Shown: positions 1-47,147 of the stretch, piece by piece
How positions within the stretch are numbered: the first letter of the stretch is position 1
How the letters are laid out: each line of letters opens with the position of its first letter
Assembly (NCBI GenBank): GCA_026394815.1
Contig: JAPLZX010000006.1
Span: 1-47,147 of the forward strand
Reading direction: 5' to 3'
DNA from: Candidatus Zambryskiibacteriota bacterium
Lineage (GTDB): Bacteria > Patescibacteriota > Minisyncoccia > Phycocordibacterales > DATDWN01
DNA: 47,147 bases
Notes under the pieces: generated by a model
The model's input: only the letters and a program-made list of their open reading frames with translations
Told to the model about the DNA's origin: nothing
Database searches by the model: none
Program-made: the position numbers and the translations under genes

Positions 1-26
1 AAAAATAAAAAAATAATTTTCAATTC

Positions 27-72
27 TTAATTTTTAAAATAAAAACTCCTGCACAACAGAAGTTTTTATTTT
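27..72 (-). terminator. Intrinsic-terminator-like hairpin with A/T runs on both sides (bidirectional geometry)
   Basis: AAAAACTCCTG (41-51), loop cacaa, CAGAAGTTTTT (57-67). The core stem has a C-A mismatch on + but a G-U wobble on -. On - it is followed by UUUUUAUUUU. Confidence 0.45.
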
Positions 73-75
73 ACA

Positions 76-145
76 CCGAGACGCGGTTAGCGGAAGCGAG
101 CTCCAACAAATATCGTGTGAGTGCGAACCGCTAACCACGTCTTGG
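76..145 (-). ncRNA. Candidate small structured RNA (family not recognised): 18-bp closing stem around a 34-nt interior
   Basis: ccgagacgcggttagcgg (76-93) pairs with ccgctaaccacgtcttgg (128-145): 16 Watson-Crick pairs, 1 wobble, 1 mismatch. It is a GC-rich island in an AT-rich spacer. Strand is inferred only from the promoter-like motif at 152-181 and the hairpin at 41-67. Confidence 0.3.
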
Positions 146-151
146 AATAAT

Positions 152-181
152 ATATTAATAATAACTAAACTTTTATTGCAA
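152..181 (-). promoter_or_regulatory. Sigma70-like promoter reading toward the stem-loop at 145
   Basis: On the minus strand: TTGCAA (181-176), 18-nt spacer, TAATAT (157-152), then 6 nt to the first base of the long stem (145). Confidence 0.35.
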
Positions 182-204
182 GACAAGCACTATAGAAATC
201 AGAT

Positions 205-242
205 AAAAAACCACAGATAACACAAAAGCCCCCGAAAGGGCT
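205..242 (-). terminator. Weak terminator-like hairpin downstream of the TPR gene
   Basis: Minus strand AGCCC-UUUCGG-GGGCU (242-227) followed by UUUUGUGUU...GGUUUUUU. The stem is only 5 bp. Confidence 0.3.
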
Positions 243-379
243 AAAGTGAGACATTTGTTGTTGATGCTCAAATACATTATTGCAAAGCAATCCTGTAAAA
301 TCACACCCACCCTAGTATTGTATCATAGATTTGATTTTAATGCAAATAATCTATAAATTTAGTGGGTTTATGATTTTTA

Positions 380-1333
380 TTAGCCCTGAATTTGTTTAAT
401 ATAAGCCTCGCCTTGATCTTTAAAAGTTGGCTCTTGGACTATTATTTCACGAATTAAATCTACTGCTTTCTGATTTTGTCCCAATTTCCAATAGACTTCT
501 GCTAAAATAAGTTTGTCTTGCAAACTCCCTGGATTCTTTTCTAGACGAGTATTAAGTATTGTTATAACACTGTTGTAGTCACCAATATCAGAATAGGCTT
601 TCAAAACTCTGGCATCAGAAATAATTACATCTTTAGGTAAAAGAGTGGTCATCTCTTTTAAGACCTCACTATTTTTTACATATATGGCACCGACTGTATA
701 AATAATTTGTGATTCCAACACTGTCGTTTTCAACTCATATGCTTTTTTAAACAACTCAAACATTTTCTGTTTATTTCCTTTACCAAGATAAGAACTGCCA
801 AGTTCAAAATAGATAGATTGTTTCTTTGGTGACTCTATTAATGCTCGTTCCAAATATTTTATAGCTTCATCGTATTGGCCAAACTGATTAAAAAAGTTGC
901 CAGCAAAAACTAAATATCTAGCATCGGTTGGACTAGATGCTACTTTTTCTTCGATTTTTGTTTTTGCAAAATTATAAAATTCTTGTTTGATTGTGTCTGA
1001 TACTTGAACTTGTGGAGAATAAAGTTTTACAGTTATTTGTGTAAGTTGTTCTACCGCCTCACCTGAACCAAACGAATTGTATGCAAAAACTTTTTTAAAT
1101 AATGCTAAATTTGTTTCTACATTATTTTGTGGACTTATTGATTGTATTAGTGTTGTGTTCGCTAATATGGCAGGAATATTTACAAAATAAACCGTTGCAG
1201 AAGTTAAAATAATTACCAAAGGAAAAACCATATAATTTAATACATCCTTAGAGAATGTCTTGGTGTAAAATTTTGAGGTTTCTTCTTTTTTAGATTGAGT
1301 AGATGGTCCCGGATTAATCTGTTCTTCGTCCAT
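380..1333 (-). CDS. TPR-repeat protein with one N-terminal transmembrane helix; possibly the detached C-terminal part of the upstream O-antigen-ligase-like gene
   Basis: 317-aa ORF with a TM segment (VFPLVIILTSATVYFV), then repeated TPR-like helices (AIKYLERALIESPKK, YFELGSSYLGKGN, LAEVYWKLGQNQKAVDLI). Confidence 0.75.
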   Translation of the reverse strand: MDEEQINPGPSTQSKKEETSKFYTKTFSKDVLNYMVFPLVIILTSATVYFVNIPAILANTTLIQSISPQNNVETNLALFKKVFAYNSFGSGEAVEQLTQITVKLYSPQVQVSDTIKQEFYNFAKTKIEEKVASSPTDARYLVFAGNFFNQFGQYDEAIKYLERALIESPKKQSIYFELGSSYLGKGNKQKMFELFKKAYELKTTVLESQIIYTVGAIYVKNSEVLKEMTTLLPKDVIISDARVLKAYSDIGDYNSVITILNTRLEKNPGSLQDKLILAEVYWKLGQNQKAVDLIREIIVQEPTFKDQGEAYIKQIQG

Positions 1334-1367
1334 GTTAAGCCGATAATAAGCTTTGTTTTTTTAATTG

Positions 1368-2561
1368 TCAAGGATTTGTACGGGACCAGTACATATTCGT
1401 GCCAGTGATAATGCTCTTTTGTGCTGTATTTAGAACACTTTTCTTGCGCCAAATGTAGTAGAAAAAAGCAACATACATAGAAACGTAAGCTAGAAACCCA
1501 ATGATTCCACCAGCAATAAGCCAGTCAAGAACCAGGTCGTGAGTCCGGTCAAACCATTCCTCTTGTCCGAATAACCCTGGGTCATAATATTTATTAAACA
1601 CAAAATTAAAACTCTCTTGTCCCCAACCAAGTAAGGGTCTGTCCATAATCCCCTTTACAGCCATTGGCCAAACATAATATCGCCCTTGAGTTTGAAACTC
1701 AGAAAAACCTAAATTTGAAAATCTGGAAAGAACAGGACTATTTTTAACAAGAGGTGTGCCACGAAGAAGAATAAAACCAAGTATAACAACGACCACCCCC
1801 CCAGCAAGCCAATAAGCTATCTTACGCAAGGTTTTGTTTTCTTTCTCTTTCCAAACAATAAGTATTCCTGCAAGCAACAATCCTCCAATGAGCCCTAAAA
1901 TAGCTCCTCGAGTAGCTGTGAAATACAACATTATTGTTTCCAACACTATTATTGAGCCGTAAGTCCATTTCTGCCAATTTTTTTGAGATTCACTCACTAA
2001 CATATATAGACAGAGAAAAATATGAAGAACAAGATATATAGCAAGATATGTAGCATTACCAAATGTTCCATCTAAACGCACCCCGCCCTGACTAATACCA
2101 ATTTTGCCCGCGAGCTGAAATAATCCGTAGAAAGACATTAAAACGCTTGCAAAAATAGAAGTATTAAAAAGCTTATTCCATAGTTCTTTTGTATTAATTA
2201 CCGAAGATACAACCAAGTAATACAAAAGCAGATGCGCAAGGAGAACAAAACCTTCCATACGTTCGTAGTTACTCCAAAGACTTTTGTATGGATTTTGTCC
2301 AAGTAGGTCAGCTATCAAAATAATAAACGTAAACAATATAAACGACTTTGTAAGCCAAGAAAATTTTGGTCTGTATTCTTTATCAATGAATGCAAGCATA
2401 ACAAACAAGCCAAACAAAATTTCGACAAGAATTCTGAAAGCAAAACCTTTACCAGAAATAAAAGGGAAAAACATCCCGGAAGGAACAATAAAAGCTATAA
2501 AAGGAATAGCGAACAAGCCACCTAATGTAAGGTATTTGAGAATGTTTTTTGTATTTTGCAT
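1368..2561 (-). CDS. O-antigen ligase / polymerase-like (Wzy_C family) polytopic membrane protein; the C-terminus looks truncated
   Basis: 397-aa ORF with about 10 hydrophobic helices and a loop RLDGTFGNATYLAIYL typical of Wzy_C/O-antigen ligase proteins. It ends abruptly after WRKKSVLNTAQKSIITG, only 35 nt before the next ORF. Confidence 0.7.
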   Translation of the reverse strand: MQNTKNILKYLTLGGLFAIPFIAFIVPSGMFFPFISGKGFAFRILVEILFGLFVMLAFIDKEYRPKFSWLTKSFILFTFIILIADLLGQNPYKSLWSNYERMEGFVLLAHLLLYYLVVSSVINTKELWNKLFNTSIFASVLMSFYGLFQLAGKIGISQGGVRLDGTFGNATYLAIYLVLHIFLCLYMLVSESQKNWQKWTYGSIIVLETIMLYFTATRGAILGLIGGLLLAGILIVWKEKENKTLRKIAYWLAGGVVVVILGFILLRGTPLVKNSPVLSRFSNLGFSEFQTQGRYYVWPMAVKGIMDRPLLGWGQESFNFVFNKYYDPGLFGQEEWFDRTHDLVLDWLIAGGIIGFLAYVSMYVAFFYYIWRKKSVLNTAQKSIITGTNMYWSRTNP

Positions 2562-2608
2562 CCCGCTATTATATCAGATTGAAATTTGTGATGCTAGTAA
2601 AACAAAAC

Positions 2609-2637
2609 TAGAAAAAAATATCTAAATCTGCTAAGAT
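2609..2637 (+). promoter_or_regulatory. Putative extended -10 promoter for the gmd operon
   Basis: TAGAAA (2609-2614), 17-nt spacer ending in TGc, TAAGAT (2632-2637), then 10 nt to the gmd ATG at 2648. Confidence 0.35.
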
Positions 2638-2647
2638 TCATTGCACT

Positions 2648-3691
2648 ATGAAAAAAGCTTTAATCACAGGAATAACTGGTCAAGATGGATCATATTTGGC
2701 AGAACTTCTCTTGGAAAAGGGGTATGAGGTGCATGGTATTATTCGTCGTTCAAGTTCTTTTAACACTCATCGAATTGACCATATATATAGTGACCCGCAC
2801 AAAAAGAAACATATGCTTTACCTTCATTATGGCGATTTATCTGATGCGAGTAATTTAAATAGAATACTTGAAAAAGTAAAACCAGATGAAATATACCATC
2901 TGGCTGCCCAAAGTCATGTACGAGTTAGCTTTGACCTCCCAGAGTACACTGGAGATACTACCGGTTTGGGCGCCTTACGCATTCTTGATGCCATACGAGC
3001 ATCTGGAATAAAAACAAAATTTTATCAAGCTTCTTCGAGTGAAATGTTTGGTGAAGCAAAAGAAATACCCCTAAAAGAGACTAGTCCTTTCCATCCTCGC
3101 TCCCCCTATGGAGTTGCCAAAGTCTATGCATACTGGATTACAAGAAATTATAGAGAAAGTTACGGACTGTTTGCAGTAAACGGAATACTTTTTAATCATG
3201 AATCCCCTCGTCGTGGTGAGACCTTTGTCACAAGAAAAATTACAAGAGGATTATCTCGAATAAAACTTGGCCTTGAGAATAAATTGTATTTAGGAAATCT
3301 TGATGCAAAGAGAGATTGGGGTTATGCAAAAGATTACGTAGAGGGTATGTGGCGCATGCTCCAACAAAAAACACCTGATGATTATATTCTAGCTACAAAT
3401 GAAGCTCATACTGTCAAAGAGTTTGTAGAAGAAGTTGGAAAAATATTAGGTATGGATATAAAATGGAAAGGTAAAGGTATAAATGAAAAAGGAATAGACA
3501 AAAAAACAGGAAAAATTATCATTGAGGTCGATCCATTATATTTCCGTCCAGCCGAAGTGAATGTGCTTCTGGGTGACTACAGTAAAGCCAAGAAAAAATT
3601 GGGATGGAAACCAGAGGTCAAATTTAAAGAACTAATCAAAATAATGACTGAGCATGATTTCAAAAAAGAAAAAGATGAAAATAGAATCTAA
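2648..3691 (+). CDS. gmd: GDP-mannose 4,6-dehydratase
   Basis: N-terminus [50 protein letters not shown] (YxxxK) and [17 protein letters not shown] are canonical Gmd motifs. Length 347 aa. Confidence 0.95.
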
Positions 3692-4145
3692 ACATATTCC
3701 AGATGAATTATTTAAAGAAATAGTAAGCAACATGCCTATTTGTACAGTAGATATTGTTTTTTTTAATGAAAAAAAAGACAGGATATTTCTATGTAAAAGA
3801 GCAAATGAGCCTTTAAAAGGAGTATTTATGACAAACGGAGGTAGACTTTTTAAAAACGAGGAGTTGGAAGATTGCGCGATTCGACAAGTTAAAACAGAGC
3901 TTGGTATTTCTATAAACAAGAATCAATTGGTTTTTGGAGGGATTACAAACATGATAACAAACGCTTCTAAATTCGATGAGACAAATTATCATGCTATGGA
4001 TATTTTTTTTGGGTATATAATAAATGAGTCCACTCCAATAAAACTTGATAATCAGCACAGCGAGTCTAAATGGTTTTCTATATACGATGAGTCTCTACAC
4101 CTGTATGCAAAAAGAAGTATTAATATTTTAATACCAAAATTATGA
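3675..4145 (+). CDS. gmm: NUDIX hydrolase, GDP-mannose mannosyl hydrolase-like
   Basis: The pattern [13 protein letters not shown]...[39 protein letters not shown] matches the Gmm/WcaH layout, and the gene lies between gmd and fcl. Start chosen at the internal ATG 3675; the ORF is open from 3654. Confidence 0.75.
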
Positions 4146-5074
4146 AAAAAAATTCAAAAATATTTGTTGCCGGACACAAAGGATTAGTAGGTTCAGCAAT
4201 TTTACGAAAACTTCAAAAAGAAGGGTATAAAAATATTGTAACAAGAACTCATAAAGAACTTGATTTAATAAATGCACCAAAAGTGACAGAATTTTTTAAA
4301 AAAGAAAAAATAGAATATGTTTTTATGGCTGCGGCAAAAGTAGGAGGTATCATGGCTAATAAAAATTTCCCCGCCGAGATGATTTATCAAAATATAGAAG
4401 TCCAAAATAACATTATTCATAATTCATACCTGACTGGAGTTAAAAAATTACTCTTTTTAGGAAGTTCGTGCATTTATCCTCGCCTGGCCCCTCAACCTAT
4501 AAAAGAAGAGTATCTTCTCTCTGGTCTTCTAGAACCAACCAATCAAGCTTATGCTATAGCAAAGATTTCTGGAATTGTGATGTGCCAATCTTATAACAAA
4601 GAATATGGGACAAACTTTATTTCAGCCATGCCAACTAATCTCTATGGACCAAATGATAATTTCGATTATGAAAATTCTCATGTCTTCCCCGCTATGATAA
4701 GAAAATTCCATGATGCAAAAGAAAAAAAGGAGAAAAGTATAACATTTTGGGGAACAGGCACACCAAAAAGGGAATTTCTACATGTTGATGATGTTGCTTC
4801 TGCGAGTCTCTTTCTTATGCTAAATTATAACGATTCAGAAATAATAAATGTTGGAACAGGAGAAGATATTTCTATATTAGAACTTGTAAATAAAATGAAA
4901 AAAATAATTGGATATAATGGTAAAGTCATCTGGGATAAAGAAAAACCAGATGGAATGCCGAGAAAACTCCTTGATGTAAGTAAAATCCATAATCTTGGAT
5001 GGAAACACATCATAGATGTAGACCGTGGTATTACAGAAACTTATGAATGGTTTTCAAAAAATGTATCTAAATAA
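4142..5074 (+). CDS. fcl: GDP-L-fucose synthase (GDP-4-keto-6-deoxymannose 3,5-epimerase/4-reductase); a ColC-type colitose synthase cannot be excluded
   Basis: KIFVAGHKGLVGSAI, LGSSCIYP, YAIAKISG and PTNLYGPNDNF are typical Fcl/WcaG motifs. ATGA overlap with gmm. Confidence 0.88.
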   Translation: MKKNSKIFVAGHKGLVGSAILRKLQKEGYKNIVTRTHKELDLINAPKVTEFFKKEKIEYVFMAAAKVGGIMANKNFPAEMIYQNIEVQNNIIHNSYLTGVKKLLFLGSSCIYPRLAPQPIKEEYLLSGLLEPTNQAYAIAKISGIVMCQSYNKEYGTNFISAMPTNLYGPNDNFDYENSHVFPAMIRKFHDAKEKKEKSITFWGTGTPKREFLHVDDVASASLFLMLNYNDSEIINVGTGEDISILELVNKMKKIIGYNGKVIWDKEKPDGMPRKLLDVSKIHNLGWKHIIDVDRGITETYEWFSKNVSK

Positions 5075-5115
5075 ATAATGATTAATTTTTAGAAAATAAT
5101 CCTATTTGAACCAAC

Positions 5116-5135
5116 TTGACACCTTTTGACACCTT
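5116..5135 (+). repeat. Perfect tandem direct repeat, 2 x TTGACACCTT
   Basis: ttgacacctt at 5116-5125 is repeated exactly at 5126-5135. The repeat overlaps the -35 region. Confidence 0.9.
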
Positions 5136-5143
5136 GCTATACT
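5116..5143 (+). promoter_or_regulatory. Near-consensus promoter with tandem -35 boxes directly upstream of the HTH gene
   Basis: TTGACA (5116-5121), 16-nt spacer ending in TGc, TATACT (5138-5143), then 8 nt to the ATG at 5152. Confidence 0.55.
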
Positions 5144-5151
5144 AGGCAAGT

Positions 5152-5397
5152 ATGGAAGAAATTAAACCAATGGCGGTTTACACAACCATTGAAACCCAAA
5201 AAGTGCTTCGTATCAGCGAAAGCACCATAAAACGCATGCTTAAAAATAGATTAATACGAGCTAATAAAGTTGGTGGTCAATATCGCATCTTGGGAAAGGA
5301 ACTTCTTCGTCTTGTTTCCCCTACTCTAGAAAAGAAAGCTATTCATTCCTACTTGGATGTCAAGAAAAAAGTCGTGAATAAAATAAATAAGTGGTAA
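5152..5397 (+). CDS. Small helix-turn-helix DNA-binding protein (excisionase/MerR-type HTH_17-like)
   Basis: 81 aa. YTTIETQKVLRISESTIKRMLKNRLIRANKVGGQYRILGKELLRLV matches the excisionase-family HTH pattern. Confidence 0.65.
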   Translation: MEEIKPMAVYTTIETQKVLRISESTIKRMLKNRLIRANKVGGQYRILGKELLRLVSPTLEKKAIHSYLDVKKKVVNKINKW

Positions 5398-5406
5398 AAT
5401 AAAAAA

Positions 5407-6246
5407 ATGGAAAAAACACCAGAACAAACATATGTAACAATAATTAGACCTAAAAAGCTTTTTTCCATTCGTGATATTACTGAACTCTGGAAATATAAAG
5501 AGCTTATGTATTTTTTTACCTGGCGTGACCTCAAGGTACGCTATAAGCAAACATTTATAGGTATTGTTTGGGCAATTATCCAACCTTTTATTACGATGGT
5601 GGTTTTTTCTGTTTTCTTTGGGGGACTTGCAAAAATGCCGTCAGATGGAGTTCCCTATCCAATTTTTGTTTATGTTGGTCTTTTATTTTGGCAATTTTTC
5701 TCAAGCGCCCTTGGTGACACTAGTAATTGTTTAGTAGCAAACCAATCTGTCATTACAAAAGTTTATTTCCCCCGCTTAATACTCCCAATATCTTCGGTTT
5801 TTACAAAATTGGTTGATTTTGCAGTGGCAACTTTAATGCTAGTAGTTTTGATGTTTTACTATGGATATGTGCCTCACATATCTGGACTTTTAATACTCCC
5901 CCTACTTCTTTTCATTACATTTATGGCTTCGGTTGGATTAGGACTTGTTTTAGCATCTATAAATGTTAAATACCGAGACGTGAGATATGCTCTTCCATTT
6001 TTTATACAAATAATGCTATTTCTTACACCGGTTATTTATCCCGCCTCAATTGCGGGTAAGTACTCGTTTATTTTGGCCTTAAACCCAATGACAGGGGTAA
6101 TACAAAATGCTCGCGCCGCTTTACTTGGAACGGCGCCCATCAATTGGCTATTGATTTTAATTTCTTTTATTGCAACATTTGTCATTATGATTATTGGTGT
6201 GTATTTTTTTAAGAAAACAGAAAGATTTTTCGCCGACATCGTATAA
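5407..6246 (+). CDS. wzm: ABC-2 type polysaccharide/teichoic-acid export permease (Wzm/TagG-like)
   Basis: 279 aa, 6 TM helices. N-terminal motif ELWKYKELMYFFTWRDLKVRYKQTFIGIVWAIIQP is typical of Wzm/TagG permeases. Confidence 0.9.
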   Translation: MEKTPEQTYVTIIRPKKLFSIRDITELWKYKELMYFFTWRDLKVRYKQTFIGIVWAIIQPFITMVVFSVFFGGLAKMPSDGVPYPIFVYVGLLFWQFFSSALGDTSNCLVANQSVITKVYFPRLILPISSVFTKLVDFAVATLMLVVLMFYYGYVPHISGLLILPLLLFITFMASVGLGLVLASINVKYRDVRYALPFFIQIMLFLTPVIYPASIAGKYSFILALNPMTGVIQNARAALLGTAPINWLLILISFIATFVIMIIGVYFFKKTERFFADIV

Positions 6247-6258
6247 CATACGAAAATT

Positions 6259-7488
6259 ATGTCTAACCCAATAATTGAGATAAAAAACATAGGAAAGAAG
6301 TACAATATCACCCATCAAAGAGGTGGTTATGTTACCTTAAGAGAAACAATCATGAATGTGTTAAAATCACCACTTTCTTTTTTGAAAGCAAAAACCAAAG
6401 AAGAGTTCTGGGCGTTAAAAGATATTTCATTAAACATACAAAAGGGAGAGGTTATAGGAATCATAGGTAAAAACGGCTCAGGCAAATCAACTCTTCTCAA
6501 GATACTTTCACAAATTACACCACCAACAACTGGAGAAATAACATTACGAGGTAAGATTAGAAGTCTTTTAGAAGTTGGCACTGGTTTTCATCCAGAATTG
6601 ACAGGAAGAGAAAATATTTTTCTCAACGGTGCAATTCTTGGGATGACAAAAAAGGAAGTCGTTAAAAAATTTAATGAAATTGTAGAATTTTCAGGTATTG
6701 ATAAGTTCCTTGATACACCTGTCAAATATTACTCAAGTGGTATGTATGTTCGTCTTGCCTTCTCTGTCGCCGCCCACATGGAATCAGATATTTTAATAGT
6801 TGATGAAGTGTTGGCTGTAGGAGATGCAGAATTTCAAAAAAAATGTCTCGGCAAGATGAAAGAAATGTCCACAGAAGCGGGCCGGACAATCATACTTGTT
6901 AGTCACAACATGACTGCTATAGAGCAAATGTGTTCACGAGTTGTTTTATTAGAAAAAGGAAGGGCAACTAAAATCGGACCAACGATAGAAATCGTCAATG
7001 AATATTTGGACAAATTCTTAGAATTCGGTGACGGTGAAATAACCCTAACCAAAAAACCAGGAGTAGATATTTCATTTTCTAAAATTTCTATAACTAATGA
7101 AAAAAATGTAATAACAAACAATATTAATTATAAAGAAAATTTTTATATCAATTTAGAGTTAGATGTTTTTAAAGAAACAAAAGATGTTGATTTGGGTATT
7201 TATTTTAAAAATTCTCTAAACACGGACTTGGTTTTTTCATGTTTATCAGACAAATCAAATGGTCAACTGAAAACTTTCAAACCCGGGAGGTATAATTTTA
7301 AAGTAGAATTTTCAGGTGGTTTTTTAATGCAAGGTATTTATTCTATAAAAATTAGTGTGCACAACCCTGGAATTTTAACCATTGATTCAAGAGATGATGT
7401 TATTAGTTTTTCGATATTACCTCCATCTGGAAGACCTGCGTCAAGAGGTGGTGCAGGTTGTGTTTCTATACCAAATCGTTGGATATAA
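6259..7488 (+). CDS. wzt: ABC polysaccharide export ATPase (Wzt/TagH-like) with a C-terminal extension resembling the Wzt carbohydrate-binding domain
   Basis: Walker A GKNGSGKST, signature YSSGMYVRLAF, Walker B ILIVDEVLAVGD, then about 160 extra residues predicted to be beta-rich (ISFSKISITNEKN...YNFKVEFSG...IKISVHNPG). Confidence 0.9.
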   Translation: MSNPIIEIKNIGKKYNITHQRGGYVTLRETIMNVLKSPLSFLKAKTKEEFWALKDISLNIQKGEVIGIIGKNGSGKSTLLKILSQITPPTTGEITLRGKIRSLLEVGTGFHPELTGRENIFLNGAILGMTKKEVVKKFNEIVEFSGIDKFLDTPVKYYSSGMYVRLAFSVAAHMESDILIVDEVLAVGDAEFQKKCLGKMKEMSTEAGRTIILVSHNMTAIEQMCSRVVLLEKGRATKIGPTIEIVNEYLDKFLEFGDGEITLTKKPGVDISFSKISITNEKNVITNNINYKENFYINLELDVFKETKDVDLGIYFKNSLNTDLVFSCLSDKSNGQLKTFKPGRYNFKVEFSGGFLMQGIYSIKISVHNPGILTIDSRDDVISFSILPPSGRPASRGGAGCVSIPNRWI

Positions 7489-7501
7489 CAAGAGATTAAA
7501 A

Positions 7502-8862
7502 ATGACACAACAGATAGACAAACAGAATATAATAAAAAAAATAATAGGCAATGATTTTGTTTATTCCGAAACAATTTCTCCTTTATCAAATCTTTGCCAA
7601 TATCTGATAAATAAAAAAATTTCATCAAAGAAAGACTGGTTTATTTTTCATAACAAATTTTTGGAAGTTTTTATTGCTCAATACAAACCAACCATTGATC
7701 AATTAACATTTATTAGAGCAGTCTCATTAAACACAATTTTTAAAGACAATGGTTTCCCAAAAATTGGAAATTTTGCATCTGACGAGGTAGACAATATAAG
7801 ATTTGAACCAATTTTAAATAAAAACCTACTTTTAATAAATCGTGATTGTTTGCAAAACCTTATGAAAGAACCAGATGTGGAACTGAAAAAATTAGCTGTA
7901 ACTGAGTTAAATATTATAGAAAAAGAAATAGCTCGTATAGACAATATAATAAACAGAGTACCTGACATTTTAACTAAAGATTTATCTGGAGGATTGAAAA
8001 AAGTAAATGGTAAACCGAAAGTCACTGTAATAACCGCTTCATATAACTTGGCTTCGATGGTAGAAGAAACCATACGTTCTGTGGCAAACCAAAATTATGA
8101 CAGTTTTGAACATATTGTCATAGATGGTGCTTCAACTGACGGTTCAGTTGAAGTCCAGAGGATGCTTATTGGAAAGGTCTTAGACTAGCAAAAGGAGATT
8201 ACATTATGACATGTTATATATCAGATGGTTATTCTAATGTAGACTGGATAAGAAAATGTGCAGAGGCGTTGGATAAAAATAAAGATGTATCTCTGATTTG
8301 GGGCATACCTTGGAGCATAGATAGAAATAGCCACATGATAAATGCTAGATTTACAGAATTTGATTACACAGAACAACCTCAAAGAGAAGAGTTGTTTTAT
8401 TGTTGGATGAAAACAGGTTTAAGCGCAGTAGAAACTAATTTGTGTGTTAGAAAAGAAGTGTTGCTCGAGTGTTACCCCACCCTGAAAGAATGTGAAAAAG
8501 ATATTTTGGACTGGCAAGAATTTACATTTAGATTCAACTCCAGAGGATATTTAGCACTACATATACCAGTCATAGCAAATTATTCTCATATTGACCATGA
8601 AGGAAAATATATGATGAGACTTAAAAAAAGTGGAAAGTATAAAAGACAACTTGATACATATAATCTTAATATGAGTAATTATATAAAAAGTTTGGTTTTG
8701 GGTTCTCATATTCACAAATTCATTGATAGTCATGGAAATATCCTCCCAATAAAATTTGATAGAAAACGAGTAATCGTAGATTATATAAAAAATAAGATAA
8801 AGAAAAATAAAAAATATATTCAACCATCAAAGTATGTAGCATATGTTAAAAAACTGTGGTAA
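7502..8862 (+). pseudogene. GT2 glycosyltransferase with a ~175-aa N-terminal extension, split across two frames near 8150
   Basis: Frame 2 gives KVTVITASYNLASMVEETIRSVANQNYDSFEHIVIDGASTDGSVE and then stops at 8188. The expected continuation (SPEDAYWKGLRLAKGDYIMTCYISDGY...) is open in frame 1 from 8152 to 8862. Confidence 0.6.
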
Positions 8863-8871
8863 TTTAAGCCT

Positions 8872-9486
8872 ATGAAAAAATTACTGACAAAAAAAGAACT
8901 GATTGCGTTTGAAGAAGAAATTGCAGATTGCTTTAATAAAGCCATGATTAAGGCCCCCGTTCATCTTTATAACGGCAATGAGAATAATATGTTATCAGTA
9001 TTTAAACATATAAATAAAAATGATTGGGTATTATGTTCGTGGAGAAATCATTACCAATGTTTACTAAAGGGTGTACCAAAAAAACAATTAAAGACTGATA
9101 TCTTAGCTGGTCGTTCAATTTCTCTTTGTTATAAAAAATATAAAATTATATCTTCTGGTATTGTTGCAGGTGTTCTTCCTATAGCTGTGGGAATTGCCTT
9201 GGATATAAAAAACAAAAATAAAAGTAATAAGGTGTTTTGTTTTATGGGAGATATGACCTCTGAAACTGGTGTTGCACATGAGTGTATTAAATATTGTATT
9301 AATAAAAAATTACCTATACATTTTATTATTGAAGATAATAGTAAATCTGTTTGTACTATAACAAGAGAGGTGTGGGGTCTTAATAAATTAACCTATGAAG
9401 ACATAGTAAATAAATACATAACTTTTTATAAGTATGATGGAAGCAAGTATCCCCATGCAGGAAGCGGAAAAAGAATTCAATTTTAA
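8872..9486 (+). CDS. Truncated thiamine-diphosphate-dependent E1 alpha-like subunit
   Basis: 204 aa. PVHLYNGNE, WRNHYQCLLKG, SGIVAGVLPIAVGIAL and the TPP-binding pattern FMGDMTSETGVAHECIKYCINKKLPIHFIIEDNSKS align by eye with PdhA/E1-alpha. Confidence 0.7.
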   Translation: MKKLLTKKELIAFEEEIADCFNKAMIKAPVHLYNGNENNMLSVFKHINKNDWVLCSWRNHYQCLLKGVPKKQLKTDILAGRSISLCYKKYKIISSGIVAGVLPIAVGIALDIKNKNKSNKVFCFMGDMTSETGVAHECIKYCINKKLPIHFIIEDNSKSVCTITREVWGLNKLTYEDIVNKYITFYKYDGSKYPHAGSGKRIQF

Positions 9487-9501
9487 AATATAAAATATTA
9501 T

Positions 9502-10038
9502 ATGAAATATTTTGACGAATTAAAAAAATCAATGGAATGGTTGGCATCAAAGTCAGAAACCCTTTTTTTGGGACAAGCAGTTGAATATCCTGGTACCGCA
9601 ATGACAAACACATTGATAAACATACCAAAAAACAAATTACTTGAAATGCCTGTAGCTGAGGAAATGCAAATGGGAATTTCAATTGGATTAGCTGTAAATG
9701 GAACTGTCCCAATAAGTATCTACCCGAGATGGAATTTTTTATTATTAGCAACAAATCAGTTAGTTAATCATCTCGATAAAATGTCAACCTATTCAAAAGG
9801 TGAATTTACACCGAAAGTGATAATAAGAACGTCTATTGGTTCTGAAAGGCCTATTAATCCTCAAATTCAACACGTCGGAGATTATTCGGATGCATTTAAA
9901 TTAATGTTAAAAAATGTTGAAATTATAGTTTTAGATGAACCGGAACAAATACTACCAGCATATAAAAAAGCCTATCTGCGAAAAGATGGTAAATCAACAA
10001 TATTAGTTGAGTATGGTGATTATTATAACGAAAAATAA
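9502..10038 (+). CDS. Truncated E1 beta / transketolase pyrimidine-binding-domain-like subunit
   Basis: 178 aa. FLGQAVEYPGTAM...LLEMPVAEEMQMGISIGLAVNGTVPISIYPRWNFLLLATNQLVNHLDK resembles the N-terminal half of E1-beta. No C-terminal transketolase domain is present. Confidence 0.65.
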   Translation: MKYFDELKKSMEWLASKSETLFLGQAVEYPGTAMTNTLINIPKNKLLEMPVAEEMQMGISIGLAVNGTVPISIYPRWNFLLLATNQLVNHLDKMSTYSKGEFTPKVIIRTSIGSERPINPQIQHVGDYSDAFKLMLKNVEIIVLDEPEQILPAYKKAYLRKDGKSTILVEYGDYYNEK

Positions 10039-10056
10039 GAAACAGAAAATTAGAGC

Positions 10057-11097
10057 ATGAAAAAAGACACTATGGTATTAAAAGAAATGTTAGATAGGGA
10101 TGCTAAAAGAATTGCATCCAGCATAAATTTTCATAATTTATCAAATAAAAGCATATTGATAACCGGAGCTAATGGTTTGATTGGTATAAATTTTATAGCA
10201 TCACTGGTTGAAATAGCAACTAAAATCTCTGGAATTAAAATCTACTTAGTAATTCATTCATCCCTTTCTTTATTTTTATTGCCCTTTTTGAATGCTAGAA
10301 ATGTTTTTGTCTTTAAGGGTGACTTAACGGATGATCATTTTATTGAAACATTTCCTAATGTAGATATTATCATTCATACAGCAGGCTCTGGAATACCTAG
10401 TCAATTTTTAAATAATAAACTATCAACACTAAAAATAAACACCAAAACCACTCTAAAATTATTTGAAAAACTAAATATTGGCGGTAAATTTTTATTTATT
10501 AGTAGTAGTGATTTGTATAATGGATTAGATGCAGAAGTGTGTTCCGAGAATCAAATTGGGACAACTAATACAGACCACCCACGAGCATGTTACATAGAGG
10601 GTAAAAGGGTGGGAGAAACCATCTGTAATATATATCAGGAAATGGGGGTCGATGCTTATTCGGTTAGACTTTCATTAACTTATGGTCCAGGAACATCCTA
10701 CGACGACAGTAGGGTTTTACCATCTTTTATTCGCAAAGCTTTAGATGGGCAGATTGATTTACTTGATTCAGGTAAGGCTTCTAGAACATTTTGTTATATA
10801 TCAGATGCTATAGAGTTAATGTGGTTTGTTCTGCTTAATGGAAAGCATTGCTTATATAATATTGGGGGCAATGAAAAAATTGAAATTTGCAATCTAGCTG
10901 AGATGATCGGTAAAATCCTACATGTACCAGTAAACTATCCCGCAATTAACTCCGGTATAATGGGTGCTCCTCATAATGTTGAGATTGATATCAGTAGAAT
11001 TCTTCTAGAATCAAAAAAAAATAAATTTGTAAGTTTAAAGGAAGGATTAGCAAATACGATTAATTGGTTCAGACTATTAAAAAATATGAAGCATTAG
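10057..11097 (+). CDS. NAD-dependent sugar epimerase/dehydratase/reductase (extended SDR, UXS-like active-site context)
   Basis: Rossmann motif ILITGANGLIGINF and catalytic ACYIEGKRVGE (YxxxK, similar to the YDEGKR of UDP-glucuronate decarboxylases). Confidence 0.75.
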   Translation: MKKDTMVLKEMLDRDAKRIASSINFHNLSNKSILITGANGLIGINFIASLVEIATKISGIKIYLVIHSSLSLFLLPFLNARNVFVFKGDLTDDHFIETFPNVDIIIHTAGSGIPSQFLNNKLSTLKINTKTTLKLFEKLNIGGKFLFISSSDLYNGLDAEVCSENQIGTTNTDHPRACYIEGKRVGETICNIYQEMGVDAYSVRLSLTYGPGTSYDDSRVLPSFIRKALDGQIDLLDSGKASRTFCYISDAIELMWFVLLNGKHCLYNIGGNEKIEICNLAEMIGKILHVPVNYPAINSGIMGAPHNVEIDISRILLESKKNKFVSLKEGLANTINWFRLLKNMKH

Positions 11098-11146
11098 TAT
11101 GGGGGAGGGTAAAAATCAGATTATAAAATAACAATAAATTAATCAA

Positions 11147-12313
11147 ATGATAAAATTAATCAAATCAACTTTCAATAAAGAAAAGGCCACAAAAGACGCT
11201 TTGTGCAAATTCATAAAACAATCAAAGCAACTATCTATTGGTAAAATGTGCTCTGAATTTGAAAGTAAATTTTCTCGTTGGCAAGGAAGAAAATATTCTG
11301 TTATGTTCAACAGTGGAAGTTCTGCCAATCTCGCCTTAATTCAGGTTCTTATAAATTTAAAAAAAATAAAAGAGGAGGATAGTGTAGGATTTTCAGCTGT
11401 AACCTGGGCAACAAACATTATGCCTCTCATAAGCCTGAAACTTAATCCAATACCTATTGATATAGAACTTGAAACTTTAAACATCTCATCAAAAAAAGTT
11501 ATCGAGGCATACAAAAAAAATAAATTTAAGTTTTTGTTTATTACAAACGTTTTAGGATATTGCCACGATATAGATAATATAAAAGAATTCTGCAAAAAAA
11601 ATAACATATTACTTATTGAGGATAACTGTGAATCTTTGGGTTCGGAATATAAAAAAACCAAACTAGGAAACTTTAGTCTTGCTTCTACTTTTTCTTTTTA
11701 TGTTGGGCATCATTTATCAACCATAGAAGGCGGGATGGTCTGCACTGATGATTTAGAGATAGACACCATGCTTCGAATAGTTCGCTCTCACGGAATGGAT
11801 CGCCATCTATCCGAAAGTGAGCAAAAAAGATTACGGTTGGAATACAAAGTAGATGCATTTTATGGAAAATTCGCTTTTTACGACATAGGATACAATTTTC
11901 GCCCAACTGAAATAAATGGTTTTCTCGGGGTTAATCAATTACAATATCTTGATGAAATGGTAAGTAACCGTGAAAAAAATTATAAAAAACTTGAAAAAAT
12001 ATATCTGAATAATGATTTCATAAAAATTGAAACAACTGGTTTAACTAAAATTTCAAATTTTGCTTTCCCTCTCATATGTAAAACAAAAAATATCAAAGAA
12101 AAATATATGGATATCGCCAAAAAAACTGGAATTGAAATACGACCTATTGTTGCGGGTTGCATAAACAAACATGCTTTTTATAAAAAGCACGTCGCTACTA
12201 AACATAAATTACCAAATGCGGAAACTGTTCATGAACTAGGCTTCTATTTTGGAAATAACGCAGAAATGACCAGAGACGAAATTAACACTTTGGTAAGAGT
12301 TTTTTCAAAATAA
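11147..12313 (+). CDS. colD: DegT/DnrJ/EryC1-family PLP enzyme with His at the PLP-lysine position: GDP-4-keto-6-deoxy-D-mannose 3-dehydratase (ColD)-like
   Basis: KYSVMFNSGSSANLALI, LLIEDNCESLG, STFSFYVGHHLSTIEGGMVCTDDLEIDTMLRIVRSHGMDR, GYNFRPTEINGFLG and GIEIRPIVAG track my recollection of E. coli ColD. The codon where aminotransferases have Lys is CAT (11708-11710). Confidence 0.65.
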   Translation: MIKLIKSTFNKEKATKDALCKFIKQSKQLSIGKMCSEFESKFSRWQGRKYSVMFNSGSSANLALIQVLINLKKIKEEDSVGFSAVTWATNIMPLISLKLNPIPIDIELETLNISSKKVIEAYKKNKFKFLFITNVLGYCHDIDNIKEFCKKNNILLIEDNCESLGSEYKKTKLGNFSLASTFSFYVGHHLSTIEGGMVCTDDLEIDTMLRIVRSHGMDRHLSESEQKRLRLEYKVDAFYGKFAFYDIGYNFRPTEINGFLGVNQLQYLDEMVSNREKNYKKLEKIYLNNDFIKIETTGLTKISNFAFPLICKTKNIKEKYMDIAKKTGIEIRPIVAGCINKHAFYKKHVATKHKLPNAETVHELGFYFGNNAEMTRDEINTLVRVFSK

Positions 12314-12322
12314 ACACTTAAA

Positions 12323-13123
12323 ATGACATTCGTAGAAAAGATAAAAAAAATAATAGTTGATCCAAAAAAATATTGGAAAAACAGTAAAACTATAATGAAT
12401 TATTTTGGGAACTTTATAAAAAAAGTTTTGTTTATAAATAATATTCAGGAATGGCAAAAAAATAGAAATCAGATAAAATTTTATAAAAAATATATTATCA
12501 AAACAAACAAATTAATTTTTGATATCGGAGCAAATGTTGGTAAAAAGACTGACCTTTTTCTTAGACTTGAATATGTCGTAATAGTAGTCGAACCTCAATC
12601 CTTGATTGTAGCAGGTCTGCGTAAAAAATATCAAGATAATCCCAGAGTAATAGTAGAAGAATGTGGTATTGGGAAAGAAGAAGGAGAAGCTCAAATCAAT
12701 ATTTCCACAAAATACCCAGGGTTCTCTAGTTTCATTAAGGAGTGGCAAAAAGGAACAAAATATCATAGCTTTGAAAAAACGGAGAAAGTTAAATTGACCA
12801 CCCTTGATAAACTTATCAGTAAATATGGCCTACCAGATTTTTGTAAAATAGACGTTGAAGACTTCGAACATGAAGTTCTACTGGGACTATCGAGTAAAAT
12901 CCCAATGATAAATTTCGAATTTCACTCAAATAACAAGGAACAATTACTGTGGTGTTTGTCTAGATTGCAAACAATCGGCTATGATAGTTTTAACTTCGTG
13001 GTAGACGAAAATTCCATAATGTCTTCTGATATATGGTTGACTATAGATGAATTATTGACCAAGATAGAAACTCTTGAGAAAAATAGTAAAATTGTCATTT
13101 TGGGAGATGTATACGCAAAATAG
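12323..13123 (+). CDS. FkbM-family SAM-dependent methyltransferase
   Basis: IFDIGANVGKKTDLF...VVIVVEPQ...FCKIDVEDFEHEVLLG matches the FkbM pattern. Confidence 0.75.
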   Translation: MTFVEKIKKIIVDPKKYWKNSKTIMNYFGNFIKKVLFINNIQEWQKNRNQIKFYKKYIIKTNKLIFDIGANVGKKTDLFLRLEYVVIVVEPQSLIVAGLRKKYQDNPRVIVEECGIGKEEGEAQINISTKYPGFSSFIKEWQKGTKYHSFEKTEKVKLTTLDKLISKYGLPDFCKIDVEDFEHEVLLGLSSKIPMINFEFHSNNKEQLLWCLSRLQTIGYDSFNFVVDENSIMSSDIWLTIDELLTKIETLEKNSKIVILGDVYAK

Positions 13124-13169
13124 CATAATAAAGTAACTAAATTTAACATCAATAATATAGTTAAAACTT

Positions 13170-14486
13170 ATGAATCAAAACATATCTGTTGTGGGACTTG
13201 GTAAATTAGGAGCTTGTATGTTAGCTGTCTATGCGAGTAAAAAATATAGCGTCATCGGAGTGGATAAAAATCTTGATTATGTAAACTCTATAAATAATGG
13301 GGTTGCTCCGGTAGAAGAAACAGATTTGCAAAAATATATAACCAAAAACCTTAAGAGGATAAGAGCTACTAGAAATTATACTGAGGCAATAAGTAAAACA
13401 GAAATTACTTTTATAATAGTACCAACTCCAACAGATAAAACAGGAGGGTTTTCTGTGGAATATGTTATCAATGCATGTATAGATATTGGAAAAAATATAA
13501 AAAACAAAAATAAATACCATCTGGTCGTTTTAACCAGCACTGTATTACCCTTAGATTGTCACAAAAAAATTATTCCTGTTCTTGAAAAATACTCTGGAAA
13601 AACTTGTGGGGTAGACTTTGGTTTCTGCTATAGTCCAGAATTTATAGCAATAGGTTCTGTAATTCATAATCTACTTAACCCTGATTTCTTTTTGATTGGC
13701 CAATTTGATAAAAAATCTGGAGATATTTTGGAATCTTTTTATTCTACAACATGTAATAATAATTCAACAATAAAAAGAATGTCCATTCCTAATGCTGAGT
13801 TAACTAAGATTAGTTTGAACCATTTCATAACCATGAAAATTACTTATGCTAACATGTTAGCAGAAATTGCCGATAAATTACCTAGTGGAAATATAGATAT
13901 TATAACTGATGCTATTGGTAGTGATGTAAGAGTGGGGAAAAAATATCTAAAGGGTGGACTAGGATTTGGTGGCCCTTGTTTTCCTAGAGACAATAGAGCA
14001 TTCGTTTACATGGCTAAAAAAATAAAAATTAAGACTCCATTTGCCCAAATTACAGATAATTACAACAAGAGTATCGAGGAAAGAATGATTAAACTAATAC
14101 TGGAAAGATCAACACATAGTTCTAAAATAGGCATAATGGGATTAAGCTATAAACCAGATACTGGTTTTTGTGAGGAATCGCAAGGATTAAATATTGCCAA
14201 AAAACTAGCAACAATGGGTTATAAAATAAATGCTTTTGAAAGTAATGGTTTTAAACATGCCAAAATATTGTTGGGTAAATCCGTTAATTACAAAAAGAAT
14301 ATTAATGAATTTGTAAATAATTCAGATGTTATTTTTTTAACTAATTTTGACAAAAAAAATCAGAATCTTAAGAAATACTGTAAGAAAAAAACAATTATCA
14401 TTGATCCTTGGCGACAGTTTTCTAATAATGATTTCCCAAAAACGATATTGTATAGACCAATAGGTATTAATGATCTAAAAATATAA
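13170..14486 (+). CDS. Nucleotide-sugar 6-dehydrogenase (UDP-glucose/GDP-mannose dehydrogenase family); substrate unknown
   Basis: N-terminal ISVVGLGKLGACMLAV Rossmann motif and catalytic-Cys motif GLGFGGPCFPRDN. Length 438 aa. Confidence 0.85.
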   Translation: MNQNISVVGLGKLGACMLAVYASKKYSVIGVDKNLDYVNSINNGVAPVEETDLQKYITKNLKRIRATRNYTEAISKTEITFIIVPTPTDKTGGFSVEYVINACIDIGKNIKNKNKYHLVVLTSTVLPLDCHKKIIPVLEKYSGKTCGVDFGFCYSPEFIAIGSVIHNLLNPDFFLIGQFDKKSGDILESFYSTTCNNNSTIKRMSIPNAELTKISLNHFITMKITYANMLAEIADKLPSGNIDIITDAIGSDVRVGKKYLKGGLGFGGPCFPRDNRAFVYMAKKIKIKTPFAQITDNYNKSIEERMIKLILERSTHSSKIGIMGLSYKPDTGFCEESQGLNIAKKLATMGYKINAFESNGFKHAKILLGKSVNYKKNINEFVNNSDVIFLTNFDKKNQNLKKYCKKKTIIIDPWRQFSNNDFPKTILYRPIGINDLKI

Positions 14487-14487
14487 A

Positions 14488-15393
14488 ATGATAATAATGA
14501 AAATGAGTGGTAGATTGGGTAATCAAATGTTTCAGTACGCCCTTGGAAGACATTTGTCAATAATAAACAACCAACCTTTAAAAATTAGCCATCTTACTTA
14601 TCCTAAGGCTAAGATTAAACCAGATTCATATAAAGATTCGTGTAATTTTAATTTGTTTCAGTTTGATATAAAAGCGCAATCAATTACAAAAGAAGAGTTG
14701 GTTGATTTTGGTCATATACCTTTTTTAAAAAAGGTATATTCTAGTATAGAGATTTATTTTTTTAAAAATACATATTATAAACAAACCAGTGTAAAAGAAC
14801 CTGTTGGTAATAACCAAATATTTGACCAAAGAATTTTAAAATTTCCATATAAAGACGTATACTTTAGGGGTTTTTGGCAATCAGAAAAATATTTTATTGA
14901 TATACGCGACGTAATTATTAGTGATTTTACTGTTAAAGAACCTCCTGATAAATACAACTCTTCTGTAATTGAAAAAATTAATAGCACTAATTCTATTAGT
15001 CTACATTTTAGACGAGGAAACAATACTAATCCGGATAATTCTGTTGGGACACTTTCATTCGACTATTACCAAAAAGCTGTGGATTACATCACAAACAAAA
15101 TTAAAGACCCGCATTTTTATATTTTTTCAGATGATATTGTGTGGGTAAAAAATAATTTTAAGATTAACTTTCCCCATACTTATATTGAGAATGATTTAGA
15201 CAAAGATTGTGATGACATTCGGCTAATGAGTAACTGCAAACACCATATAACAGCTAATAGCACTTTTAGTTGGTGGGGTGCGTGGTTATGTACCAATCCA
15301 AATAAAATTGTTGTCGTTCCAGAACGAAATGCTCAAAATATAGACAGGTTAAATCCAGATCTTTATCCGGAATCATGGATTAAAATCAAATAA
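14488..15393 (+). CDS. GT11 alpha-1,2-fucosyltransferase-like glycosyltransferase (copy 1)
   Basis: GRLGNQMFQYALGRHLS, SLHFRRGN and ANSTFSWWGAWL are the three GT11 signature motifs. Confidence 0.85.
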   Translation: MIIMKMSGRLGNQMFQYALGRHLSIINNQPLKISHLTYPKAKIKPDSYKDSCNFNLFQFDIKAQSITKEELVDFGHIPFLKKVYSSIEIYFFKNTYYKQTSVKEPVGNNQIFDQRILKFPYKDVYFRGFWQSEKYFIDIRDVIISDFTVKEPPDKYNSSVIEKINSTNSISLHFRRGNNTNPDNSVGTLSFDYYQKAVDYITNKIKDPHFYIFSDDIVWVKNNFKINFPHTYIENDLDKDCDDIRLMSNCKHHITANSTFSWWGAWLCTNPNKIVVVPERNAQNIDRLNPDLYPESWIKIK

Positions 15394-15398
15394 TTATT

Positions 15399-16412
15399 AT
15401 GTTACAATTTAATAAAATGACTAAAACAAAAATTAAAAAAGCCTTGGTTCTCGGAGCGGGCGGTTTTATTGGAAGCCATTTAGTGAAGGATTTGAAAAAA
15501 AGAGGATACTTTGTAAAAGGGGTTGATCTCAAAAAACCTGAGTATAGTAAAAGTGGAGCTGATGAATTTGTTATTGGAGATCTCCGAGATCAGAAAATGT
15601 GTAAAAAAGTAATTGATCGGCCTTTTGATGAGGTTTATCAACTCGCAGCAGACATGGGTGGTGCCGGATATATTTTTAGCGGAGAACATGATGCTGATGT
15701 TATGCATAATTCTGCAACAATAAATTTAAATGTATCCTATTATGGACAAAAAGCTGGTATAAAAAAAATCTTTTACTCTTCATCAGCATGTATATATCCA
15801 GCATATAACCAGAAAGACCCCGACAATCCAAATTGTGCCGAAAAATCGGCTTATCCAGCTGCACCAGATAGTGAGTATGGTTGGGAAAAACTTTTTAGTG
15901 AACGACTGTATCTTTCATTTAGAAGAAATTATGGATTGGATGTACGTATTGCCCGTTTCCATAACATCTTTGGCCCAGAGGGAACATGGCGAGGCGGAAA
16001 AGAAAAAGCACCAGCTGCAATTTGTAGAAAAGTTGCTGAAGCAAAAGATGGGGGCACAATAGAAATGTGGGGAGATGGCAAACAGACTAGGTCTTTCCTT
16101 TATATTGATGAGTGTCTTAAGGGAATAAGAAAATTAATGGATAGTAAAAATTTTTTCGGCCCTGTAAATATAGGGTCTGATGAAATGGTAACAATAAATA
16201 AACTGGCAGAAATCGCTATGAAAATTGGCGACAAGAAGTTGTTCATAAAACACCTCCCAGGACCACTTGGGGTTAGGGGTAGAAACTCAGATAATAAATT
16301 AATAAAAAAATCTCTCGGTTGGAAACCAGAAATGAGGTTAGAAGAAGGAATTAAGAAAACATATGAATGGATTGAAAACCAAGTAAAAATAAAAGCCTTT
16401 AATGTAAAATGA
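15399..16412 (+). CDS. GDP-mannose 3,5-epimerase-like SDR
   Basis: LAADMGGAGYIF, YSSSACIYP, EYGWEKLFSE and ARFHNIFGPEGTWRGGKEKAPAAICRKV closely parallel plant/bacterial GME (GRFHNIYGPFGTWKGGREKAPAAFCRK). The start could instead be the ATG at 15417. Confidence 0.8.
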   Translation: MLQFNKMTKTKIKKALVLGAGGFIGSHLVKDLKKRGYFVKGVDLKKPEYSKSGADEFVIGDLRDQKMCKKVIDRPFDEVYQLAADMGGAGYIFSGEHDADVMHNSATINLNVSYYGQKAGIKKIFYSSSACIYPAYNQKDPDNPNCAEKSAYPAAPDSEYGWEKLFSERLYLSFRRNYGLDVRIARFHNIFGPEGTWRGGKEKAPAAICRKVAEAKDGGTIEMWGDGKQTRSFLYIDECLKGIRKLMDSKNFFGPVNIGSDEMVTINKLAEIAMKIGDKKLFIKHLPGPLGVRGRNSDNKLIKKSLGWKPEMRLEEGIKKTYEWIENQVKIKAFNVK

Positions 16413-17479
16413 AAAAAATATTTCTACAAATGCCCAGTTCGGTTTTTGCAAATAATGTTATATTTCAAAACATAGATGCTAATAATGCAACTTTTCGTTG
16501 GTATTTATTAAAAAGCAAACTTGAATCTTTGGGTTATGAGCTTGTAACCGCCGATAATCATGATTTAAAAGACTGTGAGGGAATTATTTTTCATGATGCA
16601 AACAGTTTAGACTCCTCTTTTAAACCCCTAAACCTAAAGGGCTACATTAAAAAACTCCTTGGAATAAAAGCTGCCCCAGATTACCCCACAAGAAGATTGT
16701 ATGAGGAAGCAGTTAATGCTGGCTTAATAGACAAATTAATCTTTTTTATATGGGAAAGTAATACGGTATGTCCACTTAATTTTTCACCAAAAATCTTAAA
16801 TAAATTTAATAAAGTAATGTCTTGGGATGACGATCTTTTGAAAAAATCAAAATTCATAAGATATTGCATGCCAATGGAAAATCCAGATTTCACCCACTCA
16901 TTTATCCCATTCAATCAAAAAAAACTTTTAACCATGATCTCTTTTAACAAGTTTTCTTCTGAACAGAATGAACTCTATTCTGCAAGAAGAAATGATGCAT
17001 TGTATTTTGACACAAATTATCCAAATGATTTTGATTTGTACGGAAAGCGTTGGAATGTACCCATTACAAGATTACAAAGGTTACTCCCATTTTTAGTAAA
17101 AAAATACACCACTTATCGCGGGCATGTGAAAAACAAACTTGAAACATTATCAAAATACAAATTTAACCTTTGTTATGAAAATGATGCTGGAGCAAAAGGG
17201 TGGGTAACAGAAAAAATATTTGATTCACTATTAGCAGGAATAGTTCCAATATATTGGGGAGCCAGCAATATAGAGGAGTATGTAGATTCTGATGTTTTTA
17301 TTGATCGCAGAAAATTCAAAAAAATCTCTGATTTAGCCGATTTTATAACCAAAATGACAGAAGAAGAATACAATAAATACATATCAGCCGCTGAGCGCTA
17401 TAAGAAAAGTGATAAATATGCCAAATTCTTACCAGAGAGTTTTTGCGACACAATGATTAAAACTTTGGAATTAAAATAA
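16409..17479 (+). CDS. GT10 alpha-1,3/4-fucosyltransferase-like glycosyltransferase
   Basis: FNLCYENDAGAKGWVTEKIFDSLLAGIVPIYWGASNIEEYV matches the GT10 motif (FENS..GYVTEK...G.VPIYWG). ATGA overlap with the epimerase gene. Confidence 0.85.
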   Translation: MKKIFLQMPSSVFANNVIFQNIDANNATFRWYLLKSKLESLGYELVTADNHDLKDCEGIIFHDANSLDSSFKPLNLKGYIKKLLGIKAAPDYPTRRLYEEAVNAGLIDKLIFFIWESNTVCPLNFSPKILNKFNKVMSWDDDLLKKSKFIRYCMPMENPDFTHSFIPFNQKKLLTMISFNKFSSEQNELYSARRNDALYFDTNYPNDFDLYGKRWNVPITRLQRLLPFLVKKYTTYRGHVKNKLETLSKYKFNLCYENDAGAKGWVTEKIFDSLLAGIVPIYWGASNIEEYVDSDVFIDRRKFKKISDLADFITKMTEEEYNKYISAAERYKKSDKYAKFLPESFCDTMIKTLELK

Positions 17480-17504
17480 ATCATTTAATATACTCAATCA
17501 CGAA

Positions 17505-19010
17505 ATGAAAAATCTAGCTCCAATTACTTTATTTGTTTACAATCGCCTCTATCACACGAAGGAAACTGTTGATGCTTTACAAAAAAACACATTGGCAAGA
17601 GATAGTGATTTGTTTATTTACTCCGATGGACCAAAAAATGATGAGGATTCAAAAAAAATAATTGAATTAAGAAATTATCTGAAAACAATAGATGGTTTCA
17701 GATCTGTAATAATAATTGACAGAGAGAAAAATATAGGTTTAGCAAACTCAATTATTACTGGTATAACAGAAATCGTAAACCGTTTTAGTAAAATAATCGT
17801 GCTAGAGGACGATCTCGTTACATCACCATATTTTCTATCGTATATGAATCAAGGGTTGGACATGTATGAAAATGAAGATGAAGTCATAAGTATTCACGGA
17901 TATGTATACCCAACAAAAGAAAAACTCCCAGAAACATTTTTTATTAAAGGAGCTGATTGTTGGGGGTGGGCAACTTGGGCACGAGGTTGGAAATTATTTG
18001 AGCCTAATGGTTTAAAGCTTCTAAATGAGATAAAAAAACAAAAACTGGAAAAAGAATTCAATTTTAACGATAGTTTTAATTATATAAAAATGCTTAAGGG
18101 TCAGATTGAGGGTCGCAACGATTCATGGGCTGTCAGGTGGTATGCTTCAGCATTTTTAGCAAACAAATTAACTCTCTATCCAGGACAATCATTAGTTAAC
18201 AACATTGGTTTTGATGGAAGTGGAACTCATTCTGACAGTAAAAGCAGTAATCTTTTTGATGTTATTATTTCCACTGAAGAAACAAACTTGAAACCTACAG
18301 TAATAGAAGAAAATAAAACCGGAAGAAAAGCTTTTATAAAATATTTTAGAAAAAATAATCCAACTTATTTCAGTCGAATTAGAAATAAATTAAAAAAGAT
18401 AAAGAAATTGAGAGAATCTGTCCTAAAAACCAGAATATTATTTAATTATTATTTTGGATCTAAAAATCAACCCATAGATAAAAAATTGCCTTGGATAGCC
18501 AAAGATGCCATTAAATGGCTAGATCAATATCTTAAGAAAGATATGAAAGTTTTTGAATGGGGCAGCGGGGGGTCTACTTTATTTATTGCCGACAGAGTTA
18601 AGGAGATAATTTCAATTGAACATAATTATGAATGGTATCTTAAAACTCAAATGTATCTTCGATTTAATCGTATACACAACTGCAAATATGAACTTATAGA
18701 AGCAGAACCTAAAAAATCAGAAAAGTATTTGTCGACTGATAGACATTATATAAATCATAATTTTGAAAAATATTGTAAAGTCATAGATAATTCCCCTAAT
18801 GAATATTTTGATCTTGTATTTATTGATGGTAGAGCAAGACCATCATGTATTTTACATGCTGTAAATAAGGTCAAGATCGGTGGTTATATTCTTCTAGATA
18901 ATTCAGAAAGAGAAGAATATTCCTCTGGAATAAATATGCTGAAAGATTGGAAAATGATAGATTTTTCTGAAAACTCGTCTACAACAAGTGTATTTCAAAA
19001 AATAAAATAA
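17505..19010 (+). CDS. Bifunctional-looking fusion: N-terminal GT-A glycosyltransferase domain plus C-terminal class I SAM-methyltransferase-like domain
   Basis: N-terminus: APITLFVYNRLYHTKETVDALQKN...LFIYSDGPKN...IVLEDDL (DxD). C-terminus: VFEWGSGGSTLFIA...FDLVFIDGRARPSCILHAVNKVKIGGYILLDNSER. Confidence 0.65.
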   Translation: MKNLAPITLFVYNRLYHTKETVDALQKNTLARDSDLFIYSDGPKNDEDSKKIIELRNYLKTIDGFRSVIIIDREKNIGLANSIITGITEIVNRFSKIIVLEDDLVTSPYFLSYMNQGLDMYENEDEVISIHGYVYPTKEKLPETFFIKGADCWGWATWARGWKLFEPNGLKLLNEIKKQKLEKEFNFNDSFNYIKMLKGQIEGRNDSWAVRWYASAFLANKLTLYPGQSLVNNIGFDGSGTHSDSKSSNLFDVIISTEETNLKPTVIEENKTGRKAFIKYFRKNNPTYFSRIRNKLKKIKKLRESVLKTRILFNYYFGSKNQPIDKKLPWIAKDAIKWLDQYLKKDMKVFEWGSGGSTLFIADRVKEIISIEHNYEWYLKTQMYLRFNRIHNCKYELIEAEPKKSEKYLSTDRHYINHNFEKYCKVIDNSPNEYFDLVFIDGRARPSCILHAVNKVKIGGYILLDNSEREEYSSGINMLKDWKMIDFSENSSTTSVFQKIK

Positions 19011-19011
19011 T

Positions 19012-19844
19012 ATGAATCAGAAAGTAAGAAAATTCATAAAAAACCTTATTCCTCCAGTTATTTTATCATTATATAAATCCCCTGTCCCAAAATATGGGTA
19101 CTTTGGTGATTATAAAACTTGGGAAGAAGTAGAAAAAATATCTACAGGATATTCGGGTGATGAAATAATAAACAAGGTCAGATTATCTGCACTCAAAGTA
19201 AAAAATGGTGAAGCAGTATATGAACGTGACTCGGTCTTGTTTTCAAAAGTAGAAATATCGTGGCCACTTCTGGCAGGGCTTTTGTATGTAGCTAGCCAAA
19301 ACGACAACTCTCTAGAACTAGTTGATTTTGGTGGTGCTTTAGGCACTAGCTATTACCAAAATAAAAAATTCTTAAGTCATCTTAAATCACTTCATTGGCA
19401 TATAGTAGAACAAGATAAATTTGTAAATATTGGTAAAAAAGAATTTATCAACAATGTTTTGGATTTTTATTACACTAAAGAACTAAAAAATCTAGTTGAT
19501 ATAAAAAACCACAGGTTATGATAGTCTCTAGTTCTCTTCAATTTTTACCAGATCCAATTACCTTTATTGAAAATCTTGATGGATTAGATATTCCCTATTT
19601 AATTTTTGATAAAATACCATTTTTTGTAGAACCTAATATGCAAAATCGTTTAATGTTACAAAAAGTACCCCCTAAAATTTATGACGCAAGCTATCCGGTG
19701 TGGATTTTTGGAGAAAATTTATTCATAAAAGAGATGATTAAAAATTATGAGTTGGTTGATGATTTCAACGCATATAATGGATATGTAGAAAAAATAGAAA
19801 ACAGCCAAATGCATTACAGAGGATTTATTTTTAAAAAGAAATAG
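19012..19844 (+). pseudogene. TIGR04325/LIC12133-type putative methyltransferase split into two ORFs at an A6 tract
   Basis: 19012-19521 carries YGYFGDYKTWEEVEKISTGY...VDFGGALGTSYYQNKKFL...WHIVEQ. 19518-19844 continues with IVSSSLQFLPDP. Frame 2 is open from 19500, and one extra A in AAAAAA (19503-19508) would fuse the two ORFs. Confidence 0.6.
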
Positions 19845-21398
19845 ATGAATAAAACCAAAAATAAAAACGGTCCTGTTGTGCTTGTTACTAAAGATATTTC
19901 GTATACATTCCCTTTTGGGTATGCATATCTCGCAGGTTATTTAATAGAAAAAGGAGAAGAAGTAATTGTTTTATTTAGACCAAAAAAAGCATTTGATTAT
20001 AAAAAATTTGTCCAAGATATCATTGAACTTAAACCAGTATTAGTTGGATTTGGAACACTTTATCCAGACCTTTATCCAATCAAAAAACTAATCGAACTTT
20101 TAAATTTGGCTGGTAGAAATTTTCCAATTGTTATTGGTGGTCAAATGGTAACTCCAACACCTGAATTTGCTGTAAAAATAACTGGAGCTGATTTTGGGGT
20201 TGTCGGCGAAGGAGAAATTATCGTGGACGAATTAGTTAAGACTTTGCGAAAAAATAAAGACCCTCACCAAGTTAAGGGTGTCATAATAAACGAGAATGGT
20301 AAATTATCTTTTACTGAGTCTGGGGATTTTATAAAATACATGGCAAAACTACCTAAAATTCCATATACACTATTTCCTTCCAATAAATGGTTAGATATTG
20401 GACGATTTTATGTTGATATAGCTCAACCTCACTGGCGATATAATGATAAAGTTGTGGCCATTCATGGTGGCAGAGGATGCCCTTTTAATTGTAATTTTTG
20501 CTACCACCATAGTTTGTCCCGATATCGCTCTATAAATGATATGTTTGAAGAAATAAAAGTATTGATAAAAAAATATGACGCTAATATGTTGTATTTTGGG
20601 GATGATTTAGTATTAGCAACTCCAACCAGGGTTAAAGAGCTAACACAGGCAATAAGACAACTTGATAAAAAAGTTGAGTATTCGGTTTCTTGCCGCTTCG
20701 ATATATTAGATAGAATTAGTGATGAAATGCTACGAGAAATGAAAGAAACTGGTTGTCGAATTATGGGATTAGGCATTGAATCGGGGTCACAAAGAATACT
20801 TGATATAATTGATAAAAGAATTACAACTGAACAAATTATTAAAGGCATGCGACGCCTAAAAGATGCCGGTATTCTCCCTACAGTGAGTATAATGGTTGGA
20901 CAATACACTGAAACCGTTGAAGATGTACAGAAATCAATAGACTTAATGCTAGAAACCCTAAATTACAATAAAAATGTTAATTATGCTTTTACTATTTGTA
21001 CCCCATTTCCTGGTACCAAGTTATATAACGTTGCTTTGGAGAAAAAATTAATCAAAGATGATTTTGATTTTTATAAAAAATTCGATCCTGATAAAGAAAT
21101 AGGAGGTTTATCTGTTAATCTTTCAGCTATGAATGATAAAGAAGTTGTAGTTATGCATAGAAAAATAAGTGATATATATTTACAAAGAAAAAAAGATTTG
21201 ATTGGTAGAAAAGTAATGCTAGTAGAAGCTACTCGTCATTTTGTATATAGAGTTTATAATAAAATTACTAAAACAATAATAGACAAACTCCCAGAAAAAT
21301 CAGTATTTATATTAATTAAAAAATTGTATCACAATAGCCACAACGCAATTCAATTTTGTCTAGACAGATTTAGACTTTATTTGTTAGATGTGAGATAA
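19845..21398 (+). CDS. B12-binding-domain radical SAM protein (class B radical SAM, methyltransferase-like)
   Basis: N-terminal Rossmann-like B12-binding region (PVLVGFGTLY...IVIGGQMVT) followed by GGRGCPFNCNFCYHH (CX3CX2C, codons 20478-20501). Length 517 aa. Confidence 0.85.
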   Translation: MNKTKNKNGPVVLVTKDISYTFPFGYAYLAGYLIEKGEEVIVLFRPKKAFDYKKFVQDIIELKPVLVGFGTLYPDLYPIKKLIELLNLAGRNFPIVIGGQMVTPTPEFAVKITGADFGVVGEGEIIVDELVKTLRKNKDPHQVKGVIINENGKLSFTESGDFIKYMAKLPKIPYTLFPSNKWLDIGRFYVDIAQPHWRYNDKVVAIHGGRGCPFNCNFCYHHSLSRYRSINDMFEEIKVLIKKYDANMLYFGDDLVLATPTRVKELTQAIRQLDKKVEYSVSCRFDILDRISDEMLREMKETGCRIMGLGIESGSQRILDIIDKRITTEQIIKGMRRLKDAGILPTVSIMVGQYTETVEDVQKSIDLMLETLNYNKNVNYAFTICTPFPGTKLYNVALEKKLIKDDFDFYKKFDPDKEIGGLSVNLSAMNDKEVVVMHRKISDIYLQRKKDLIGRKVMLVEATRHFVYRVYNKITKTIIDKLPEKSVFILIKKLYHNSHNAIQFCLDRFRLYLLDVR

Positions 21399-21427
21399 AA
21401 TAAGCTAATTTATATAATAATATATTG

Positions 21428-22408
21428 ATGACTGAGGATATTATTAACTTTTGTACATTATTTGACTCTAGTTACCTAACCAGAGGACTGGCAATGTACC
21501 TATCTTTAAAAGATCACTGCCCAAATTTTATTTTATATACAGTGGCTTTTAATGATGAATGTTACGATATTCTGTCAAAACTAAAACTCCCTAATATGGT
21601 AGTTATCTCGATGAAAGAATTTGAAGATACAGAACTTCTAAAAATTAAACCAACCAGAAGTGGACGTGAATATTTTTGGACATGTTCATCCTCTTCTATC
21701 TTATACTGTATAAAAAAATACAATCTTGATATGTGTACTTACATAGATGCAGACTTAATATTTTTTGAAAATCCAAAAGTAATACTAGATGAGATAGGAG
21801 ATAAATCTATCTTACTTACCGAACATCGCCTACCAAAAGGTGGAAAAAAGGAGGAAATGAATGGTTTATATTGTGTACAATTTATGCCATTCAAAAATGA
21901 TAAAAATGGGATAACAGCACTTACTTGGTGGAGGGAGAGGTGCTTAGAGTGGTGTTATGACAGATACGAAGATGGAAAACTTGGAGACCAGAAATATTTA
22001 GACGATTGGGCTACTCGCTTCCCTGGAGTACATGTTATGAAACACCTTGGCGGAGGAGTCGCGCCTTGGAATATGTATATGTACAAGATATTAGATGATA
22101 ACGGGAAACTGTTTGTGGAAGAAATACAAACATTAAATAAATACCCTCTTGTTTTTTATCACTTCCAAAGTACCCAAATTTATAATCTATACAAACAAAT
22201 CATCGCAGTATATTGGCCATATGATTCAAACATAGATGACAAGACTATAAAAATTTATCAAAGTTATGGAAAATATCTTTATTCTTCTTTTGAATTAATT
22301 AGATCAATTCATCCAAACTTCAACCTTGGTTTTAACAAACCAATAAATTATTACAAATATTTATTTAATAAAATAAAAAGAAAAGCTAAGAAACTTATCG
22401 CAAGATAG
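21428..22408 (+). CDS. Putative nucleotide-diphospho-sugar transferase (GT-A fold, DxD)
   Basis: FCTLFDSSYLTRGLAMYLSL..., YIDADLIFF (DxD) and GDQKYLDDW. Family not assigned with certainty. The ORF track starts at TTG 21425. Confidence 0.55.
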   Translation: MTEDIINFCTLFDSSYLTRGLAMYLSLKDHCPNFILYTVAFNDECYDILSKLKLPNMVVISMKEFEDTELLKIKPTRSGREYFWTCSSSSILYCIKKYNLDMCTYIDADLIFFENPKVILDEIGDKSILLTEHRLPKGGKKEEMNGLYCVQFMPFKNDKNGITALTWWRERCLEWCYDRYEDGKLGDQKYLDDWATRFPGVHVMKHLGGGVAPWNMYMYKILDDNGKLFVEEIQTLNKYPLVFYHFQSTQIYNLYKQIIAVYWPYDSNIDDKTIKIYQSYGKYLYSSFELIRSIHPNFNLGFNKPINYYKYLFNKIKRKAKKLIAR

Positions 22409-22420
22409 ATAATATCATTC

Positions 22421-22448
22421 TTGCAATAAGGCATAAAACTGCTAGTAT
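22421..22448 (+). promoter_or_regulatory. Extended -10 promoter giving a leaderless transcript for the nucleotidyltransferase gene
   Basis: TTGCAA (22421-22426), 16-nt spacer ending in TGc, TAGTAT (22443-22448), then 7 nt to the ATG at 22456. Confidence 0.5.
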
Positions 22449-22455
22449 TCTGATT

Positions 22456-23196
22456 ATGAAAGGTATTGTATTGGCTGGTGGAAAAGCCACGAGATTATCT
22501 CCACTAACTTTAGTTACAAACAAGCACCTACTGCCTGTATACAACAAACCAGTCATCTATTACGCAATTGAAAAGCTTGTAGCGGCTGGTATTGATAGAA
22601 TAATGATTGTTACATCCCCACATCATTTAGATGATTTTGTGCAACTTTTGGGATCCGGCCAAAACTTCACTTCAATAAAAACGAACAAACAAATCCAGAT
22701 TGTATATGGTATTCAAAACGAAGCCTCTGGAATAGCCGATGGACTATATATAGCTAAAGACTATATAGGAAATGATAATTGTCTCTTGTATTTAGGAGAC
22801 AATATTATTGAAGATGATATCGGAAACCATATTAAAAATTTTAAAAGCGGAGCACTCATATTTCTAAAAAAGGTCACTGATCCAAAAAGATTTGGTGTGG
22901 CCAGTTTAAACAAAAAAGGGATGGTGGTAGAGATAGAAGAGAAACCAAAAAAGCCAAAATCAAATCTCGCTGTTGTCGGTCTTTATGTATATGATAATAG
23001 CGTTTTTAATAAAATGATTGGGCAACCAAAATCAAATAGAGGAGAATATGAAATTACTTATTTAAATAATAAATATATAGAGGAAAAAAAATTAAAAGCC
23101 ATTATTCTTAAAGAAAAATGGTTTGATATAGGAACATTTGATAGTCTTATAGAAGCTTCAATATATAAAAAACAACAAAGCAAAAAAAATGGTTAA
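22456..23196 (+). CDS. Sugar-1-phosphate nucleotidyltransferase (RmlA/short-form family); NDP specificity unknown
   Basis: MKGIVLAGGKATRLSPLTLVTNKHLLPVYNKPVIYYAIEKLVAAGIDRIMIVT is the canonical N-terminal nucleotidyltransferase motif. Length 246 aa. Confidence 0.85.
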   Translation: MKGIVLAGGKATRLSPLTLVTNKHLLPVYNKPVIYYAIEKLVAAGIDRIMIVTSPHHLDDFVQLLGSGQNFTSIKTNKQIQIVYGIQNEASGIADGLYIAKDYIGNDNCLLYLGDNIIEDDIGNHIKNFKSGALIFLKKVTDPKRFGVASLNKKGMVVEIEEKPKKPKSNLAVVGLYVYDNSVFNKMIGQPKSNRGEYEITYLNNKYIEEKKLKAIILKEKWFDIGTFDSLIEASIYKKQQSKKNG

Positions 23197-23944
23197 TTTT
23201 ATCAAAAAAAATAAAATTACTCGGAAACTATACTTCATTTACAAAAGGGTGTTGCAAAAAAATCTGTATAACAAACAATACGACGACTTCAAGAATAAAC
23301 TTGATAACAAAAGGGGTTTTTCATTTAACAAAAATGACAGAAAGATTATGTTAAATGATAATACCAAATTGACAAATTTTGATACTCATTATATTTATCA
23401 TCCTGCATGGGCAACGAGAATACTTCAAAGAACGAACCCTAAATTACATATTGATATTTCAGGAACACTAAGTTTTGCTTCTATTGTTTCTGCTTTTATC
23501 CCTGTTAAGTTTTATGATTATCGTCCAGCAAATTTAAAACTAAGTATTTCAAATCAAACGGATCTACAAAATCTCCCGTTTGAGAATAATAGTATTTTAT
23601 CAATTTCTTGTATGCATACTGTAGAACATATAGGTCTCGGAAGATATGGTGACCCTATTGAACCAGATGGAGATTTAAAAGCTATTTCTGAACTAAAAAG
23701 AGTACTAGCAAAAGATGGTAATTTATTATTTGTGGTGCCAAAAAAAAAAAAAAAAATATGCTTTAATGCTCACAGAATATACTCCTATGAACAAATAATG
23801 AAATATTTTTCTGATTTAACCTTACAAGAATTTTCTCTTATTCCCGATAATGCAATAGATGTTGGTATGATTGATAATGCCACAAAAGAAATGGCCGATA
23901 AACAAGAATATGGTTGCGGCTGTTTTTGGTTCATAAAAGAATAA
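23189..23944 (+). CDS. DUF268-type class I SAM-dependent methyltransferase-like protein containing an in-frame poly-Lys from an A17 tract
   Basis: ISCMHTVEHIGLGRYGDPIEPDGD...LKRVLAKDGNLLFVVP-KKKKK-ICFNAHRIYSY matches the DUF268 pattern. Confidence 0.65.
   Translation: MVNFIKKNKITRKLYFIYKRVLQKNLYNKQYDDFKNKLDNKRGFSFNKNDRKIMLNDNTKLTNFDTHYIYHPAWATRILQRTNPKLHIDISGTLSFASIVSAFIPVKFYDYRPANLKLSISNQTDLQNLPFENNSILSISCMHTVEHIGLGRYGDPIEPDGDLKAISELKRVLAKDGNLLFVVPKKKKKICFNAHRIYSYEQIMKYFSDLTLQEFSLIPDNAIDVGMIDNATKEMADKQEYGCGCFWFIKE
23740..23756 (+). repeat. 17-nt poly(A) homopolymer inside a CDS
   Basis: gtggtgcc-A17-tatgc, counted from the sequence (23740-23756). It is by far the longest homopolymer I saw in the window; others are 9 nt or shorter. 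Confidence 0.95.
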
Positions 23945-23956
23945 TTTTAAAAAGGG

Positions 23957-24808
23957 ATGATTATAATTAAACTAGAGGGGGGTCTCGGTAATCAGATGTT
24001 CCAGTATGCATTGGGACGTAATTTGTCTTTGATCCACAATACTACTTTTAAGATAGATTATTCATACCTAAAAAAAGCTAATCAAAGTCAGAGAACTCTT
24101 ATAATAGATAACTACAATACAGTATTAGAAGAAGTTACAGATAAGGAAGTTGCTTCTTATACTTCTATCTTTCAAAAAATTTTAGACAAAATCCGTTCAA
24201 AAAAGAAAATGGTTGTGGAAAAATCAAATTTGTTTGATTCAAATATCTTGTTACGAAATGACGGATACTTTGTTGGACATTGGAATAATGAGAAATATTT
24301 CAAAATCAACGAAAATATAATCAGAAATGATTTTAAACTCAAAAAACCTTTTGGAGAAATGGCACAAACAACTGCAGAAAAGATAAATTCTACACCAAAT
24401 GCAACTGGTATACATATTCGTCGTGGAGATTATGTGACCATCAAGAAAATTGCTGACAAACATGGAGTTCTGTCAATTTCATATTACGAACAGACAATGG
24501 CTAAAATTATTGAGAGGTTTCCTGATACTGTTTTCTTTGTGTTCTCAGATGACATGGAATGGGCCAAAGAAAATTTCCCTAAAAAATACCCCGTTATTTT
24601 TGTCTCAAATCCAAATATTCCAGATTATGAAGAACTAATCCTAATGAGCCTCTGTAAACACAACATTATTGCTAATAGCACATTTAGTTGGTGGGGTGCG
24701 TGGTTAAACACAAATCCTAATAAGATTGTTATTGCACCAAAAAATTGGTTTACAGATATAAATAAAGATACAAATGATTTAATTTTACCAGCATGGATAC
24801 AAATATAA
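23957..24808 (+). CDS. GT11 alpha-1,2-fucosyltransferase-like glycosyltransferase (copy 2)
   Basis: GGLGNQMFQYALGRNLS, GIHIRRGDY and ANSTFSWWGAWL. Paralogue of 14488-15393. Confidence 0.85.
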   Translation: MIIIKLEGGLGNQMFQYALGRNLSLIHNTTFKIDYSYLKKANQSQRTLIIDNYNTVLEEVTDKEVASYTSIFQKILDKIRSKKKMVVEKSNLFDSNILLRNDGYFVGHWNNEKYFKINENIIRNDFKLKKPFGEMAQTTAEKINSTPNATGIHIRRGDYVTIKKIADKHGVLSISYYEQTMAKIIERFPDTVFFVFSDDMEWAKENFPKKYPVIFVSNPNIPDYEELILMSLCKHNIIANSTFSWWGAWLNTNPNKIVIAPKNWFTDINKDTNDLILPAWIQI

Positions 24809-25815
24809 ACAAACCAAAAATTACTGTTTTTATTCCATTGTATAATAATGAAAAATACATTGGAAAAACAATTGAAAGTATTCTTAAACAAACATATCAA
24901 GATTTTGAAATTCTTATTATTGATGACAAATCAACTGATAAAAGTGTGGAAATTGTTATGTCCTACAATGACCCACGAATAAGATTAATGCATAATGATA
25001 AAAATGAGGGGGTGGTATATACAAGAAATAGAGGATTGGAAGAAACCCACACAGATTACATTGCAATCCTAGATTCAGACGATATTTCTTTACCAACTCG
25101 TCTAGAAGAACAAATAAAATTTTTGGAAACCCATCATGACTTTGCTTTAGTGGGAACATGGACTGAAATTATTGATTCAATGGGAAATAAAACTGGTGTG
25201 GTATGGAAAAATGATATTTCTCCTGAAATGATACCTATGATATTACTCTTCCAAAATTGTTTTAGTCAATCATCAGTAATGATAAGAATGAAGGCTGTTG
25301 AACAAAATAGGTATCGCAGTCCAGATACAGATGAAGATTATGACTTGTGGATACAAATATCAAAGAAATGGAAGATGTGGAATATTCCAAAAATTCTTAC
25401 TCAATATCGTACACACCAAACAAACATTAGTAAGAAAATATTCAAAAGACCATTTGTAGAAAATGAAATAAAAAATGAACTCTCTCGTTTAAATATAGAT
25501 ATAAATGACGAAGAAATGGTTATTCATAAAACAAATTATCTATATAATAAACCAGATGTAAAAGATTTTATTTTAAAACGAGAACAATGGCTTTTAAAGC
25601 TAAAAGTAGCAAACCAAAATGTTGGCCTTTTCTCAGAAAAAACTTTTACAGAAGTAATACAAGAAAGATGGCTTACTAGTTGTAGTGCCAATGCCTATGT
25701 TGGATTTTGGATATGGAAAACGTTTTGGAAATCTGATTTGAGTAATGGAACTATAAAAACCAACCTCCCTGCTATTTTAAAATTTTTTATAAAATGTCTT
25801 ATAAGGAAAACCTAA
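24793..25815 (+). CDS. GT2 glycosyltransferase
   Basis: ITVFIPLYNNEKYIGKTIESILKQTYQDFEILIIDDKSTDKS...ILDSDDI (DxD). Length 340 aa. Confidence 0.85.
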   Translation: MDTNINKPKITVFIPLYNNEKYIGKTIESILKQTYQDFEILIIDDKSTDKSVEIVMSYNDPRIRLMHNDKNEGVVYTRNRGLEETHTDYIAILDSDDISLPTRLEEQIKFLETHHDFALVGTWTEIIDSMGNKTGVVWKNDISPEMIPMILLFQNCFSQSSVMIRMKAVEQNRYRSPDTDEDYDLWIQISKKWKMWNIPKILTQYRTHQTNISKKIFKRPFVENEIKNELSRLNIDINDEEMVIHKTNYLYNKPDVKDFILKREQWLLKLKVANQNVGLFSEKTFTEVIQERWLTSCSANAYVGFWIWKTFWKSDLSNGTIKTNLPAILKFFIKCLIRKT

Positions 25816-27484
25816 TTTACTTTATAAACTATAATCCCGTTTACTGAATAAACCTGCTTTAAGAATTTCAAATCTTTTAATTTCCAGTTTGGATCTTTAA
25901 ATGTATCCCAAACTATATAATCCACCCTGTAAGTCTTGAGCTCTTTTTCAAAACTTTCTTTTTGAATCTTTTGTGCTAGTAATTTGATTCTTTGTATTTC
26001 TGAATCGGGTACCATCTGATATTGCACTTGTGGTAAACCAAACAACTTTTTTAATTTGTTTTTACTTAAATCATGCCCATACTCATCAACATAATGTCCT
26101 CCAAAAATTTTGCGTTGATTATCTCGAATATACCCATCTGTAAAATTATCAAAGTAATGATTGATTATAAATCGATTTTCAACTTCCTCGTTTGTCATAA
26201 AAGACAAAACGGAATAGCTGGATGAATAAATATTTTGAGTTGCTTATGTCATCATTTGCACAAACCACCTCATCCAGTTTGGCATTATTATTTAACCATT
26301 TAAAAATTGGTGCATAATTTTGAATATATATATCTGCTGGACCATAACTAACTTGCTGTTTTACTATTGCTACTGTCCCTTGTGCAGATATAAATGAAAC
26401 AACTACAACAACTAATATCAAGATCCATTTTTGTATTTTTTGAGATTTATCTTTTAGCCAAAGTGACAAAAGATAAATAACTACAAAAGCACACCAAAAC
26501 ATGTTGCCCAACATATAGTGACTTGAGAATTCTATATTTTTACCAGTTATTAAATGTTGATTTACAATTATTATAGCAGACAATACGCCGGAAAAAAGAA
26601 AGATGTTTTGCTGGTTTATAGTTACATATTTTTTAAAATATAAAATAATAAATATAACAACGACTATGGAAGCGACAAGCACACTATCAATTCCAGATGG
26701 AAAATGAGTGAAAATCATACCTAGACGAATAAGTGATTCGTTGTACCCTGGTAACTTTGAACTCTGCCACAGCGAAATAAAGTAAGGAATCGCTACAAAC
26801 ATCCCACCACAAAATATTAGAAAATATTTCTTATAAGAAACATCTTTTAAACGAAATATTAGACTCAAAAATATAAACACCGCAAACACAACCACATAGA
26901 AAGTCCAATAATATGGATATAGGTTGAAAAGAAACCCAAAAGAAATAGCACTTGCCACGGCATATTTATTTTCATTTTTGTTTATAAACAAAAGAAAAAA
27001 CAACAAAGTTGTCAACCAAAAAACAAAGACAAGTCCTGGAGGAGGCAACCGTAAAAAACCAAGGCCAAACAATCCAAGATGGAGTAATGCCGTTCCTAAA
27101 AGACTCCATTTCTTTGATTTAGTCAGAACAAATAAGATTAAATACGAAAGAAGTGCTAGAAGAAACGTCAACGCAAGGAATAGAAAGCCCTAACCATTGA
27201 ATAGGTCTTGCCAAAATATAATCAGGAATCCAAAATTGCATAGGCGCACCTTCTTTATGTTCATAAAGATATGGATTAGTTAGATATGGATGACCATCTA
27301 TCACATCTCTAGCTCTTGCCATATAAAAACCAACGTCCTTCATTACACCCATACTTATACCCTTAAATCCTGGCCTTGTACTCAAATCAATATACTGTGG
27401 TAATGAAGAGATAATACCTACAAGCAGTGCCAAAAAAACTATTCGATAATGATTGATTAAAAATAATTTTATTTTTGTAATCAT
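25812..27484 (-). pseudogene. Large polytopic membrane protein (possible lipid-linked-sugar transferase partner of the upstream GT2) broken into three ORFs by two frameshifts
   Basis: ORFs 27119-27484, 26179-27171 and 25812-26207 are colinear. Removing one G from GGG (minus strand; CCC at 27188-27190) joins ...IQWLG to FLFLALTFLLALL. The third frame is already open from ~26255 (ATQNIYSSSYSVLSFMTNEEV). Two of the ORFs begin with TTG. Confidence 0.6.
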
Positions 27485-27485
27485 G

Positions 27486-28202
27486 TTATTTTTTAAAAAT
27501 TTTATTCCTTAAAATCATTTTCCATGGAGCTATAATACCCTCACTAATAATATGACTTGAAATTTTAGATTCTCCCCCTACCCGATTATTAAATGTAATT
27601 GGAATCTCATAAAAAGTTCCTCCAGCTTTATATAATAAATATTTAAGCTCCATTATAAAAGCATAACCTGACATATCCATTTTTAATAAATTTATCTTTC
27701 GAAGAAGTTCAGCAGATATAATATTAAAACCTCCCGTGCAGTCATATATAGGCATACCAGTAATAACACGACAATATAAATTCCCATAATAACTTAGTAT
27801 TTGTCTCCATAATTCCCATCCGACTATTTTCCCTCCACTAACATAACGCGAACCAATGACTACAGAAAATTCTTTTGATTTTTTAAACATTTCCGGTAAA
27901 GATTCAGGGTTATGAGACAAATCAGCATCCATCATAACAATATGACTGACATCATCATTTTTTAATACTTCAGAGAATGCATTGGTATATGCTTGACCCA
28001 ATCCATTTTTTTTTAATCTTGAAATAGGGGAGAGTCGTGGGTATCGTCTTTGTAATTCTGTAATTACTGAACCCGTACCGTCTGGTGAATTATCATCAGC
28101 TATAACTATTGAGACATCCGGTTCAATTTTGAAAATAAGGGGAATCAGGGTGCTGATGTTTTCTTTCTCGTTGTATGTGGGAATAATAATTACATTTTTC
28201 AT
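27486..28202 (-). CDS. GT2 polyprenyl-phosphate sugar synthase (Dpm1/Ppm1/GtrB-like)
   Basis: VIIIPTYNEKENI...IVIADDNSPDGTG...GLGQAY...MMDADLSHNP is the classic DPM1-like pattern. Length 238 aa. Confidence 0.85.
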   Translation of the reverse strand: MKNVIIIPTYNEKENISTLIPLIFKIEPDVSIVIADDNSPDGTGSVITELQRRYPRLSPISRLKKNGLGQAYTNAFSEVLKNDDVSHIVMMDADLSHNPESLPEMFKKSKEFSVVIGSRYVSGGKIVGWELWRQILSYYGNLYCRVITGMPIYDCTGGFNIISAELLRKINLLKMDMSGYAFIMELKYLLYKAGGTFYEIPITFNNRVGGESKISSHIISEGIIAPWKMILRNKIFKK

Positions 28203-29368
28203 CCATTTTTTAATTTTACAAACTCAAGTACTTTTTTTGCTCGTCTCTCCCATGTGTATTTTTCTTTCACTTCTCCATAAGCAGTTTCGGCCAATGTTTG
28301 CGCAAGTTGGCTATCATTAGTAAGCCCTTCCACAGCCCCTGCTAAGGCCTCTGGTAAGCCCGGGGCAACCAATATGGCAGTTTCCTTATCAGAGAGAATC
28401 TCCCTTATAGAGGGCAAATCTGTAGCAATAATAGGCCTACCGGAAGCCATATACTCAAACATCTTCATGGGCGACATATAATGGCTATAATGCTCTGTAT
28501 TTGGATATGGTGCAATCAGATAATCACAAGCTGACATGTGAAGCGAGATGTCTATATGTGGAACATTCCCAACAAAAATGACTTTTTGGAGCAAATCTAA
28601 TTCCTTTGCATAAGCTTTATAGTAATCAATATCTTTTTGCTCTCCACCGACAATATATAGTTTGTAATCCGCTGATAAAAATTTTAAAGAGTCAATTGCG
28701 GTTGCTACTCCTTTTTCCATACCCATAGTTTTCAAAGTACCAACATATCCAACGAGGTAACCGGCTTCTGGAAGATTTAATTTATAACGAGCCTCTTTTT
28801 TAGAAAGATTATTAGAAAAATATTTTAAATCTACAGCATTTGGTACAGTAAGAATTCTGTTCTCAGACAAATTAAAACGCTTAGTAAATTCTTTAGTCTT
28901 CCAGTGATTAGTAGAAATCGTTCCAGTAATTCTCTTAAAAAATAAGTTGTATTTTTTTTGCTGTTCAGGAAAATCATGAGCCTCATAAAAAGTTCTCTTA
29001 CTAAAATATGTTAAAAACAAGAGAGCAACTTGCTCGTGAGAATAAAAAACATATTCACCAATTTTTCCAAACATTTTCAAAAAAATACTATATAAGAAAA
29101 CAGAAATAGCAAAGGAGAAGGAAAGGAGATAAAAACCCTTAGAAAATATATTGATAAGATCTAGAGTAAAAAAATATCTTATTTTAAAATTCTTTTCAAC
29201 TCCAAAATACTTAAAAACATCTTCCTTTGATAAATTGTTTCGCCTTAGAGGAACCCACAATTCAACTTCAATTCCCTCTTTTGCAAAAGCTTCGCAGCTT
29301 TTTACGCTAAACAAAGAACCTGCTTTTTCTGATGGATATCTAAGTGGAGAAATATAAATTAGTTTCAT
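28199..29368 (-). CDS. GT4 (GT-B) glycosyltransferase
   Basis: C-terminal Glycos_transf_1 pattern: VGYVGTLKTMGMEKG..., SPMKMFEYMASGRPIIATD. Length 389 aa. Confidence 0.8.
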   Translation of the reverse strand: MKLIYISPLRYPSEKAGSLFSVKSCEAFAKEGIEVELWVPLRRNNLSKEDVFKYFGVEKNFKIRYFFTLDLINIFSKGFYLLSFSFAISVFLYSIFLKMFGKIGEYVFYSHEQVALLFLTYFSKRTFYEAHDFPEQQKKYNLFFKRITGTISTNHWKTKEFTKRFNLSENRILTVPNAVDLKYFSNNLSKKEARYKLNLPEAGYLVGYVGTLKTMGMEKGVATAIDSLKFLSADYKLYIVGGEQKDIDYYKAYAKELDLLQKVIFVGNVPHIDISLHMSACDYLIAPYPNTEHYSHYMSPMKMFEYMASGRPIIATDLPSIREILSDKETAILVAPGLPEALAGAVEGLTNDSQLAQTLAETAYGEVKEKYTWERRAKKVLEFVKLKNG

Positions 29369-29473
29369 TTAGAAAATGATTATTGACAAAATCAATTCTA
29401 TATCATCGTCGAACTTTAGTCTATTCGGGCTTGAAAAAGTGCTTCTTTAGTATTAGGATTAGTCCTATATCAT

Positions 29474-30214
29474 ATGAACCCAACTTCTATACCTGAAATT
29501 TCGGTGATAATCCTTTGTTATAAATCTGGTGATTTTGCTAAGATTTTTTACAAAAAAATAACAGATGTCTTAAAAAAGAACAATCTAGCCTATGAAATAG
29601 TATTGGTAGGAAATTACAGGCCTAATACAGGAGACACTACCCCAGATGTATTGAGGAAAATAAAAAAAGAAGACTCCGCTGTAGTAACAGTGATTAAAGA
29701 AAAAACAAGTCCAGACCAAGGTATGAGTTGGGACATGCGGTGTGGTTTAGAAGCTGCTACCGGGAAAAGCCTTGCTGTAATAGATGGTGATGGACAAATG
29801 TCACCAGAAGATATACCAAGAGCTTACAAAAAACTTATAAATGAAAATCTGGATATCTGCAAAGGAAGACGTATCTCGCGAGAAGACGGATTGTATCGCA
29901 AGTTTATTTCACGAATATACAATATGATTATGAATGTTCTTTTTCCAGGGATTGTCTCGGACGATATTAATGGTAAACCTAAAATCTTTACCAGAAAGGC
30001 ATACGATTCCTTACAATTAGAATCGAATGGTTGGTTTATTGATGCTGAAATAATGATACGAGCAAAACATTTAGGTTTAAAAGTTGGAGAAGTTGATGTT
30101 GAGTTTCATGAAAACAAAAAAAGAAAGTCTTTTATTTCATTTGATGCAAATATTGAGTTTATTAAAAACATATTCATTTGGCGAATGAGAGAATCAAGAA
30201 TTTTGAAAAAATGA
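29474..30214 (+). CDS. GT2 glycosyltransferase (DPM1/GtrB-like, soluble form)
   Basis: ISVIILCYKSGD...AVIDGDGQMSPEDI...GWFIDAEIMIRAKHLG. Length 246 aa. Confidence 0.75.
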   Translation: MNPTSIPEISVIILCYKSGDFAKIFYKKITDVLKKNNLAYEIVLVGNYRPNTGDTTPDVLRKIKKEDSAVVTVIKEKTSPDQGMSWDMRCGLEAATGKSLAVIDGDGQMSPEDIPRAYKKLINENLDICKGRRISREDGLYRKFISRIYNMIMNVLFPGIVSDDINGKPKIFTRKAYDSLQLESNGWFIDAEIMIRAKHLGLKVGEVDVEFHENKKRKSFISFDANIEFIKNIFIWRMRESRILKK

Positions 30215-31089
30215 AAAAGAAAATATTCATAACTGGAGCAAGTAGTTTTTTGGGTGAAGGTTTGATAAATAAACTAAAAAATACGTACGACATTACAGTT
30301 CTTAAACATAACAAACCACTAAAAACATCTGAAGAAATCAGAGTAGTCCAAGGGGGAATAGAAAACGCTCCAGCTTGGCAAGCGGAACTACCTCTCGTAG
30401 ATATTATTATCCATATTGCTTCCATATCTCACACTAAAGATCCAAAAAATTATGAGAAAATAAATACTCGTGGCACAGAAAAACTCGTTAAAATAGCGGA
30501 AGAAAAAAATGTTAAACAATTTATTTATATTAGCACTCGAACTATTGGAGAGAAGTGTGGTGCTTATGGAACATCTAAAGGAAAAGCAGAAGAATATATC
30601 AAAAAAAGCAAATTGCCATATACAATCATTCGGGTTGGTGAAGTCTATGATGAAAGTTTTACTAGAGCCGAAGGCCTTGGAAAAATAGCCTCACTTGTTG
30701 AAAAAAGTTTTGTTGTACCCTATGTTGTCGATAAAAATTCTACTGTCTCCCCTATACATATAAATGATGTGCAAGCAGGCATTTTAGCTACTATTGATAA
30801 CGAACTCTCATACAACAAAACATACACACTAACTGGACCAGAAAATTTATCGCTAAGACAGGTGATAGAAAGAATATGTAAATTTAAGAAAAAATCCCCT
30901 ATTCTTTTTCCTGTCCCAAGAATTTTTGTTCAAATTGTTTATTATGTCATCACAAAAATCAACAAAAAAGCCGTACTTGATGGGCTTGAAAGACTTCTAT
31001 GGATACGAAAGGAATCGTTAAGTGCAAATGTTATGAACGATCTCCATATACACCCAAGATATTTCTTAAAATCTTTTCCTTGGAACTAG
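30211..31089 (+). CDS. NAD(P)-dependent SDR (epimerase/dehydratase/reductase family)
   Basis: KIFITGASSFLGEGL and YGTSKGKAE (YxxxK). The start at 30211 gives an ATGA overlap with the preceding GT2. Confidence 0.75.
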   Translation: MKKKIFITGASSFLGEGLINKLKNTYDITVLKHNKPLKTSEEIRVVQGGIENAPAWQAELPLVDIIIHIASISHTKDPKNYEKINTRGTEKLVKIAEEKNVKQFIYISTRTIGEKCGAYGTSKGKAEEYIKKSKLPYTIIRVGEVYDESFTRAEGLGKIASLVEKSFVVPYVVDKNSTVSPIHINDVQAGILATIDNELSYNKTYTLTGPENLSLRQVIERICKFKKKSPILFPVPRIFVQIVYYVITKINKKAVLDGLERLLWIRKESLSANVMNDLHIHPRYFLKSFPWN

Positions 31090-31103
31090 GAGGTCTCCCG
31101 AAT

Positions 31104-32585
31104 TTATTTATCACAATTAGTTGTTTTTTTGAACAAATAGTATTTACCCACTGATGTTTTTAAATAACAAGATGGAATTACACTGATAATTTCATCATTA
31201 CTGCCAATAAAAATAAAATCATTAGAAACATCACCTAAGCTATTTTTGTTTCCTAATTCAAACAATCCGGATAAAGTAAGATATTGAGAATAATTACCTC
31301 CTTTTAGAAAAACGATTGATTCAATCGTGTTGTAGAATAAAACTTTTTGAGTTGGTGATACTACAGATAACGCTTTAGACGTTTCAGCATTCATAGTATT
31401 TATAGATACAAAAGAGGTATCCGAAAGAAATATCAAATGAAAAAACTGAAAAATAATCAACGCAATCACCGTCCCAACTGCAATTTTTTTAAATAACTCT
31501 TTTTTAAAAAAACCTGCCAGAGCCACAATAGAAACAGGGAAAAATAAATACAACAAAACATTAGCTGGAAAAAAATAACGATACCATCCGGTTCCCAGAA
31601 GATAACCAAACCAATTTAAAACAATAACGAAAAAAATTAGGTGGTCGGTAATGTTAAAATCCCAATTTTCTTTTTTAAAATATCGTCTAACAAAAGTCAA
31701 CACAGTTGGAATAAAAAGAAATAGAAATAGAATTGGAGTGGATTCTTTCACAAATCTAATTAAATTAACGATAACAGTATTAAAAAGTGAGAATGAAGTA
31801 TTAGACATGGTTGACGCACCATTATTACCAGATTGATGAATTATAGTTGGAATAATTTGTGTCATAGAATCCAAAGTTGGATAATTAATTCTAAATAATA
31901 AAATAATGGGGATAAGAAATGCTACTAGTAATAACAATATATTTTTTTTATTGTTAATTTTTTTAATACAAAAAATTAAAGCTAAAGGTAGTGCCACTAT
32001 AAGCAATCCGAGATAAAGAGTTTTAGTTGATGCTGCTAAACCTAAAAAAATACCAGAAAAAATAGCTAGTTTTTTACTTTCAAAATTAGCTTCTTCTAAA
32101 TATAAAAGTAGAAACGTACCTAAAACCAAAAAAACTAATCCTGGCACCTCCCCTAAAACAGCCCTACCATTGCCATAAAATGGCGAAAAGGAAATTAAGA
32201 GTAATACTGTGCCAATTGCTGGATAAAAACTATATCTTTTTTTTGTGTAAAGATAAAAAAGAATAACCAATAGAAACATATAAATAATCATTGGTAATCT
32301 AGCCTGCCAAAGTCCTATACCAAAAAGTTTAAAAGAGGCAGCTACGGGGAAAATGACTGGATAATTTGTAGTGAATAGTGTGGCAGATCGAAAAAAAGAG
32401 CCTGGCTCGGTTTGAATTCCATAAACCCCATATAAGGAGACATTCTCAGCAATATTTGTAAATATACCCTCATCAACCCAAACTCTCGGTGTATCCGTAA
32501 AATGAAAAACAATAAGAAAAACTGCTAAAGAAAAAATTAGGGTTAGTATTATTTTTTTTGTTTTTTCTGTGATTTTTTCTTCCAT
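31104..32585 (-). CDS. GT-C-type membrane glycosyltransferase (ArnT/PMT_2-like)
   Basis: About 12 TM helices. The first extracytoplasmic loop carries VWVDEGIFTN (acidic DE motif). The soluble C-terminal domain ends at 31104. Start chosen at ATG 32585, 2 nt after the upstream stop. Confidence 0.7.
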   Translation of the reverse strand: MEEKITEKTKKIILTLIFSLAVFLIVFHFTDTPRVWVDEGIFTNIAENVSLYGVYGIQTEPGSFFRSATLFTTNYPVIFPVAASFKLFGIGLWQARLPMIIYMFLLVILFYLYTKKRYSFYPAIGTVLLLISFSPFYGNGRAVLGEVPGLVFLVLGTFLLLYLEEANFESKKLAIFSGIFLGLAASTKTLYLGLLIVALPLALIFCIKKINNKKNILLLLVAFLIPIILLFRINYPTLDSMTQIIPTIIHQSGNNGASTMSNTSFSLFNTVIVNLIRFVKESTPILFLFLFIPTVLTFVRRYFKKENWDFNITDHLIFFVIVLNWFGYLLGTGWYRYFFPANVLLYLFFPVSIVALAGFFKKELFKKIAVGTVIALIIFQFFHLIFLSDTSFVSINTMNAETSKALSVVSPTQKVLFYNTIESIVFLKGGNYSQYLTLSGLFELGNKNSLGDVSNDFIFIGSNDEIISVIPSCYLKTSVGKYYLFKKTTNCDK

Positions 32586-32587
32586 AT

Positions 32588-34279
32588 CTATGGTTTTAAT
32601 GGTGGAGCATTTTGACAATCATATATTATGGCTGAGATTTTCTTGTCTGTTTGATTATATATTATCTGACATGTATCAAAATATCTTTGATACATAGTAT
32701 CTGAACCAAATCGAGGAATATTAAGTACAAAAAAATGTTCTTTGAGTACAAATGAAGCAATCTTATCTTTTATATTTACTTCAAATTTTGGATCAATATA
32801 AAGTCTGGCATCATATTTGCCTGTAGCACGAATATCATTTCCACCATTATCATTATAAACAATTACTTTTTTTATATCTGGATTGTTTTTAATAAATTCA
32901 ACAGCAGGAACTAACAATTTAGGAGCAGAGCCATTCCAAAACCCAATTAAATATTCCTCTATGAATACTCCATTATAGGCCAGGCCGATAGGTATGAGAA
33001 ATATAATAATTAGTTTTTTGTATTGCGGTTTTATTTTAGCAAAAATCAAAGCCACTAAAGAAATAATCCAAGCTAGCGCCATAAACAAGAAAGAAACATA
33101 AAATCCCAAAGGGCCTGACCCGCCAGAAAATGGATAAACAAAATTCCACCTCAGACTTAAAATTCTAGAAATCCATTCTGCCTTAGGGTGAAGTGGTGGA
33201 ACATAATGTGGTAAAGATTGTAAGACAACAAGAATAAGAGCAACTATAATTCCTAGCAAAACAAATTCCCTTTTTCTTTTTTCCGTAGTAAAAATTACCG
33301 GTGTTATTATTACTGCAGTCATAACGGTCAGAGGTAATATGAGAAGTTGTAAATACCTATCAAGAGCTCCGATTGAAAAATCAAATAAAACAATGTAGAA
33401 AACAAATGCAAAAATAATAAAAAAGATAAATACTCTAATTTTGGAAAGTTTTTCTTTAAATCCTAAAAATGGGATTAATATCAAAAAAGGAGAAGAATAA
33501 AGAACAGCTTTAACAACTTGTATCGCTGTCTGAAACCATCCCCTGTCAAAAGTGAAAAAATGTTCCCAATAAACCAATGATTTTTCTAAATTAAAATAAG
33601 GAAAAATAAATTTTGAAATTAAAATTAAAACAAAAAACCCAATAATAGAAATAAACCCAACTCCAACATACTTAATAATAGTTTTTCTATCAAACAATCC
33701 TTTTTTTGACCAAAGAAAATCTGCTACTATCGCCCCTATTGCTAGAGCAAAACTAAGTTTTACCAAAATTCCAGCAACCAAACCAATTAACATAAGTGAA
33801 AACCAAAACCATTTATTTTTGCCGGTATGGTTTTTAAGTTTAAAATATCCTATTAAAGCAAGAAGGAAAAAGAATGGCATTATCTGTCCGTCTGTATCCA
33901 CCATAAGTGAAGCTAGTACAGAAAAATAAGAAAGTATCCAAATTACAGAAGCAACAACAGCCTCGCGCCGACCAAATAGAATTTTCATTAAACAATACAA
34001 AAGAACCAGATTAATTGCTCCGAAAAATAATGGAACAAATCGAAAGTGAACATTAAAACCAACTATATAGCCAGCAGTTTTATATATCAACTCACCTATT
34101 GGAGGGTGTGGTATGAAAACACTAACATTTAGTGCTGGATTAACAGACATTGGCCATTTATATTCATCTTGATGAAGGGGTAAATCTGTCCCCGGTAGAC
34201 GAATAGAAATAAAAACCAACACGAGCAAAACCACTAAAATCCATTCGTGTTCTTTAAAAAATGTTTTGACTCCACTCAT
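32588..34279 (-). CDS. GT-C-type membrane glycosyltransferase (ArnT/PMT_2-like), second copy
   Basis: 563 aa. LPLHQDEYKW loop after TM1, more than 12 TM helices, C-terminal soluble domain. ATGA overlap with the upstream GT2. Confidence 0.7.
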   Translation of the reverse strand: MSGVKTFFKEHEWILVVLLVLVFISIRLPGTDLPLHQDEYKWPMSVNPALNVSVFIPHPPIGELIYKTAGYIVGFNVHFRFVPLFFGAINLVLLYCLMKILFGRREAVVASVIWILSYFSVLASLMVDTDGQIMPFFFLLALIGYFKLKNHTGKNKWFWFSLMLIGLVAGILVKLSFALAIGAIVADFLWSKKGLFDRKTIIKYVGVGFISIIGFFVLILISKFIFPYFNLEKSLVYWEHFFTFDRGWFQTAIQVVKAVLYSSPFLILIPFLGFKEKLSKIRVFIFFIIFAFVFYIVLFDFSIGALDRYLQLLILPLTVMTAVIITPVIFTTEKRKREFVLLGIIVALILVVLQSLPHYVPPLHPKAEWISRILSLRWNFVYPFSGGSGPLGFYVSFLFMALAWIISLVALIFAKIKPQYKKLIIIFLIPIGLAYNGVFIEEYLIGFWNGSAPKLLVPAVEFIKNNPDIKKVIVYNDNGGNDIRATGKYDARLYIDPKFEVNIKDKIASFVLKEHFFVLNIPRFGSDTMYQRYFDTCQIIYNQTDKKISAIIYDCQNAPPLKP

Positions 34280-34989
34280 ATTTTTTTAAATCTATATTTG
34301 ATAATCAGTGGTAACATTTTAAAACCTAACTTTGCAGCTTTCCAAATACTACCTGTATATGTTGATTGTCCAACTCGTGGCATAAATATTACAGGTATTT
34401 CAATTGGGGTAAATCCTTTTTTGAGAGTCCATATCATAAACTCTGGAGACCATTTACCGTCACCACGGGATAGCGGAAAAAGAGGCATAATTTTTTCTAA
34501 AGCCTCGCGAGAAATAAGTTTGTATGTACAACCAACATCCGTAAGTGTTGGACCGTTATGTAAAGCTTCTAAAAACTTTGCCACAGCCCAGTTCCCAAAT
34601 CGCACAGAAAACGGCATAAAGGCACCAGACCAAATACTAGCTCGCGACGTGCGAGTGCCAAAAACCACAGGAAAATCATCGCTGTAAAGTAAAAACTTGT
34701 GAATGTCTTTGGGATCAAATGTGCCATCTGCTTCTGTCATTACAATCAAATCCTTTTTTGCTTCGCGCAACCCCCTCATATACCCAAACCCGTATCCTTG
34801 TTTTGTCTCCACGACCCTCCTAGCTTTTGTTTTTTCTATTTCCTCTTTTGTGTTGCCAAGAGCATTATTATCCACCACAACAACCTCATCCACCACGCCA
34901 GTAGCAAAAAAACCATTAACCACAGATGCGATTGAATCTGCTTCATTATATGTTGAAATAACTACACTAACACTTTTGTTTTTATACAT
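34276..34989 (-). CDS. GT2 polyprenyl-phosphate sugar synthase-like glycosyltransferase
   Basis: VSVVISTYNEADSI...VVVVDNNALGNT...GYGFGYMRG...VMTEADGTFDP. It heads the GT2/GT-C/GT-C operon. Confidence 0.8.
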   Translation of the reverse strand: MYKNKSVSVVISTYNEADSIASVVNGFFATGVVDEVVVVDNNALGNTKEEIEKTKARRVVETKQGYGFGYMRGLREAKKDLIVMTEADGTFDPKDIHKFLLYSDDFPVVFGTRTSRASIWSGAFMPFSVRFGNWAVAKFLEALHNGPTLTDVGCTYKLISREALEKIMPLFPLSRGDGKWSPEFMIWTLKKGFTPIEIPVIFMPRVGQSTYTGSIWKAAKLGFKMLPLIIKYRFKKI

Positions 34990-35061
34990 TCTGTAGTAAA
35001 AATTGAATAATTATCACACCTTTACACTATTATACTACTCATTTTATAGATTTATTCAATA

Positions 35062-35731
35062 TTACAATTTTTGGAAAATAAAGAAATCAGAGGATGATTC
35101 ATCGGGATATTTATTTGGAATTTTTTTAATCAGTTTCCAATCTTTTAAATTATTATCTATACACGTTGAAAAGTTACGATTTTTGTAATGAGGTGCGTCG
35201 TTTTTGTTATCGTCTCTATCAGAAGAATAAATAATCACAAATTTATTAGCAGAGGAAAACAGATGTCTCATATATTTATCAAAAATTTTGTCCTCAATAA
35301 TGTGATAAATGACATCTAGTGATAAGGCCAAATCTGCTTTGAAAACAGGGTCTCTATCGCTAAACTGACTAGAATCATATAGGAAAAAATTCTTTGTATT
35401 ATCGTTTTTGAAACGTTCTTTACACATCTCCACTGCGGTCAAAGATACGTCCAAACCTATGTATTTTTTAAATTCAAATAACGATAATTGATTACCATCC
35501 CCACTTCCAAATTCAATAACAGAATTAATTTCATTCTCTTTTACAAAAGCATTTATAATCCCCGCCTTAAATATGGCAAATTTCCCATATGAACCCCTTC
35601 CTGAATTACCGTTTTTCCCAATAATCTCCAGAACCTGAGAATGAATACTTTCTCAGACATGAAGATATAAACATTGCCAGGCTACCTATTATTGGAACTT
35701 TTTTTATAATTATTTTGATTTCATTTTTCAT
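35062..35731 (-). pseudogene. Class I SAM-dependent methyltransferase interrupted by a frameshift near 35612
   Basis: The ATG at 35731 gives MKNEIK...SGSGDYWEKR and then a stop. The next frame continues GNSGRGSYGKFAIFKAGIINAFVKENEINSVIEFGSGDGNQLSL...GLDVSLTAVEMCKERF (the GxGxG SAM motif) into ORF 35062-35454. Confidence 0.6.
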
Positions 35732-35808
35732 GTCTCAGGGATATTTGTGTATAAATAATCGCTTTATTTTAAGCGGTATTTTCTTATATTATCATAAAAA
35801 ATATCACA

Positions 35809-35836
35809 TTGCATAATTGGCTTGTTTTGATAGACT
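35809..35836 (+). promoter_or_regulatory. Extended -10 promoter for wecB
   Basis: TTGCAT (35809-35814), 16-nt spacer ending in TGa, TAGACT (35831-35836), then 11 nt to the ATG at 35848. Confidence 0.45.
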
Positions 35837-35847
35837 GTAACCAATCT

Positions 35848-36942
35848 ATGAAAATCGCACTCATATTAGGTACAAGGCCAGAAATCATAAAAATGTCACC
35901 GATTATTCGAGAATGTGAAAGATGTAAATACAAGTATTTCGTCCTCCACACCGGGCAACATTACTCAAAAAATATGGATGAAGACATATTTGACGATCTT
36001 GATCTCGATAAGCCAAAATATAATCTGGGCATAGGAAATCAACCTTTTCGCAAGCAAATCGGTTTTATGACAAAGGAAATAGGAAAGGTTTTGAAGTCAG
36101 AAAAACCAAGTATTGTTTTAGTCCAAGGTGACACCATTTCTGTTCTTACTGGAGCACTCGCGGCAAGTAAATTAAAAATTAAAATTGGACATCATGAAGC
36201 GGGATTACGCAGTCATGATATAACAATGCCAGAAGAAACAAATCGTGTTATTACAGATCATATTTCTGACTTTTTGTTTGTGCCCACTCCCGATGCTTTA
36301 AAAAACTTACACCAAGAAGGCTGTGACACAGAAAAAATTTATGTTACTGGTAATACTATTGTCGATGCAGTCTATCAAAACATAAAGATTGCAGAAAAAA
36401 AAGTGAAGGTACTTAAAAAGTTTAATCTTATTGATAAGGGGTATTGTCTCGTAACCACCCATAGAGCAGAAAATGTCGATGACGCAAAAAGACTTCAAAA
36501 AATCTTTGATGGTTTAAGTTTGGTTGAAAAAAACCTAAAATTACCAATAATTCTCCCTATTCATCCCAGAACAAAAATCCGTATAAAAGAATTTGGAATC
36601 TCGGTATCTAAAAAAATAAAAATGGTTGACCCAGTTGGATTCCTAGAATTCTTATCACTTGAGAATCATGCACGACTAATCCTTACTGATTCTGGAGGTG
36701 TTCAAGAAGAAGCTTTTATTCTAAAAATCCCATGTGTAACACTACGTGATAATACCGAGAGACCTGAAACTGTAGAATATAAATCAAATATTGTAGCTGG
36801 AGTAGAACCTGAAAAAATTCTCGAAGCAGCAAAAGAAATGCTTAAAAGGGATTTGAGTTTAAACCGATGGAACAACCCTTTTGGCGAAGGAAATGCTGGA
36901 AAGAAAATTGTTGAAATAATTGCTGAAAAATTAAACAAATAA
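35848..36942 (+). CDS. wecB: UDP-N-acetylglucosamine 2-epimerase (non-hydrolysing)
   Basis: MKIALILGTRPEIIKMSPI, VQGDTISVL, HHEAGLRS, EETNRVITDHISD and TDSGGVQEEA are canonical WecB/MnaA motifs. Confidence 0.92.
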   Translation: MKIALILGTRPEIIKMSPIIRECERCKYKYFVLHTGQHYSKNMDEDIFDDLDLDKPKYNLGIGNQPFRKQIGFMTKEIGKVLKSEKPSIVLVQGDTISVLTGALAASKLKIKIGHHEAGLRSHDITMPEETNRVITDHISDFLFVPTPDALKNLHQEGCDTEKIYVTGNTIVDAVYQNIKIAEKKVKVLKKFNLIDKGYCLVTTHRAENVDDAKRLQKIFDGLSLVEKNLKLPIILPIHPRTKIRIKEFGISVSKKIKMVDPVGFLEFLSLENHARLILTDSGGVQEEAFILKIPCVTLRDNTERPETVEYKSNIVAGVEPEKILEAAKEMLKRDLSLNRWNNPFGEGNAGKKIVEIIAEKLNK

Positions 36943-38196
36943 CTACTTGGGGCTTATTTTCTTTTTTAAATATTTAAAAAAGAATGGAATAAAATTTAAT
37001 CCCATTATAGAAATCTTGTGTATAAGTCGACGAAGTTTTGAAGTCTTCATTCTCTCATAAGAGTTAACCTTGGAGAGAATATCTTTCTTTTTGTCTGGGG
37101 AGATAATTATTGCGGAGCAAAATATTTCACTTAAAGCCTTGGAATTTACAGACCAATCCAAGTTTTTTTCAGCATAATCGCGTGCTTTTCTTTTCCATGA
37201 AGTCAAATCTTTTTGCTTCAAGAAAAAATCTAGTGACTCAACAAGACTATTTTCATCGACAATACACTCTGGCCAAAAATAATCATCATGACGTCTCTGG
37301 TATTTCTTTATTTTCACTAATCTACCATGGTCATTTGAAACAAACTCATTCATTGGTCCATTATCTGGCACAATCGTTGGTAAACCACAAGCTAACGCTT
37401 CAGCTATAGTTAAACCTATACCCTCCAATCGTGTTGGATACACATATACATCCCCAAGATAATATAGTCCCGGAGCCGACACGGTTTTAGTTATAGTGAT
37501 TAAGCTACCATTTTTTTCCAGTTCCTGGAGTAGAGAGGCAAGTTTAGGAAACACAACTATCAAATCAACTTGAGTATGTATGATTAATTTCACTTTATTT
37601 GTCTTTAGTTTTCCAAATGCACTAATCAAAAGATCTGTGCCCTTACGAAAAGGATTCATTCCTGCCGAATGGAAAAAGTTCACAAATTCAGGATCTACCA
37701 CTTCATAAGTTTGTGGTTTAAACAAGGAGATATCTGTCCCCCACGGTACATAATAAGCTTGGTCGTGCCAGGAAAATGCCTCATAATGGCGCTTTGTATT
37801 ACAAATAAGAAAATCATACAATGCAAAAAATGGTCTGGTTTCCTTGGTATAGTAATCAACATAGGCCCCTGTTTTAATTCCAGCGGTACCACAGAAAATA
37901 ATAGGTTCCCACCAATGCTCCTCGTTAAAAAAAACAACTTCTATTTTATTATCTGCAACCCATTTTTTGAAATGATTTAAGTTCTTTTCTCTCGTTTCAC
38001 CACTAAAATCTTTCCCCCATTTTTTATCTCCCCAAGTAACATTGTATTTATTCCAATTTTCATCATCCTCTGCAAATTTTTCCCCACCACGTGCATATAT
38101 GTATATTTCATTATCTTTACTAAGACTGTCTATATACTGCTTTGATACATAGGCAGCCCCCCTCTCAAACCATGTTGTTACTATTCCAATTTTCAT
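36943..38196 (-). CDS. GT4-like (GT-B) glycosyltransferase
   Basis: YVYPTRLEGIGLTIAEALACGLPTIVPDNGPMNEFV is a Glycos_transf_1 core. Length 417 aa. Confidence 0.75.
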   Translation of the reverse strand: MKIGIVTTWFERGAAYVSKQYIDSLSKDNEIYIYARGGEKFAEDDENWNKYNVTWGDKKWGKDFSGETREKNLNHFKKWVADNKIEVVFFNEEHWWEPIIFCGTAGIKTGAYVDYYTKETRPFFALYDFLICNTKRHYEAFSWHDQAYYVPWGTDISLFKPQTYEVVDPEFVNFFHSAGMNPFRKGTDLLISAFGKLKTNKVKLIIHTQVDLIVVFPKLASLLQELEKNGSLITITKTVSAPGLYYLGDVYVYPTRLEGIGLTIAEALACGLPTIVPDNGPMNEFVSNDHGRLVKIKKYQRRHDDYFWPECIVDENSLVESLDFFLKQKDLTSWKRKARDYAEKNLDWSVNSKALSEIFCSAIIISPDKKKDILSKVNSYERMKTSKLRRLIHKISIMGLNFIPFFFKYLKKKISPK

Positions 38197-39209
38197 AAAT
38201 TAAATATTTTTATTATTTTTCTTTTTATTCTAAAAAATGGAGTGTATATTTTATAAAACAAATACAATACTCTTTCTTTATATAGATATTTTTTTACTCT
38301 ATTTATATCCATTGAACTCAACGGGAATTTCTCTGAATTTTTATGTGTATTAAAAACATTTATTATTTCTTTGGCTCTGTGATTGAATGTGTGTGTTCGC
38401 AAGACTTCCATTCTACCAGATTCTGCAACAACCGCACCCTCCCGCTGATTAGAAAGAAAATGATTTATTTTTGCTATCATATCATCAATATCTGTAGTTT
38501 CAGCCAAATGAGTACCATTAATAAATGGGTTTTCACCTGATAGTTTTTCAGTAATTAAAAGAGAACCAGAACCCAACACCTCAAATACCCTGGTTTCTGT
38601 ATCAAGAAAATCTTCAGAGTGAATATTTAAGACTATCTTTGCACGATTATATAAAATATTTGCTTCAGAAGCATAGGCACTTGCTATTGTAATATTAAAT
38701 TTTCTCTTTAGTTTATCAAGAATAATTTTTCTTCTTTTTGTTAGAGAACCTACAAACAAAACATCTATATCTTTCTCAATGCCAGCAATTTTTTTGTATG
38801 TATTTGGGTCAAAAGAACTTAATAATATGGATACTTTGTCTCTAGTTAACCAACCATTATTAACAATTCTTTCTATACAATCTACACTCCTTACAAAAAC
38901 ATGATTGAATAACCCCGATTGAAACAATCTATCTTGGTCTCTCCTTCTTGAAACTAATTCTGATGCCCAAAAAAATTTTGGCTTTTTTACAGACCCTAAT
39001 AGTTCTAAAGGAAATTCTTCACCTCTTTGTAAAAATAAAAAATCAAAATCCCCATTTATTTTCAAAAATTTACTTGCAAGATTATATTTATTTTTTCTAT
39101 AATCAATTGTAATCGTATCGACTTTATTTTCTAAAAAAGCTTTATTCATAAACCATTCAGCTCCCCAGAATGCATTACTGTCGATAGCACTAACATAAAG
39201 TACTTTCAT
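38193..39209 (-). CDS. CgeB-family / DUF3880-type glycosyltransferase-like protein
   Basis: VLFVGSLTKRRKIILDKL...YNRAKIVLNIHSEDFLDTETRVFEVLGSGSLLITE matches the CgeB-like Glyco_trans_1_2 pattern. Confidence 0.6.
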   Translation of the reverse strand: MKVLYVSAIDSNAFWGAEWFMNKAFLENKVDTITIDYRKNKYNLASKFLKINGDFDFLFLQRGEEFPLELLGSVKKPKFFWASELVSRRRDQDRLFQSGLFNHVFVRSVDCIERIVNNGWLTRDKVSILLSSFDPNTYKKIAGIEKDIDVLFVGSLTKRRKIILDKLKRKFNITIASAYASEANILYNRAKIVLNIHSEDFLDTETRVFEVLGSGSLLITEKLSGENPFINGTHLAETTDIDDMIAKINHFLSNQREGAVVAESGRMEVLRTHTFNHRAKEIINVFNTHKNSEKFPLSSMDINRVKKYLYKERVLYLFYKIYTPFFRIKRKIIKIFNL

Positions 39210-39216
39210 TTTATCA

Positions 39217-40296
39217 TTAATTCATTAAACTAATTATTTTCTGAATCAAATGGTCTAAACTAAAATCTTTTCTAACCCTAGAATCTAATGTGGTTAGTAT
39301 GAATTTATTATTAGCCATATTTATGAAATCGTATATTTTTTTGGTGAGATCTAATGAATCATTATATCTATATAGAAAAAGATTAGTATACTCTCCGAAC
39401 AATTCAGAAAATATAATGTTTGATATGAATGTAGGTATTCCCAGCAATATAGATTCCAGAACAGCCTTATCCATACCCCCTGATGGGCTCATATTAACTG
39501 TGATGTGACAATTTGAAAGAAGTGTGGGGAAATCTTTGTGTAAGACATTACCAGCGAAAAAAACATTATTTTTAAGATCCTTTTCCTTTATAATTTTCTC
39601 AAGTTCCATCTTATAATTTTTATCACTTTCGGTTACACAATCTCCATATAAAATAATTTGTATATTAAGATTTTTCTTTTTTAATTGGTATCCTGTATCA
39701 ATTAAAGTTTCCAAGTTCTTTATTGGTGTAATTCTTCCTATATATGCAATTCTTAACACTCCCTCTATATATAAATGAGATGTGTTTGGTAATGCATTTA
39801 TGTCTATGCCATGACCAAGATATACAACCTTTTTTGTTTTTATTTTAAAACTCTCTTTTGCTGAACTAAAGATCTTGCTTGTAAATAAAGTGGCTACTCT
39901 TAATTTAAAATCAACACTTCGATGGACATACCATAAATATATTGGGATACCTTTCATTTTAAAATAAACACCACATAAAACAATGTAGATTGGATTCATG
40001 TGAACAAATACTTTATCATATGAACCATTAAGTTTGTGTAAGTACTTGTAGAGATTTTTTAAATAAGAAAAGTATGAAAGACCTAATTCTTTGCCCAAAG
40101 AAAAAACTTCTACCCCAGTAGTAGAGCGTAGCTCACTACGGGGCTTCGCATTACTTTTAAAATCATGTTCACCTTCCTCCAAACAGATTACTTTTACAGA
40201 TTCACAATGCTTTGCGAATTCTTTTATCCAAGTATGAAAAAAACCAAGTACCGAGTCATTTTTATCTACTTTTTGTGTAAATATAAGTAGTCTCAT
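39217..40296 (-). CDS. GT4 glycosyltransferase carrying a GC-rich palindromic in-frame segment
   Basis: MRLLIFTQKVDKNDSVLGFFHTWI..., C-terminal GGMDKAVLESILLGIPT. Length 359 aa. Confidence 0.75.
   Translation of the reverse strand: MRLLIFTQKVDKNDSVLGFFHTWIKEFAKHCESVKVICLEEGEHDFKSNAKPRSELRSTTGVEVFSLGKELGLSYFSYLKNLYKYLHKLNGSYDKVFVHMNPIYIVLCGVYFKMKGIPIYLWYVHRSVDFKLRVATLFTSKIFSSAKESFKIKTKKVVYLGHGIDINALPNTSHLYIEGVLRIAYIGRITPIKNLETLIDTGYQLKKKNLNIQIILYGDCVTESDKNYKMELEKIIKEKDLKNNVFFAGNVLHKDFPTLLSNCHITVNMSPSGGMDKAVLESILLGIPTFISNIIFSELFGEYTNLFLYRYNDSLDLTKKIYDFINMANNKFILTTLDSRVRKDFSLDHLIQKIISLMN
40113..40148. repeat. GC-rich nested palindrome inside the GT4 CDS (possible in-frame insertion)
   Basis: CCCC-a-GTAG-ta-GAGC-gta-GCTC-a-CTAC-GGGG (40113-40143): 12 bp of pairing in 31 nt. 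On the minus strand it encodes PRSELRSTTG. Confidence 0.4.
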
Positions 40297-40694
40297 AAAA
40301 TTTGCTGATTAAAAATGTATTTGTTTGATATTGGAAAAGTACACAACGCCGTACATATTCCAGCAACAATTTGCCCTAGGAGAGGAAGAAAACCAAAATA
40401 ATGAACACAAATATATAAAACTAAAGTATTTACGCACAAACCAAACAGAGAACTAAAAAGATACAATAAACCTTGAATATGAATATTGTCTGTAGAATGA
40501 TCGCGAAACGTCCAGAATTTTTGCAGAATCAGACTAACTAAAAAAGCAACAACAAAAGCAATAATTGACGAGGTAATATAATGAATATGAAAAACATAAA
40601 GAAAGAGAGAAAAAGTCAATAAATTTATAAGAGCACTTGTGCCTCCGGAAATAATATATCTGATAATCAAATGCCGAGTAAAATACTTTATCAT
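40293..40694 (-). CDS. GtrA-family membrane protein (putative lipid-linked sugar flippase)
   Basis: 133 aa, 4 TM helices. YIISGGTSALINLLTFSLFLYV and QKFWTFR are typical GtrA motifs. Confidence 0.8.
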   Translation of the reverse strand: MIKYFTRHLIIRYIISGGTSALINLLTFSLFLYVFHIHYITSSIIAFVVAFLVSLILQKFWTFRDHSTDNIHIQGLLYLFSSLFGLCVNTLVLYICVHYFGFLPLLGQIVAGICTALCTFPISNKYIFNQQIL

Positions 40695-40799
40695 CCCGTT
40701 AGAAATAGGAAATCACACATACTTCATTGTGATTTCTAATCAGATTAAGTTGTAATAATTCGACTTTCATATTTTTGATTTCCGTTTATTTCTAACGGG
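40695..40799. mobile_element. MITE-like 105-bp element with 13-bp perfect terminal inverted repeats and a 5-bp flanking direct repeat
   Basis: CCCGTTAGAAATA (40695-40707) is the exact reverse complement of TATTTCTAACGGG (40787-40799). ATCAT flanks both ends (40690-40694 and 40800-40804). An internal 9-bp hairpin pairs 40709-40717 with 40728-40736. Confidence 0.55.
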
Positions 40800-40800
40800 A

Positions 40801-41949
40801 TCATGCTTTTTTTTCAATCAAATTTTCTAATAAAGCTATGTATTTAGCCGTATATTCTTCTTTTGGAATCATTATATTTTTAATACTATCCTGCATCTCT
40901 CGTTTAAACAACTCTCTTTTAATATTGTTATGGATAAGCTCGGAAATGGCCTTGAAAATACATTCCACATCACCAACTGGGCAGATAAAAGAATTTTTAT
41001 CATTTATAAAAAGAGATGTATTAGCAATACCAACTTGTGTGGTAACAATGGGACACTCACTCGCACCAGCCTCAATTAGAGACATACCATAACCTTCATA
41101 TTCTGATGTCAGTAAAAAAAGATTTGCTGTCTTATAATAAGAAAATAAATCTTTCTGCCAACCAACAAAAACAACATTATTGCTTAATCCAAATTTTTTT
41201 GTTAAATTTTCTAAACTTTTTCTCTCATCTCCATCACCTAAAATAATAAGTCCTGTCTGCGGAAACTCAACTATCACTTTTTTTAAAACATGCAAAGCTA
41301 TATCAATCCTCTTTTCTTTTGTTAGTCGTGACGCCATTAAAATACTAAATTTAAATTGTGAAAAAGTTTTTGTTTTATCCGCCACAACTGAGGAATCAAG
41401 TATTTTTTCAATATCAACAAATACAGGTAATGTTTCTGGAATTATTTTTAGATTCGGAAAGTGTTTATTTATAGAATCTTTGATTACTTCGCTAACTACT
41501 CGTAAACCCTGTGCACGAGGTATTAGAAATTTTGCAATTCTTACACGAACCATATTTAGAAATGAATTTTTAAAATATGGGCTAAGAAAATCAGTATGAA
41601 TTTGAAGTTGCAGTGGAAAATTAAATTTTCTTCTTAAAAAATACCCAACCATTCCCGTTTCAAATGGATCCTGCGTAGAAATGACGGAACTACCTGTAAC
41701 GAGTTTATTTTCTAAAATAATTTTTTTACCAAGTTTTATCGCATCAAAAATATATCCTAAACGGGTGGTAGAATTGGTTGGGTAAAAATAGAGATTATCA
41801 ATAGATTTTGGCTCTAATCCTAGCTTTTTTAAGGAAAAAACAATTATGTGTAATTCCTCCATTTTGGATGCATACTCAACATTTCTCGCTAAAACAGCGC
41901 TTCCGTCCTCAAATAATCTTCTATCTGTACCAATGGAAATAATTTTCAT
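40801..41949 (-). CDS. GT4 glycosyltransferase
   Basis: FLLTSEYEGYGMSLIEAGASECPIVTTQVG is the Glycos_transf_1 EX7E region. Length 382 aa. Confidence 0.8.
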   Translation of the reverse strand: MKIISIGTDRRLFEDGSAVLARNVEYASKMEELHIIVFSLKKLGLEPKSIDNLYFYPTNSTTRLGYIFDAIKLGKKIILENKLVTGSSVISTQDPFETGMVGYFLRRKFNFPLQLQIHTDFLSPYFKNSFLNMVRVRIAKFLIPRAQGLRVVSEVIKDSINKHFPNLKIIPETLPVFVDIEKILDSSVVADKTKTFSQFKFSILMASRLTKEKRIDIALHVLKKVIVEFPQTGLIILGDGDERKSLENLTKKFGLSNNVVFVGWQKDLFSYYKTANLFLLTSEYEGYGMSLIEAGASECPIVTTQVGIANTSLFINDKNSFICPVGDVECIFKAISELIHNNIKRELFKREMQDSIKNIMIPKEEYTAKYIALLENLIEKKA

Positions 41950-42986
41950 TTTATATTTTTATAGATGTTTAAATATTCATTGGCTATTTCTTTCCAGCTA
42001 TGAATAAAACCAAAACTTTCTATTTTTTTCTTCTGCGCCTCATAATTTTTTTCATCACTTAGCCATAAAACTTTTTCTGTAATATCTTGCAAATTCTCTG
42101 GGTCTATTAAAATAGCGATATCTTTTATTCTTGGAATAAGACCTGTCTCTTTTGTTAATATAAATGGTATACCACAACGAATAGCGTCTAAAATTGTATT
42201 TGGGCTTATATCACCAAGGGAAGCAATAATAACTGCGTATGAATGTCTTAATTTTTCCAAAAATTCTTCATGTGGAACTATATCAGTATCTAGTGTAGAA
42301 CCAGAATTAACAATAACCTGTTGCCCAAAAACTTTTTTTAATAATTCTACATGCTTCCATTTCAATTTACGTGTCATAGCAATAAAATTCTTTTGCAAAG
42401 GTTTCAGGGAGACAATTCTCGGCCCATAGTAGTTTTCTACAATAAAATTATTTTGTCCTGAAAGATTATATGGGCCAATAAAAATATCTTTCTGCCATTC
42501 AGTACTCCAAATAATAGCGTCTACATTTTTAAGTACAAACTTAGTGAGTTTAAAAATAATTTTTTCTTTTATGGATAGTTTTGATAATCGAGTTTTATAA
42601 AAATCTCTAAGTAAAACTAAATCCCCCGTACGCTCTACATAGGCTTCCCATAAAAAATCTCCTCCGGTACGTAGTATTATCTTCTTTCGAAAAATTAGAC
42701 TTGCTAAAGTTACCGGCAAACCACAACTATATGTATCAAGTGCTAATATCAAGTCTGATTTTAAAATAGATGGTAATGTGTCGAAAAAATAAATCAAATG
42801 ACGTATTCCTGTCGGAAGAAAATTAAAACGACTAAAAACTTTTACATTTACTTCGTGTTTCTGTTCTCTCCAAACCATAGTTAAATTCTTCGCATATTCT
42901 GCGGGACCACCGATTTCTGGAGGATATATGCCAGTAGCTATTAAAATATGTTTTTGGATATTATTCATTGTGTGATATTTTATCAA
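41946..42986 (-). CDS. GT4-like glycosyltransferase
   Basis: HILIATGIYPPEIGGPAEYAKNL is the N-terminal GT-B motif. Length 346 aa. The start may be the internal ATG at 42968. Confidence 0.7.
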   Translation of the reverse strand: MIKYHTMNNIQKHILIATGIYPPEIGGPAEYAKNLTMVWREQKHEVNVKVFSRFNFLPTGIRHLIYFFDTLPSILKSDLILALDTYSCGLPVTLASLIFRKKIILRTGGDFLWEAYVERTGDLVLLRDFYKTRLSKLSIKEKIIFKLTKFVLKNVDAIIWSTEWQKDIFIGPYNLSGQNNFIVENYYGPRIVSLKPLQKNFIAMTRKLKWKHVELLKKVFGQQVIVNSGSTLDTDIVPHEEFLEKLRHSYAVIIASLGDISPNTILDAIRCGIPFILTKETGLIPRIKDIAILIDPENLQDITEKVLWLSDEKNYEAQKKKIESFGFIHSWKEIANEYLNIYKNIK

Positions 42987-44160
42987 AAACAGCCTTCATT
43001 TGGCCCGCAATATGGTCCCAACCATAACGCTCTTTTACTCTTTCATAAGCTTTATAAATAATTCTTTCTCTAAGTACGTTGTCGTTTAAAATTAAACCAA
43101 TGGCCTTAACAATACTTTGTGGATTATCAGGTGAACAAAAAACACCAGTCTCTTTGTCATCAATAAAATCAGGAATACCACCAACAGGTGTAGCAATAAC
43201 CGGTAAACCACTTGCCATGGCTTCAATAAATGAATTACCAAATCCTTCCGAGCGCGATGGTCTAATAAAAACATCGCAAATAGAAAAATATCTTGGAATA
43301 TCTTGGTAAGATATAAAACCTAAAAATTTTACTCGATCATCAACCTTTAAAGTTTGGGCTTGTTTTTGTAGACAAGGTCCTTCTTCACCTTTTCCTATTA
43401 TTATAAAATAAACATTTTTTGGTAAATAAACTAAAGCAGAAATAACATCATCTATAGCATTTTTACGTGTTAATCGACCACTTGTAACTAAAAAGATGTC
43501 GTTCGATTTTTTACCAAGACTATTTTTTAAATTATTTTTTATTTCTAAATTTATTTGTTGTGAAAAAATTGACAGATCAACTCCATTTGGAACAAGAGAA
43601 TATTTTCCTTTGTAACCATTCTTCTTTGCACGATTTAATAAAAAATTACTTATTCCTGTTAAAAAATCTGTTCGCCATAAAGATAATTTCCACGACAAAG
43701 CAATAAGCCCAATCCATTTGTATTGTAAGTGGTTTTCGGAATCACCCTCCTGTAAAGTCAAAACTATTGGAATTTTTTTCTTCCTTGTCAAAACTTGTAA
43801 AATATTAAATAAATAACCAGCTAGACTTCCAAATGTAACCATAATCCCCCAGAGACAAAAATAGTCTGCTTTTTTATTTAATCTACGTGCTAAAAACGCC
43901 CCACGAAATGGAAGGATTAATTTATCAAATAAAGGTCTACCTATCCCTAATCTGTAAACGTTTACACTACCTACCTTTTCTACATTAGGTAAATCTTTCC
44001 TTAATTTTGCAGTTATTAAATCAAATTCGAAATTAAAATCTTTTGATAATCTGTCAGTGATTTCCTTAACTGCTACCTCTGCCCCCCCAACAAACGGATA
44101 ATAAGCTGTGGAAAAAATAAGGATTTTTTTCTTCGTTTTGTTTGATAAATTGTTTGTCAT
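42961..44160 (-). CDS. GT4 glycosyltransferase
   Basis: ILIFSTAYYPFVGGAEVAVKEI and FIRPSRSEGFGNSFIEAMASGLPVIATPVGGIPDFI. Length 399 aa. Confidence 0.85.
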   Translation of the reverse strand: MTNNLSNKTKKKILIFSTAYYPFVGGAEVAVKEITDRLSKDFNFEFDLITAKLRKDLPNVEKVGSVNVYRLGIGRPLFDKLILPFRGAFLARRLNKKADYFCLWGIMVTFGSLAGYLFNILQVLTRKKKIPIVLTLQEGDSENHLQYKWIGLIALSWKLSLWRTDFLTGISNFLLNRAKKNGYKGKYSLVPNGVDLSIFSQQINLEIKNNLKNSLGKKSNDIFLVTSGRLTRKNAIDDVISALVYLPKNVYFIIIGKGEEGPCLQKQAQTLKVDDRVKFLGFISYQDIPRYFSICDVFIRPSRSEGFGNSFIEAMASGLPVIATPVGGIPDFIDDKETGVFCSPDNPQSIVKAIGLILNDNVLRERIIYKAYERVKERYGWDHIAGQMKAVFDKISHNE

Positions 44161-44165
44161 CTTCC

Positions 44166-45833
44166 TTACTTCAATAAATCCCTTAATACATCTTCAGGAA
44201 CTTCATTTTTACTAGATTCTTCTTTTTTCTGTGGTTTATGCTCAATCTTTTCTGAACTCCCCTCCTGCCTATTAGATTGTTTTATAACACTGGCTAAAGC
44301 ATCCTTTAAACTAGCCTTATTTTCTTTGTTTGGATTCTTGTTGTCCATTTCTTGTCTGCGCAAATGTGACATAGACATCTCTTTTTGATGTAATTCTTCT
44401 TTAGCTTTTAGAAAAACTTGTTTGTTTTCATCCACTTTTGGCTCTTCTGTTCTCCTTTGTCTATTATCCTCCTGTCTTGGTCTACTTTGCTCTGTAGAAA
44501 CCGATTGAAATTGTGATTTAACTTCCCTAATTGTTCCTAAATTATGCCAATCTATTATATTCTTTTCCACAATTGCTCGAGGACGACCAAACTGCTCTCT
44601 AGAACTTTTAATTACAGCATCTCTAAAACTTGTTTCTGGACGAGCAATAGGAGGAATTGTTTTTGCTGAAAATGGTTGGGAAGAAACACCGTCTATCATA
44701 AGTTTGAGATAAATTTGAGCAAACCCTAGATTGACCAAATCAGCCGCCATAAATGTCGGAGCAAATTCTTTTTCCAAAACCTCAGAATCAAATGCACCTA
44801 CCCGAAAAGTAATCATTGTTCCAACGTTTCCAAATACTGCGTTTCTCACTTCCTCTTCCATTTGTTCTATATATTGGTGGGCAATTGTCAGATTAAGTTT
44901 ATATTTTCTTGCTTCAGATAAAATATCGGCAAATGATTTATTTGCAAATGTTTGAAACTCATCAACATAAAGATAAAAATTTGGTAATTTTGCAAGCTCT
45001 GTTTCATCTTTGTCCGCGCGTGACATGGCCGCAAGATAAATTTTAGTAATGAGCATAGAACCAATGAGATTGGAATTACCTTCACCCACTTTACCCTTAG
45101 ACAAATTTATGATAAGAATTTTTTTCTCATCCATAAACTTTCTAATATCAAAAGATGATTCCGGCTGACCAACTAAATTTCTGACAAGTGGATTTGATGT
45201 AAATTGACCAACTTTATTTTGGATTGCAGGAGTAGCCTCTGCAGCATATTTATCAGTATATTTCGCAAACTCATCAACCCAAAAAGACCTGACTGTCGGG
45301 TCTTTAACATTGTCTACAACCTTTTTTCTATACTCCTTGTCGGACAACATTCTGTTTACACCCAGAAGAGTTGCTCCGGGATATTCAAGTAATGCAAGAA
45401 GGGTGTTATTCAAAATGTATGCCATACGAGCAGACCAAGCATCAACCCAGATTTTTTCAAATGCAGACATCAAACCATTTACAACTAGATGTCTTTTGTC
45501 TATTCCGATATCTTCAATAACATTGAAAGAAATTGGGTACTCTAAATCAAAAGGGGCAAAATATAACACATCTTTTATACGACTTTCCGGAATATAATCC
45601 AAAAGTTTTTCAGCCGTACCTCCGTGTGGGTCAATAAAAGCAATACCATTGCCGTTTTGGATATCTTGGATGGCCATATTCTCCAGAAGAGTAGACTTCC
45701 CCATACCCGTTTTTCCTATAACATAGACATGTTTTAAGCGGTCTTTGGCTTTAATACCAAACTTTATTCGTTTATTACGAGCGTCCGTCTCTGCAAAATA
45801 TGTGACTAAATTTGGATCCATAATTGGGTACAT
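44166..45833 (-). CDS. TraD/VirD4-like (type IV secretion coupling-protein-like, DUF87-type) P-loop ATPase with a charged low-complexity C-terminal tail
   Basis: Walker A VIGKTGMGKST, Walker B FYLYVDEFQ, RKYKLNLTIAHQY. The last ~125 aa are K/E/Q/R-rich. An alternative start lies at ATG 45821. Confidence 0.7.
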   Translation of the reverse strand: MYPIMDPNLVTYFAETDARNKRIKFGIKAKDRLKHVYVIGKTGMGKSTLLENMAIQDIQNGNGIAFIDPHGGTAEKLLDYIPESRIKDVLYFAPFDLEYPISFNVIEDIGIDKRHLVVNGLMSAFEKIWVDAWSARMAYILNNTLLALLEYPGATLLGVNRMLSDKEYRKKVVDNVKDPTVRSFWVDEFAKYTDKYAAEATPAIQNKVGQFTSNPLVRNLVGQPESSFDIRKFMDEKKILIINLSKGKVGEGNSNLIGSMLITKIYLAAMSRADKDETELAKLPNFYLYVDEFQTFANKSFADILSEARKYKLNLTIAHQYIEQMEEEVRNAVFGNVGTMITFRVGAFDSEVLEKEFAPTFMAADLVNLGFAQIYLKLMIDGVSSQPFSAKTIPPIARPETSFRDAVIKSSREQFGRPRAIVEKNIIDWHNLGTIREVKSQFQSVSTEQSRPRQEDNRQRRTEEPKVDENKQVFLKAKEELHQKEMSMSHLRRQEMDNKNPNKENKASLKDALASVIKQSNRQEGSSEKIEHKPQKKEESSKNEVPEDVLRDLLK

Positions 45834-45859
45834 TATACAACAAAGTGATTAATTGTAAA
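45832..45859 (-). promoter_or_regulatory. Putative promoter for the ATPase/GT4 operon
   Basis: Minus strand TTTACA (45859-45854), 16-nt spacer, TATAAT (45837-45832, overlapping the first ATG), then 10 nt to the second in-frame ATG (45821). Confidence 0.4.
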
Positions 45860-45893
45860 AATAAACCCATTTTAAGAAAATGAGTTTATTTTT
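45857..45893 (-). terminator. Intrinsic terminator after the pilin gene (bidirectional shape)
   Basis: aaaaataaacccatttt (45857-45873), loop aag, aaaatgagtttattttt (45877-45893): a 15-bp stem with one G-U/mismatch position and a U-run on both strands. Confidence 0.6.
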
Positions 45894-45914
45894 GTATATA
45901 TAATTAAATAAAAA

Positions 45915-46340
45915 TTAAGAGCAATTTGTCGCACCAGCAAGTTCTGTCGCCTCACCCCTCCCAACACCAAGACTGTCTACACACCAATAAAGATTAGCCC
46001 CTTCTGGAGTTTTTAGTAAAGCATTTGCTGCCCACGCAGTATCACTATTATTACATCTTTCAGCCAAAGTTCCTGTATCACCTCCTGTAACCAAAGCCTG
46101 ACTTATGGCATTTATTACATTTTGGTTTGCACAAACAGTACTATAAACTTGGCCATTATCACTATAAACAATTTCCGCCTGACTTCTGATTCCAGCTAGG
46201 TTAGCTTTAACAGCAGCATTTGCTCCTTTAGATCTGGCATTGTTTAGAGACGACAATACAACAGAAGCTAAAATACCAATAATAGCAATTACCACAAGTA
46301 ATTCAATTAACGTAAAACCTTTAGTAAATTTTTTAGACAT
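45915..46340 (-). CDS. Type IV pilin / prepilin-type N-terminal cleavage-methylation domain protein
   Basis: MSKKFTKGFTLIELLVVIAIIGILASVVL is the class III signal peptide plus conserved Glu5 helix. Two Cys pairs lie in the C-terminal part. Start chosen at 46340 rather than the track start 46409. Confidence 0.88.
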   Translation of the reverse strand: MSKKFTKGFTLIELLVVIAIIGILASVVLSSLNNARSKGANAAVKANLAGIRSQAEIVYSDNGQVYSTVCANQNVINAISQALVTGGDTGTLAERCNNSDTAWAANALLKTPEGANLYWCVDSLGVGRGEATELAGATNCS

Positions 46341-46444
46341 AATTTTAAGTAATTTATAATAATAACTAGAATTTATTATATAATGAATTAACTTTTTATA
46401 ACAGTCCATTTATCTACCTAGGACTAATTCTAAATTTAAAATTA

Positions 46445-47147
46445 TTATTCTATCACCTCCACAGTTCTAGTGGCATATCCCCAGTTACCAGAACCATCAA
46501 CTGCAGAGTAGACTATGGTGTGTGTAGATGTTGCTGTTGTGTCTATTGAGATGTCGGTCATTGGAATATCGTCTACAGAGAAATGTAAACCTAGGTTGTT
46601 GTTTACAATCAGTGGACCTGCTGGGTTTAGTGGGTCTGTGCTTGTGTCTGTGACGGTTGCACCAGGTGTGGTTGTGGCTGTGGTAGTTGTACATTCACCG
46701 GCAGTGGAAACTAGGGCTCCTCCAATTTGTAGTCTTACACAATAAGGTTCTCCATTTGGATCATATAACGTCACGCCCGTCGGTTTCAAAGTTGAACCAA
46801 CTGTTAGTTTATCTGTAAAGATATTCTTGAAGTAGGCGATGCCATTGATGAACTTCAGACCAAGTGTTTCAAATTGATTGGTGAATTCTGTGATGATTTG
46901 GTTGAAGGTTAATCCTGCTGTTTGTGTTGGAGATGATGCAACAAGTTGTTCTAGATTGGTTAATCTTTTGTCTATGTTGTTAACTTTTGAGTTAAGTGTT
47001 TGGATTGCTTGGACCATGGCTGGGATGAAGTTTGTCATGGAGATTGATTTCTTTCCGTTTGTATCTGTTGTGACAAACTCTGGGAAGATTTGTTCTACTT
47101 CTTGAGCTATGAATCCTTGGTGTGGTGTTAATGTGTTTGGTTCTCCA
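46445..47147 (-). CDS. Partial (N-terminus outside window) tail-fibre-like surface protein: S74 intramolecular-chaperone-like segment, coiled coil, Thr-rich linker, Ig-like (DUF5011-like) C-terminal domain
   Basis: The frame is open to the window edge. GFIAQEVEQIFPEFVTTDTNGKKSISMTNFIPAMVQAIQTLNSKVNNIDKRLTNLEQL matches the Peptidase_S74 chaperone pattern, followed by ECTTTTATTTPGATVTDTSTD and HTIVYSAVDGSGNWGYATRTVEV. Confidence 0.6.
   Translation of the reverse strand, partial: GEPNTLTPHQGFIAQEVEQIFPEFVTTDTNGKKSISMTNFIPAMVQAIQTLNSKVNNIDKRLTNLEQLVASSPTQTAGLTFNQIITEFTNQFETLGLKFINGIAYFKNIFTDKLTVGSTLKPTGVTLYDPNGEPYCVRLQIGGALVSTAGECTTTTATTTPGATVTDTSTDPLNPAGPLIVNNNLGLHFSVDDIPMTDISIDTTATSTHTIVYSAVDGSGNWGYATRTVEVIE

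Follow-up and report, generated by a model that had tools for sequence, protein, structure and literature searches.

A minimal two-subunit E1-type thiamine diphosphate enzyme linked to ColD-type dehydratases in surface-sugar clusters, and its possible role in two-carbon branching of a dideoxy sugar

The window, meaning the entire 47,147-nucleotide stretch analyzed here, carries a series of sugar-nucleotide and glycan export genes on the + strand. A genuine GDP-mannose 4,6-dehydratase gene (gmd, positions 2648 to 3691; TIGR01472, 582 bits; cutoff, 415) is followed by genes for a NUDIX hydrolase resembling GDP-mannose mannosyl hydrolase (Gmm-like, 3654 to 4145; PRK15434, 2.6e−14), a GDP-L-fucose synthase-like SDR (Fcl, 4142 to 5074; NF047922, 480 bits, narrowly below the 500-bit cutoff), and a Wzm/Wzt ABC exporter (5407 to 7488; ABC2_membrane, ABC_tran, and Wzt_C), with Wzt carrying a C-terminal glycan-binding domain. 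In the same orientation and 5.2 kb from gmd, as the initial annotation had it, lie two short genes related to E1-alpha (8872 to 9486) and E1-beta (9502 to 10038), followed head to tail by genes for an extended SDR (10057 to 11097), a ColD-type dehydratase (11147 to 12313), and an FkbM-family methyltransferase (12323 to 13123). These open reading frames, separated by gaps of 9 to 49 bp, were all found where they had been placed, as were the motifs quoted for the two E1 proteins. An NDP-sugar 6-dehydrogenase gene (13170 to 14486, +) lies further downstream. Frameshifts affect two further genes of the window.

The 204-aa product of the first gene is a mini E1-alpha, the predicted thiamine diphosphate (ThDP)-binding (PP) subunit. 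It matched Pfam E1_dh (1.5e−12; profile positions 8 to 168 of 300) and scored 88 bits against TIGR03182 (PDH E1-alpha; cutoff, 394), and a profile of its family matched human E1-alpha at 9e−22. A protein from a Candidatus Zambryskibacteria MAG in NCBI matched it at 100%. Foldseek searches with its AF2 model (pLDDT, 86.7) returned human and Geobacillus PDH E1-alpha as best matches, with TM scores of 0.71 and 0.41 by query and target length, respectively; compared with the canonical subunit, one beta-alpha unit and the C-terminal region are missing. The Mg/diphosphate motif (GDM...EDN) is present, as is a C-terminal YPHxGxG motif, and His31 is invariant in the family. The second product, a 178-aa mini E1-beta and predicted pyrimidine-binding (Pyr) subunit, matched Transket_pyr (7e−5) and PRK09212 of the PDH E1-beta subfamily (1e−9) and scored 38 bits against a curated cutoff of 321. 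Its AF2 model (pLDDT, 87.9) aligned with E1-beta solely over its N-terminal Pyr domain (TM scores of 0.80 to 0.85 and ∼0.46), with AzcBC also among the fold matches. The catalytic Glu (PVAEE) aligned with that of E1-beta and a QH motif is invariant in the family; the Transketolase_C/E2-binding domain is missing.

At about 60% (alpha) and 55% (beta) of canonical length, both subunits are indeed short. Describing the pair as truncated was wrong, since 204 and 178 aa are the commonest lengths in a conserved family of very large size. It comprises thousands of homologues of fixed length that share 60 to 87% identity across phyla, with an invariant cofactor motif, catalytic Glu, and pair of His residues. 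Together with the confident AF2 models, these fixed lengths, identities, and invariant positions indicate an intact, strongly constrained enzyme of a fixed-length family (∼204 plus 178 aa). That the two open reading frames are instead decayed fragments of full-length E1 genes, as half-size subunits and the frameshifted genes elsewhere in the window could suggest, has next to no probability given the conservation data, which effectively refute it; no motif is broken, and the folds predicted for the two proteins are compact. Throughout the 58 dereplicated loci carrying the pair, on which the locus counts are based, E1-beta follows E1-alpha, and natural alpha-beta fusions occur (P0150, P0216, P0236, gp190 of cyanophage P-TIM68, and phrog_34187, whose profile matches the mini E1-beta in its C-terminal half). 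This adjacency and these fusions indicate that alpha and beta act together. PHROG 34187, the fused form in cultured cyanophages, is annotated as unknown function. The family was found in surface-sugar clusters of many phyla and in T4-like phages; given this breadth and its abundance in phages, the pair is not peculiar to small AT-rich genomes.

Homologues are automatically annotated as "pyruvate dehydrogenase E1," and the alpha2beta2 E1 components of PDH, BCKDH, and acetoin dehydrogenase are the closest relatives in sequence and fold. In them, as in the pair, PP and Pyr occupy different chains arranged in the same order; the pair retains their ThDP/Mg motif and catalytic Glu and probably also the two active-site His residues. 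With PDH and BCKDH subunits as best matches, the pair could be a genuine dehydrogenase E1 of reduced size (acting on pyruvate, 2-oxoacids, or acetoin) that has its E2 and E3 encoded elsewhere and lies in a glycan cluster by coincidence, but this is very improbable. Profile and structure comparisons recovered the PDH E1 fold, yet both subunits fell far below the curated cutoffs; beta lacks the E2-binding C-terminal domain; and the family always lies within sugar clusters, also in T4-like phages. As had been noted for the neighborhood, E2, E3, and lipoyl domains were absent from Pfam scans of the whole window (one listing 25 families), and a six-frame search of the window gave none of their hallmark motifs. 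Sub-cutoff scores, the missing beta domain, the lack of E2/E3 in the window, and carriage by phages thus indicate that the pair is not a dehydrogenase-complex E1, upholding the view of the initial annotation that it is not a central-metabolism enzyme; the phage fusions agree with this.

The 388-aa DegT protein encoded at 11147 to 12313 belongs to a Parcubacteria lineage of ColD-type PLP/PMP 3-dehydratases, its closest homologues (70 to 81% identity) being named Zambryskibacteria, Parcubacteria, or Patescibacteria. Among PDB entries, ColD (1.2e−56) ranked ahead of RfbH/E1 (2.9e−38), and a GHH motif aligned with the His188 of ColD, which stands in place of the Schiff-base Lys and is the residue altered in entries 2r0t and 3b8x. 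His occupies the catalytic Lys position in 99 of 106 cassette-linked DegT proteins. A His-type ColD gene was found near the pair in 43 of the 58 loci (same strand in 42 of the 43), directly 3′ of E1-beta in 12 and with one gene between in ∼16. In L176, L178, and L005, E1-alpha and E1-beta are 85 to 87% identical to those of the window and ColD only 37 to 39%; the genomic tie between the pair and His-type ColD holds although two ColD lineages fill the slot. About one quarter of loci had no ColD within 6 to 10 kb, and it was missing from most loci whose E1-alpha is <50% identical to that of the window.

The GDP-mannose-derived context proposed by the initial annotation is borne out by related loci. 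Gmd probably provides the 4-keto-6-deoxy sugar on which ColD acts; gmd adjoins the window-type ColD clade in L181, L182, and L185, with orthologues of 83% and 62% identity beside ColD in the first two. The Gmm-like NUDIX hydrolase marks a GDP-sugar context; in L183 a Gmm-like NUDIX gene separates ColD from E1-alpha, and in L001 a NUDIX gene comes after ColD. The cassettes of L003, L005, L176, and L183 themselves include Fcl orthologues (52 to 63%). Such GDP-sugar genes (gmd, Gmm-like NUDIX, or fcl) accompany the window, L183, and L185. Wzm/Wzt genes directly precede the cassette in L005, L176, L178, and L184 and would provide the export context for a glycan bearing the predicted sugar.

Genomes of related Parcubacteria with ColD orthologues 77 to 81% identical to that of the window allowed the neighboring ThDP enzymes to be compared. 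L183 has the mini pair in an fcl-ColD-nudix-E1a-E1b-SDR operon. In L184, E1-alpha and E1-beta form a full-length pair of the alpha-KADH2 type, whose E1-alpha (319 aa) scores 271 bits against PDH E1-alpha. A Zn-ADH gene lies directly upstream of this pair, and there is no orthologue of the 346-aa SDR; L184 is otherwise syntenic with the window through orthologues of 67 to 81% identity (Wzm, 81%; Wzt, 70%; 6-dehydrogenase, 67%). The P0397 contig carries, beside a 79% ColD orthologue, SDRs and a 617-aa TPP_enzyme_N/M/C protein, assigned as YerE type from Pfam labels alone. Apart from this, L184 and the P0397 contig have many gene families in common with the window. Four of eight contexts of the window ColD clade (L181, L182, L185, and L186) lack a ThDP enzyme and resemble plain colitose loci. 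Three ThDP architectures beside one ColD orthologue group look like non-orthologous displacement, which supports a route in which a thiamine-dependent enzyme C-branches the ColD product and ketoreduction comes next; the YerE/YerF and AviB1/AviB2 logic invoked by the initial annotation fits both L184 and the P0397 contig.

The five-gene block is not conserved as a whole. The window FkbM (266 aa; TIGR01444, 86 bits; cutoff, 37.7), which probably O-methylates the sugar or glycan, had no orthologue in any of the 58 loci; FkbM-family genes that are not BLAST-similar to it lie after ColD in L184 and on the P0397 contig. The 438-aa 6-dehydrogenase (TIGR03026, 300 bits), which in PDB searches matched GDP-mannose 6-dehydrogenase (2.6e−56) ahead of UDP-glucose dehydrogenase (6e−50), was rare near the E1 pair in other loci. 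FkbM and the 6-dehydrogenase are therefore not conserved partners of the pair. Orthologues of the SDR were restricted to the closest clade (4 of 58 loci, plus L176, L178, and L183), lying 3′ of E1-beta at 73 to 76% identity in L176, L178, and L005. Its assignment to the SDRs stood, but it is not a generic reductase: human UXS1, a UDP-glucuronate decarboxylase, was its best PDB match (1.6e−30), the second-ranked match being ten orders of magnitude weaker, and the UXS motifs YIEGKRVGE and SSSD are kept. The SDR may either reduce the new branch carbonyl, as YerF does, or generate a 4-keto sugar, and the 6-dehydrogenase may supply hexuronate to it or serve another glycan residue.

A UXS-like SDR with a 6-dehydrogenase two genes downstream makes a pentose-series acceptor a live alternative. 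Here, the 6-dehydrogenase would form GDP-mannuronate or UDP-glucuronate, the SDR would decarboxylate this to a nucleotide-linked 4-keto-pentose, possibly 3-deoxygenated by ColD, and the E1 pair would add an acetyl branch by the same ThDP chemistry, a step likewise proposed for the eurekanate of avilamycin and everninomicin. The precedent is a UDP-GlcA decarboxylase together with AviB1/B2 (PMC10338323, PMC4753412). The 67% 6-dehydrogenase orthologue at the matching position in L184, the proximity of 6-dehydrogenases to the pair in P-TIM68 and L172, and the motifs of the SDR agree with this route. It is nevertheless quite unlikely: the known ColD substrate is a 6-deoxyhexose, the E1 pair of L184 is accompanied by a Zn-ADH rather than a UXS-like SDR, and in nine loci with SDR orthologues (L001, L003, L005, L135, L142, L056, L176, L178, and L183) no 6-dehydrogenase lies within reach, whereas fcl-like, nudix, or gmd genes are present.

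Two-carbon branching of a ColD-derived dideoxy sugar nucleotide by the mini E1-type enzyme is given a somewhat better than even chance. As a minimal PP plus Pyr ThDP enzyme free of dehydrogenase-complex partners, the pair would decarboxylate a 2-oxo acid, most likely pyruvate, to a hydroxyethyl-ThDP carbanion. Instead of passing to lipoamide, the carbanion would add to the C-4 carbonyl of the 4-keto-3-deoxy sugar from ColD, here most likely the GDP-4-keto-3,6-dideoxymannose that Gmd and then ColD would form from GDP-mannose. The predicted 4-C-acetyl branched sugar would probably be reduced by the UXS-like SDR to a 1-hydroxyethyl form, and FkbM may O-methylate it before its entry into a Wzm/Wzt-exported surface glycan. 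The C-branched 3,6-dideoxyhexose pathway first proposed is thus partly supported. Features at odds with it are the UXS decarboxylase-like rather than ketoreductase-like SDR, the 6-dehydrogenase in the operon, the loci that have the pair but no ColD nearby, and the cassette Fcl-like genes, which could simply complete GDP-colitose or GDP-fucose, in which case the E1 pair would serve some unrelated function.

The window resembles the GDP-colitose pathway (Gmd, ColD, and ColC) in its genuine Gmd, a His-dehydratase of ColD length, and a nearby Fcl/ColC-like SDR. ColD and this reductase could make an ordinary colitose-type GDP-3,6-dideoxyhexose while the pair and its oxidoreductase catalyze another ThDP reaction, such as DXS- or transketolase-like elongation of an aldose or sugar phosphate, transfer from another 2-oxo acid (e.g., 2-oxoglutarate), or branching at another position or of another sugar. 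Besides the Fcl-like genes and the ColD contexts without ThDP enzymes, weak matches of the family to DXS and transketolase agree with this, as do HddA-like and RfaE-like kinases, common neighbors of the pair, and distant members (P-TIM68; E1-alpha, 40 to 50% identity) that have kinases, heptose genes, and Zn-ADH nearby in place of ColD. The tight, same-strand adjacency of ColD and the pair, the interchange of three ThDP architectures beside one ColD group, and the absence of a sugar kinase from the window cassette argue against it, and it is considered unlikely. Unlike the colitose pathway, the window has the ThDP pair and UXS-like SDR immediately upstream of ColD, which suggests that the 4-keto intermediate is diverted, not simply reduced. 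In T4-like phages, the pair is often coupled to a B12-radical-SAM gene, with heptose-type kinases also beside it; the branching model does not account for these enzymes.

YerE is a single-chain, FAD-binding member of the decarboxylase (acetolactate synthase) superfamily, and the Fe-S enzyme E1 (RfbH), acting together with E3, produces its CDP-linked substrate. By analogy, the yersiniose route could share its pathway logic with the window: 4,6-dehydration, 3-deoxygenation, ThDP-dependent C2 addition at C-4, and reduction, ending in a branched 3,6-dideoxy sugar of a surface polysaccharide. The window differs in its split E1/transketolase-type enzyme, ColD-type dehydratase, and GDP context. ComDE (sulfopyruvate decarboxylase), phosphonopyruvate decarboxylase, and AzcB/AzcC likewise consist of two ∼170- to 200-aa chains, one PP and one Pyr; however, these are decarboxylase superfamily members (TPP_enzyme_N/C) in which the two domains are ordered the other way round, whereas the window pair scores as E1/transketolase type, and no PEP mutase or sulfonate genes lie near it. 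The alpha-KADH2 pairs (AviB1/AviB2, Pau11/Pau12, aldgamycin, and KbDH-alpha/beta) are, like the window pair, two-subunit E1-type ThDP enzymes of deoxysugar clusters lacking E2 and E3. They are full length and belong to actinomycete antibiotic clusters, in contrast to the surface-glycan clusters and phages that carry the window family and its partner, a ColD-type dehydratase. YerE transfers a pyruvate-derived C2 unit onto CDP-3,6-dideoxy-4-ketoglucose, and the alpha-KADH2 pairs are proposed to do so onto keto sugars, as shown in vitro for KbDH, with ketoreduction following (PMC4753412, PMC12247030).

The pair belongs to a widespread family, ranging from surface-sugar clusters to T4-like phages, and its role is most likely the two-carbon branching of a dideoxy sugar.

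The initial annotation had described the ORFs at 8872-9486 (204 aa) and 9502-10038 (178 aa), both on the + strand and here called the mini pair, as a truncated E1-alpha/E1-beta pair. E1-alpha hallmarks were recovered in the first ORF, as annotated; its product matched Pfam E1_dh (E value, 1.5e-12) over the first half of the profile only, scored 88 bits against TIGR03182 (cutoff, 394) with about half of the profile covered, had a modeled fold matching E1-alpha, and carried a ThDP/Mg motif reading GDM...EDN (GDG...NN type) in which G126 and N156 are invariant. Across the family this cofactor motif is conserved as GD(M/G)...E(D/N)N, and both His31 and a C-terminal PH-G-G motif (YPHxGxG) are invariant. 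The pyrimidine-binding core assigned to the second ORF was also found, as weak matches to Transket_pyr and the PDH E1-beta subfamily and as a score of 38 bits against NF006667 (cutoff, 321; about half of the profile covered), with the catalytic Glu and a QH motif conserved. AlphaFold gave confident models of both proteins (pLDDT of 86.7 for mini E1-alpha and 87.9 for mini E1-beta). Using Foldseek, mini E1-alpha aligned to PDH/BCKDH E1-alpha with TM scores of 0.71 (query normalized) and 0.41 (target normalized), and mini E1-beta to the N-terminal Pyr domain of E1-beta with TM scores of 0.80 to 0.85 (query) and ∼0.46 (target). Since the latter match is to the N-terminal Pyr domain only, the 178-aa protein, which stops right after this domain and carries no Transketolase_C, lacks the C-terminal E1-beta domain that docks E2 (PDB 1W85). 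Judged by motif resemblance, the two conserved His residues are probably counterparts of the E1 active-site histidines; the sequence-profile alignment ends short of the alpha C terminus and does not cover YPHxGxG, the putative equivalent of the E1-alpha YRxxGHS His loop.

The profile and structure comparison with PDH-type E1 proposed with the initial annotation thus placed the pair far below curated cutoffs, with a partial fold match. That annotation had noted no E2, E3, or lipoyl partner nearby; no signatures of these were present in the 47-kb window, and no E2/E3 partners were found among the annotated related loci. The mini pair shares with 2-oxoacid and acetoin dehydrogenase E1 enzymes a PP domain with the ThDP/Mg motif in the alpha subunit, but a genuine PDH or acetoin E1 was ruled out by the subcutoff scores, the missing E2-docking C-terminal beta domain, and the lack of E2/E3 in the window. 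YerE-like ThDP lyases are single chains with TPP_enzyme_N, M, and C domains, whereas the mini pair matched E1_dh and Transket_pyr, and TPP_enzyme_C only below the cutoff (0.0042). A phosphonate or sulfonate decarboxylase (Ppd/ComDE-like) was rejected on E1-type domain order and HMM matches, and no PEP-mutase genes were seen in the annotated neighborhoods. Going by published descriptions, the pair resembles AviB1/AviB2 (alpha-KADH2), likewise an alpha/beta E1-type pair inside a nucleotide-sugar cluster without E2/E3.

Homologues of mini E1-alpha number in the thousands and are nearly all 203 to 206 aa long, with 68 to 87% identity among the best 120, and those of mini E1-beta show the same pattern at 178 aa. 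These family-wide lengths and identities overturn the description of the pair as truncated and rule out pseudogene status. Sources of the alpha homologues include Lutibacter, Margulisiibacteriota, Elusimicrobia, Ignavibacteriaceae, Proteobacteria, and Tara Oceans entries; at an E value of ≤1e−30, 97 representative clusters (50% clustering) were obtained, and matches in a one-genome-per-species set include Actinomycetota, Elusimicrobia, Pelagibacteraceae, SAR116, and Chthoniobacterales. A contig scan with a single query sequence identified seven loci, all from MAGs or SAGs, none of them a cultured carrier with a known glycan structure. Searches of PLSDB returned only canonical-length E1-alpha (≤32% identity), and an Azospirillum plasmid match was rejected as a mini pair, as its alpha subunit has 327 aa and the beta subunit encoded next has 343 aa. 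Natural alpha-beta fusions occur in three proteins (P0150, P0216, and P0236), and the two subunits match opposite halves of phrog_34187, a PHROG of unknown function. Separately, N-terminal fusions to unrelated modules were seen, namely, a LAGLIDADG-like homing-endonuclease region (P0171), a kinase-like domain (P0221), and a Cys-rich region (P0159). Family members are currently labeled "hypothetical," "pyruvate dehydrogenase E1," or "transketolase central region," and the family is named in no curated family of Pfam, NCBIfam, or the PHROGs annotation. Candidates for comparison are Coxiella CBU_0692/0693, reportedly "pyruvate dehydrogenases" within a horizontally acquired gene set (PMC5423948).

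In the window, gmd (2648-3691, + strand) passed its curated cutoff with 582 bits, which agrees with the earlier placement of this gene upstream of the pair on the same strand. It is followed, all on the + strand, by genes for a Gmm-like NUDIX hydrolase and an Fcl-like SDR (480 bits; cutoff, 500), Wzm and Wzt with a C-terminal glycan-binding domain (Wzt_C; 5407-7488), a GT2 gene, the mini pair, an SDR (10057-11097, 346 aa), a DegT-family protein (11147-12313, 388 aa), FkbM (12323-13123), and an NDP-sugar 6-dehydrogenase (13170-14486), with GT11, GDP-mannose 3,5-epimerase, GT10, and more glycosyltransferases downstream. Gaps within the block from 8872 to 13123 are 9 to 49 bp, and a promoter and terminator scan gave no signal exceeding shuffled expectation. 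The GT2 gene (8015-8781; ORFs 7382-8188 and 8206-8862) is split by a frameshift near 8155-8161, with residues 32 to 78 of a 362-aa homologue from the related locus L056 matching frame 2 and residues 101 to 310 matching frame 1; it is a pseudogene or else was misassembled. A TIGR04325-family methyltransferase is also split, in overlapping ORFs at 19012-19521 and 19518-19844 (profile positions 2 to 123 and 131 to 234), an apparent second frameshift in this cluster. The SDR at 15399-16412 is the GDP-mannose 3,5-epimerase (1e−99 to plant GME structures), and its position between GT11 and the GT10 "fucosyltransferase" suggests use of GDP-L-galactose or GDP-L-gulose; in the cultured cyanophage P-TIM68, a homologue of 62% identity shares a cluster with the fused E1 gene of this phage. 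An O-antigen-ligase-family (Wzy_C) gene (1368-2561, − strand) accompanies the Wzm/Wzt exporter of this CPR bacterium, and the window also holds a pilin-like N_methyl protein and two PMT_2 genes. CPR bacteria are generally described as lacking an outer membrane, and the glycosylation target of this cluster may be a protein or a polymer of the cell wall instead of LPS.

The DegT-family protein (DegT E value, 7e−61), of ColD-like length, had been called a ColD-type dehydratase, an assignment upheld by PDB searches in which ColD was closest (1.2e−56), ahead of RfbH/E1 (Fe-S dehydrase; 2.9e−38) and of aminotransferases (no better than 6e−28). It shares with ColD the DegT/aspartate-aminotransferase fold with His in place of the internal-aldimine Lys; its GHH aligns with the SHH of ColD, the first His falling in the ColD His188 column, a correspondence revealed by the PDB mutants H188K and H188N (2r0t and 3b8x), which differ at exactly that column. 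To assess which neighbors accompany mini E1-alpha, 171 loci were dereplicated at 90% E1-alpha identity, and only those with ≥5 kb of flanking sequence on each side were kept, leaving 58 besides the window, a sample skewed to phage contigs and to E1-alpha of >40% identity. E1-beta was present in all 58, ColD-like DegT (≥30% identical to that of the window) in 43, B12-radical SAM in 36, and Gmd (≥40% identical) in 11. The window SDR had orthologues at 4/58 loci, and neither FkbM nor the 6-dehydrogenase occurred at any of the 58. The five-gene block whose synteny the initial annotation had raised is conserved in its E1 pair and largely in ColD, rarely in its SDR, and not in its FkbM. The ColD-like genes lie on the same strand in 42 of the 43 loci, immediately 3′ of E1-beta in 12 and with one gene between in about 16; the B12-radical-SAM gene is usually directly upstream of E1-alpha, often overlapping it. 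His occupies the Schiff-base position in 99 of 106 DegT-cluster members, the few with Lys being unrelated aminotransferases, and ColD association is weaker among more distant E1-alpha members.

The closest matches of the window ColD (70 to 81% identity) define a Parcubacteria/Patescibacteria lineage. In contrast, the nearest relatives of E1-alpha, E1-beta, and the SDR (73 to 87%) sit in cassettes whose ColD is only 37 to 39% identical to that of the window and still His type, and so the ColD slot persists though the lineage filling it changes. The orthologue in L183 (81% identity) lies in an operon of SDR, Fcl-like (63% to that of the window), ColD, Gmm-like NUDIX, mini E1-alpha (68%), mini E1-beta (70%), SDR, and glycosyltransferase genes. 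The L184 locus (ColD, 77%) is syntenic with the window in Wzm (81%), Wzt (70%), 6-dehydrogenase (67%), GT11, and FkbM-family genes after ColD, but where the window has the mini pair and SDR between Wzt and ColD, it carries a Zn-dependent alcohol dehydrogenase, a full-length E1-alpha (319 aa; 29% identical to mini E1-alpha; scoring 271 bits against PDH E1-alpha, short of the cutoff), and a gene of E1-beta type broken by a run of N. The P0397 contig, seen as a gene list only, has a 79% identical ColD in the order Wzm, Wzt, FkbM, aminotransferase, a 617-aa TPP_enzyme_N/M/C protein of YerE/acetolactate-synthase architecture, two SDRs, ColD, GT10, GT2, FkbM-like, and GT11. Thus, one ColD orthologue group has as alternating neighbors three ThDP enzymes that are unrelated or differ in build, each beside an oxidoreductase, a pattern that looks like nonorthologous displacement of one pathway step. 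Four further loci (L181, L182, L185, and L186) with gmd, fcl-like, nudix, or adjacent SDR genes and no ThDP enzyme look like ordinary colitose-type loci; gmd, which the window also has, stands (62 to 83% identity) beside the ColD orthologues of L181, L182, and L185, where the substrate of ColD may be GDP linked and come from Gmd. From sequence relationships, the E1/SDR module looks like a horizontally acquired insert in a native colitose-type locus, because its nearest relatives are in other phyla while ColD, Wzm, the O-antigen-ligase-like gene, and gmd are closest to Parcubacteria genes. No GC discontinuity was found between 8872-11097 and 11147-12313.

YerE adds a pyruvate-derived C2 unit to CDP-3,6-dideoxy-4-ketoglucose, and YerF then reduces the product. 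In the avilamycin, paulomycin, aldgamycin, and kibdelomycin clusters, E1-type pairs introduce a C2 branch, which subsequently undergoes reduction or another modification (PMC4753412, PMC12247030). By analogy, we infer each step of a route in which Gmd and ColD would yield GDP-4-keto-3,6-dideoxymannose, the mini pair would attach an acetyl group to C-4 as a branch, reduction of the product by an oxidoreductase would follow, and FkbM might methylate the branched sugar. The annotated FkbM methyltransferase did pass TIGR01444 (86.2 bits; cutoff, 37.7) and matched Pfam Methyltransf_21 (1.2e−12). The SDR scored below all NCBIfam cutoffs; it keeps YIEGKRVGE, and STSE reads SSSD here and SSSE in the related locus L003, with the acidic catalytic residue kept. 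As its best PDB match was the UDP-glucuronate decarboxylase hUXS1 (1.6e−30), and in the PDB the downstream 6-dehydrogenase comes nearest to GDP-mannose 6-dehydrogenase (AlgD; 2.6e−56, versus 6e−50 for UDP-glucose dehydrogenases), a eurekanate-like route via a 4-keto-pentose is possible in this window; however, loci elsewhere with orthologues of the SDR have no 6-dehydrogenase.

The mini family is abundant in phages, with at least 582 of at least 600 IMG/VR candidates confirmed. The fused form occurs in the cultured cyanophages P-TIM68 and S-SM2, inside a sugar cluster and annotated as a "transketolase central region-containing protein." The IMG/VR contig L110 is T4-like, encoding a T4 scaffold protein, gp23 capsid protein, UvsW, and gp47/46-like proteins, markers common to about 15 to 20 further loci in the range L103 to L171. 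Between its uvsW and gp47 genes lies a six-gene insert (8494-14213 of L110) in the order B12-radical SAM, E1-alpha, E1-beta, HddA-like GHMP kinase, ColD-like, and SDR, with the radical-SAM stop codon overlapping the E1-alpha start. Radical-SAM genes adjoining E1-alpha are ∼47% identical among themselves; the window's own B12-radical-SAM gene (19845-21398) was rejected as their orthologue (≤27% identity). Three single phage contigs (L148, L154, and L155) each carry two distinct mini pairs, ∼50% and ∼60% identical to that of the window and each with its own DegT-family neighbor. A pelagimyophage survey records "LPS-related" and "radical SAM" cassettes and does not mention the mini enzyme (PMC7029224).

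In the accessible literature, LPS sugars are branched by enzymes of YerE type and antibiotic sugars by full-length pairs of E1 type, and Gram-negative LPS pathways are said to use YerE, "unlike gram positive bacteria" (PMC4753412). We found there no mention of an E1 pair of half size, of a link between such a pair and ColD, or of its occurrence in phages, nor of a ThDP/ColD/radical-SAM cassette. A possible, if rather tentative, joint reading is that the mini pair founds an unrecognized family of minimal ThDP carboligases (∼380 residues in total) that would have spread horizontally among bacterial glycan loci in many phyla and among T4-like phages of marine and fresh waters, there translationally coupled to a B12-radical-SAM enzyme, and would make chemically undescribed C-branched deoxysugars. 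On the same tentative footing, a branched 3,6-dideoxy sugar in Wzm/Wzt-linked loci has few free hydroxyls and so could terminate the chain as a cap recognized by the C-terminal domain of Wzt, and phages may remodel the host surface with the same sugar.

The interest of the mini pair lies chiefly in its size, spread, and testability. If the predicted sugar branching holds, a family of thousands, including auxiliary genes of cyanophages and other T4-like phage contigs, would gain a function and would no longer be mistaken for energy-metabolism genes when metagenomes and viral "auxiliary metabolic genes" are surveyed. It would be a third, far smaller enzyme solution for C-branched sugars beside the YerE-type and full-length E1-type enzymes, and, as a compact two-subunit carboligase forming tertiary alcohols, of interest to biocatalysis. 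A further implication would be as yet unknown branched sugars at the surface of uncultured bacteria, CPR/Parcubacteria among them, and in phage-infected marine cells.

Follow-up and report, generated by a model that had tools for sequence, protein, structure and literature searches.

An in-frame A17 tract in a DUF268-family methyltransferase gene as a candidate for leaky phase variation of a surface glycan

Introduction

The Lewis-antigen fucosyltransferase genes futA, futB and futC of Helicobacter pylori are switched by poly-C tracts, and vaa of Mycoplasma hominis carries a poly(A) switch in a small, AT-rich and surface-dependent organism; classical contingency genomes contain many such tracts each. 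In Escherichia coli O8 and O9a, an ABC-transporter-dependent O-antigen receives a terminal methyl cap from WbdD, and the Wzt protein features a C-terminal carbohydrate-binding module. The capsule heptose 6-O-methyltransferase of Campylobacter jejuni is encoded by cj1426, which contains an intragenic poly-G tract with switching of ~2.5e-2 (PMC8437040). Listeria monocytogenes inlA harbors a poly(A) tract in the 5' part of its coding sequence, and a typical switch tract is 5'-proximal (PMC2831843). In the work of Tamas et al. (2008), as it is cited in PMC5574713 and PMC5009743, replication slippage on poly(A) impairs genes in Buchnera and Blochmannia and transcriptional slippage partly rescues them. 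Slippage of RNA polymerase on runs of at least 9 A/T (PMC5009743) as well as sliding of ribosomes on A runs (PMC5574713) are documented. Our literature search found no paper linking the candidate phyla radiation (CPR) with phase-variable loci; a hypervariable 9-mer repeat protein has been described for a Gracilibacterium (PMC6851277).

Here we analyze a run of 17 adenines (A17) inside a predicted methyltransferase gene, located in a stretch of DNA of 47,147 nucleotides (referred to as the window), for which an earlier note had proposed a phase-variation switch. The features that define the locus are the following:

23740-23756, + strand: uninterrupted A17 homopolymer (letters of the window and codon reading)
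23189..23944, + strand: DUF268-family class-I SAM-dependent methyltransferase, 251 aa (Pfam, homologue alignment and fold)
23741..23755, + strand: five codons, residues 185-189, replacing the conserved turn [IVLM]-G-x-[PSA]-[KR] (homologue alignment and structure model)

The A17 gene resembles cj1426 in that a homopolymer lies inside the open reading frame of a glycan O-methyltransferase within a polysaccharide cluster, the activity of the A17 enzyme being predicted, and in that a one-unit change, in silico in the case of A17, causes a frameshift and truncates the enzyme, which would render a single methyl decoration stochastic. The cj1426 tract, however, is a G/C tract of ~8-11 nt, one of 29 in the genome, whose variation was shown experimentally, whereas A17 is a single A tract known from assembled sequence; the enzyme families also differ, as only the A17 gene belongs to DUF268. 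With futA, futB and futC the locus would share slipped-strand switching around a fucosylated surface glycan, and the window too has GT10 and GT11 genes, but these fucosyltransferase genes lack a long tract while the adjacent methyltransferase gene has one, and base and organism are different. As in inlA and vaa, poly(A) within a reading frame would lead to reversible frameshifts at rates far above that of point mutation; their tracts, however, comprise ~7-9 A and are 5'-proximal, whereas the tract in the window comprises 17 A, late in the gene and over a conserved structural turn. A long coding A run in a small, AT-rich genome, with expression expected to hinge on the infidelity of both DNA and RNA polymerase, is likewise reminiscent of Buchnera and Blochmannia, yet endosymbionts are littered with long A/T runs as a result of mutational bias and weak selection, while the window is depleted of runs of at least 9 nt and the tract is the exception. 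In common with the WbdD system, the island has Wzm, Wzt with a Wzt_C domain and several methyltransferases, which makes a methyl cap read by Wzt a possible role for one of these methyltransferases; the DUF268 protein itself is unrelated to WbdD and has neither a kinase nor a coiled-coil domain.

Results

The tract is bordered by a C at 23739 and a T at 23757 and is flanked by TTATTTGTGGTGCC on the 5' side and TATGCTTTAATGCTCA on the 3' side. Letters and codons agree on 17 consecutive A residues read in frame as KKKKK, as had been noticed before: in the open reading frame 23189..23944 (+), CCA AAA AAA AAA AAA AAA ATA encodes the center of LLFVVP-KKKKK-ICFNAHRIY, with the tract providing the third base of the Pro184 codon (CCA), the five AAA codons of Lys185-189 and the first base of the Ile190 codon (ATA). 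Homologues align over the full length of the protein and so support the start at 23189; in the database, the gene call (P0001) is a protein of 198 aa starting at Met54, and this called protein has no record elsewhere. The tract is located at 73% of the gene length, and this late, non-5'-proximal position counts against reading it as a switch.

Assignment of the protein to the DUF268 type, which the earlier note had made from the translation, was borne out by a Pfam match to PF03269 (E 1.2e-13, 51.8 bits against a gathering cutoff of 25), and a match to Methyltransf_11 falls just under its gathering cutoff (20.9 against 21.2 bits). The confident AF2 model of the protein (pLDDT 85.8, pTM 0.85) displays a class-I (Rossmann-like) methyltransferase fold, and the top Foldseek matches are all SAM methyltransferases (2p8j, 3l8d, RebM, AtmM and NodS, with E down to 2.7e-8) of the generic class-I type only. 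A PDB profile search with the protein and a tblastn search against plasmids each returned 0 matches, and there is no NCBIfam model for the family. The predicted function is methyl transfer to a glycan acceptor. In the literature, DUF268 is listed as a domain of unknown function that occurs in glycosylation clusters of nematodes (PMC7614267), and no member of the family has been characterised. Of the 72 columns conserved to at least 95% among 119 homologues, 70 are kept, the exceptions being S92G and G186K; across the family, the number of deviations at conserved columns has a median of 1 and a maximum of 5. The family blocks HYIYHPAWA, EHIGLGRYGD, FNAHR and CGCFWF are all retained. Judged by its sequence, the gene outside A17 is not decayed, its conservation being no worse than that of other family members.

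The turn replaced by the tract connects a strand ending at residue 185 with a short strand (189-191) and is directly followed by the FNAHR block. All 115 motif-matched sequences among the 119 close homologues compared carry a loop of the type I-G-K-P-K at this site, and the change to KKKKK is a length-preserving substitution of five codons, 15 nt for 15 nt; the short loop before FNAHR has thus indeed been replaced, as previously suggested, with its length unchanged. Within the loop, G186 is conserved to at least 95% among the 119 close homologues and persists in the majority of the remote homologues; the A17 protein has also lost the hydrophobic residue 185 to Lys, while residues 187 and 189 are already Lys/Arg in homologues and residue 188 is variable (P/S/A/Q/D). 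As the tract overwrites a near-invariant Gly, the in-frame product may be impaired.

A Lys-rich loop was found in none of the 119 close and ~85 remote homologues with a readable loop motif. In 85 orthologous loci (1.38 Mb) the longest A run at the site is at most A6, and A/T runs longer than 10 occur nowhere in these loci. The earlier note had named a non-repetitive, AAG/AAA-mixed Lys run in orthologues as evidence against a switch; the stretch that they carry is non-repetitive but encodes I-G-K-P-K rather than a run of Lys. The closest homologue among 5.8 billion proteins (P0002) is 69% identical. Allowing for a variable gap, a scan of metagenome contigs for the exact flanks gave 0 matches, and the pattern of A12, 3-12 nt and the FNAHR codons has no real match in 241 million metagenome contigs; its lone return (L086) is a purine-rich low-complexity contig and was rejected as a chance match. 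Since none of the orthologues examined has the tract, it represents a novelty of one lineage rather than a conserved contingency locus, and since every relative lacks it, its origin would be recent. Frameshifted family members in a 50%-identity library show breaks at scattered positions; the one frameshift in the same loop (P0304) is an apparent 1-nt loss in CCAATT, away from a homopolymer. A recurrent frameshift hot spot in the loop, for which these members give no evidence, was discarded.

The loss of the near-invariant Gly186 together with the hydrophobic residue 185, in a turn right beside the best-conserved block of the family, would also be in line with gene decay. Under this explanation the tract exists in the cells, but the protein with KKKKK has lost its catalytic activity or its stability, the loss of the gene has just begun and the tract is a product of runaway slippage that regulates nothing, the in-frame state being a 1-in-3 accident; the absence of the tract from every relative and the presence of at least one already disrupted gene in the island, the split GT2 near 8150-8165, fit such a course of events. 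The remainder of the gene, however, shows no relaxation, with 70/72 conserved columns kept, the tract preserves both the frame and the exact loop length, and the substitution falls on positions of which 187 and 189 were Lys/Arg beforehand and 188 is free to vary. Moreover, because other long runs are efficiently purged, the persistence of a useless A17 would require a very recent origin. On balance we consider decay unlikely.

To place A17 in the context of its own sequence background, the homopolymers of the window were compared to shuffled sequence and to a first-order Markov model. The longest homopolymers besides A17 are an A9 (11013) and a T9 (28006), so that the earlier remark on other homopolymers being 9 nt or shorter holds for the window. 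The tract occurs in 0/100 dinucleotide-preserving shuffles, and the Markov model predicts 0.013 A runs of at least 17 nt. Shorter runs show the opposite tendency: 2 A runs of at least 9 nt are observed against 11.5 expected, a depletion, and 1 T run of at least 9 nt against 3.2, while the single run of at least 10 nt, A17 itself, stands against 4.9 expected. A12 matches do arise in the shuffles, with a mean of 1.7. Composition alone was rejected as the source of A17, as real runs of at least 9 nt are depleted and the tract appears in no shuffle. The same tendency is seen in the Lys codons, 84% of which are AAA: all 13 other runs of at least three Lys in the window contain AAG (p = 1.1e-5). Among the KKK runs of low-GC orthologous loci (554 kb), 12/83 consist of AAA alone where 42.5 would be expected, and K5 runs are lacking in these loci. 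Depletion of runs and AAG-broken Lys runs show that the genome otherwise purges, or selects against, slippery runs. Against this background A17 is over-represented, which points to local selection or to a recent origin. Poly(A) erosion of the endosymbiont type was dismissed for the window, given that long A/T runs are not abundant and Lys runs are broken by AAG. No further simple-sequence repeat candidate was found in the 47-kb window, and although the window consists nearly entirely of glycan genes it holds one long tract only, which, as far as these 47 kb go, counts against the switch reading.

The codon statistics also bear on the idea that the five AAA codons act without any switching, either as a constitutive attenuator throttling output by stalling or sliding of ribosomes and slippage of RNA polymerase, or through a useful change at the protein level, for example a poly-Lys turn contacting an anionic lipid-linked substrate, with the DNA length being stable enough for heritable switching to matter little. 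The loop was basic beforehand (K/R at 187 and 189), A runs are known to cause slippage and sliding, and at 84% AAA usage a K5 peptide has a naive probability of 0.42 of being encoded by AAA throughout. As AAG interrupts 13/13 of the other Lys runs, however, a K5 made up of AAA only is not the rule in this genome, nor does any of the 119 close and ~85 remote readable homologues have a Lys-rich loop, and we know of no mechanism that could give A17 stability in replication. We therefore regard such a constitutive role as very improbable.

All sequencing platforms are prone to errors in the length of long homopolymers, and a metagenome assembly may misstate the exact length of A17 by 1-2 nt. The tract as a whole might be an artefact or of wrong length, arising from a consensus or polishing error, a base-encoding overwrite of an A-rich stretch (e.g. 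CCA ATA GGA AAA CCA AAA ATA) or a homopolymer miscall. An exact swap of 15 nt for 15 nt is the automatic outcome of an overwriting error, the ancestral stretch was A-rich already, as exemplified by CCAATCGGAAAACCAAAAATT in L054, and the tract is seen once, with no independent contig. Yet the window contains neither N's nor other anomalous runs, the intact open reading frames that densely fill nearly all of it, with no frameshifts at many A7-A9 runs, argue against a homopolymer-noisy assembly, and to our knowledge no common process turns an internal stretch of mixed contig sequence into A residues only, all of which renders an artefact distinctly unlikely.

In order to follow the consequences of a change in tract length, the gene was read in silico with shortened and lengthened tracts. 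A14, A17 and A20 yield full-length proteins of 250, 251 and 252 aa, respectively, and as the reading frame is kept only at lengths of 14, 17, 20 and so on, the full protein is made only there. Loss or gain of a single nucleotide leads to early stops:

23764..23766, + strand: TAA stop reached by A18 (+1 nt), 192-aa product ending ...KKKKKNML (in silico reading)
23796..23798, + strand: TAA stop reached by A16 (-1 nt), 202-aa product ending ...KKKKKYALMLTEYTPMNK (in silico reading)

Neither the A16 nor the A18 product contains the FNAHR and CGCFWF blocks. The alternative tails span just 3 and 13 codons, on which grounds switching between C-termini or to an alternative-frame product was rejected. 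A17 exceeds the threshold for transcriptional slippage (an A/T run of at least 9 nt; PMC5009743). A programmed transcriptional-slippage recoding site of the type found in Thermus dnaX or IS elements was likewise set aside, there being no substantial alternative open reading frame or second product. Rfam matches are absent from the window, no terminator-like sequence lies beside A17 and promoter-like sites are at chance level; a role as RNA element, terminator or promoter was rejected on this basis. By analogy with the documented cases, RNA polymerase slippage and ribosome sliding at A17 would blur any ON/OFF switch.

The methyltransferase gene lies among closely spaced genes for glycan assembly, and the window also encodes the components of an exporter:

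22456..23196, + strand: RmlA-like sugar-1-phosphate nucleotidyltransferase, upstream; its 3' end shares 8 nt with the start of the methyltransferase gene
23957..24808, + strand: GT11 (alpha-1,2-fucosyltransferase family), downstream, 12 nt past the methyltransferase stop
24793..25815, + strand: GT2 glycosyltransferase, sharing 16 nt with the end of the GT11 gene
5407..7488, + strand: Wzm (ABC-2 permease) and Wzt (ABC ATPase with Wzt_C carbohydrate-binding domain)

The genes for the RmlA-like protein, DUF268, GT11 and GT2 form an operon-like array, and by arrangement GT2 and GT11 belong to one transcription unit. The presence of Wzm and Wzt marks the island as an ABC-transporter-dependent glycan pathway. 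In all, the window encodes, besides Wzm and Wzt, Gmd, a NUDIX protein, two GT11 and one GT10 enzymes, several methyltransferases and an epimerase/reductase of the type completing GDP-fucose synthesis, which is assigned to the general type only. By its predicted gene content, the window is a Wzm/Wzt-type, GDP-fucose-related surface-glycan island. Another GT2 gene is split over two frames near 8150-8165, its Pfam score rising from 37.8 to 53.7 bits once the frames are fused. Across the 85 loci with DUF268 family genes, GT11 occurs within 10 kb in 59 and directly downstream in 18, being the most frequent immediate neighbor, and Wzt is present in 32. This linkage of DUF268 with GT11 and Wzm/Wzt suggests a testable function, the O-methylation of fucosylated glycans. 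The best matches of the window genes are mostly from Patescibacteria, with some DPANN archaea for WecB, and homologues of the neighboring WecB-like gene are at most 70% identical. While tRNAs and marker genes are absent from the 47-kb window, assignment to a CPR-like host is plausible.

Discussion

The explanation that we favor, and to which we would give about an even chance of being correct, is that A17 is a real, young and hypermutable tract making methylation stochastic and leaky, which would amount to operational phase variation rather than a conserved contingency locus. A young poly(A) tract would have overwritten, codon for codon, the five-residue turn before FNAHR. From what is known of homopolymers, a 17-nt A run is expected to slip often in replication, giving rise to heritable and reversible ON and OFF subpopulations. 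The run would slip in transcription too, and ribosomes would slide on the consecutive AAA codons; the yield of full-length enzyme would thus be reduced in ON cells, while OFF cells would still produce a little of it through leakage. Taken together, cells would differ from one another in a single O-methyl group decorating a surface glycan, which is probably fucosylated, and the switch would have originated in this lineage only.

The phase-variation switch proposed in the earlier note is thus upheld in part. Its mechanism is physically plausible: changes of +/-1 nt truncate the protein before its C-terminal blocks and other runs are purged, but the tract is a novelty of one lineage and not a conserved contingency locus. 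The overwritten near-invariant Gly, the blurring at the level of RNA and ribosome and the marker-free window behind the CPR-like label are points that the note did not contain.

A stronger version, in which A17 is a selected contingency switch of a CPR/Patescibacteria-type episymbiont that toggles the DUF268 O-methyltransferase and hence the methylation of a fucosylated surface glycan, is put forward tentatively and strikes us as doubtful. If it were true, the methyl group may be a terminal cap read by the Wzt domain, such that export or chain length would change as well, and the resulting surface heterogeneity would be relevant to host attachment or to evasion of phages and lectins. It would also be the first description from the CPR radiation of a phase-variable locus built on a simple-sequence repeat and would provide a first functional handle on DUF268, a domain shared with nematode glycosylation clusters.

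If the tract were an artefact or part of a dying gene, the finding would be an ordinary one. The case is unusually clean, in that slippery runs are purged elsewhere, the tract is the sole exception and all relatives lack it. Should the tract prove both genuine and variable, slipped-strand mispairing as used by the host-adapted pathogens Campylobacter, Helicobacter, Neisseria and Mycoplasma would also serve uncultured bacteria of ultra-small size to diversify the glycans on their surface.

An in-frame A17 tract in a DUF268 methyltransferase gene

Positions 23740-23756 hold an uninterrupted run of 17 A residues, flanked by C on the 5' side and T on the 3' side, whose codons (CCA AAA AAA AAA AAA AAA ATA) are read in frame as ...LLFVVP-KKKKK-ICFNAHRIY. 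The tract is carried by the following gene:

23189..23944, + strand, DUF268 methyltransferase ORF of 251 aa

Sequence, codons and a match of the product to Pfam DUF268 (PF03269, 51.8 bits against a cutoff of 25) agree, confirming the observation of an in-frame KKKKK in a DUF268-type methyltransferase made in the earlier note. Methyltransf_11 matches the same protein at 20.9 bits, just under its gathering cutoff of 21.2. The AlphaFold model is confident (pLDDT 85.8, pTM 0.85), and the structures it resembles most are without exception class-I SAM methyltransferases, among them the sugar O-methyltransferases RebM and AtmM. The DUF268 family has no characterised member, and neither the PDB nor NCBIfam yielded a relative. 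The database gene call for this protein (P0001, 198 aa) begins at Met54 of the 251-aa ORF (23348 compared with 23189). Since homologues cover the full 251 aa, aligning from residue 1-10, we prefer the start at 23189, which overlaps the end of the upstream RmlA-like gene by 8 nt; judging from these alignments, the database call probably misses 53 codons.

The tract replaces a conserved loop

The loop motif is readable in 115 of the 119 closest homologues (55-71% identical), and in all 115 the five loop residues, framed by the invariant Pro184 and by Ile/Val190, read [IVLM]-G-x-[PSA]-[KR]. The commonest version, I-G-K-P-K, is as long as KKKKK, in keeping with the claim that the tract replaces a short loop ahead of FNAHR. 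The loop glycine is at least 95% conserved among the 119 and is retained in most remote family members of a 50%-identity representative library, none of which has a Lys-rich loop. In the AlphaFold model residues 186-188 form a tight turn, placed immediately before the FNAHR block, between a strand ending at 185 and a short strand spanning 189-191. Orthologue DNA at the loop reads, for example, CCA ATT GGA AAA CCA AAG ATT or CCA ATC GGA AAA CCA AAA ATT. Comparing tract length in relatives, as had been proposed, yielded no long tract: the A run at the loop site reaches at most 6 in the 85 loci with DUF268 homologues, and A17 is therefore derived. It could have arisen by five to seven substitutions towards A or by slippage-driven expansion with compensating loss of adjacent bases; the loop has ended at exactly the ancestral length.

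Loss of the glycine may already have killed the enzyme, in which case the gene would be decaying. This we regard as unlikely: the island does hold at least one disrupted gene, a GT2 domain split over two frames near 8150-8165, but the methyltransferase is otherwise intact and has kept both its frame and its loop length. Seventy of the 72 columns conserved at 95% or more are kept (exceptions S92G and G186K), within the range of deviations in other family members (median 1, maximum 5), and by this comparison the gene outside the loop is free of degradation.

In the apparently disrupted GT2 gene (7990-8862, + strand), the N-terminal 48 domain residues end ORF 7382..8188, and the continuation, SPEDAYWKGLRLAKGDYI...SDG, lies in a different frame that shares bases with it around 8150-8165. 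The break does not fall at a homopolymer; fusing both frames raises the Pfam score from 37.8 to 53.7 bits. A frameshift in the same loop as A17 occurs in P0304, a homologue from another organism in the 50%-identity library, where ...LLFVVP is followed by LANTTRYILTLTVYIL, a shifted reading of ...YFNAHRIYS; apparently 1 nt was lost from CCAATT and not from a homopolymer. Other frameshifted representatives are broken at scattered positions.

Long A runs are avoided elsewhere

The next longest homopolymers in the window, which has a GC content of 32%, are A9 and T9, matching the earlier statement that the others are 9 nt or shorter. A first-order model predicts 0.013 A runs of at least 17 nt, and A17 was absent from all 100 dinucleotide-preserving shuffles of the window; the tract is more than chance. 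Runs of 7-8 A are at or above expectation, whereas only 2 runs of at least 9 are observed against 11.5 expected, and only 1 of at least 10, A17 itself, against 4.9. At the codon level AAA accounts for 84% of the 1,451 Lys codons in window genes (80-84% across the window and related low-GC loci), and yet all 13 other runs of at least three Lys in the 48 long ORFs contain AAG (p = 1.1e-5). Across the low-GC orthologous loci (554 kb), KKK is all-AAA in 12 of 83 cases against 42.5 expected, none of five KKKK runs is all-AAA, and no K5 run occurs. Such AAG interruption is clear evidence, at the level of codons, that selection acts against slippery A runs in these AT-rich genomes. Because Tandem Repeats Finder returned no other simple-repeat candidate in the window and its Lys runs are broken by AAG, A17 is the single exception to a run avoidance otherwise enforced. 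That A17 is a constitutive attenuator or a useful poly-Lys loop is very improbable, given that the genome consistently breaks Lys runs with AAG and no relative has a Lys-rich loop. Poly(A) erosion of the endosymbiont style was rejected, long runs being depleted in this genome.

Nor do the 1.38 Mb of orthologous glycan loci contain any A/T run longer than 10 nt; these clusters or lineages therefore do not commonly carry long tracts. The exact flanks of A17 had no match in the metagenome collection. A scan of 241 million metagenome contigs for at least 12 A followed, after 3-12 nt, by FNAHR codons returned only one contig of 7,970 nt (Ga0179593_1736059; region 4000-6400), which consists almost wholly of low-complexity, purine-rich sequence and has many A10-A14 and G-rich runs on one strand; it looks like an assembly or sequencing artefact and was rejected as a chance match of the pattern. 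No protein more than 69-70% identical to the DUF268 methyltransferase or to WecB was found among 5.8 billion sequences, the named best matches being mostly Patescibacteria (Parcubacteria, Minisyncoccia, Kuenenbacteria and others) with some DPANN archaea. A CPR-like source organism is plausible. The window contains no tRNA, Rfam match or marker gene. No independent contig carries A17, and overwriting a stretch that was A-rich to begin with, at unchanged length, would give the same picture; that the tract is an artefact or of wrong length nevertheless seems slightly less likely than decay, as the many A7-A9 runs of the assembly show no homopolymer frameshifts.

Length changes would switch the gene

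At 17 nt, a homopolymer greatly exceeds the length from which slipped-strand mispairing is frequent. In silico, A14, A17 and A20 give full-length protein, while A16 leads to a stop at residue 202 (TAA 23796-23798) and A18 to one at residue 192 (TAA 23764-23766), both products losing the C-terminal strands and the CGCFWF block as well as FNAHR. The off-frame tails comprise only 13 (A16) and 3 codons (A18), so no alternative product is hidden there, and a programmed transcriptional-slippage site was rejected since there is no alternative ORF.

The best-matched precedent is cj1426 of C. jejuni, a capsule O-methyltransferase gene which likewise carries a homopolymer tract, although of poly-G rather than A, and has a switching rate, in either direction, of about 2.5e-2 per generation (PMC8437040). 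On A/T runs of at least 9, slippage of bacterial RNA polymerases yields mRNAs with extra bases at a frequency that grows exponentially with run length (PMC5009743, PMC5574713), and ribosomes slide on consecutive AAA codons (PMC5009743). Replication slippage at A17 would create heritable ON and OFF subpopulations, and because polymerase and ribosome slippage would add to the effect of tract length, ON cells are expected to have a lower output and OFF cells to leak, so that A17 would behave more like a noisy dimmer than like a clean toggle. The tract, its frame, the truncations, the conservation of the gene, the scarcity of such runs elsewhere and the glycan setting are shown by the sequences; how fast the tract slips in this organism, the activity of the enzyme with the KKKKK loop, its acceptor and any adaptive value are what we infer here.

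Glycan context

Glycan biosynthesis takes up nearly all of the 47-kb window.

Glycan genes of the window
Sugar-related enzymes: UDP-glucose dehydrogenase, DegT aminotransferase, WecB epimerase
GDP-fucose type: GDP-mannose 4,6-dehydratase, NUDIX protein, epimerase/reductase of the type completing GDP-fucose synthesis
Fucosyltransferase families: two GT11, one GT10
Exporter: Wzm, and Wzt with a Wzt_C carbohydrate-binding domain (6259-7488, + strand)
Other enzymes: FkbM-type methyltransferase, B12/radical-SAM enzyme
Further genes: two PMT_2 proteins, GtrA, Wzy_C protein, many GT2/GT4

The A17 gene sits in an array of RmlA-like, DUF268, GT11 and GT2 genes with overlapping or nearly abutting ends (DUF268-GT11, 23189-24808). 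DUF268 genes are tightly linked to GT11: 59 of 85 loci have a GT11 gene within 10 kb of the DUF268 homologue, and in 18 it is the next gene downstream. Linkage to Wzm/Wzt is frequent too, with Wzt found in 32 loci. From these neighbourhoods we infer that the family may methylate a fucosylated glycan from an ABC-transporter-dependent pathway. In E. coli O8/O9a the Wzt_C domain reads a terminal methyl or methyl-phosphate cap. Family members are about 55-65% identical across Patescibacteria, Bacteroidota, Acidobacteriota, Geobacter relatives and a Methanoculleus, and this high conservation suggests horizontal spread of a fucosyl-glycan O-methylation module. DUF268 genes also sit in C. elegans glycosylation clusters, and the nematode fucose-modifying methyltransferase is still missing (PMC7614267).

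At the locus of the closest homologue (P0002, JGI 3300050046) the order is NTP_transferase, FdtA, DegT, DUF268, GT11; the window has the same flanks without the FdtA isomerase and aminotransferase between nucleotidyltransferase and methyltransferase, which points to a rearrangement or deletion that recently took place immediately upstream of the A17-bearing gene. Other candidate methyltransferases of the island, any of which might cap the chain, are an FkbM-type protein (12323-13123), a 501-aa protein whose C-terminal half is weakly Methyltransf_24-like (17505-19010) and a B12-binding radical SAM enzyme (19845-21398). Two small adjacent ORFs at 8872-10038 (+ strand) match an N-terminal E1_dh/DXP_synthase_N half and a Transket_pyr (pyrimidine-binding) half of thiamine-diphosphate enzymes; adjoining an epimerase/dehydratase and the DegT aminotransferase, this split enzyme may make an unusual sugar side chain. 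Adjoining the end of the island (44166-47038, - strand) are genes for a HerA/TraG/VirD4-like P-loop ATPase, for a small protein bearing a prepilin N-terminal methylation motif and for one with a weak match to a bacterial surface Ig-like domain; they could belong to a pilus or DNA-uptake-type module.

A candidate contingency locus

The working principle of A17 would be the classical simple-sequence contingency mechanism acting on a glycan-modifying enzyme. Its membership among contingency loci is partly established: tract length, frame toggling in silico and local excess over background are present, but the tract is not conserved in relatives. Stochastic switching of glycan methylation, as previously put forward, is accordingly only partly supported, being mechanically sound, with length changes that truncate the protein, yet evolutionarily young and unproven. 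The accompanying remark that such loci are little documented in CPR-like organisms agrees with our literature search, in which a Gracilibacterium protein with hypervariable 9-mer repeats came closest (PMC6851277). If real, A17 would represent a known contingency mechanism in a lineage for which this search found no documented case.

Follow-up and report, generated by a model that had tools for sequence, protein, structure and literature searches.

The stretch of DNA analysed here (the window; 47,147 nucleotides) carries on its minus strand a glycosyltransferase operon with ATGA overlaps at its 38193, 40293, and 41946 junctions. The GT4 gene (40801-41949, minus strand), annotated as 'glycosyltransferase' in a Candidatus Zambryskibacteria MAG, is separated from the downstream gtrA gene (40293-40694, minus strand; GtrA/DPMS transmembrane domain) by a spacer at 40695-40799. 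The spacer starts with CCCGTTAGAAATA and finishes with TATTTCTAACGGG, forming a perfect 13-bp inverted repeat (18 nt at 94% when the flanks are counted in), and ATCAT is present once on each side of it (40690-40694 and 40800-40804). A first-pass annotation had pointed out the spacer with its 13-bp repeats, its ATCAT flanks, and its ATGA surroundings, and a check of the sequence bore out all four.

In the register common to the family of elements described below, the terminal bases are a T and an A lying one position outside the first-pass coordinates. This register puts both bases inside the element, which thus spans 40694-40800 on the minus strand (107 bp) and has TGA as its duplicated target. 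Its terminal repeats, taken from the sequence and the family comparison, read TCCCGTTAGAAATA upstream (40787-40800) and TATTTCTAACGGGA downstream (40694-40707) on the coding strand. The upstream TGA copy (40801-40803) keeps the stop codon of the GT4 gene and, together with the A at 40804, leaves the original ATG in place (40802-40804). The downstream TGA copy (40691-40693) follows the A at 40694, which is the last base of the downstream repeat and at the same time opens the start codon of gtrA. The regenerated start (40692-40694) is therefore composed of the terminal A of the element and the TG of the duplicated target. The first-pass annotation had read the flanking string as a 5-bp target-site duplication (ATGAT); the string is real, but it consists of a flanking base, the TGA, and a terminal base of the element.

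The element is short (<~500 bp), non-coding, and bounded by a perfect 14-bp terminal inverted repeat, as expected of a MITE. Its only open reading frames are of 19 and 23 codons, both putatively translated and neither conserved across the family. The first (MIPLEINGNQKYESRIITT; 40745-40804, minus strand) starts at the retained ATG overlapping the GT4 stop and runs into the 5' arm of a hairpin. The second (MKVELLQLNLIRNHNEVCVISYF; 40699-40770, minus strand) stops at a TAA within the downstream repeat (40699-40701), 4 nt ahead of the gtrA ATG, and members of the same subfamily have matching ORFs of 22-23 codons that terminate at the equivalent TAA. No second copy of the 13-mer was found in the 47-kb window with up to 2 mismatches allowed, so the significance of the repeat rests on the family evidence, namely at least 119 loci elsewhere with the same ends. 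The window held no other notable inverted repeats and no tRNA genes.

Folding of the intercistronic RNA, which the first-pass annotation had proposed, gave a strong and significant structure. The minus-strand RNA folded at -36.1 kcal/mol, compared to a shuffle mean of -17.2 kcal/mol (z = -5.64; none of 200 shuffles as good). Beyond a 3-nt bulge, GGAAATCA (40708-40715) pairs with TGATTTCC (40776-40783), so that on the coding strand the 5' arm of the sub-terminal stem (40776-40783, preceded by the bulge AAC) reads GGAAATCA and its 3' arm (40708-40715) reads TGATTTCC. Two pairs of this stem showed compensatory changes (UA to CG and CG to UA, in either direction) in the subfamily alignment. A second box, TGTGATTTC (40728-40736), is capable of local pairing with GAAATCACA. 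The alternative fold suggested earlier is not conserved, its box being absent from the closest subfamily members. Rfam gave no match in the whole window at gathering score, and a permissive scan of the element gave only plant miRNA matches at chance level (E = 0.1-0.3). The GTTAGAA motif led us to consider an integron attC site, in which the inverse core and core sites are ordered 5'-RYYYAAC ... GTTRRRY-3'. The order here, GTTAGAA ... TTCTAAC, is the opposite, and this candidate was rejected.

Filled and empty sites at the GT4-gtrA junction

A strong fold in front of gtrA with a sequestered start codon is also what would be seen if the spacer were an ancestral, non-mobile regulatory hairpin of the glycosyltransferase operon, such as an attenuator or another structured intercistronic RNA. 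Related operons argue against this. In four of them (L145, L269, L270, and L271; GT4 67-75% identical), the GT4-gtrA junction was empty, as in AAGTGATAAAATATTTTAC. The first-pass annotation had predicted the empty site GCATGATAAAG, and the junctions of L269 (TCATAG followed by ATGATAAAGTATTTTACTCG), L145 (AAAGTGATAAAATATTTTAC), and L270 (AAAATGAAAATT) essentially matched it. A fifth related operon contained a 276-bp element with the same ends at the same junction, coding for a 93-aa GIY-YIG nuclease. The L143 and L144 operons both have the GIY-YIG gene (93/86 aa) precisely between GT4 and gtrA, and their junctions (ATGA/TCCCGTTAGAG... and ...CTAACGGGA/TGATAAAATATTTTAC) are in a register identical to that of the window; the downstream junction CGGGA/TGATAAA was also found in L143. 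The empty junctions of L145 and L269 have a single TGA, whereas the window and L143 have two. A second pair of filled and empty sites showed the same relation: L030 reads ATGAA[element]TGAA and L114 has ATGAA once, so that TGAA is present twice in the former and once in the latter. Comparison of filled with empty sites thus revealed a target-site duplication.

The window spacer is a real insertion and not an ancestral spacer. Furthermore, the same ends precede unrelated genes in >100 genomes belonging to several phyla, Rfam holds no match, and neither the interior nor the alternative pairing box is conserved. An ancestral hairpin is already contradicted by the empty sites; we consider it barely credible as the origin of the spacer, and it could survive only as a secondary, exapted role. 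The earlier reading as a non-autonomous mobile element placed in a stop/start junction, with both codons regenerated, is supported. Judged by the identities of the flanking genes, L143 (full) and L145 (empty) are more similar to one another than either is to the window, and at least two events must therefore have taken place at this junction.

Start-codon insertion across the family

Copies were collected by exact-end patterns with the 12-mer fixed, and the copy sets are therefore biased to well-preserved ends. At least 119 short copies with the same ends were obtained from GTDB representative genomes, several per MAG, so that the extra copies which the first-pass annotation had proposed to look for exist in large numbers. 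Most of them were in Patescibacteria. An exact-end scan of metagenomes gave at least 120 full-length copies; IMG/VR viral contigs gave no copy with these ends. The ends of the family are 14-15-bp inverted repeats, TCCCGTTAGA(A/G)ATA ... TAT(T/C)TCTAACGGGA. The short form is ~95-125 bp long and folds to a long hairpin, and the full-length form is ~275 bp long. Among the 119 listed short copies, the base outside the searched 12-mer is a C/G pair in 117-118, and the next base out is a T/A or C/G pair in ~118.

The copy in the window shares a 103-nt core, a bulge-plus-stem layout, and the motif ATGAAAGTCGAATTATTACAA with short copies that occupy unrelated loci of other genomes, among them L096, L097, L013, L048, and L108. 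The window contig has one copy; other MAGs have 2-4 or more, some of them identical across loci. Two loci of one MAG (L016 and L024) carry 113-bp copies that are 100% identical, the copies at L066 and L086 are 97% identical, and two near-identical full-length copies lie ahead of different genes at L080. Identical copies at differing loci of one MAG show recent mobility. Degenerate and nested copies were also seen (L274 and L047).

Placement at a start codon proved to be the rule of the family and no lucky accident of the window copy. One end adjoins a start codon (ATG, GTG, or TTG) opening a long ORF in 92 of the 121 listed short copies, and the same was found for 48 of the 54 listed full-length copies with T...A ends. 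In this T...A class, the element stands immediately 5' of the host start codon in a single orientation; among the listed copies, the two orientations relative to the host gene occur at 59:1. The host genes vary and include ruvX, atpA, glycosyltransferases, and gtrA, among others. The duplication covers 3-4 bp, being bases 2-4 or 2-5 of the ORF, and is mostly TGAA (TGA in the window). An exact 4-bp direct repeat in one fixed register was present in 71 of the 119 listed short copies (~60%), and an exact direct repeat was present in 32 of the 54 listed full-length copies, 27 of these being TGAA. TGGA, TGAG, TGCA, and TGCG also occur as repeats, and one subfamily (L055, L078, L095, L104, and L119) has no direct repeat. 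The terminal base covaries (T/A or C/G), and the downstream start changes with it (ATG or GTG); the regenerated ATG (or GTG in a subfamily) is the last base of the element, A (or G), plus the duplicated TG. Where the upstream gene ends in an ATGA overlap, as the GT4 gene does with gtrA in the window, the upstream copy of the duplication preserves its TGA. The association with start codons could in part reflect purifying selection on insertions at a short preferred target, A/TGAA, in gene-dense genomes.

Around which ends the duplication lies bears on the kind of element. It had been placed around CCCG...CGGG; family-wide, it is instead 4 bp (3 bp in the window) around the T...A ends. A 2-bp duplication with the ends ATCCCG...CGGGAT was also considered and rejected, since an outer base G (TGAG, TGCG) keeps the direct repeat and breaks the inverted repeat. 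The perfect inverted repeats and the 5-bp direct repeat of the window copy, together with empty sites that fit a single ATGAT or GTGAT, would suit a MITE of the conventional kind, descended from an insertion sequence of the DDE type, with a 5-bp duplication and a landing on ATGA that was merely a tolerated accident. Nevertheless, the 5-bp model fails for the majority form, ATGAAT/CCCG...CGGG/ATGAAx, the repeat seen across the family measures 4 bp and has a register that makes T/A (or C/G) the ends of the element, and the placement at start codons and the fixed orientation are rules of the family. Moreover, the longer elements found with these ends all encode a GIY-YIG nuclease, and ~0.9 Mb of fetched loci contained no transposase flanked by a pair of these ends 1-3.5 kb apart. 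We regard such an origin as very improbable.

The element at 40694-40800 is highly probably a non-autonomous (MITE-type) member of this large family, found mainly in Patescibacteria (CPR), a reading that includes the mobilisation by a GIY-YIG nuclease and the coupled translation we infer below. The family is apparently undescribed. The freely accessible part of the full-text literature on the element sequence, Patescibacteria MITEs, CPR GIY-YIG, and UPF0213/YhbQ/COG2827 described no such element; one paper does no more than list a GIY-YIG protein among the genes that other bacteria received from Patescibacteria (PMC12455944).

The full-length form and its GIY-YIG nuclease

The first-pass annotation had expected a transposase whose ends match the repeats. 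A partner with matching ends does exist, but instead of a conventional transposase it encodes a GIY-YIG nuclease of 86-94 aa. The sole ORF between the matching ends matched Pfam GIY-YIG (PF01541; E = 1.9e-17) and no other Pfam family, and PHROGs and NCBIfam gave no match for it. The protein, typically of 86 aa, is UPF0213/Slx1-like: its nearest folds are UPF0213 BH0048 (1ZG2), which among solved structures is also the closest in sequence, and then the structure-specific nuclease Slx1. At least 3,291 protein clusters (90% identity) share two repeat-encoded termini, MNPVRD at the N-terminus and KRFLSLTG at the C-terminus. The alignment contained 27 invariant columns, including Y..Y, YTG, R, H, E, and N, which suggests that the nuclease is likely active. 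Current annotations call these genes 'excinuclease ABC subunit C' or 'GIY-YIG nuclease family protein'.

The partner and the short copies agree in their ends, target, and orientation. Neither the 47-kb window contig nor the same-population contigs L001-L007 contained a GIY-YIG gene. In ~0.9 Mb of fetched loci, no ends 1-3.5 kb apart flanked a transposase, and the end pairs within 3.5 kb were 224-275-bp elements and solo or degenerate ends only. A classical insertion sequence (ISfinder DDE, DEDD, HUH, or serine) was rejected, the ORF being GIY-YIG only and the fetched loci containing no longer element with these ends. The GIY-YIG nuclease may mobilise both forms through their conserved ends, perhaps by way of the hairpin or cruciform that these ends can form. 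Against this, strand transfer is not a known activity of GIY-YIG nucleases.

In L143 and L144, a full-length element occupies the same junction with the same register of 3 bp, which raises the question of whether the window copy is a decayed stump of such an element, its gene lost by internal deletions. An orientation ratio of 59:1 is expected if co-oriented full-length elements decay in situ, and degenerate and nested copies are known. However, the window interior is without significant similarity to the full-length genes: blastn-short matched full-length elements at the ends only (~14-25 nt), and in a global alignment that tolerated gaps, compared with shuffled controls, the window copy scored z = -1.3 and L057 alone was clearly positive. 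The core length, the bulge-plus-stem layout, and ATGAAAGTCGAATTATTACAA are common to short copies at unrelated loci, and the occurrence of identical short copies at two loci within a single MAG shows that the short form is itself mobile. In any case, the junction must have undergone at least two events. We consider in situ decay improbable for the window copy and retain its insertion as a short, non-autonomous form.

GIY-YIG enzymes are classical homing nucleases (I-TevI, T4 Seg proteins), and the family might accordingly spread by homing, the nuclease cutting start-codon targets and repair copying the element via the ATGAA microhomology that flanks the donor. Several observations are in line with this: the same site is filled in orthologous operons and empty in other relatives, the repeat is overwhelmingly one sequence (TGAA), and an orientation that is fixed despite symmetric ends would be explained by microhomology on a non-palindromic repeat. 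A catalytic domain with the conserved residues of a homing endonuclease is present in the full-length partner and absent from the window copy. A separate DNA-binding domain with a long specific site was not found in the partner: the 86 aa amount to the catalytic domain, and the target genes are many and unrelated. In addition, the fold is nearer to the structure-specific Slx1 than to I-TevI, repeats other than TGAA are found, and the conservation of the inverted-repeat ends in non-coding copies argues for recognition of the ends themselves. Homing is therefore a minor possibility in our judgement, though one of some weight, and action of the nuclease on the ends of the element is the reading followed here.

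Translation across the element and comparison with known systems

The first-pass annotation had also proposed that the insertion uncoupled the translation of gtrA from that of the GT4 gene. This is unlikely, for a stop codon lies 4 nt before, or overlaps, the regenerated ATG, and the ATG is buried in a stem; this arrangement argues for a relayed coupling. Among the 54 listed nuclease ORFs, 47 end in ...SLTG with a TGA overlapping the host ATG, and 22 share the reading frame of the retained ATG. The gene calls of full-length copies show 4-nt overlaps at both sides. At least 2 nt of the start codon are paired in 89 of 92 hairpins, with a mean fold of -40 kcal/mol versus -23 kcal/mol for shuffles. 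In the window, a Shine-Dalgarno-like 4-mer was seen at 2 of 40 ORF starts; with such signals rare, the accessibility of the start codon should matter.

Frames in the short copies remain open up to the host ATG for a median of 30 codons in sense versus 22 (p = 0.014); on the other hand, the two strands of the short copies have the same density of stop codons (1.76 versus 1.69 per frame), which leaves the evidence for selected read-through weak. A conserved peptide gene in the short copies was rejected given this strand-equal stop density and micro-ORF frames that vary between subfamilies. In the window, ORF 1 terminates 52 nt before the search core reaches its 3' end, and no initiation signal is obvious for ORF 2. 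Short copies are unannotated at present and can mislead gene callers, giving spurious ORFs of 33-38 aa and missed starts (gtrA in L145).

From this architecture, we infer that translation of the host gene may be re-coupled in the following way. The retained original ATG, with the initiation context of the host, would drive translation into the element. The 3' end of the element would set a stop beside the rebuilt start, in the form of a TGA overlapping the ATG (full-length copies) or TAA-CGGG-ATG (short copies), and termination-reinitiation would then carry translation on into the host gene, with ribosomes arriving from upstream melting the hairpin that buries the start codon. In the window, expression of gtrA would still depend on translation arriving from the GT4 gene, and a strong hairpin probably gates gtrA expression in this glycosylation operon.

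Taken as a whole, the family may represent a new class of transposable elements in prokaryotes, which has inverted repeats, makes 3-4-bp duplications, and specifically colonises start codons. Its sole enzyme, an 86-aa Slx1/UPF0213-like GIY-YIG nuclease, would act on the hairpin or cruciform of its own ends; it would borrow the initiation of the host and return the ribosomes by an overlapping stop/start; and its non-coding derivatives would make host translation strictly upstream-dependent, the start being locked in a stem of ~-40 kcal/mol. We put this full scheme forward tentatively, as a serious possibility that falls somewhat short of an even chance. The bacterial transposition repertoire at present comprises DDE, DEDD, HUH, and serine or tyrosine recombinases, and a GIY-YIG nuclease that really moves elements would add an enzyme class to it. 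If true, the scheme would also describe an economical parasite, which uses the initiation site of the host, rebuilds the start with its last base, and is harmless via translational coupling. The family is abundant in Patescibacteria, a group with reduced genomes in which mobile DNA is usually said to be scarce.

Several known systems resemble parts of this arrangement. The T4 gene 60 hop and the cauliflower mosaic virus shunt are functional analogies only: a stable hairpin lies between matched sequences, a stop stands at the take-off side, and downstream translation needs ribosomes from upstream. There was no evidence for bypass here, and ordinary termination-reinitiation explains the architecture. 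Rickettsia palindromic elements are likewise palindromic selfish elements of ~100-150 bp, tolerated in or at the edges of genes whose frames survive. They differ in being inserted in frame within ORFs, whereas the present family targets and rebuilds the start codon, and to our knowledge they have no autonomous partner.

UPF0213/YhbQ (COG2827) and Slx1 are the relatives of the nuclease in sequence and fold, with BH0048 (1ZG2) as the best match and Slx1 next. Slx1 is a nuclease for branched, cruciform-like DNA, and both groups are regarded as cellular repair proteins. In contrast, the gene here lies inside inverted repeats that encode its first and last codons, and it is multi-copy. With T4 SegA-G and I-TevI, the family shares a selfish gene whose sole product is a GIY-YIG nuclease, at a site that is filled or empty between relatives and that sits between operon genes, both left intact. 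Unlike them, it has an 86-aa catalytic domain without a DNA-binding domain, inverted-repeat ends, target duplications, many sites, and non-coding derivatives that move.

The closest parallel in form is given by MITEs and their autonomous insertion sequences, such as the Correia elements of Neisseria and the IS630/Tc1-derived bacterial MITEs. The short copies are similarly short and non-coding, with perfect terminal inverted repeats, a short duplication, several copies per genome in other MAGs, a hairpin in the transcript, and a longer partner with the same ends. The differences are that the partner here has no DDE, HUH, serine, or tyrosine transposase and encodes an 86-aa GIY-YIG nuclease only, and that insertion takes place at start codons in a fixed orientation, the terminal base of the element becoming part of the regenerated start.

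The GT4/gtrA junction in the window and in relatives

On the minus (coding) strand, the junction between the GT4 glycosyltransferase gene (40801-41949, minus) and gtrA (40293-40694, minus) reads ...GAAAAAAAAGC ATGA TCCCGTTAGAAATA AAC GGAAATCA ...(interior)... TGATTTCC TATTTCTAACGGGA TGATAAAG..., where the first TGA is the GT4 stop and the gtrA start ATG is composed of the repeat's last A plus TG. The first-pass annotation had taken this spacer for a MITE-like insertion. The perfect 13-bp inverted repeats were present as it described, reaching 14 bp with the adjoining T/A pair; ATCAT was found on both flanks, and the three neighbouring gene junctions that it cited were all ATGA overlaps. No second copy was detected within the window, which is an entire MAG contig (47,147 bp), and neither the element nor the window matched an Rfam family. 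At two gene ends (35-73 and 45857-45893), short AT-rich hairpins with perfect stems and loops of 3-5 nt look like terminators with no relation to the element.

The element was present in all contigs of the same population. One of these contigs (L007) begins inside the element, 40 nt upstream of gtrA (L007 1-40), and three others (L001, L003, and L005) have a common start point 79 nt upstream of a pilin-like gene; the assembly may have broken at repeats here, or the contigs may come from variant strains.

We followed homologues of the window GT4 protein back to the contigs that carry them; their identity to it, in protein or DNA comparison, was 67-75%. Two relatives (L143 and L144) carried a full-length GIY-YIG element precisely between GT4 and gtrA, with the junctions AACGGATGA/TCCCGTTAGAGACA... 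and ...CTGTCTCTAACGGGA/TGATAAAATATTTTAC (slashes mark element boundaries), at the window's site and in its 3-bp register. The junction of a third relative, L145, was empty (CAATCAAAGTGATAAAATATTTTACC), with the gtrA GTG start overlapping the GT4 TGA, and further empty junctions were observed in L269 (TCATAG/ATGATAAAGTATTTTACTCG), L270 (AAAATGAAAATT), and L271. The empty site predicted earlier is essentially what these relatives contain, and the window spacer is therefore a derived insertion. Judged by flanking-gene identities, L143 (filled) and L145 (empty) are more closely related to one another than either is to the window, and therefore at least two events have occurred at this site.

The gtrA orthologue of L145 (3631-4023, GTGA overlap, intact 130-codon ORF) had been missed by the source's gene caller. 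The stop/start junction targeted in the window is fused in other lineages: some relatives have GT4 and GtrA domains in a single ORF (proteins P0168, 549 aa, and P0221, 520 aa).

Short copies at start codons

The additional copies that the first-pass annotation proposed to look for were found at no fewer than 119 loci, when one genome per GTDB species was scanned for exact matches to CCGTTAGAAATA-N66-96-TATTTCTAACGG. Among the matches listed, the majority were in Patescibacteria (Saccharibacteria, Paceibacterota, Kaiser-, Yanofsky-, Zambryski-, Jorgensen-, Nomura-, and Moraniibacteria) and a smaller share in Elusimicrobiota, Stahlbacteria, TA06, Planctomycetota, and Desulfobacteraceae; several MAGs had 2-4 matches per genome, and the interiors were highly diverse (101 clusters at 70% identity from 121 copies). 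Two 113-bp copies at different loci of one MAG (L016 and L024) were 100% identical, and a pair in another MAG (L066 and L086) was 97% identical; the short form is therefore mobile and has moved recently.

A start codon (ATG, GTG, or TTG), counted when the ORF that it opened had 60 codons or more or ran off the locus, was located one base past the AACGG of the scan pattern at one end in 92 of the 121 short copies among the matches listed. The two bases outside the 12-mer paired as the repeat does, the inner being C/G in 117-118 of 119 copies and the outer T/A in 95 and C/G in about 23 (among the matches listed). Outside this terminal pair, a direct repeat in a single register was observed, 4 bp long and exact in 71/119 copies (among the matches listed), typically TGAA, TGGA, TGAG, TGCA, or TGCG. 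In the canonical junctions (...A TGAA/TCCCGTTAG...CTAACGGGA/TGAA...), the 4 bp present twice correspond to positions 2-5 of the host ORF, and the element's own last base begins the restored start codon, which is GTG in the C...G-ended subfamily (L014, L035, L100, and L126). Inside the element, only the 5' arm has a bulge (2-3 nt), and by this asymmetry the orientation relative to the host gene is 59:1. A model with a 2-bp duplication and longer repeats was rejected, as copies whose outer duplicated base is G keep the direct-repeat relation and lose the inverted-repeat one.

The register of the window copy (40694-40800) is one base shorter (ATGA/TCCCG...CGGGA/TGAT), as in L008 and L102 of its subfamily. 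The 5-bp ATGAT duplication proposed earlier does exist as a string, but it consists of a flank base, TGA, and the element-terminal base, and TGA alone is duplicated. Another short-copy subfamily (ATAACCCTAATGGG...; L055, L078, L095, L104, and L119) has neither ATG nor direct repeat on the upstream side, where the TAA of the upstream gene adjoins the element directly (..TAA/TCCCG); either the duplication length varies, or a retained ATG was later lost by mutation.

L030 and L114 form another clear filled/empty pair, this time in the common 4-bp register: TGAA occurs twice in L030 and once in L114. The short copies stand in tandem here (L030, reverse strand, about 2540-2830; compare L114 2692-2820): a copy with AGAAATA-type ends was placed in the duplicated ATGAA of an older short copy with the variant ends TCCCGTTAGAGGTC...TACCTCTAACGGGA, and therefore the family is wider than the exact patterns searched. 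Nested or degenerate arrangements were also seen: in Levybacteria, a full-length element has a mutated left end that encloses a ~80-bp mini copy (L274 1391-1760), where gene callers annotated a spurious 33-aa ORF, and L047 (6554-6778) has a composite element of 224 bp. In three CPR lineages (L032 359-473, L038 1715-1829, and L046 7815-7929), the family 12-mers exactly enclose a whole tRNA-Leu(CAG) gene (CCGTTAGAAATA-T-tRNA-GCA-TATTTCTAACGG), with the conserved outer flanks GGCTCCCTTGTC / GATGAACC. These loci could be family members with tRNA cargo, or the ends could have another role there.

The full-length form and its nuclease

When one mismatch was allowed in the ends, 273-275-bp elements were recovered in L080 (two copies) and L019, encoding a ~86-aa protein with a Pfam GIY-YIG match (E = 1.9e-17). 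In L080, the nuclease ORF is in frame with the retained host ATG (ATG AAT CCC GTT AGA GAT AAC AAA ATG TGT...), and its TGA stop overlaps the rebuilt host ATG (CTA ACG GGA TGA). In a homology search, relatives of the nuclease filled at least 3,291 clusters (90% identity), typically 94-95 aa, whose N-terminus MNPVRD and C-terminus KRYLKNRLKRFLSLTG are translations of the two repeats. The gene calls for two of them had 4-nt overlaps, in one with ruvX, which lies downstream, and in the other, located between two ATP-synthase genes, on both sides. In the nuclease alignment, 27 columns were invariant, among them the catalytic residues to be expected (Y, Y, R, H, E, and N). Sequence comparison and fold comparison (AlphaFold2 model, pLDDT 82) gave UPF0213 BH0048 and the structure-specific nuclease Slx1 as the closest solved relatives, whereas I-TevI scored far below both.

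A metagenome scan yielded at least 120 full-length loci, with 99 analysable elements, of which 54 had T...A and 39 had C...G ends among the matches listed. In the T...A class (n=54, among the matches listed), 51 had a start codon at the junction, 48 a long downstream ORF, 32 an exact 4-bp repeat (27 being TGAA), and 47 a nuclease ORF ending ...SLTG with its TGA overlapping the host ATG. The 39 C...G-ended elements among the matches listed were mostly away from gene starts. Genes with an ORF6N domain (Pfam PF10543, E = 9e-32) have full-length elements with C...G ends close to their 3' end, a site filled in L209, L239, L245, and L258 and empty in L213 (1597-1702) and L174 (964-1217). There the nuclease ORF runs on, in frame, into the C-terminus of the host protein (...SLTGQVEEPKVPYI), and a 4-bp extension, CAAG, complementary to host CTTG, replaces the direct repeat. 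The behaviour of this class in ORF6N genes is more like site-specific homing.

The interior of the window copy was not significantly similar to the nuclease gene; it resembled short copies at unrelated loci, with the same 103-nt core, the shared motif ATGAAAGTCGAATTATTACAA, and a bulge-plus-7-bp stem with two compensatory pairs. We therefore class it as a non-autonomous member of the family and not as a proven product of deletion. The shared ends, target, orientation, and site point to a putative mobilisation of the elements by the GIY-YIG nuclease. They may spread by cut-and-paste, by copy-out, or by the repair of breaks, with the 4-5-nt flanking repeats serving to template it.

Host-gene translation and comparison with known systems

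The transcript of the element region folded at -36.1 kcal/mol (z = -5.6 versus shuffles). For the 92 short copies at start codons (among the matches listed), the mean was -40 kcal/mol versus -23 for shuffles, and at least two start-codon bases were paired in 89/92 hairpins. A Shine-Dalgarno-like 4-mer at -20..-4 preceded only 2/40 window ORF starts, which suggests that initiation in this Zambryskibacteria MAG is largely SD-independent; initiation in the window contig thus probably depends on an unstructured start region. An ATG buried in a hairpin would then require ribosomes coming from upstream. In the window, ribosomes finishing GT4 at its TGA would stand at the stem base, the ATG overlapping this TGA would open a 19-codon ORF through the 5' arm, and a 23-codon ORF would end at the TAA before gtrA. 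All three reading frames of the 3' repeat would lead to a useful outcome for the host gene: the first would stop at TAA, 4 nt upstream of the ATG, the second at a TGA overlapping the ATG if the host ORF begins ATGA, and the third would be in frame with the host ORF.

Open frames ending beside the host ATG had a median of 30 codons in the sense direction versus 22 in the mirror control (element-spanning, 33 versus 14; p = 0.014). Overall stop-codon density in the short copies did not differ between strands, and the support from open frames is therefore modest. We infer that the host gene probably stays expressed via upstream translation through the element. The first-pass annotation held that gtrA translation had been uncoupled from GT4; the start buried in the stem and the short ORFs leading toward gtrA point to the opposite. 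Its alternative-pairing box, proposed as a structured regulator, was not conserved in the subfamily.

The window element has the structural features of a MITE, and we rate it and the autonomous-looking GIY-YIG form as fitting the pattern of a MITE/autonomous-element pair. The transposase sought earlier has a counterpart in so far as a partner with matching ends was found, but this partner is a GIY-YIG nuclease and matches none of the classical transposase classes. Homing endonucleases have a DNA-binding domain, whereas the element's nuclease has none. Database names for it are generic only, or wrongly 'excinuclease ABC subunit C', and no description of such an element was found in the openly accessible full-text literature. 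There is a substantial chance that the family represents a new class of transposable element.
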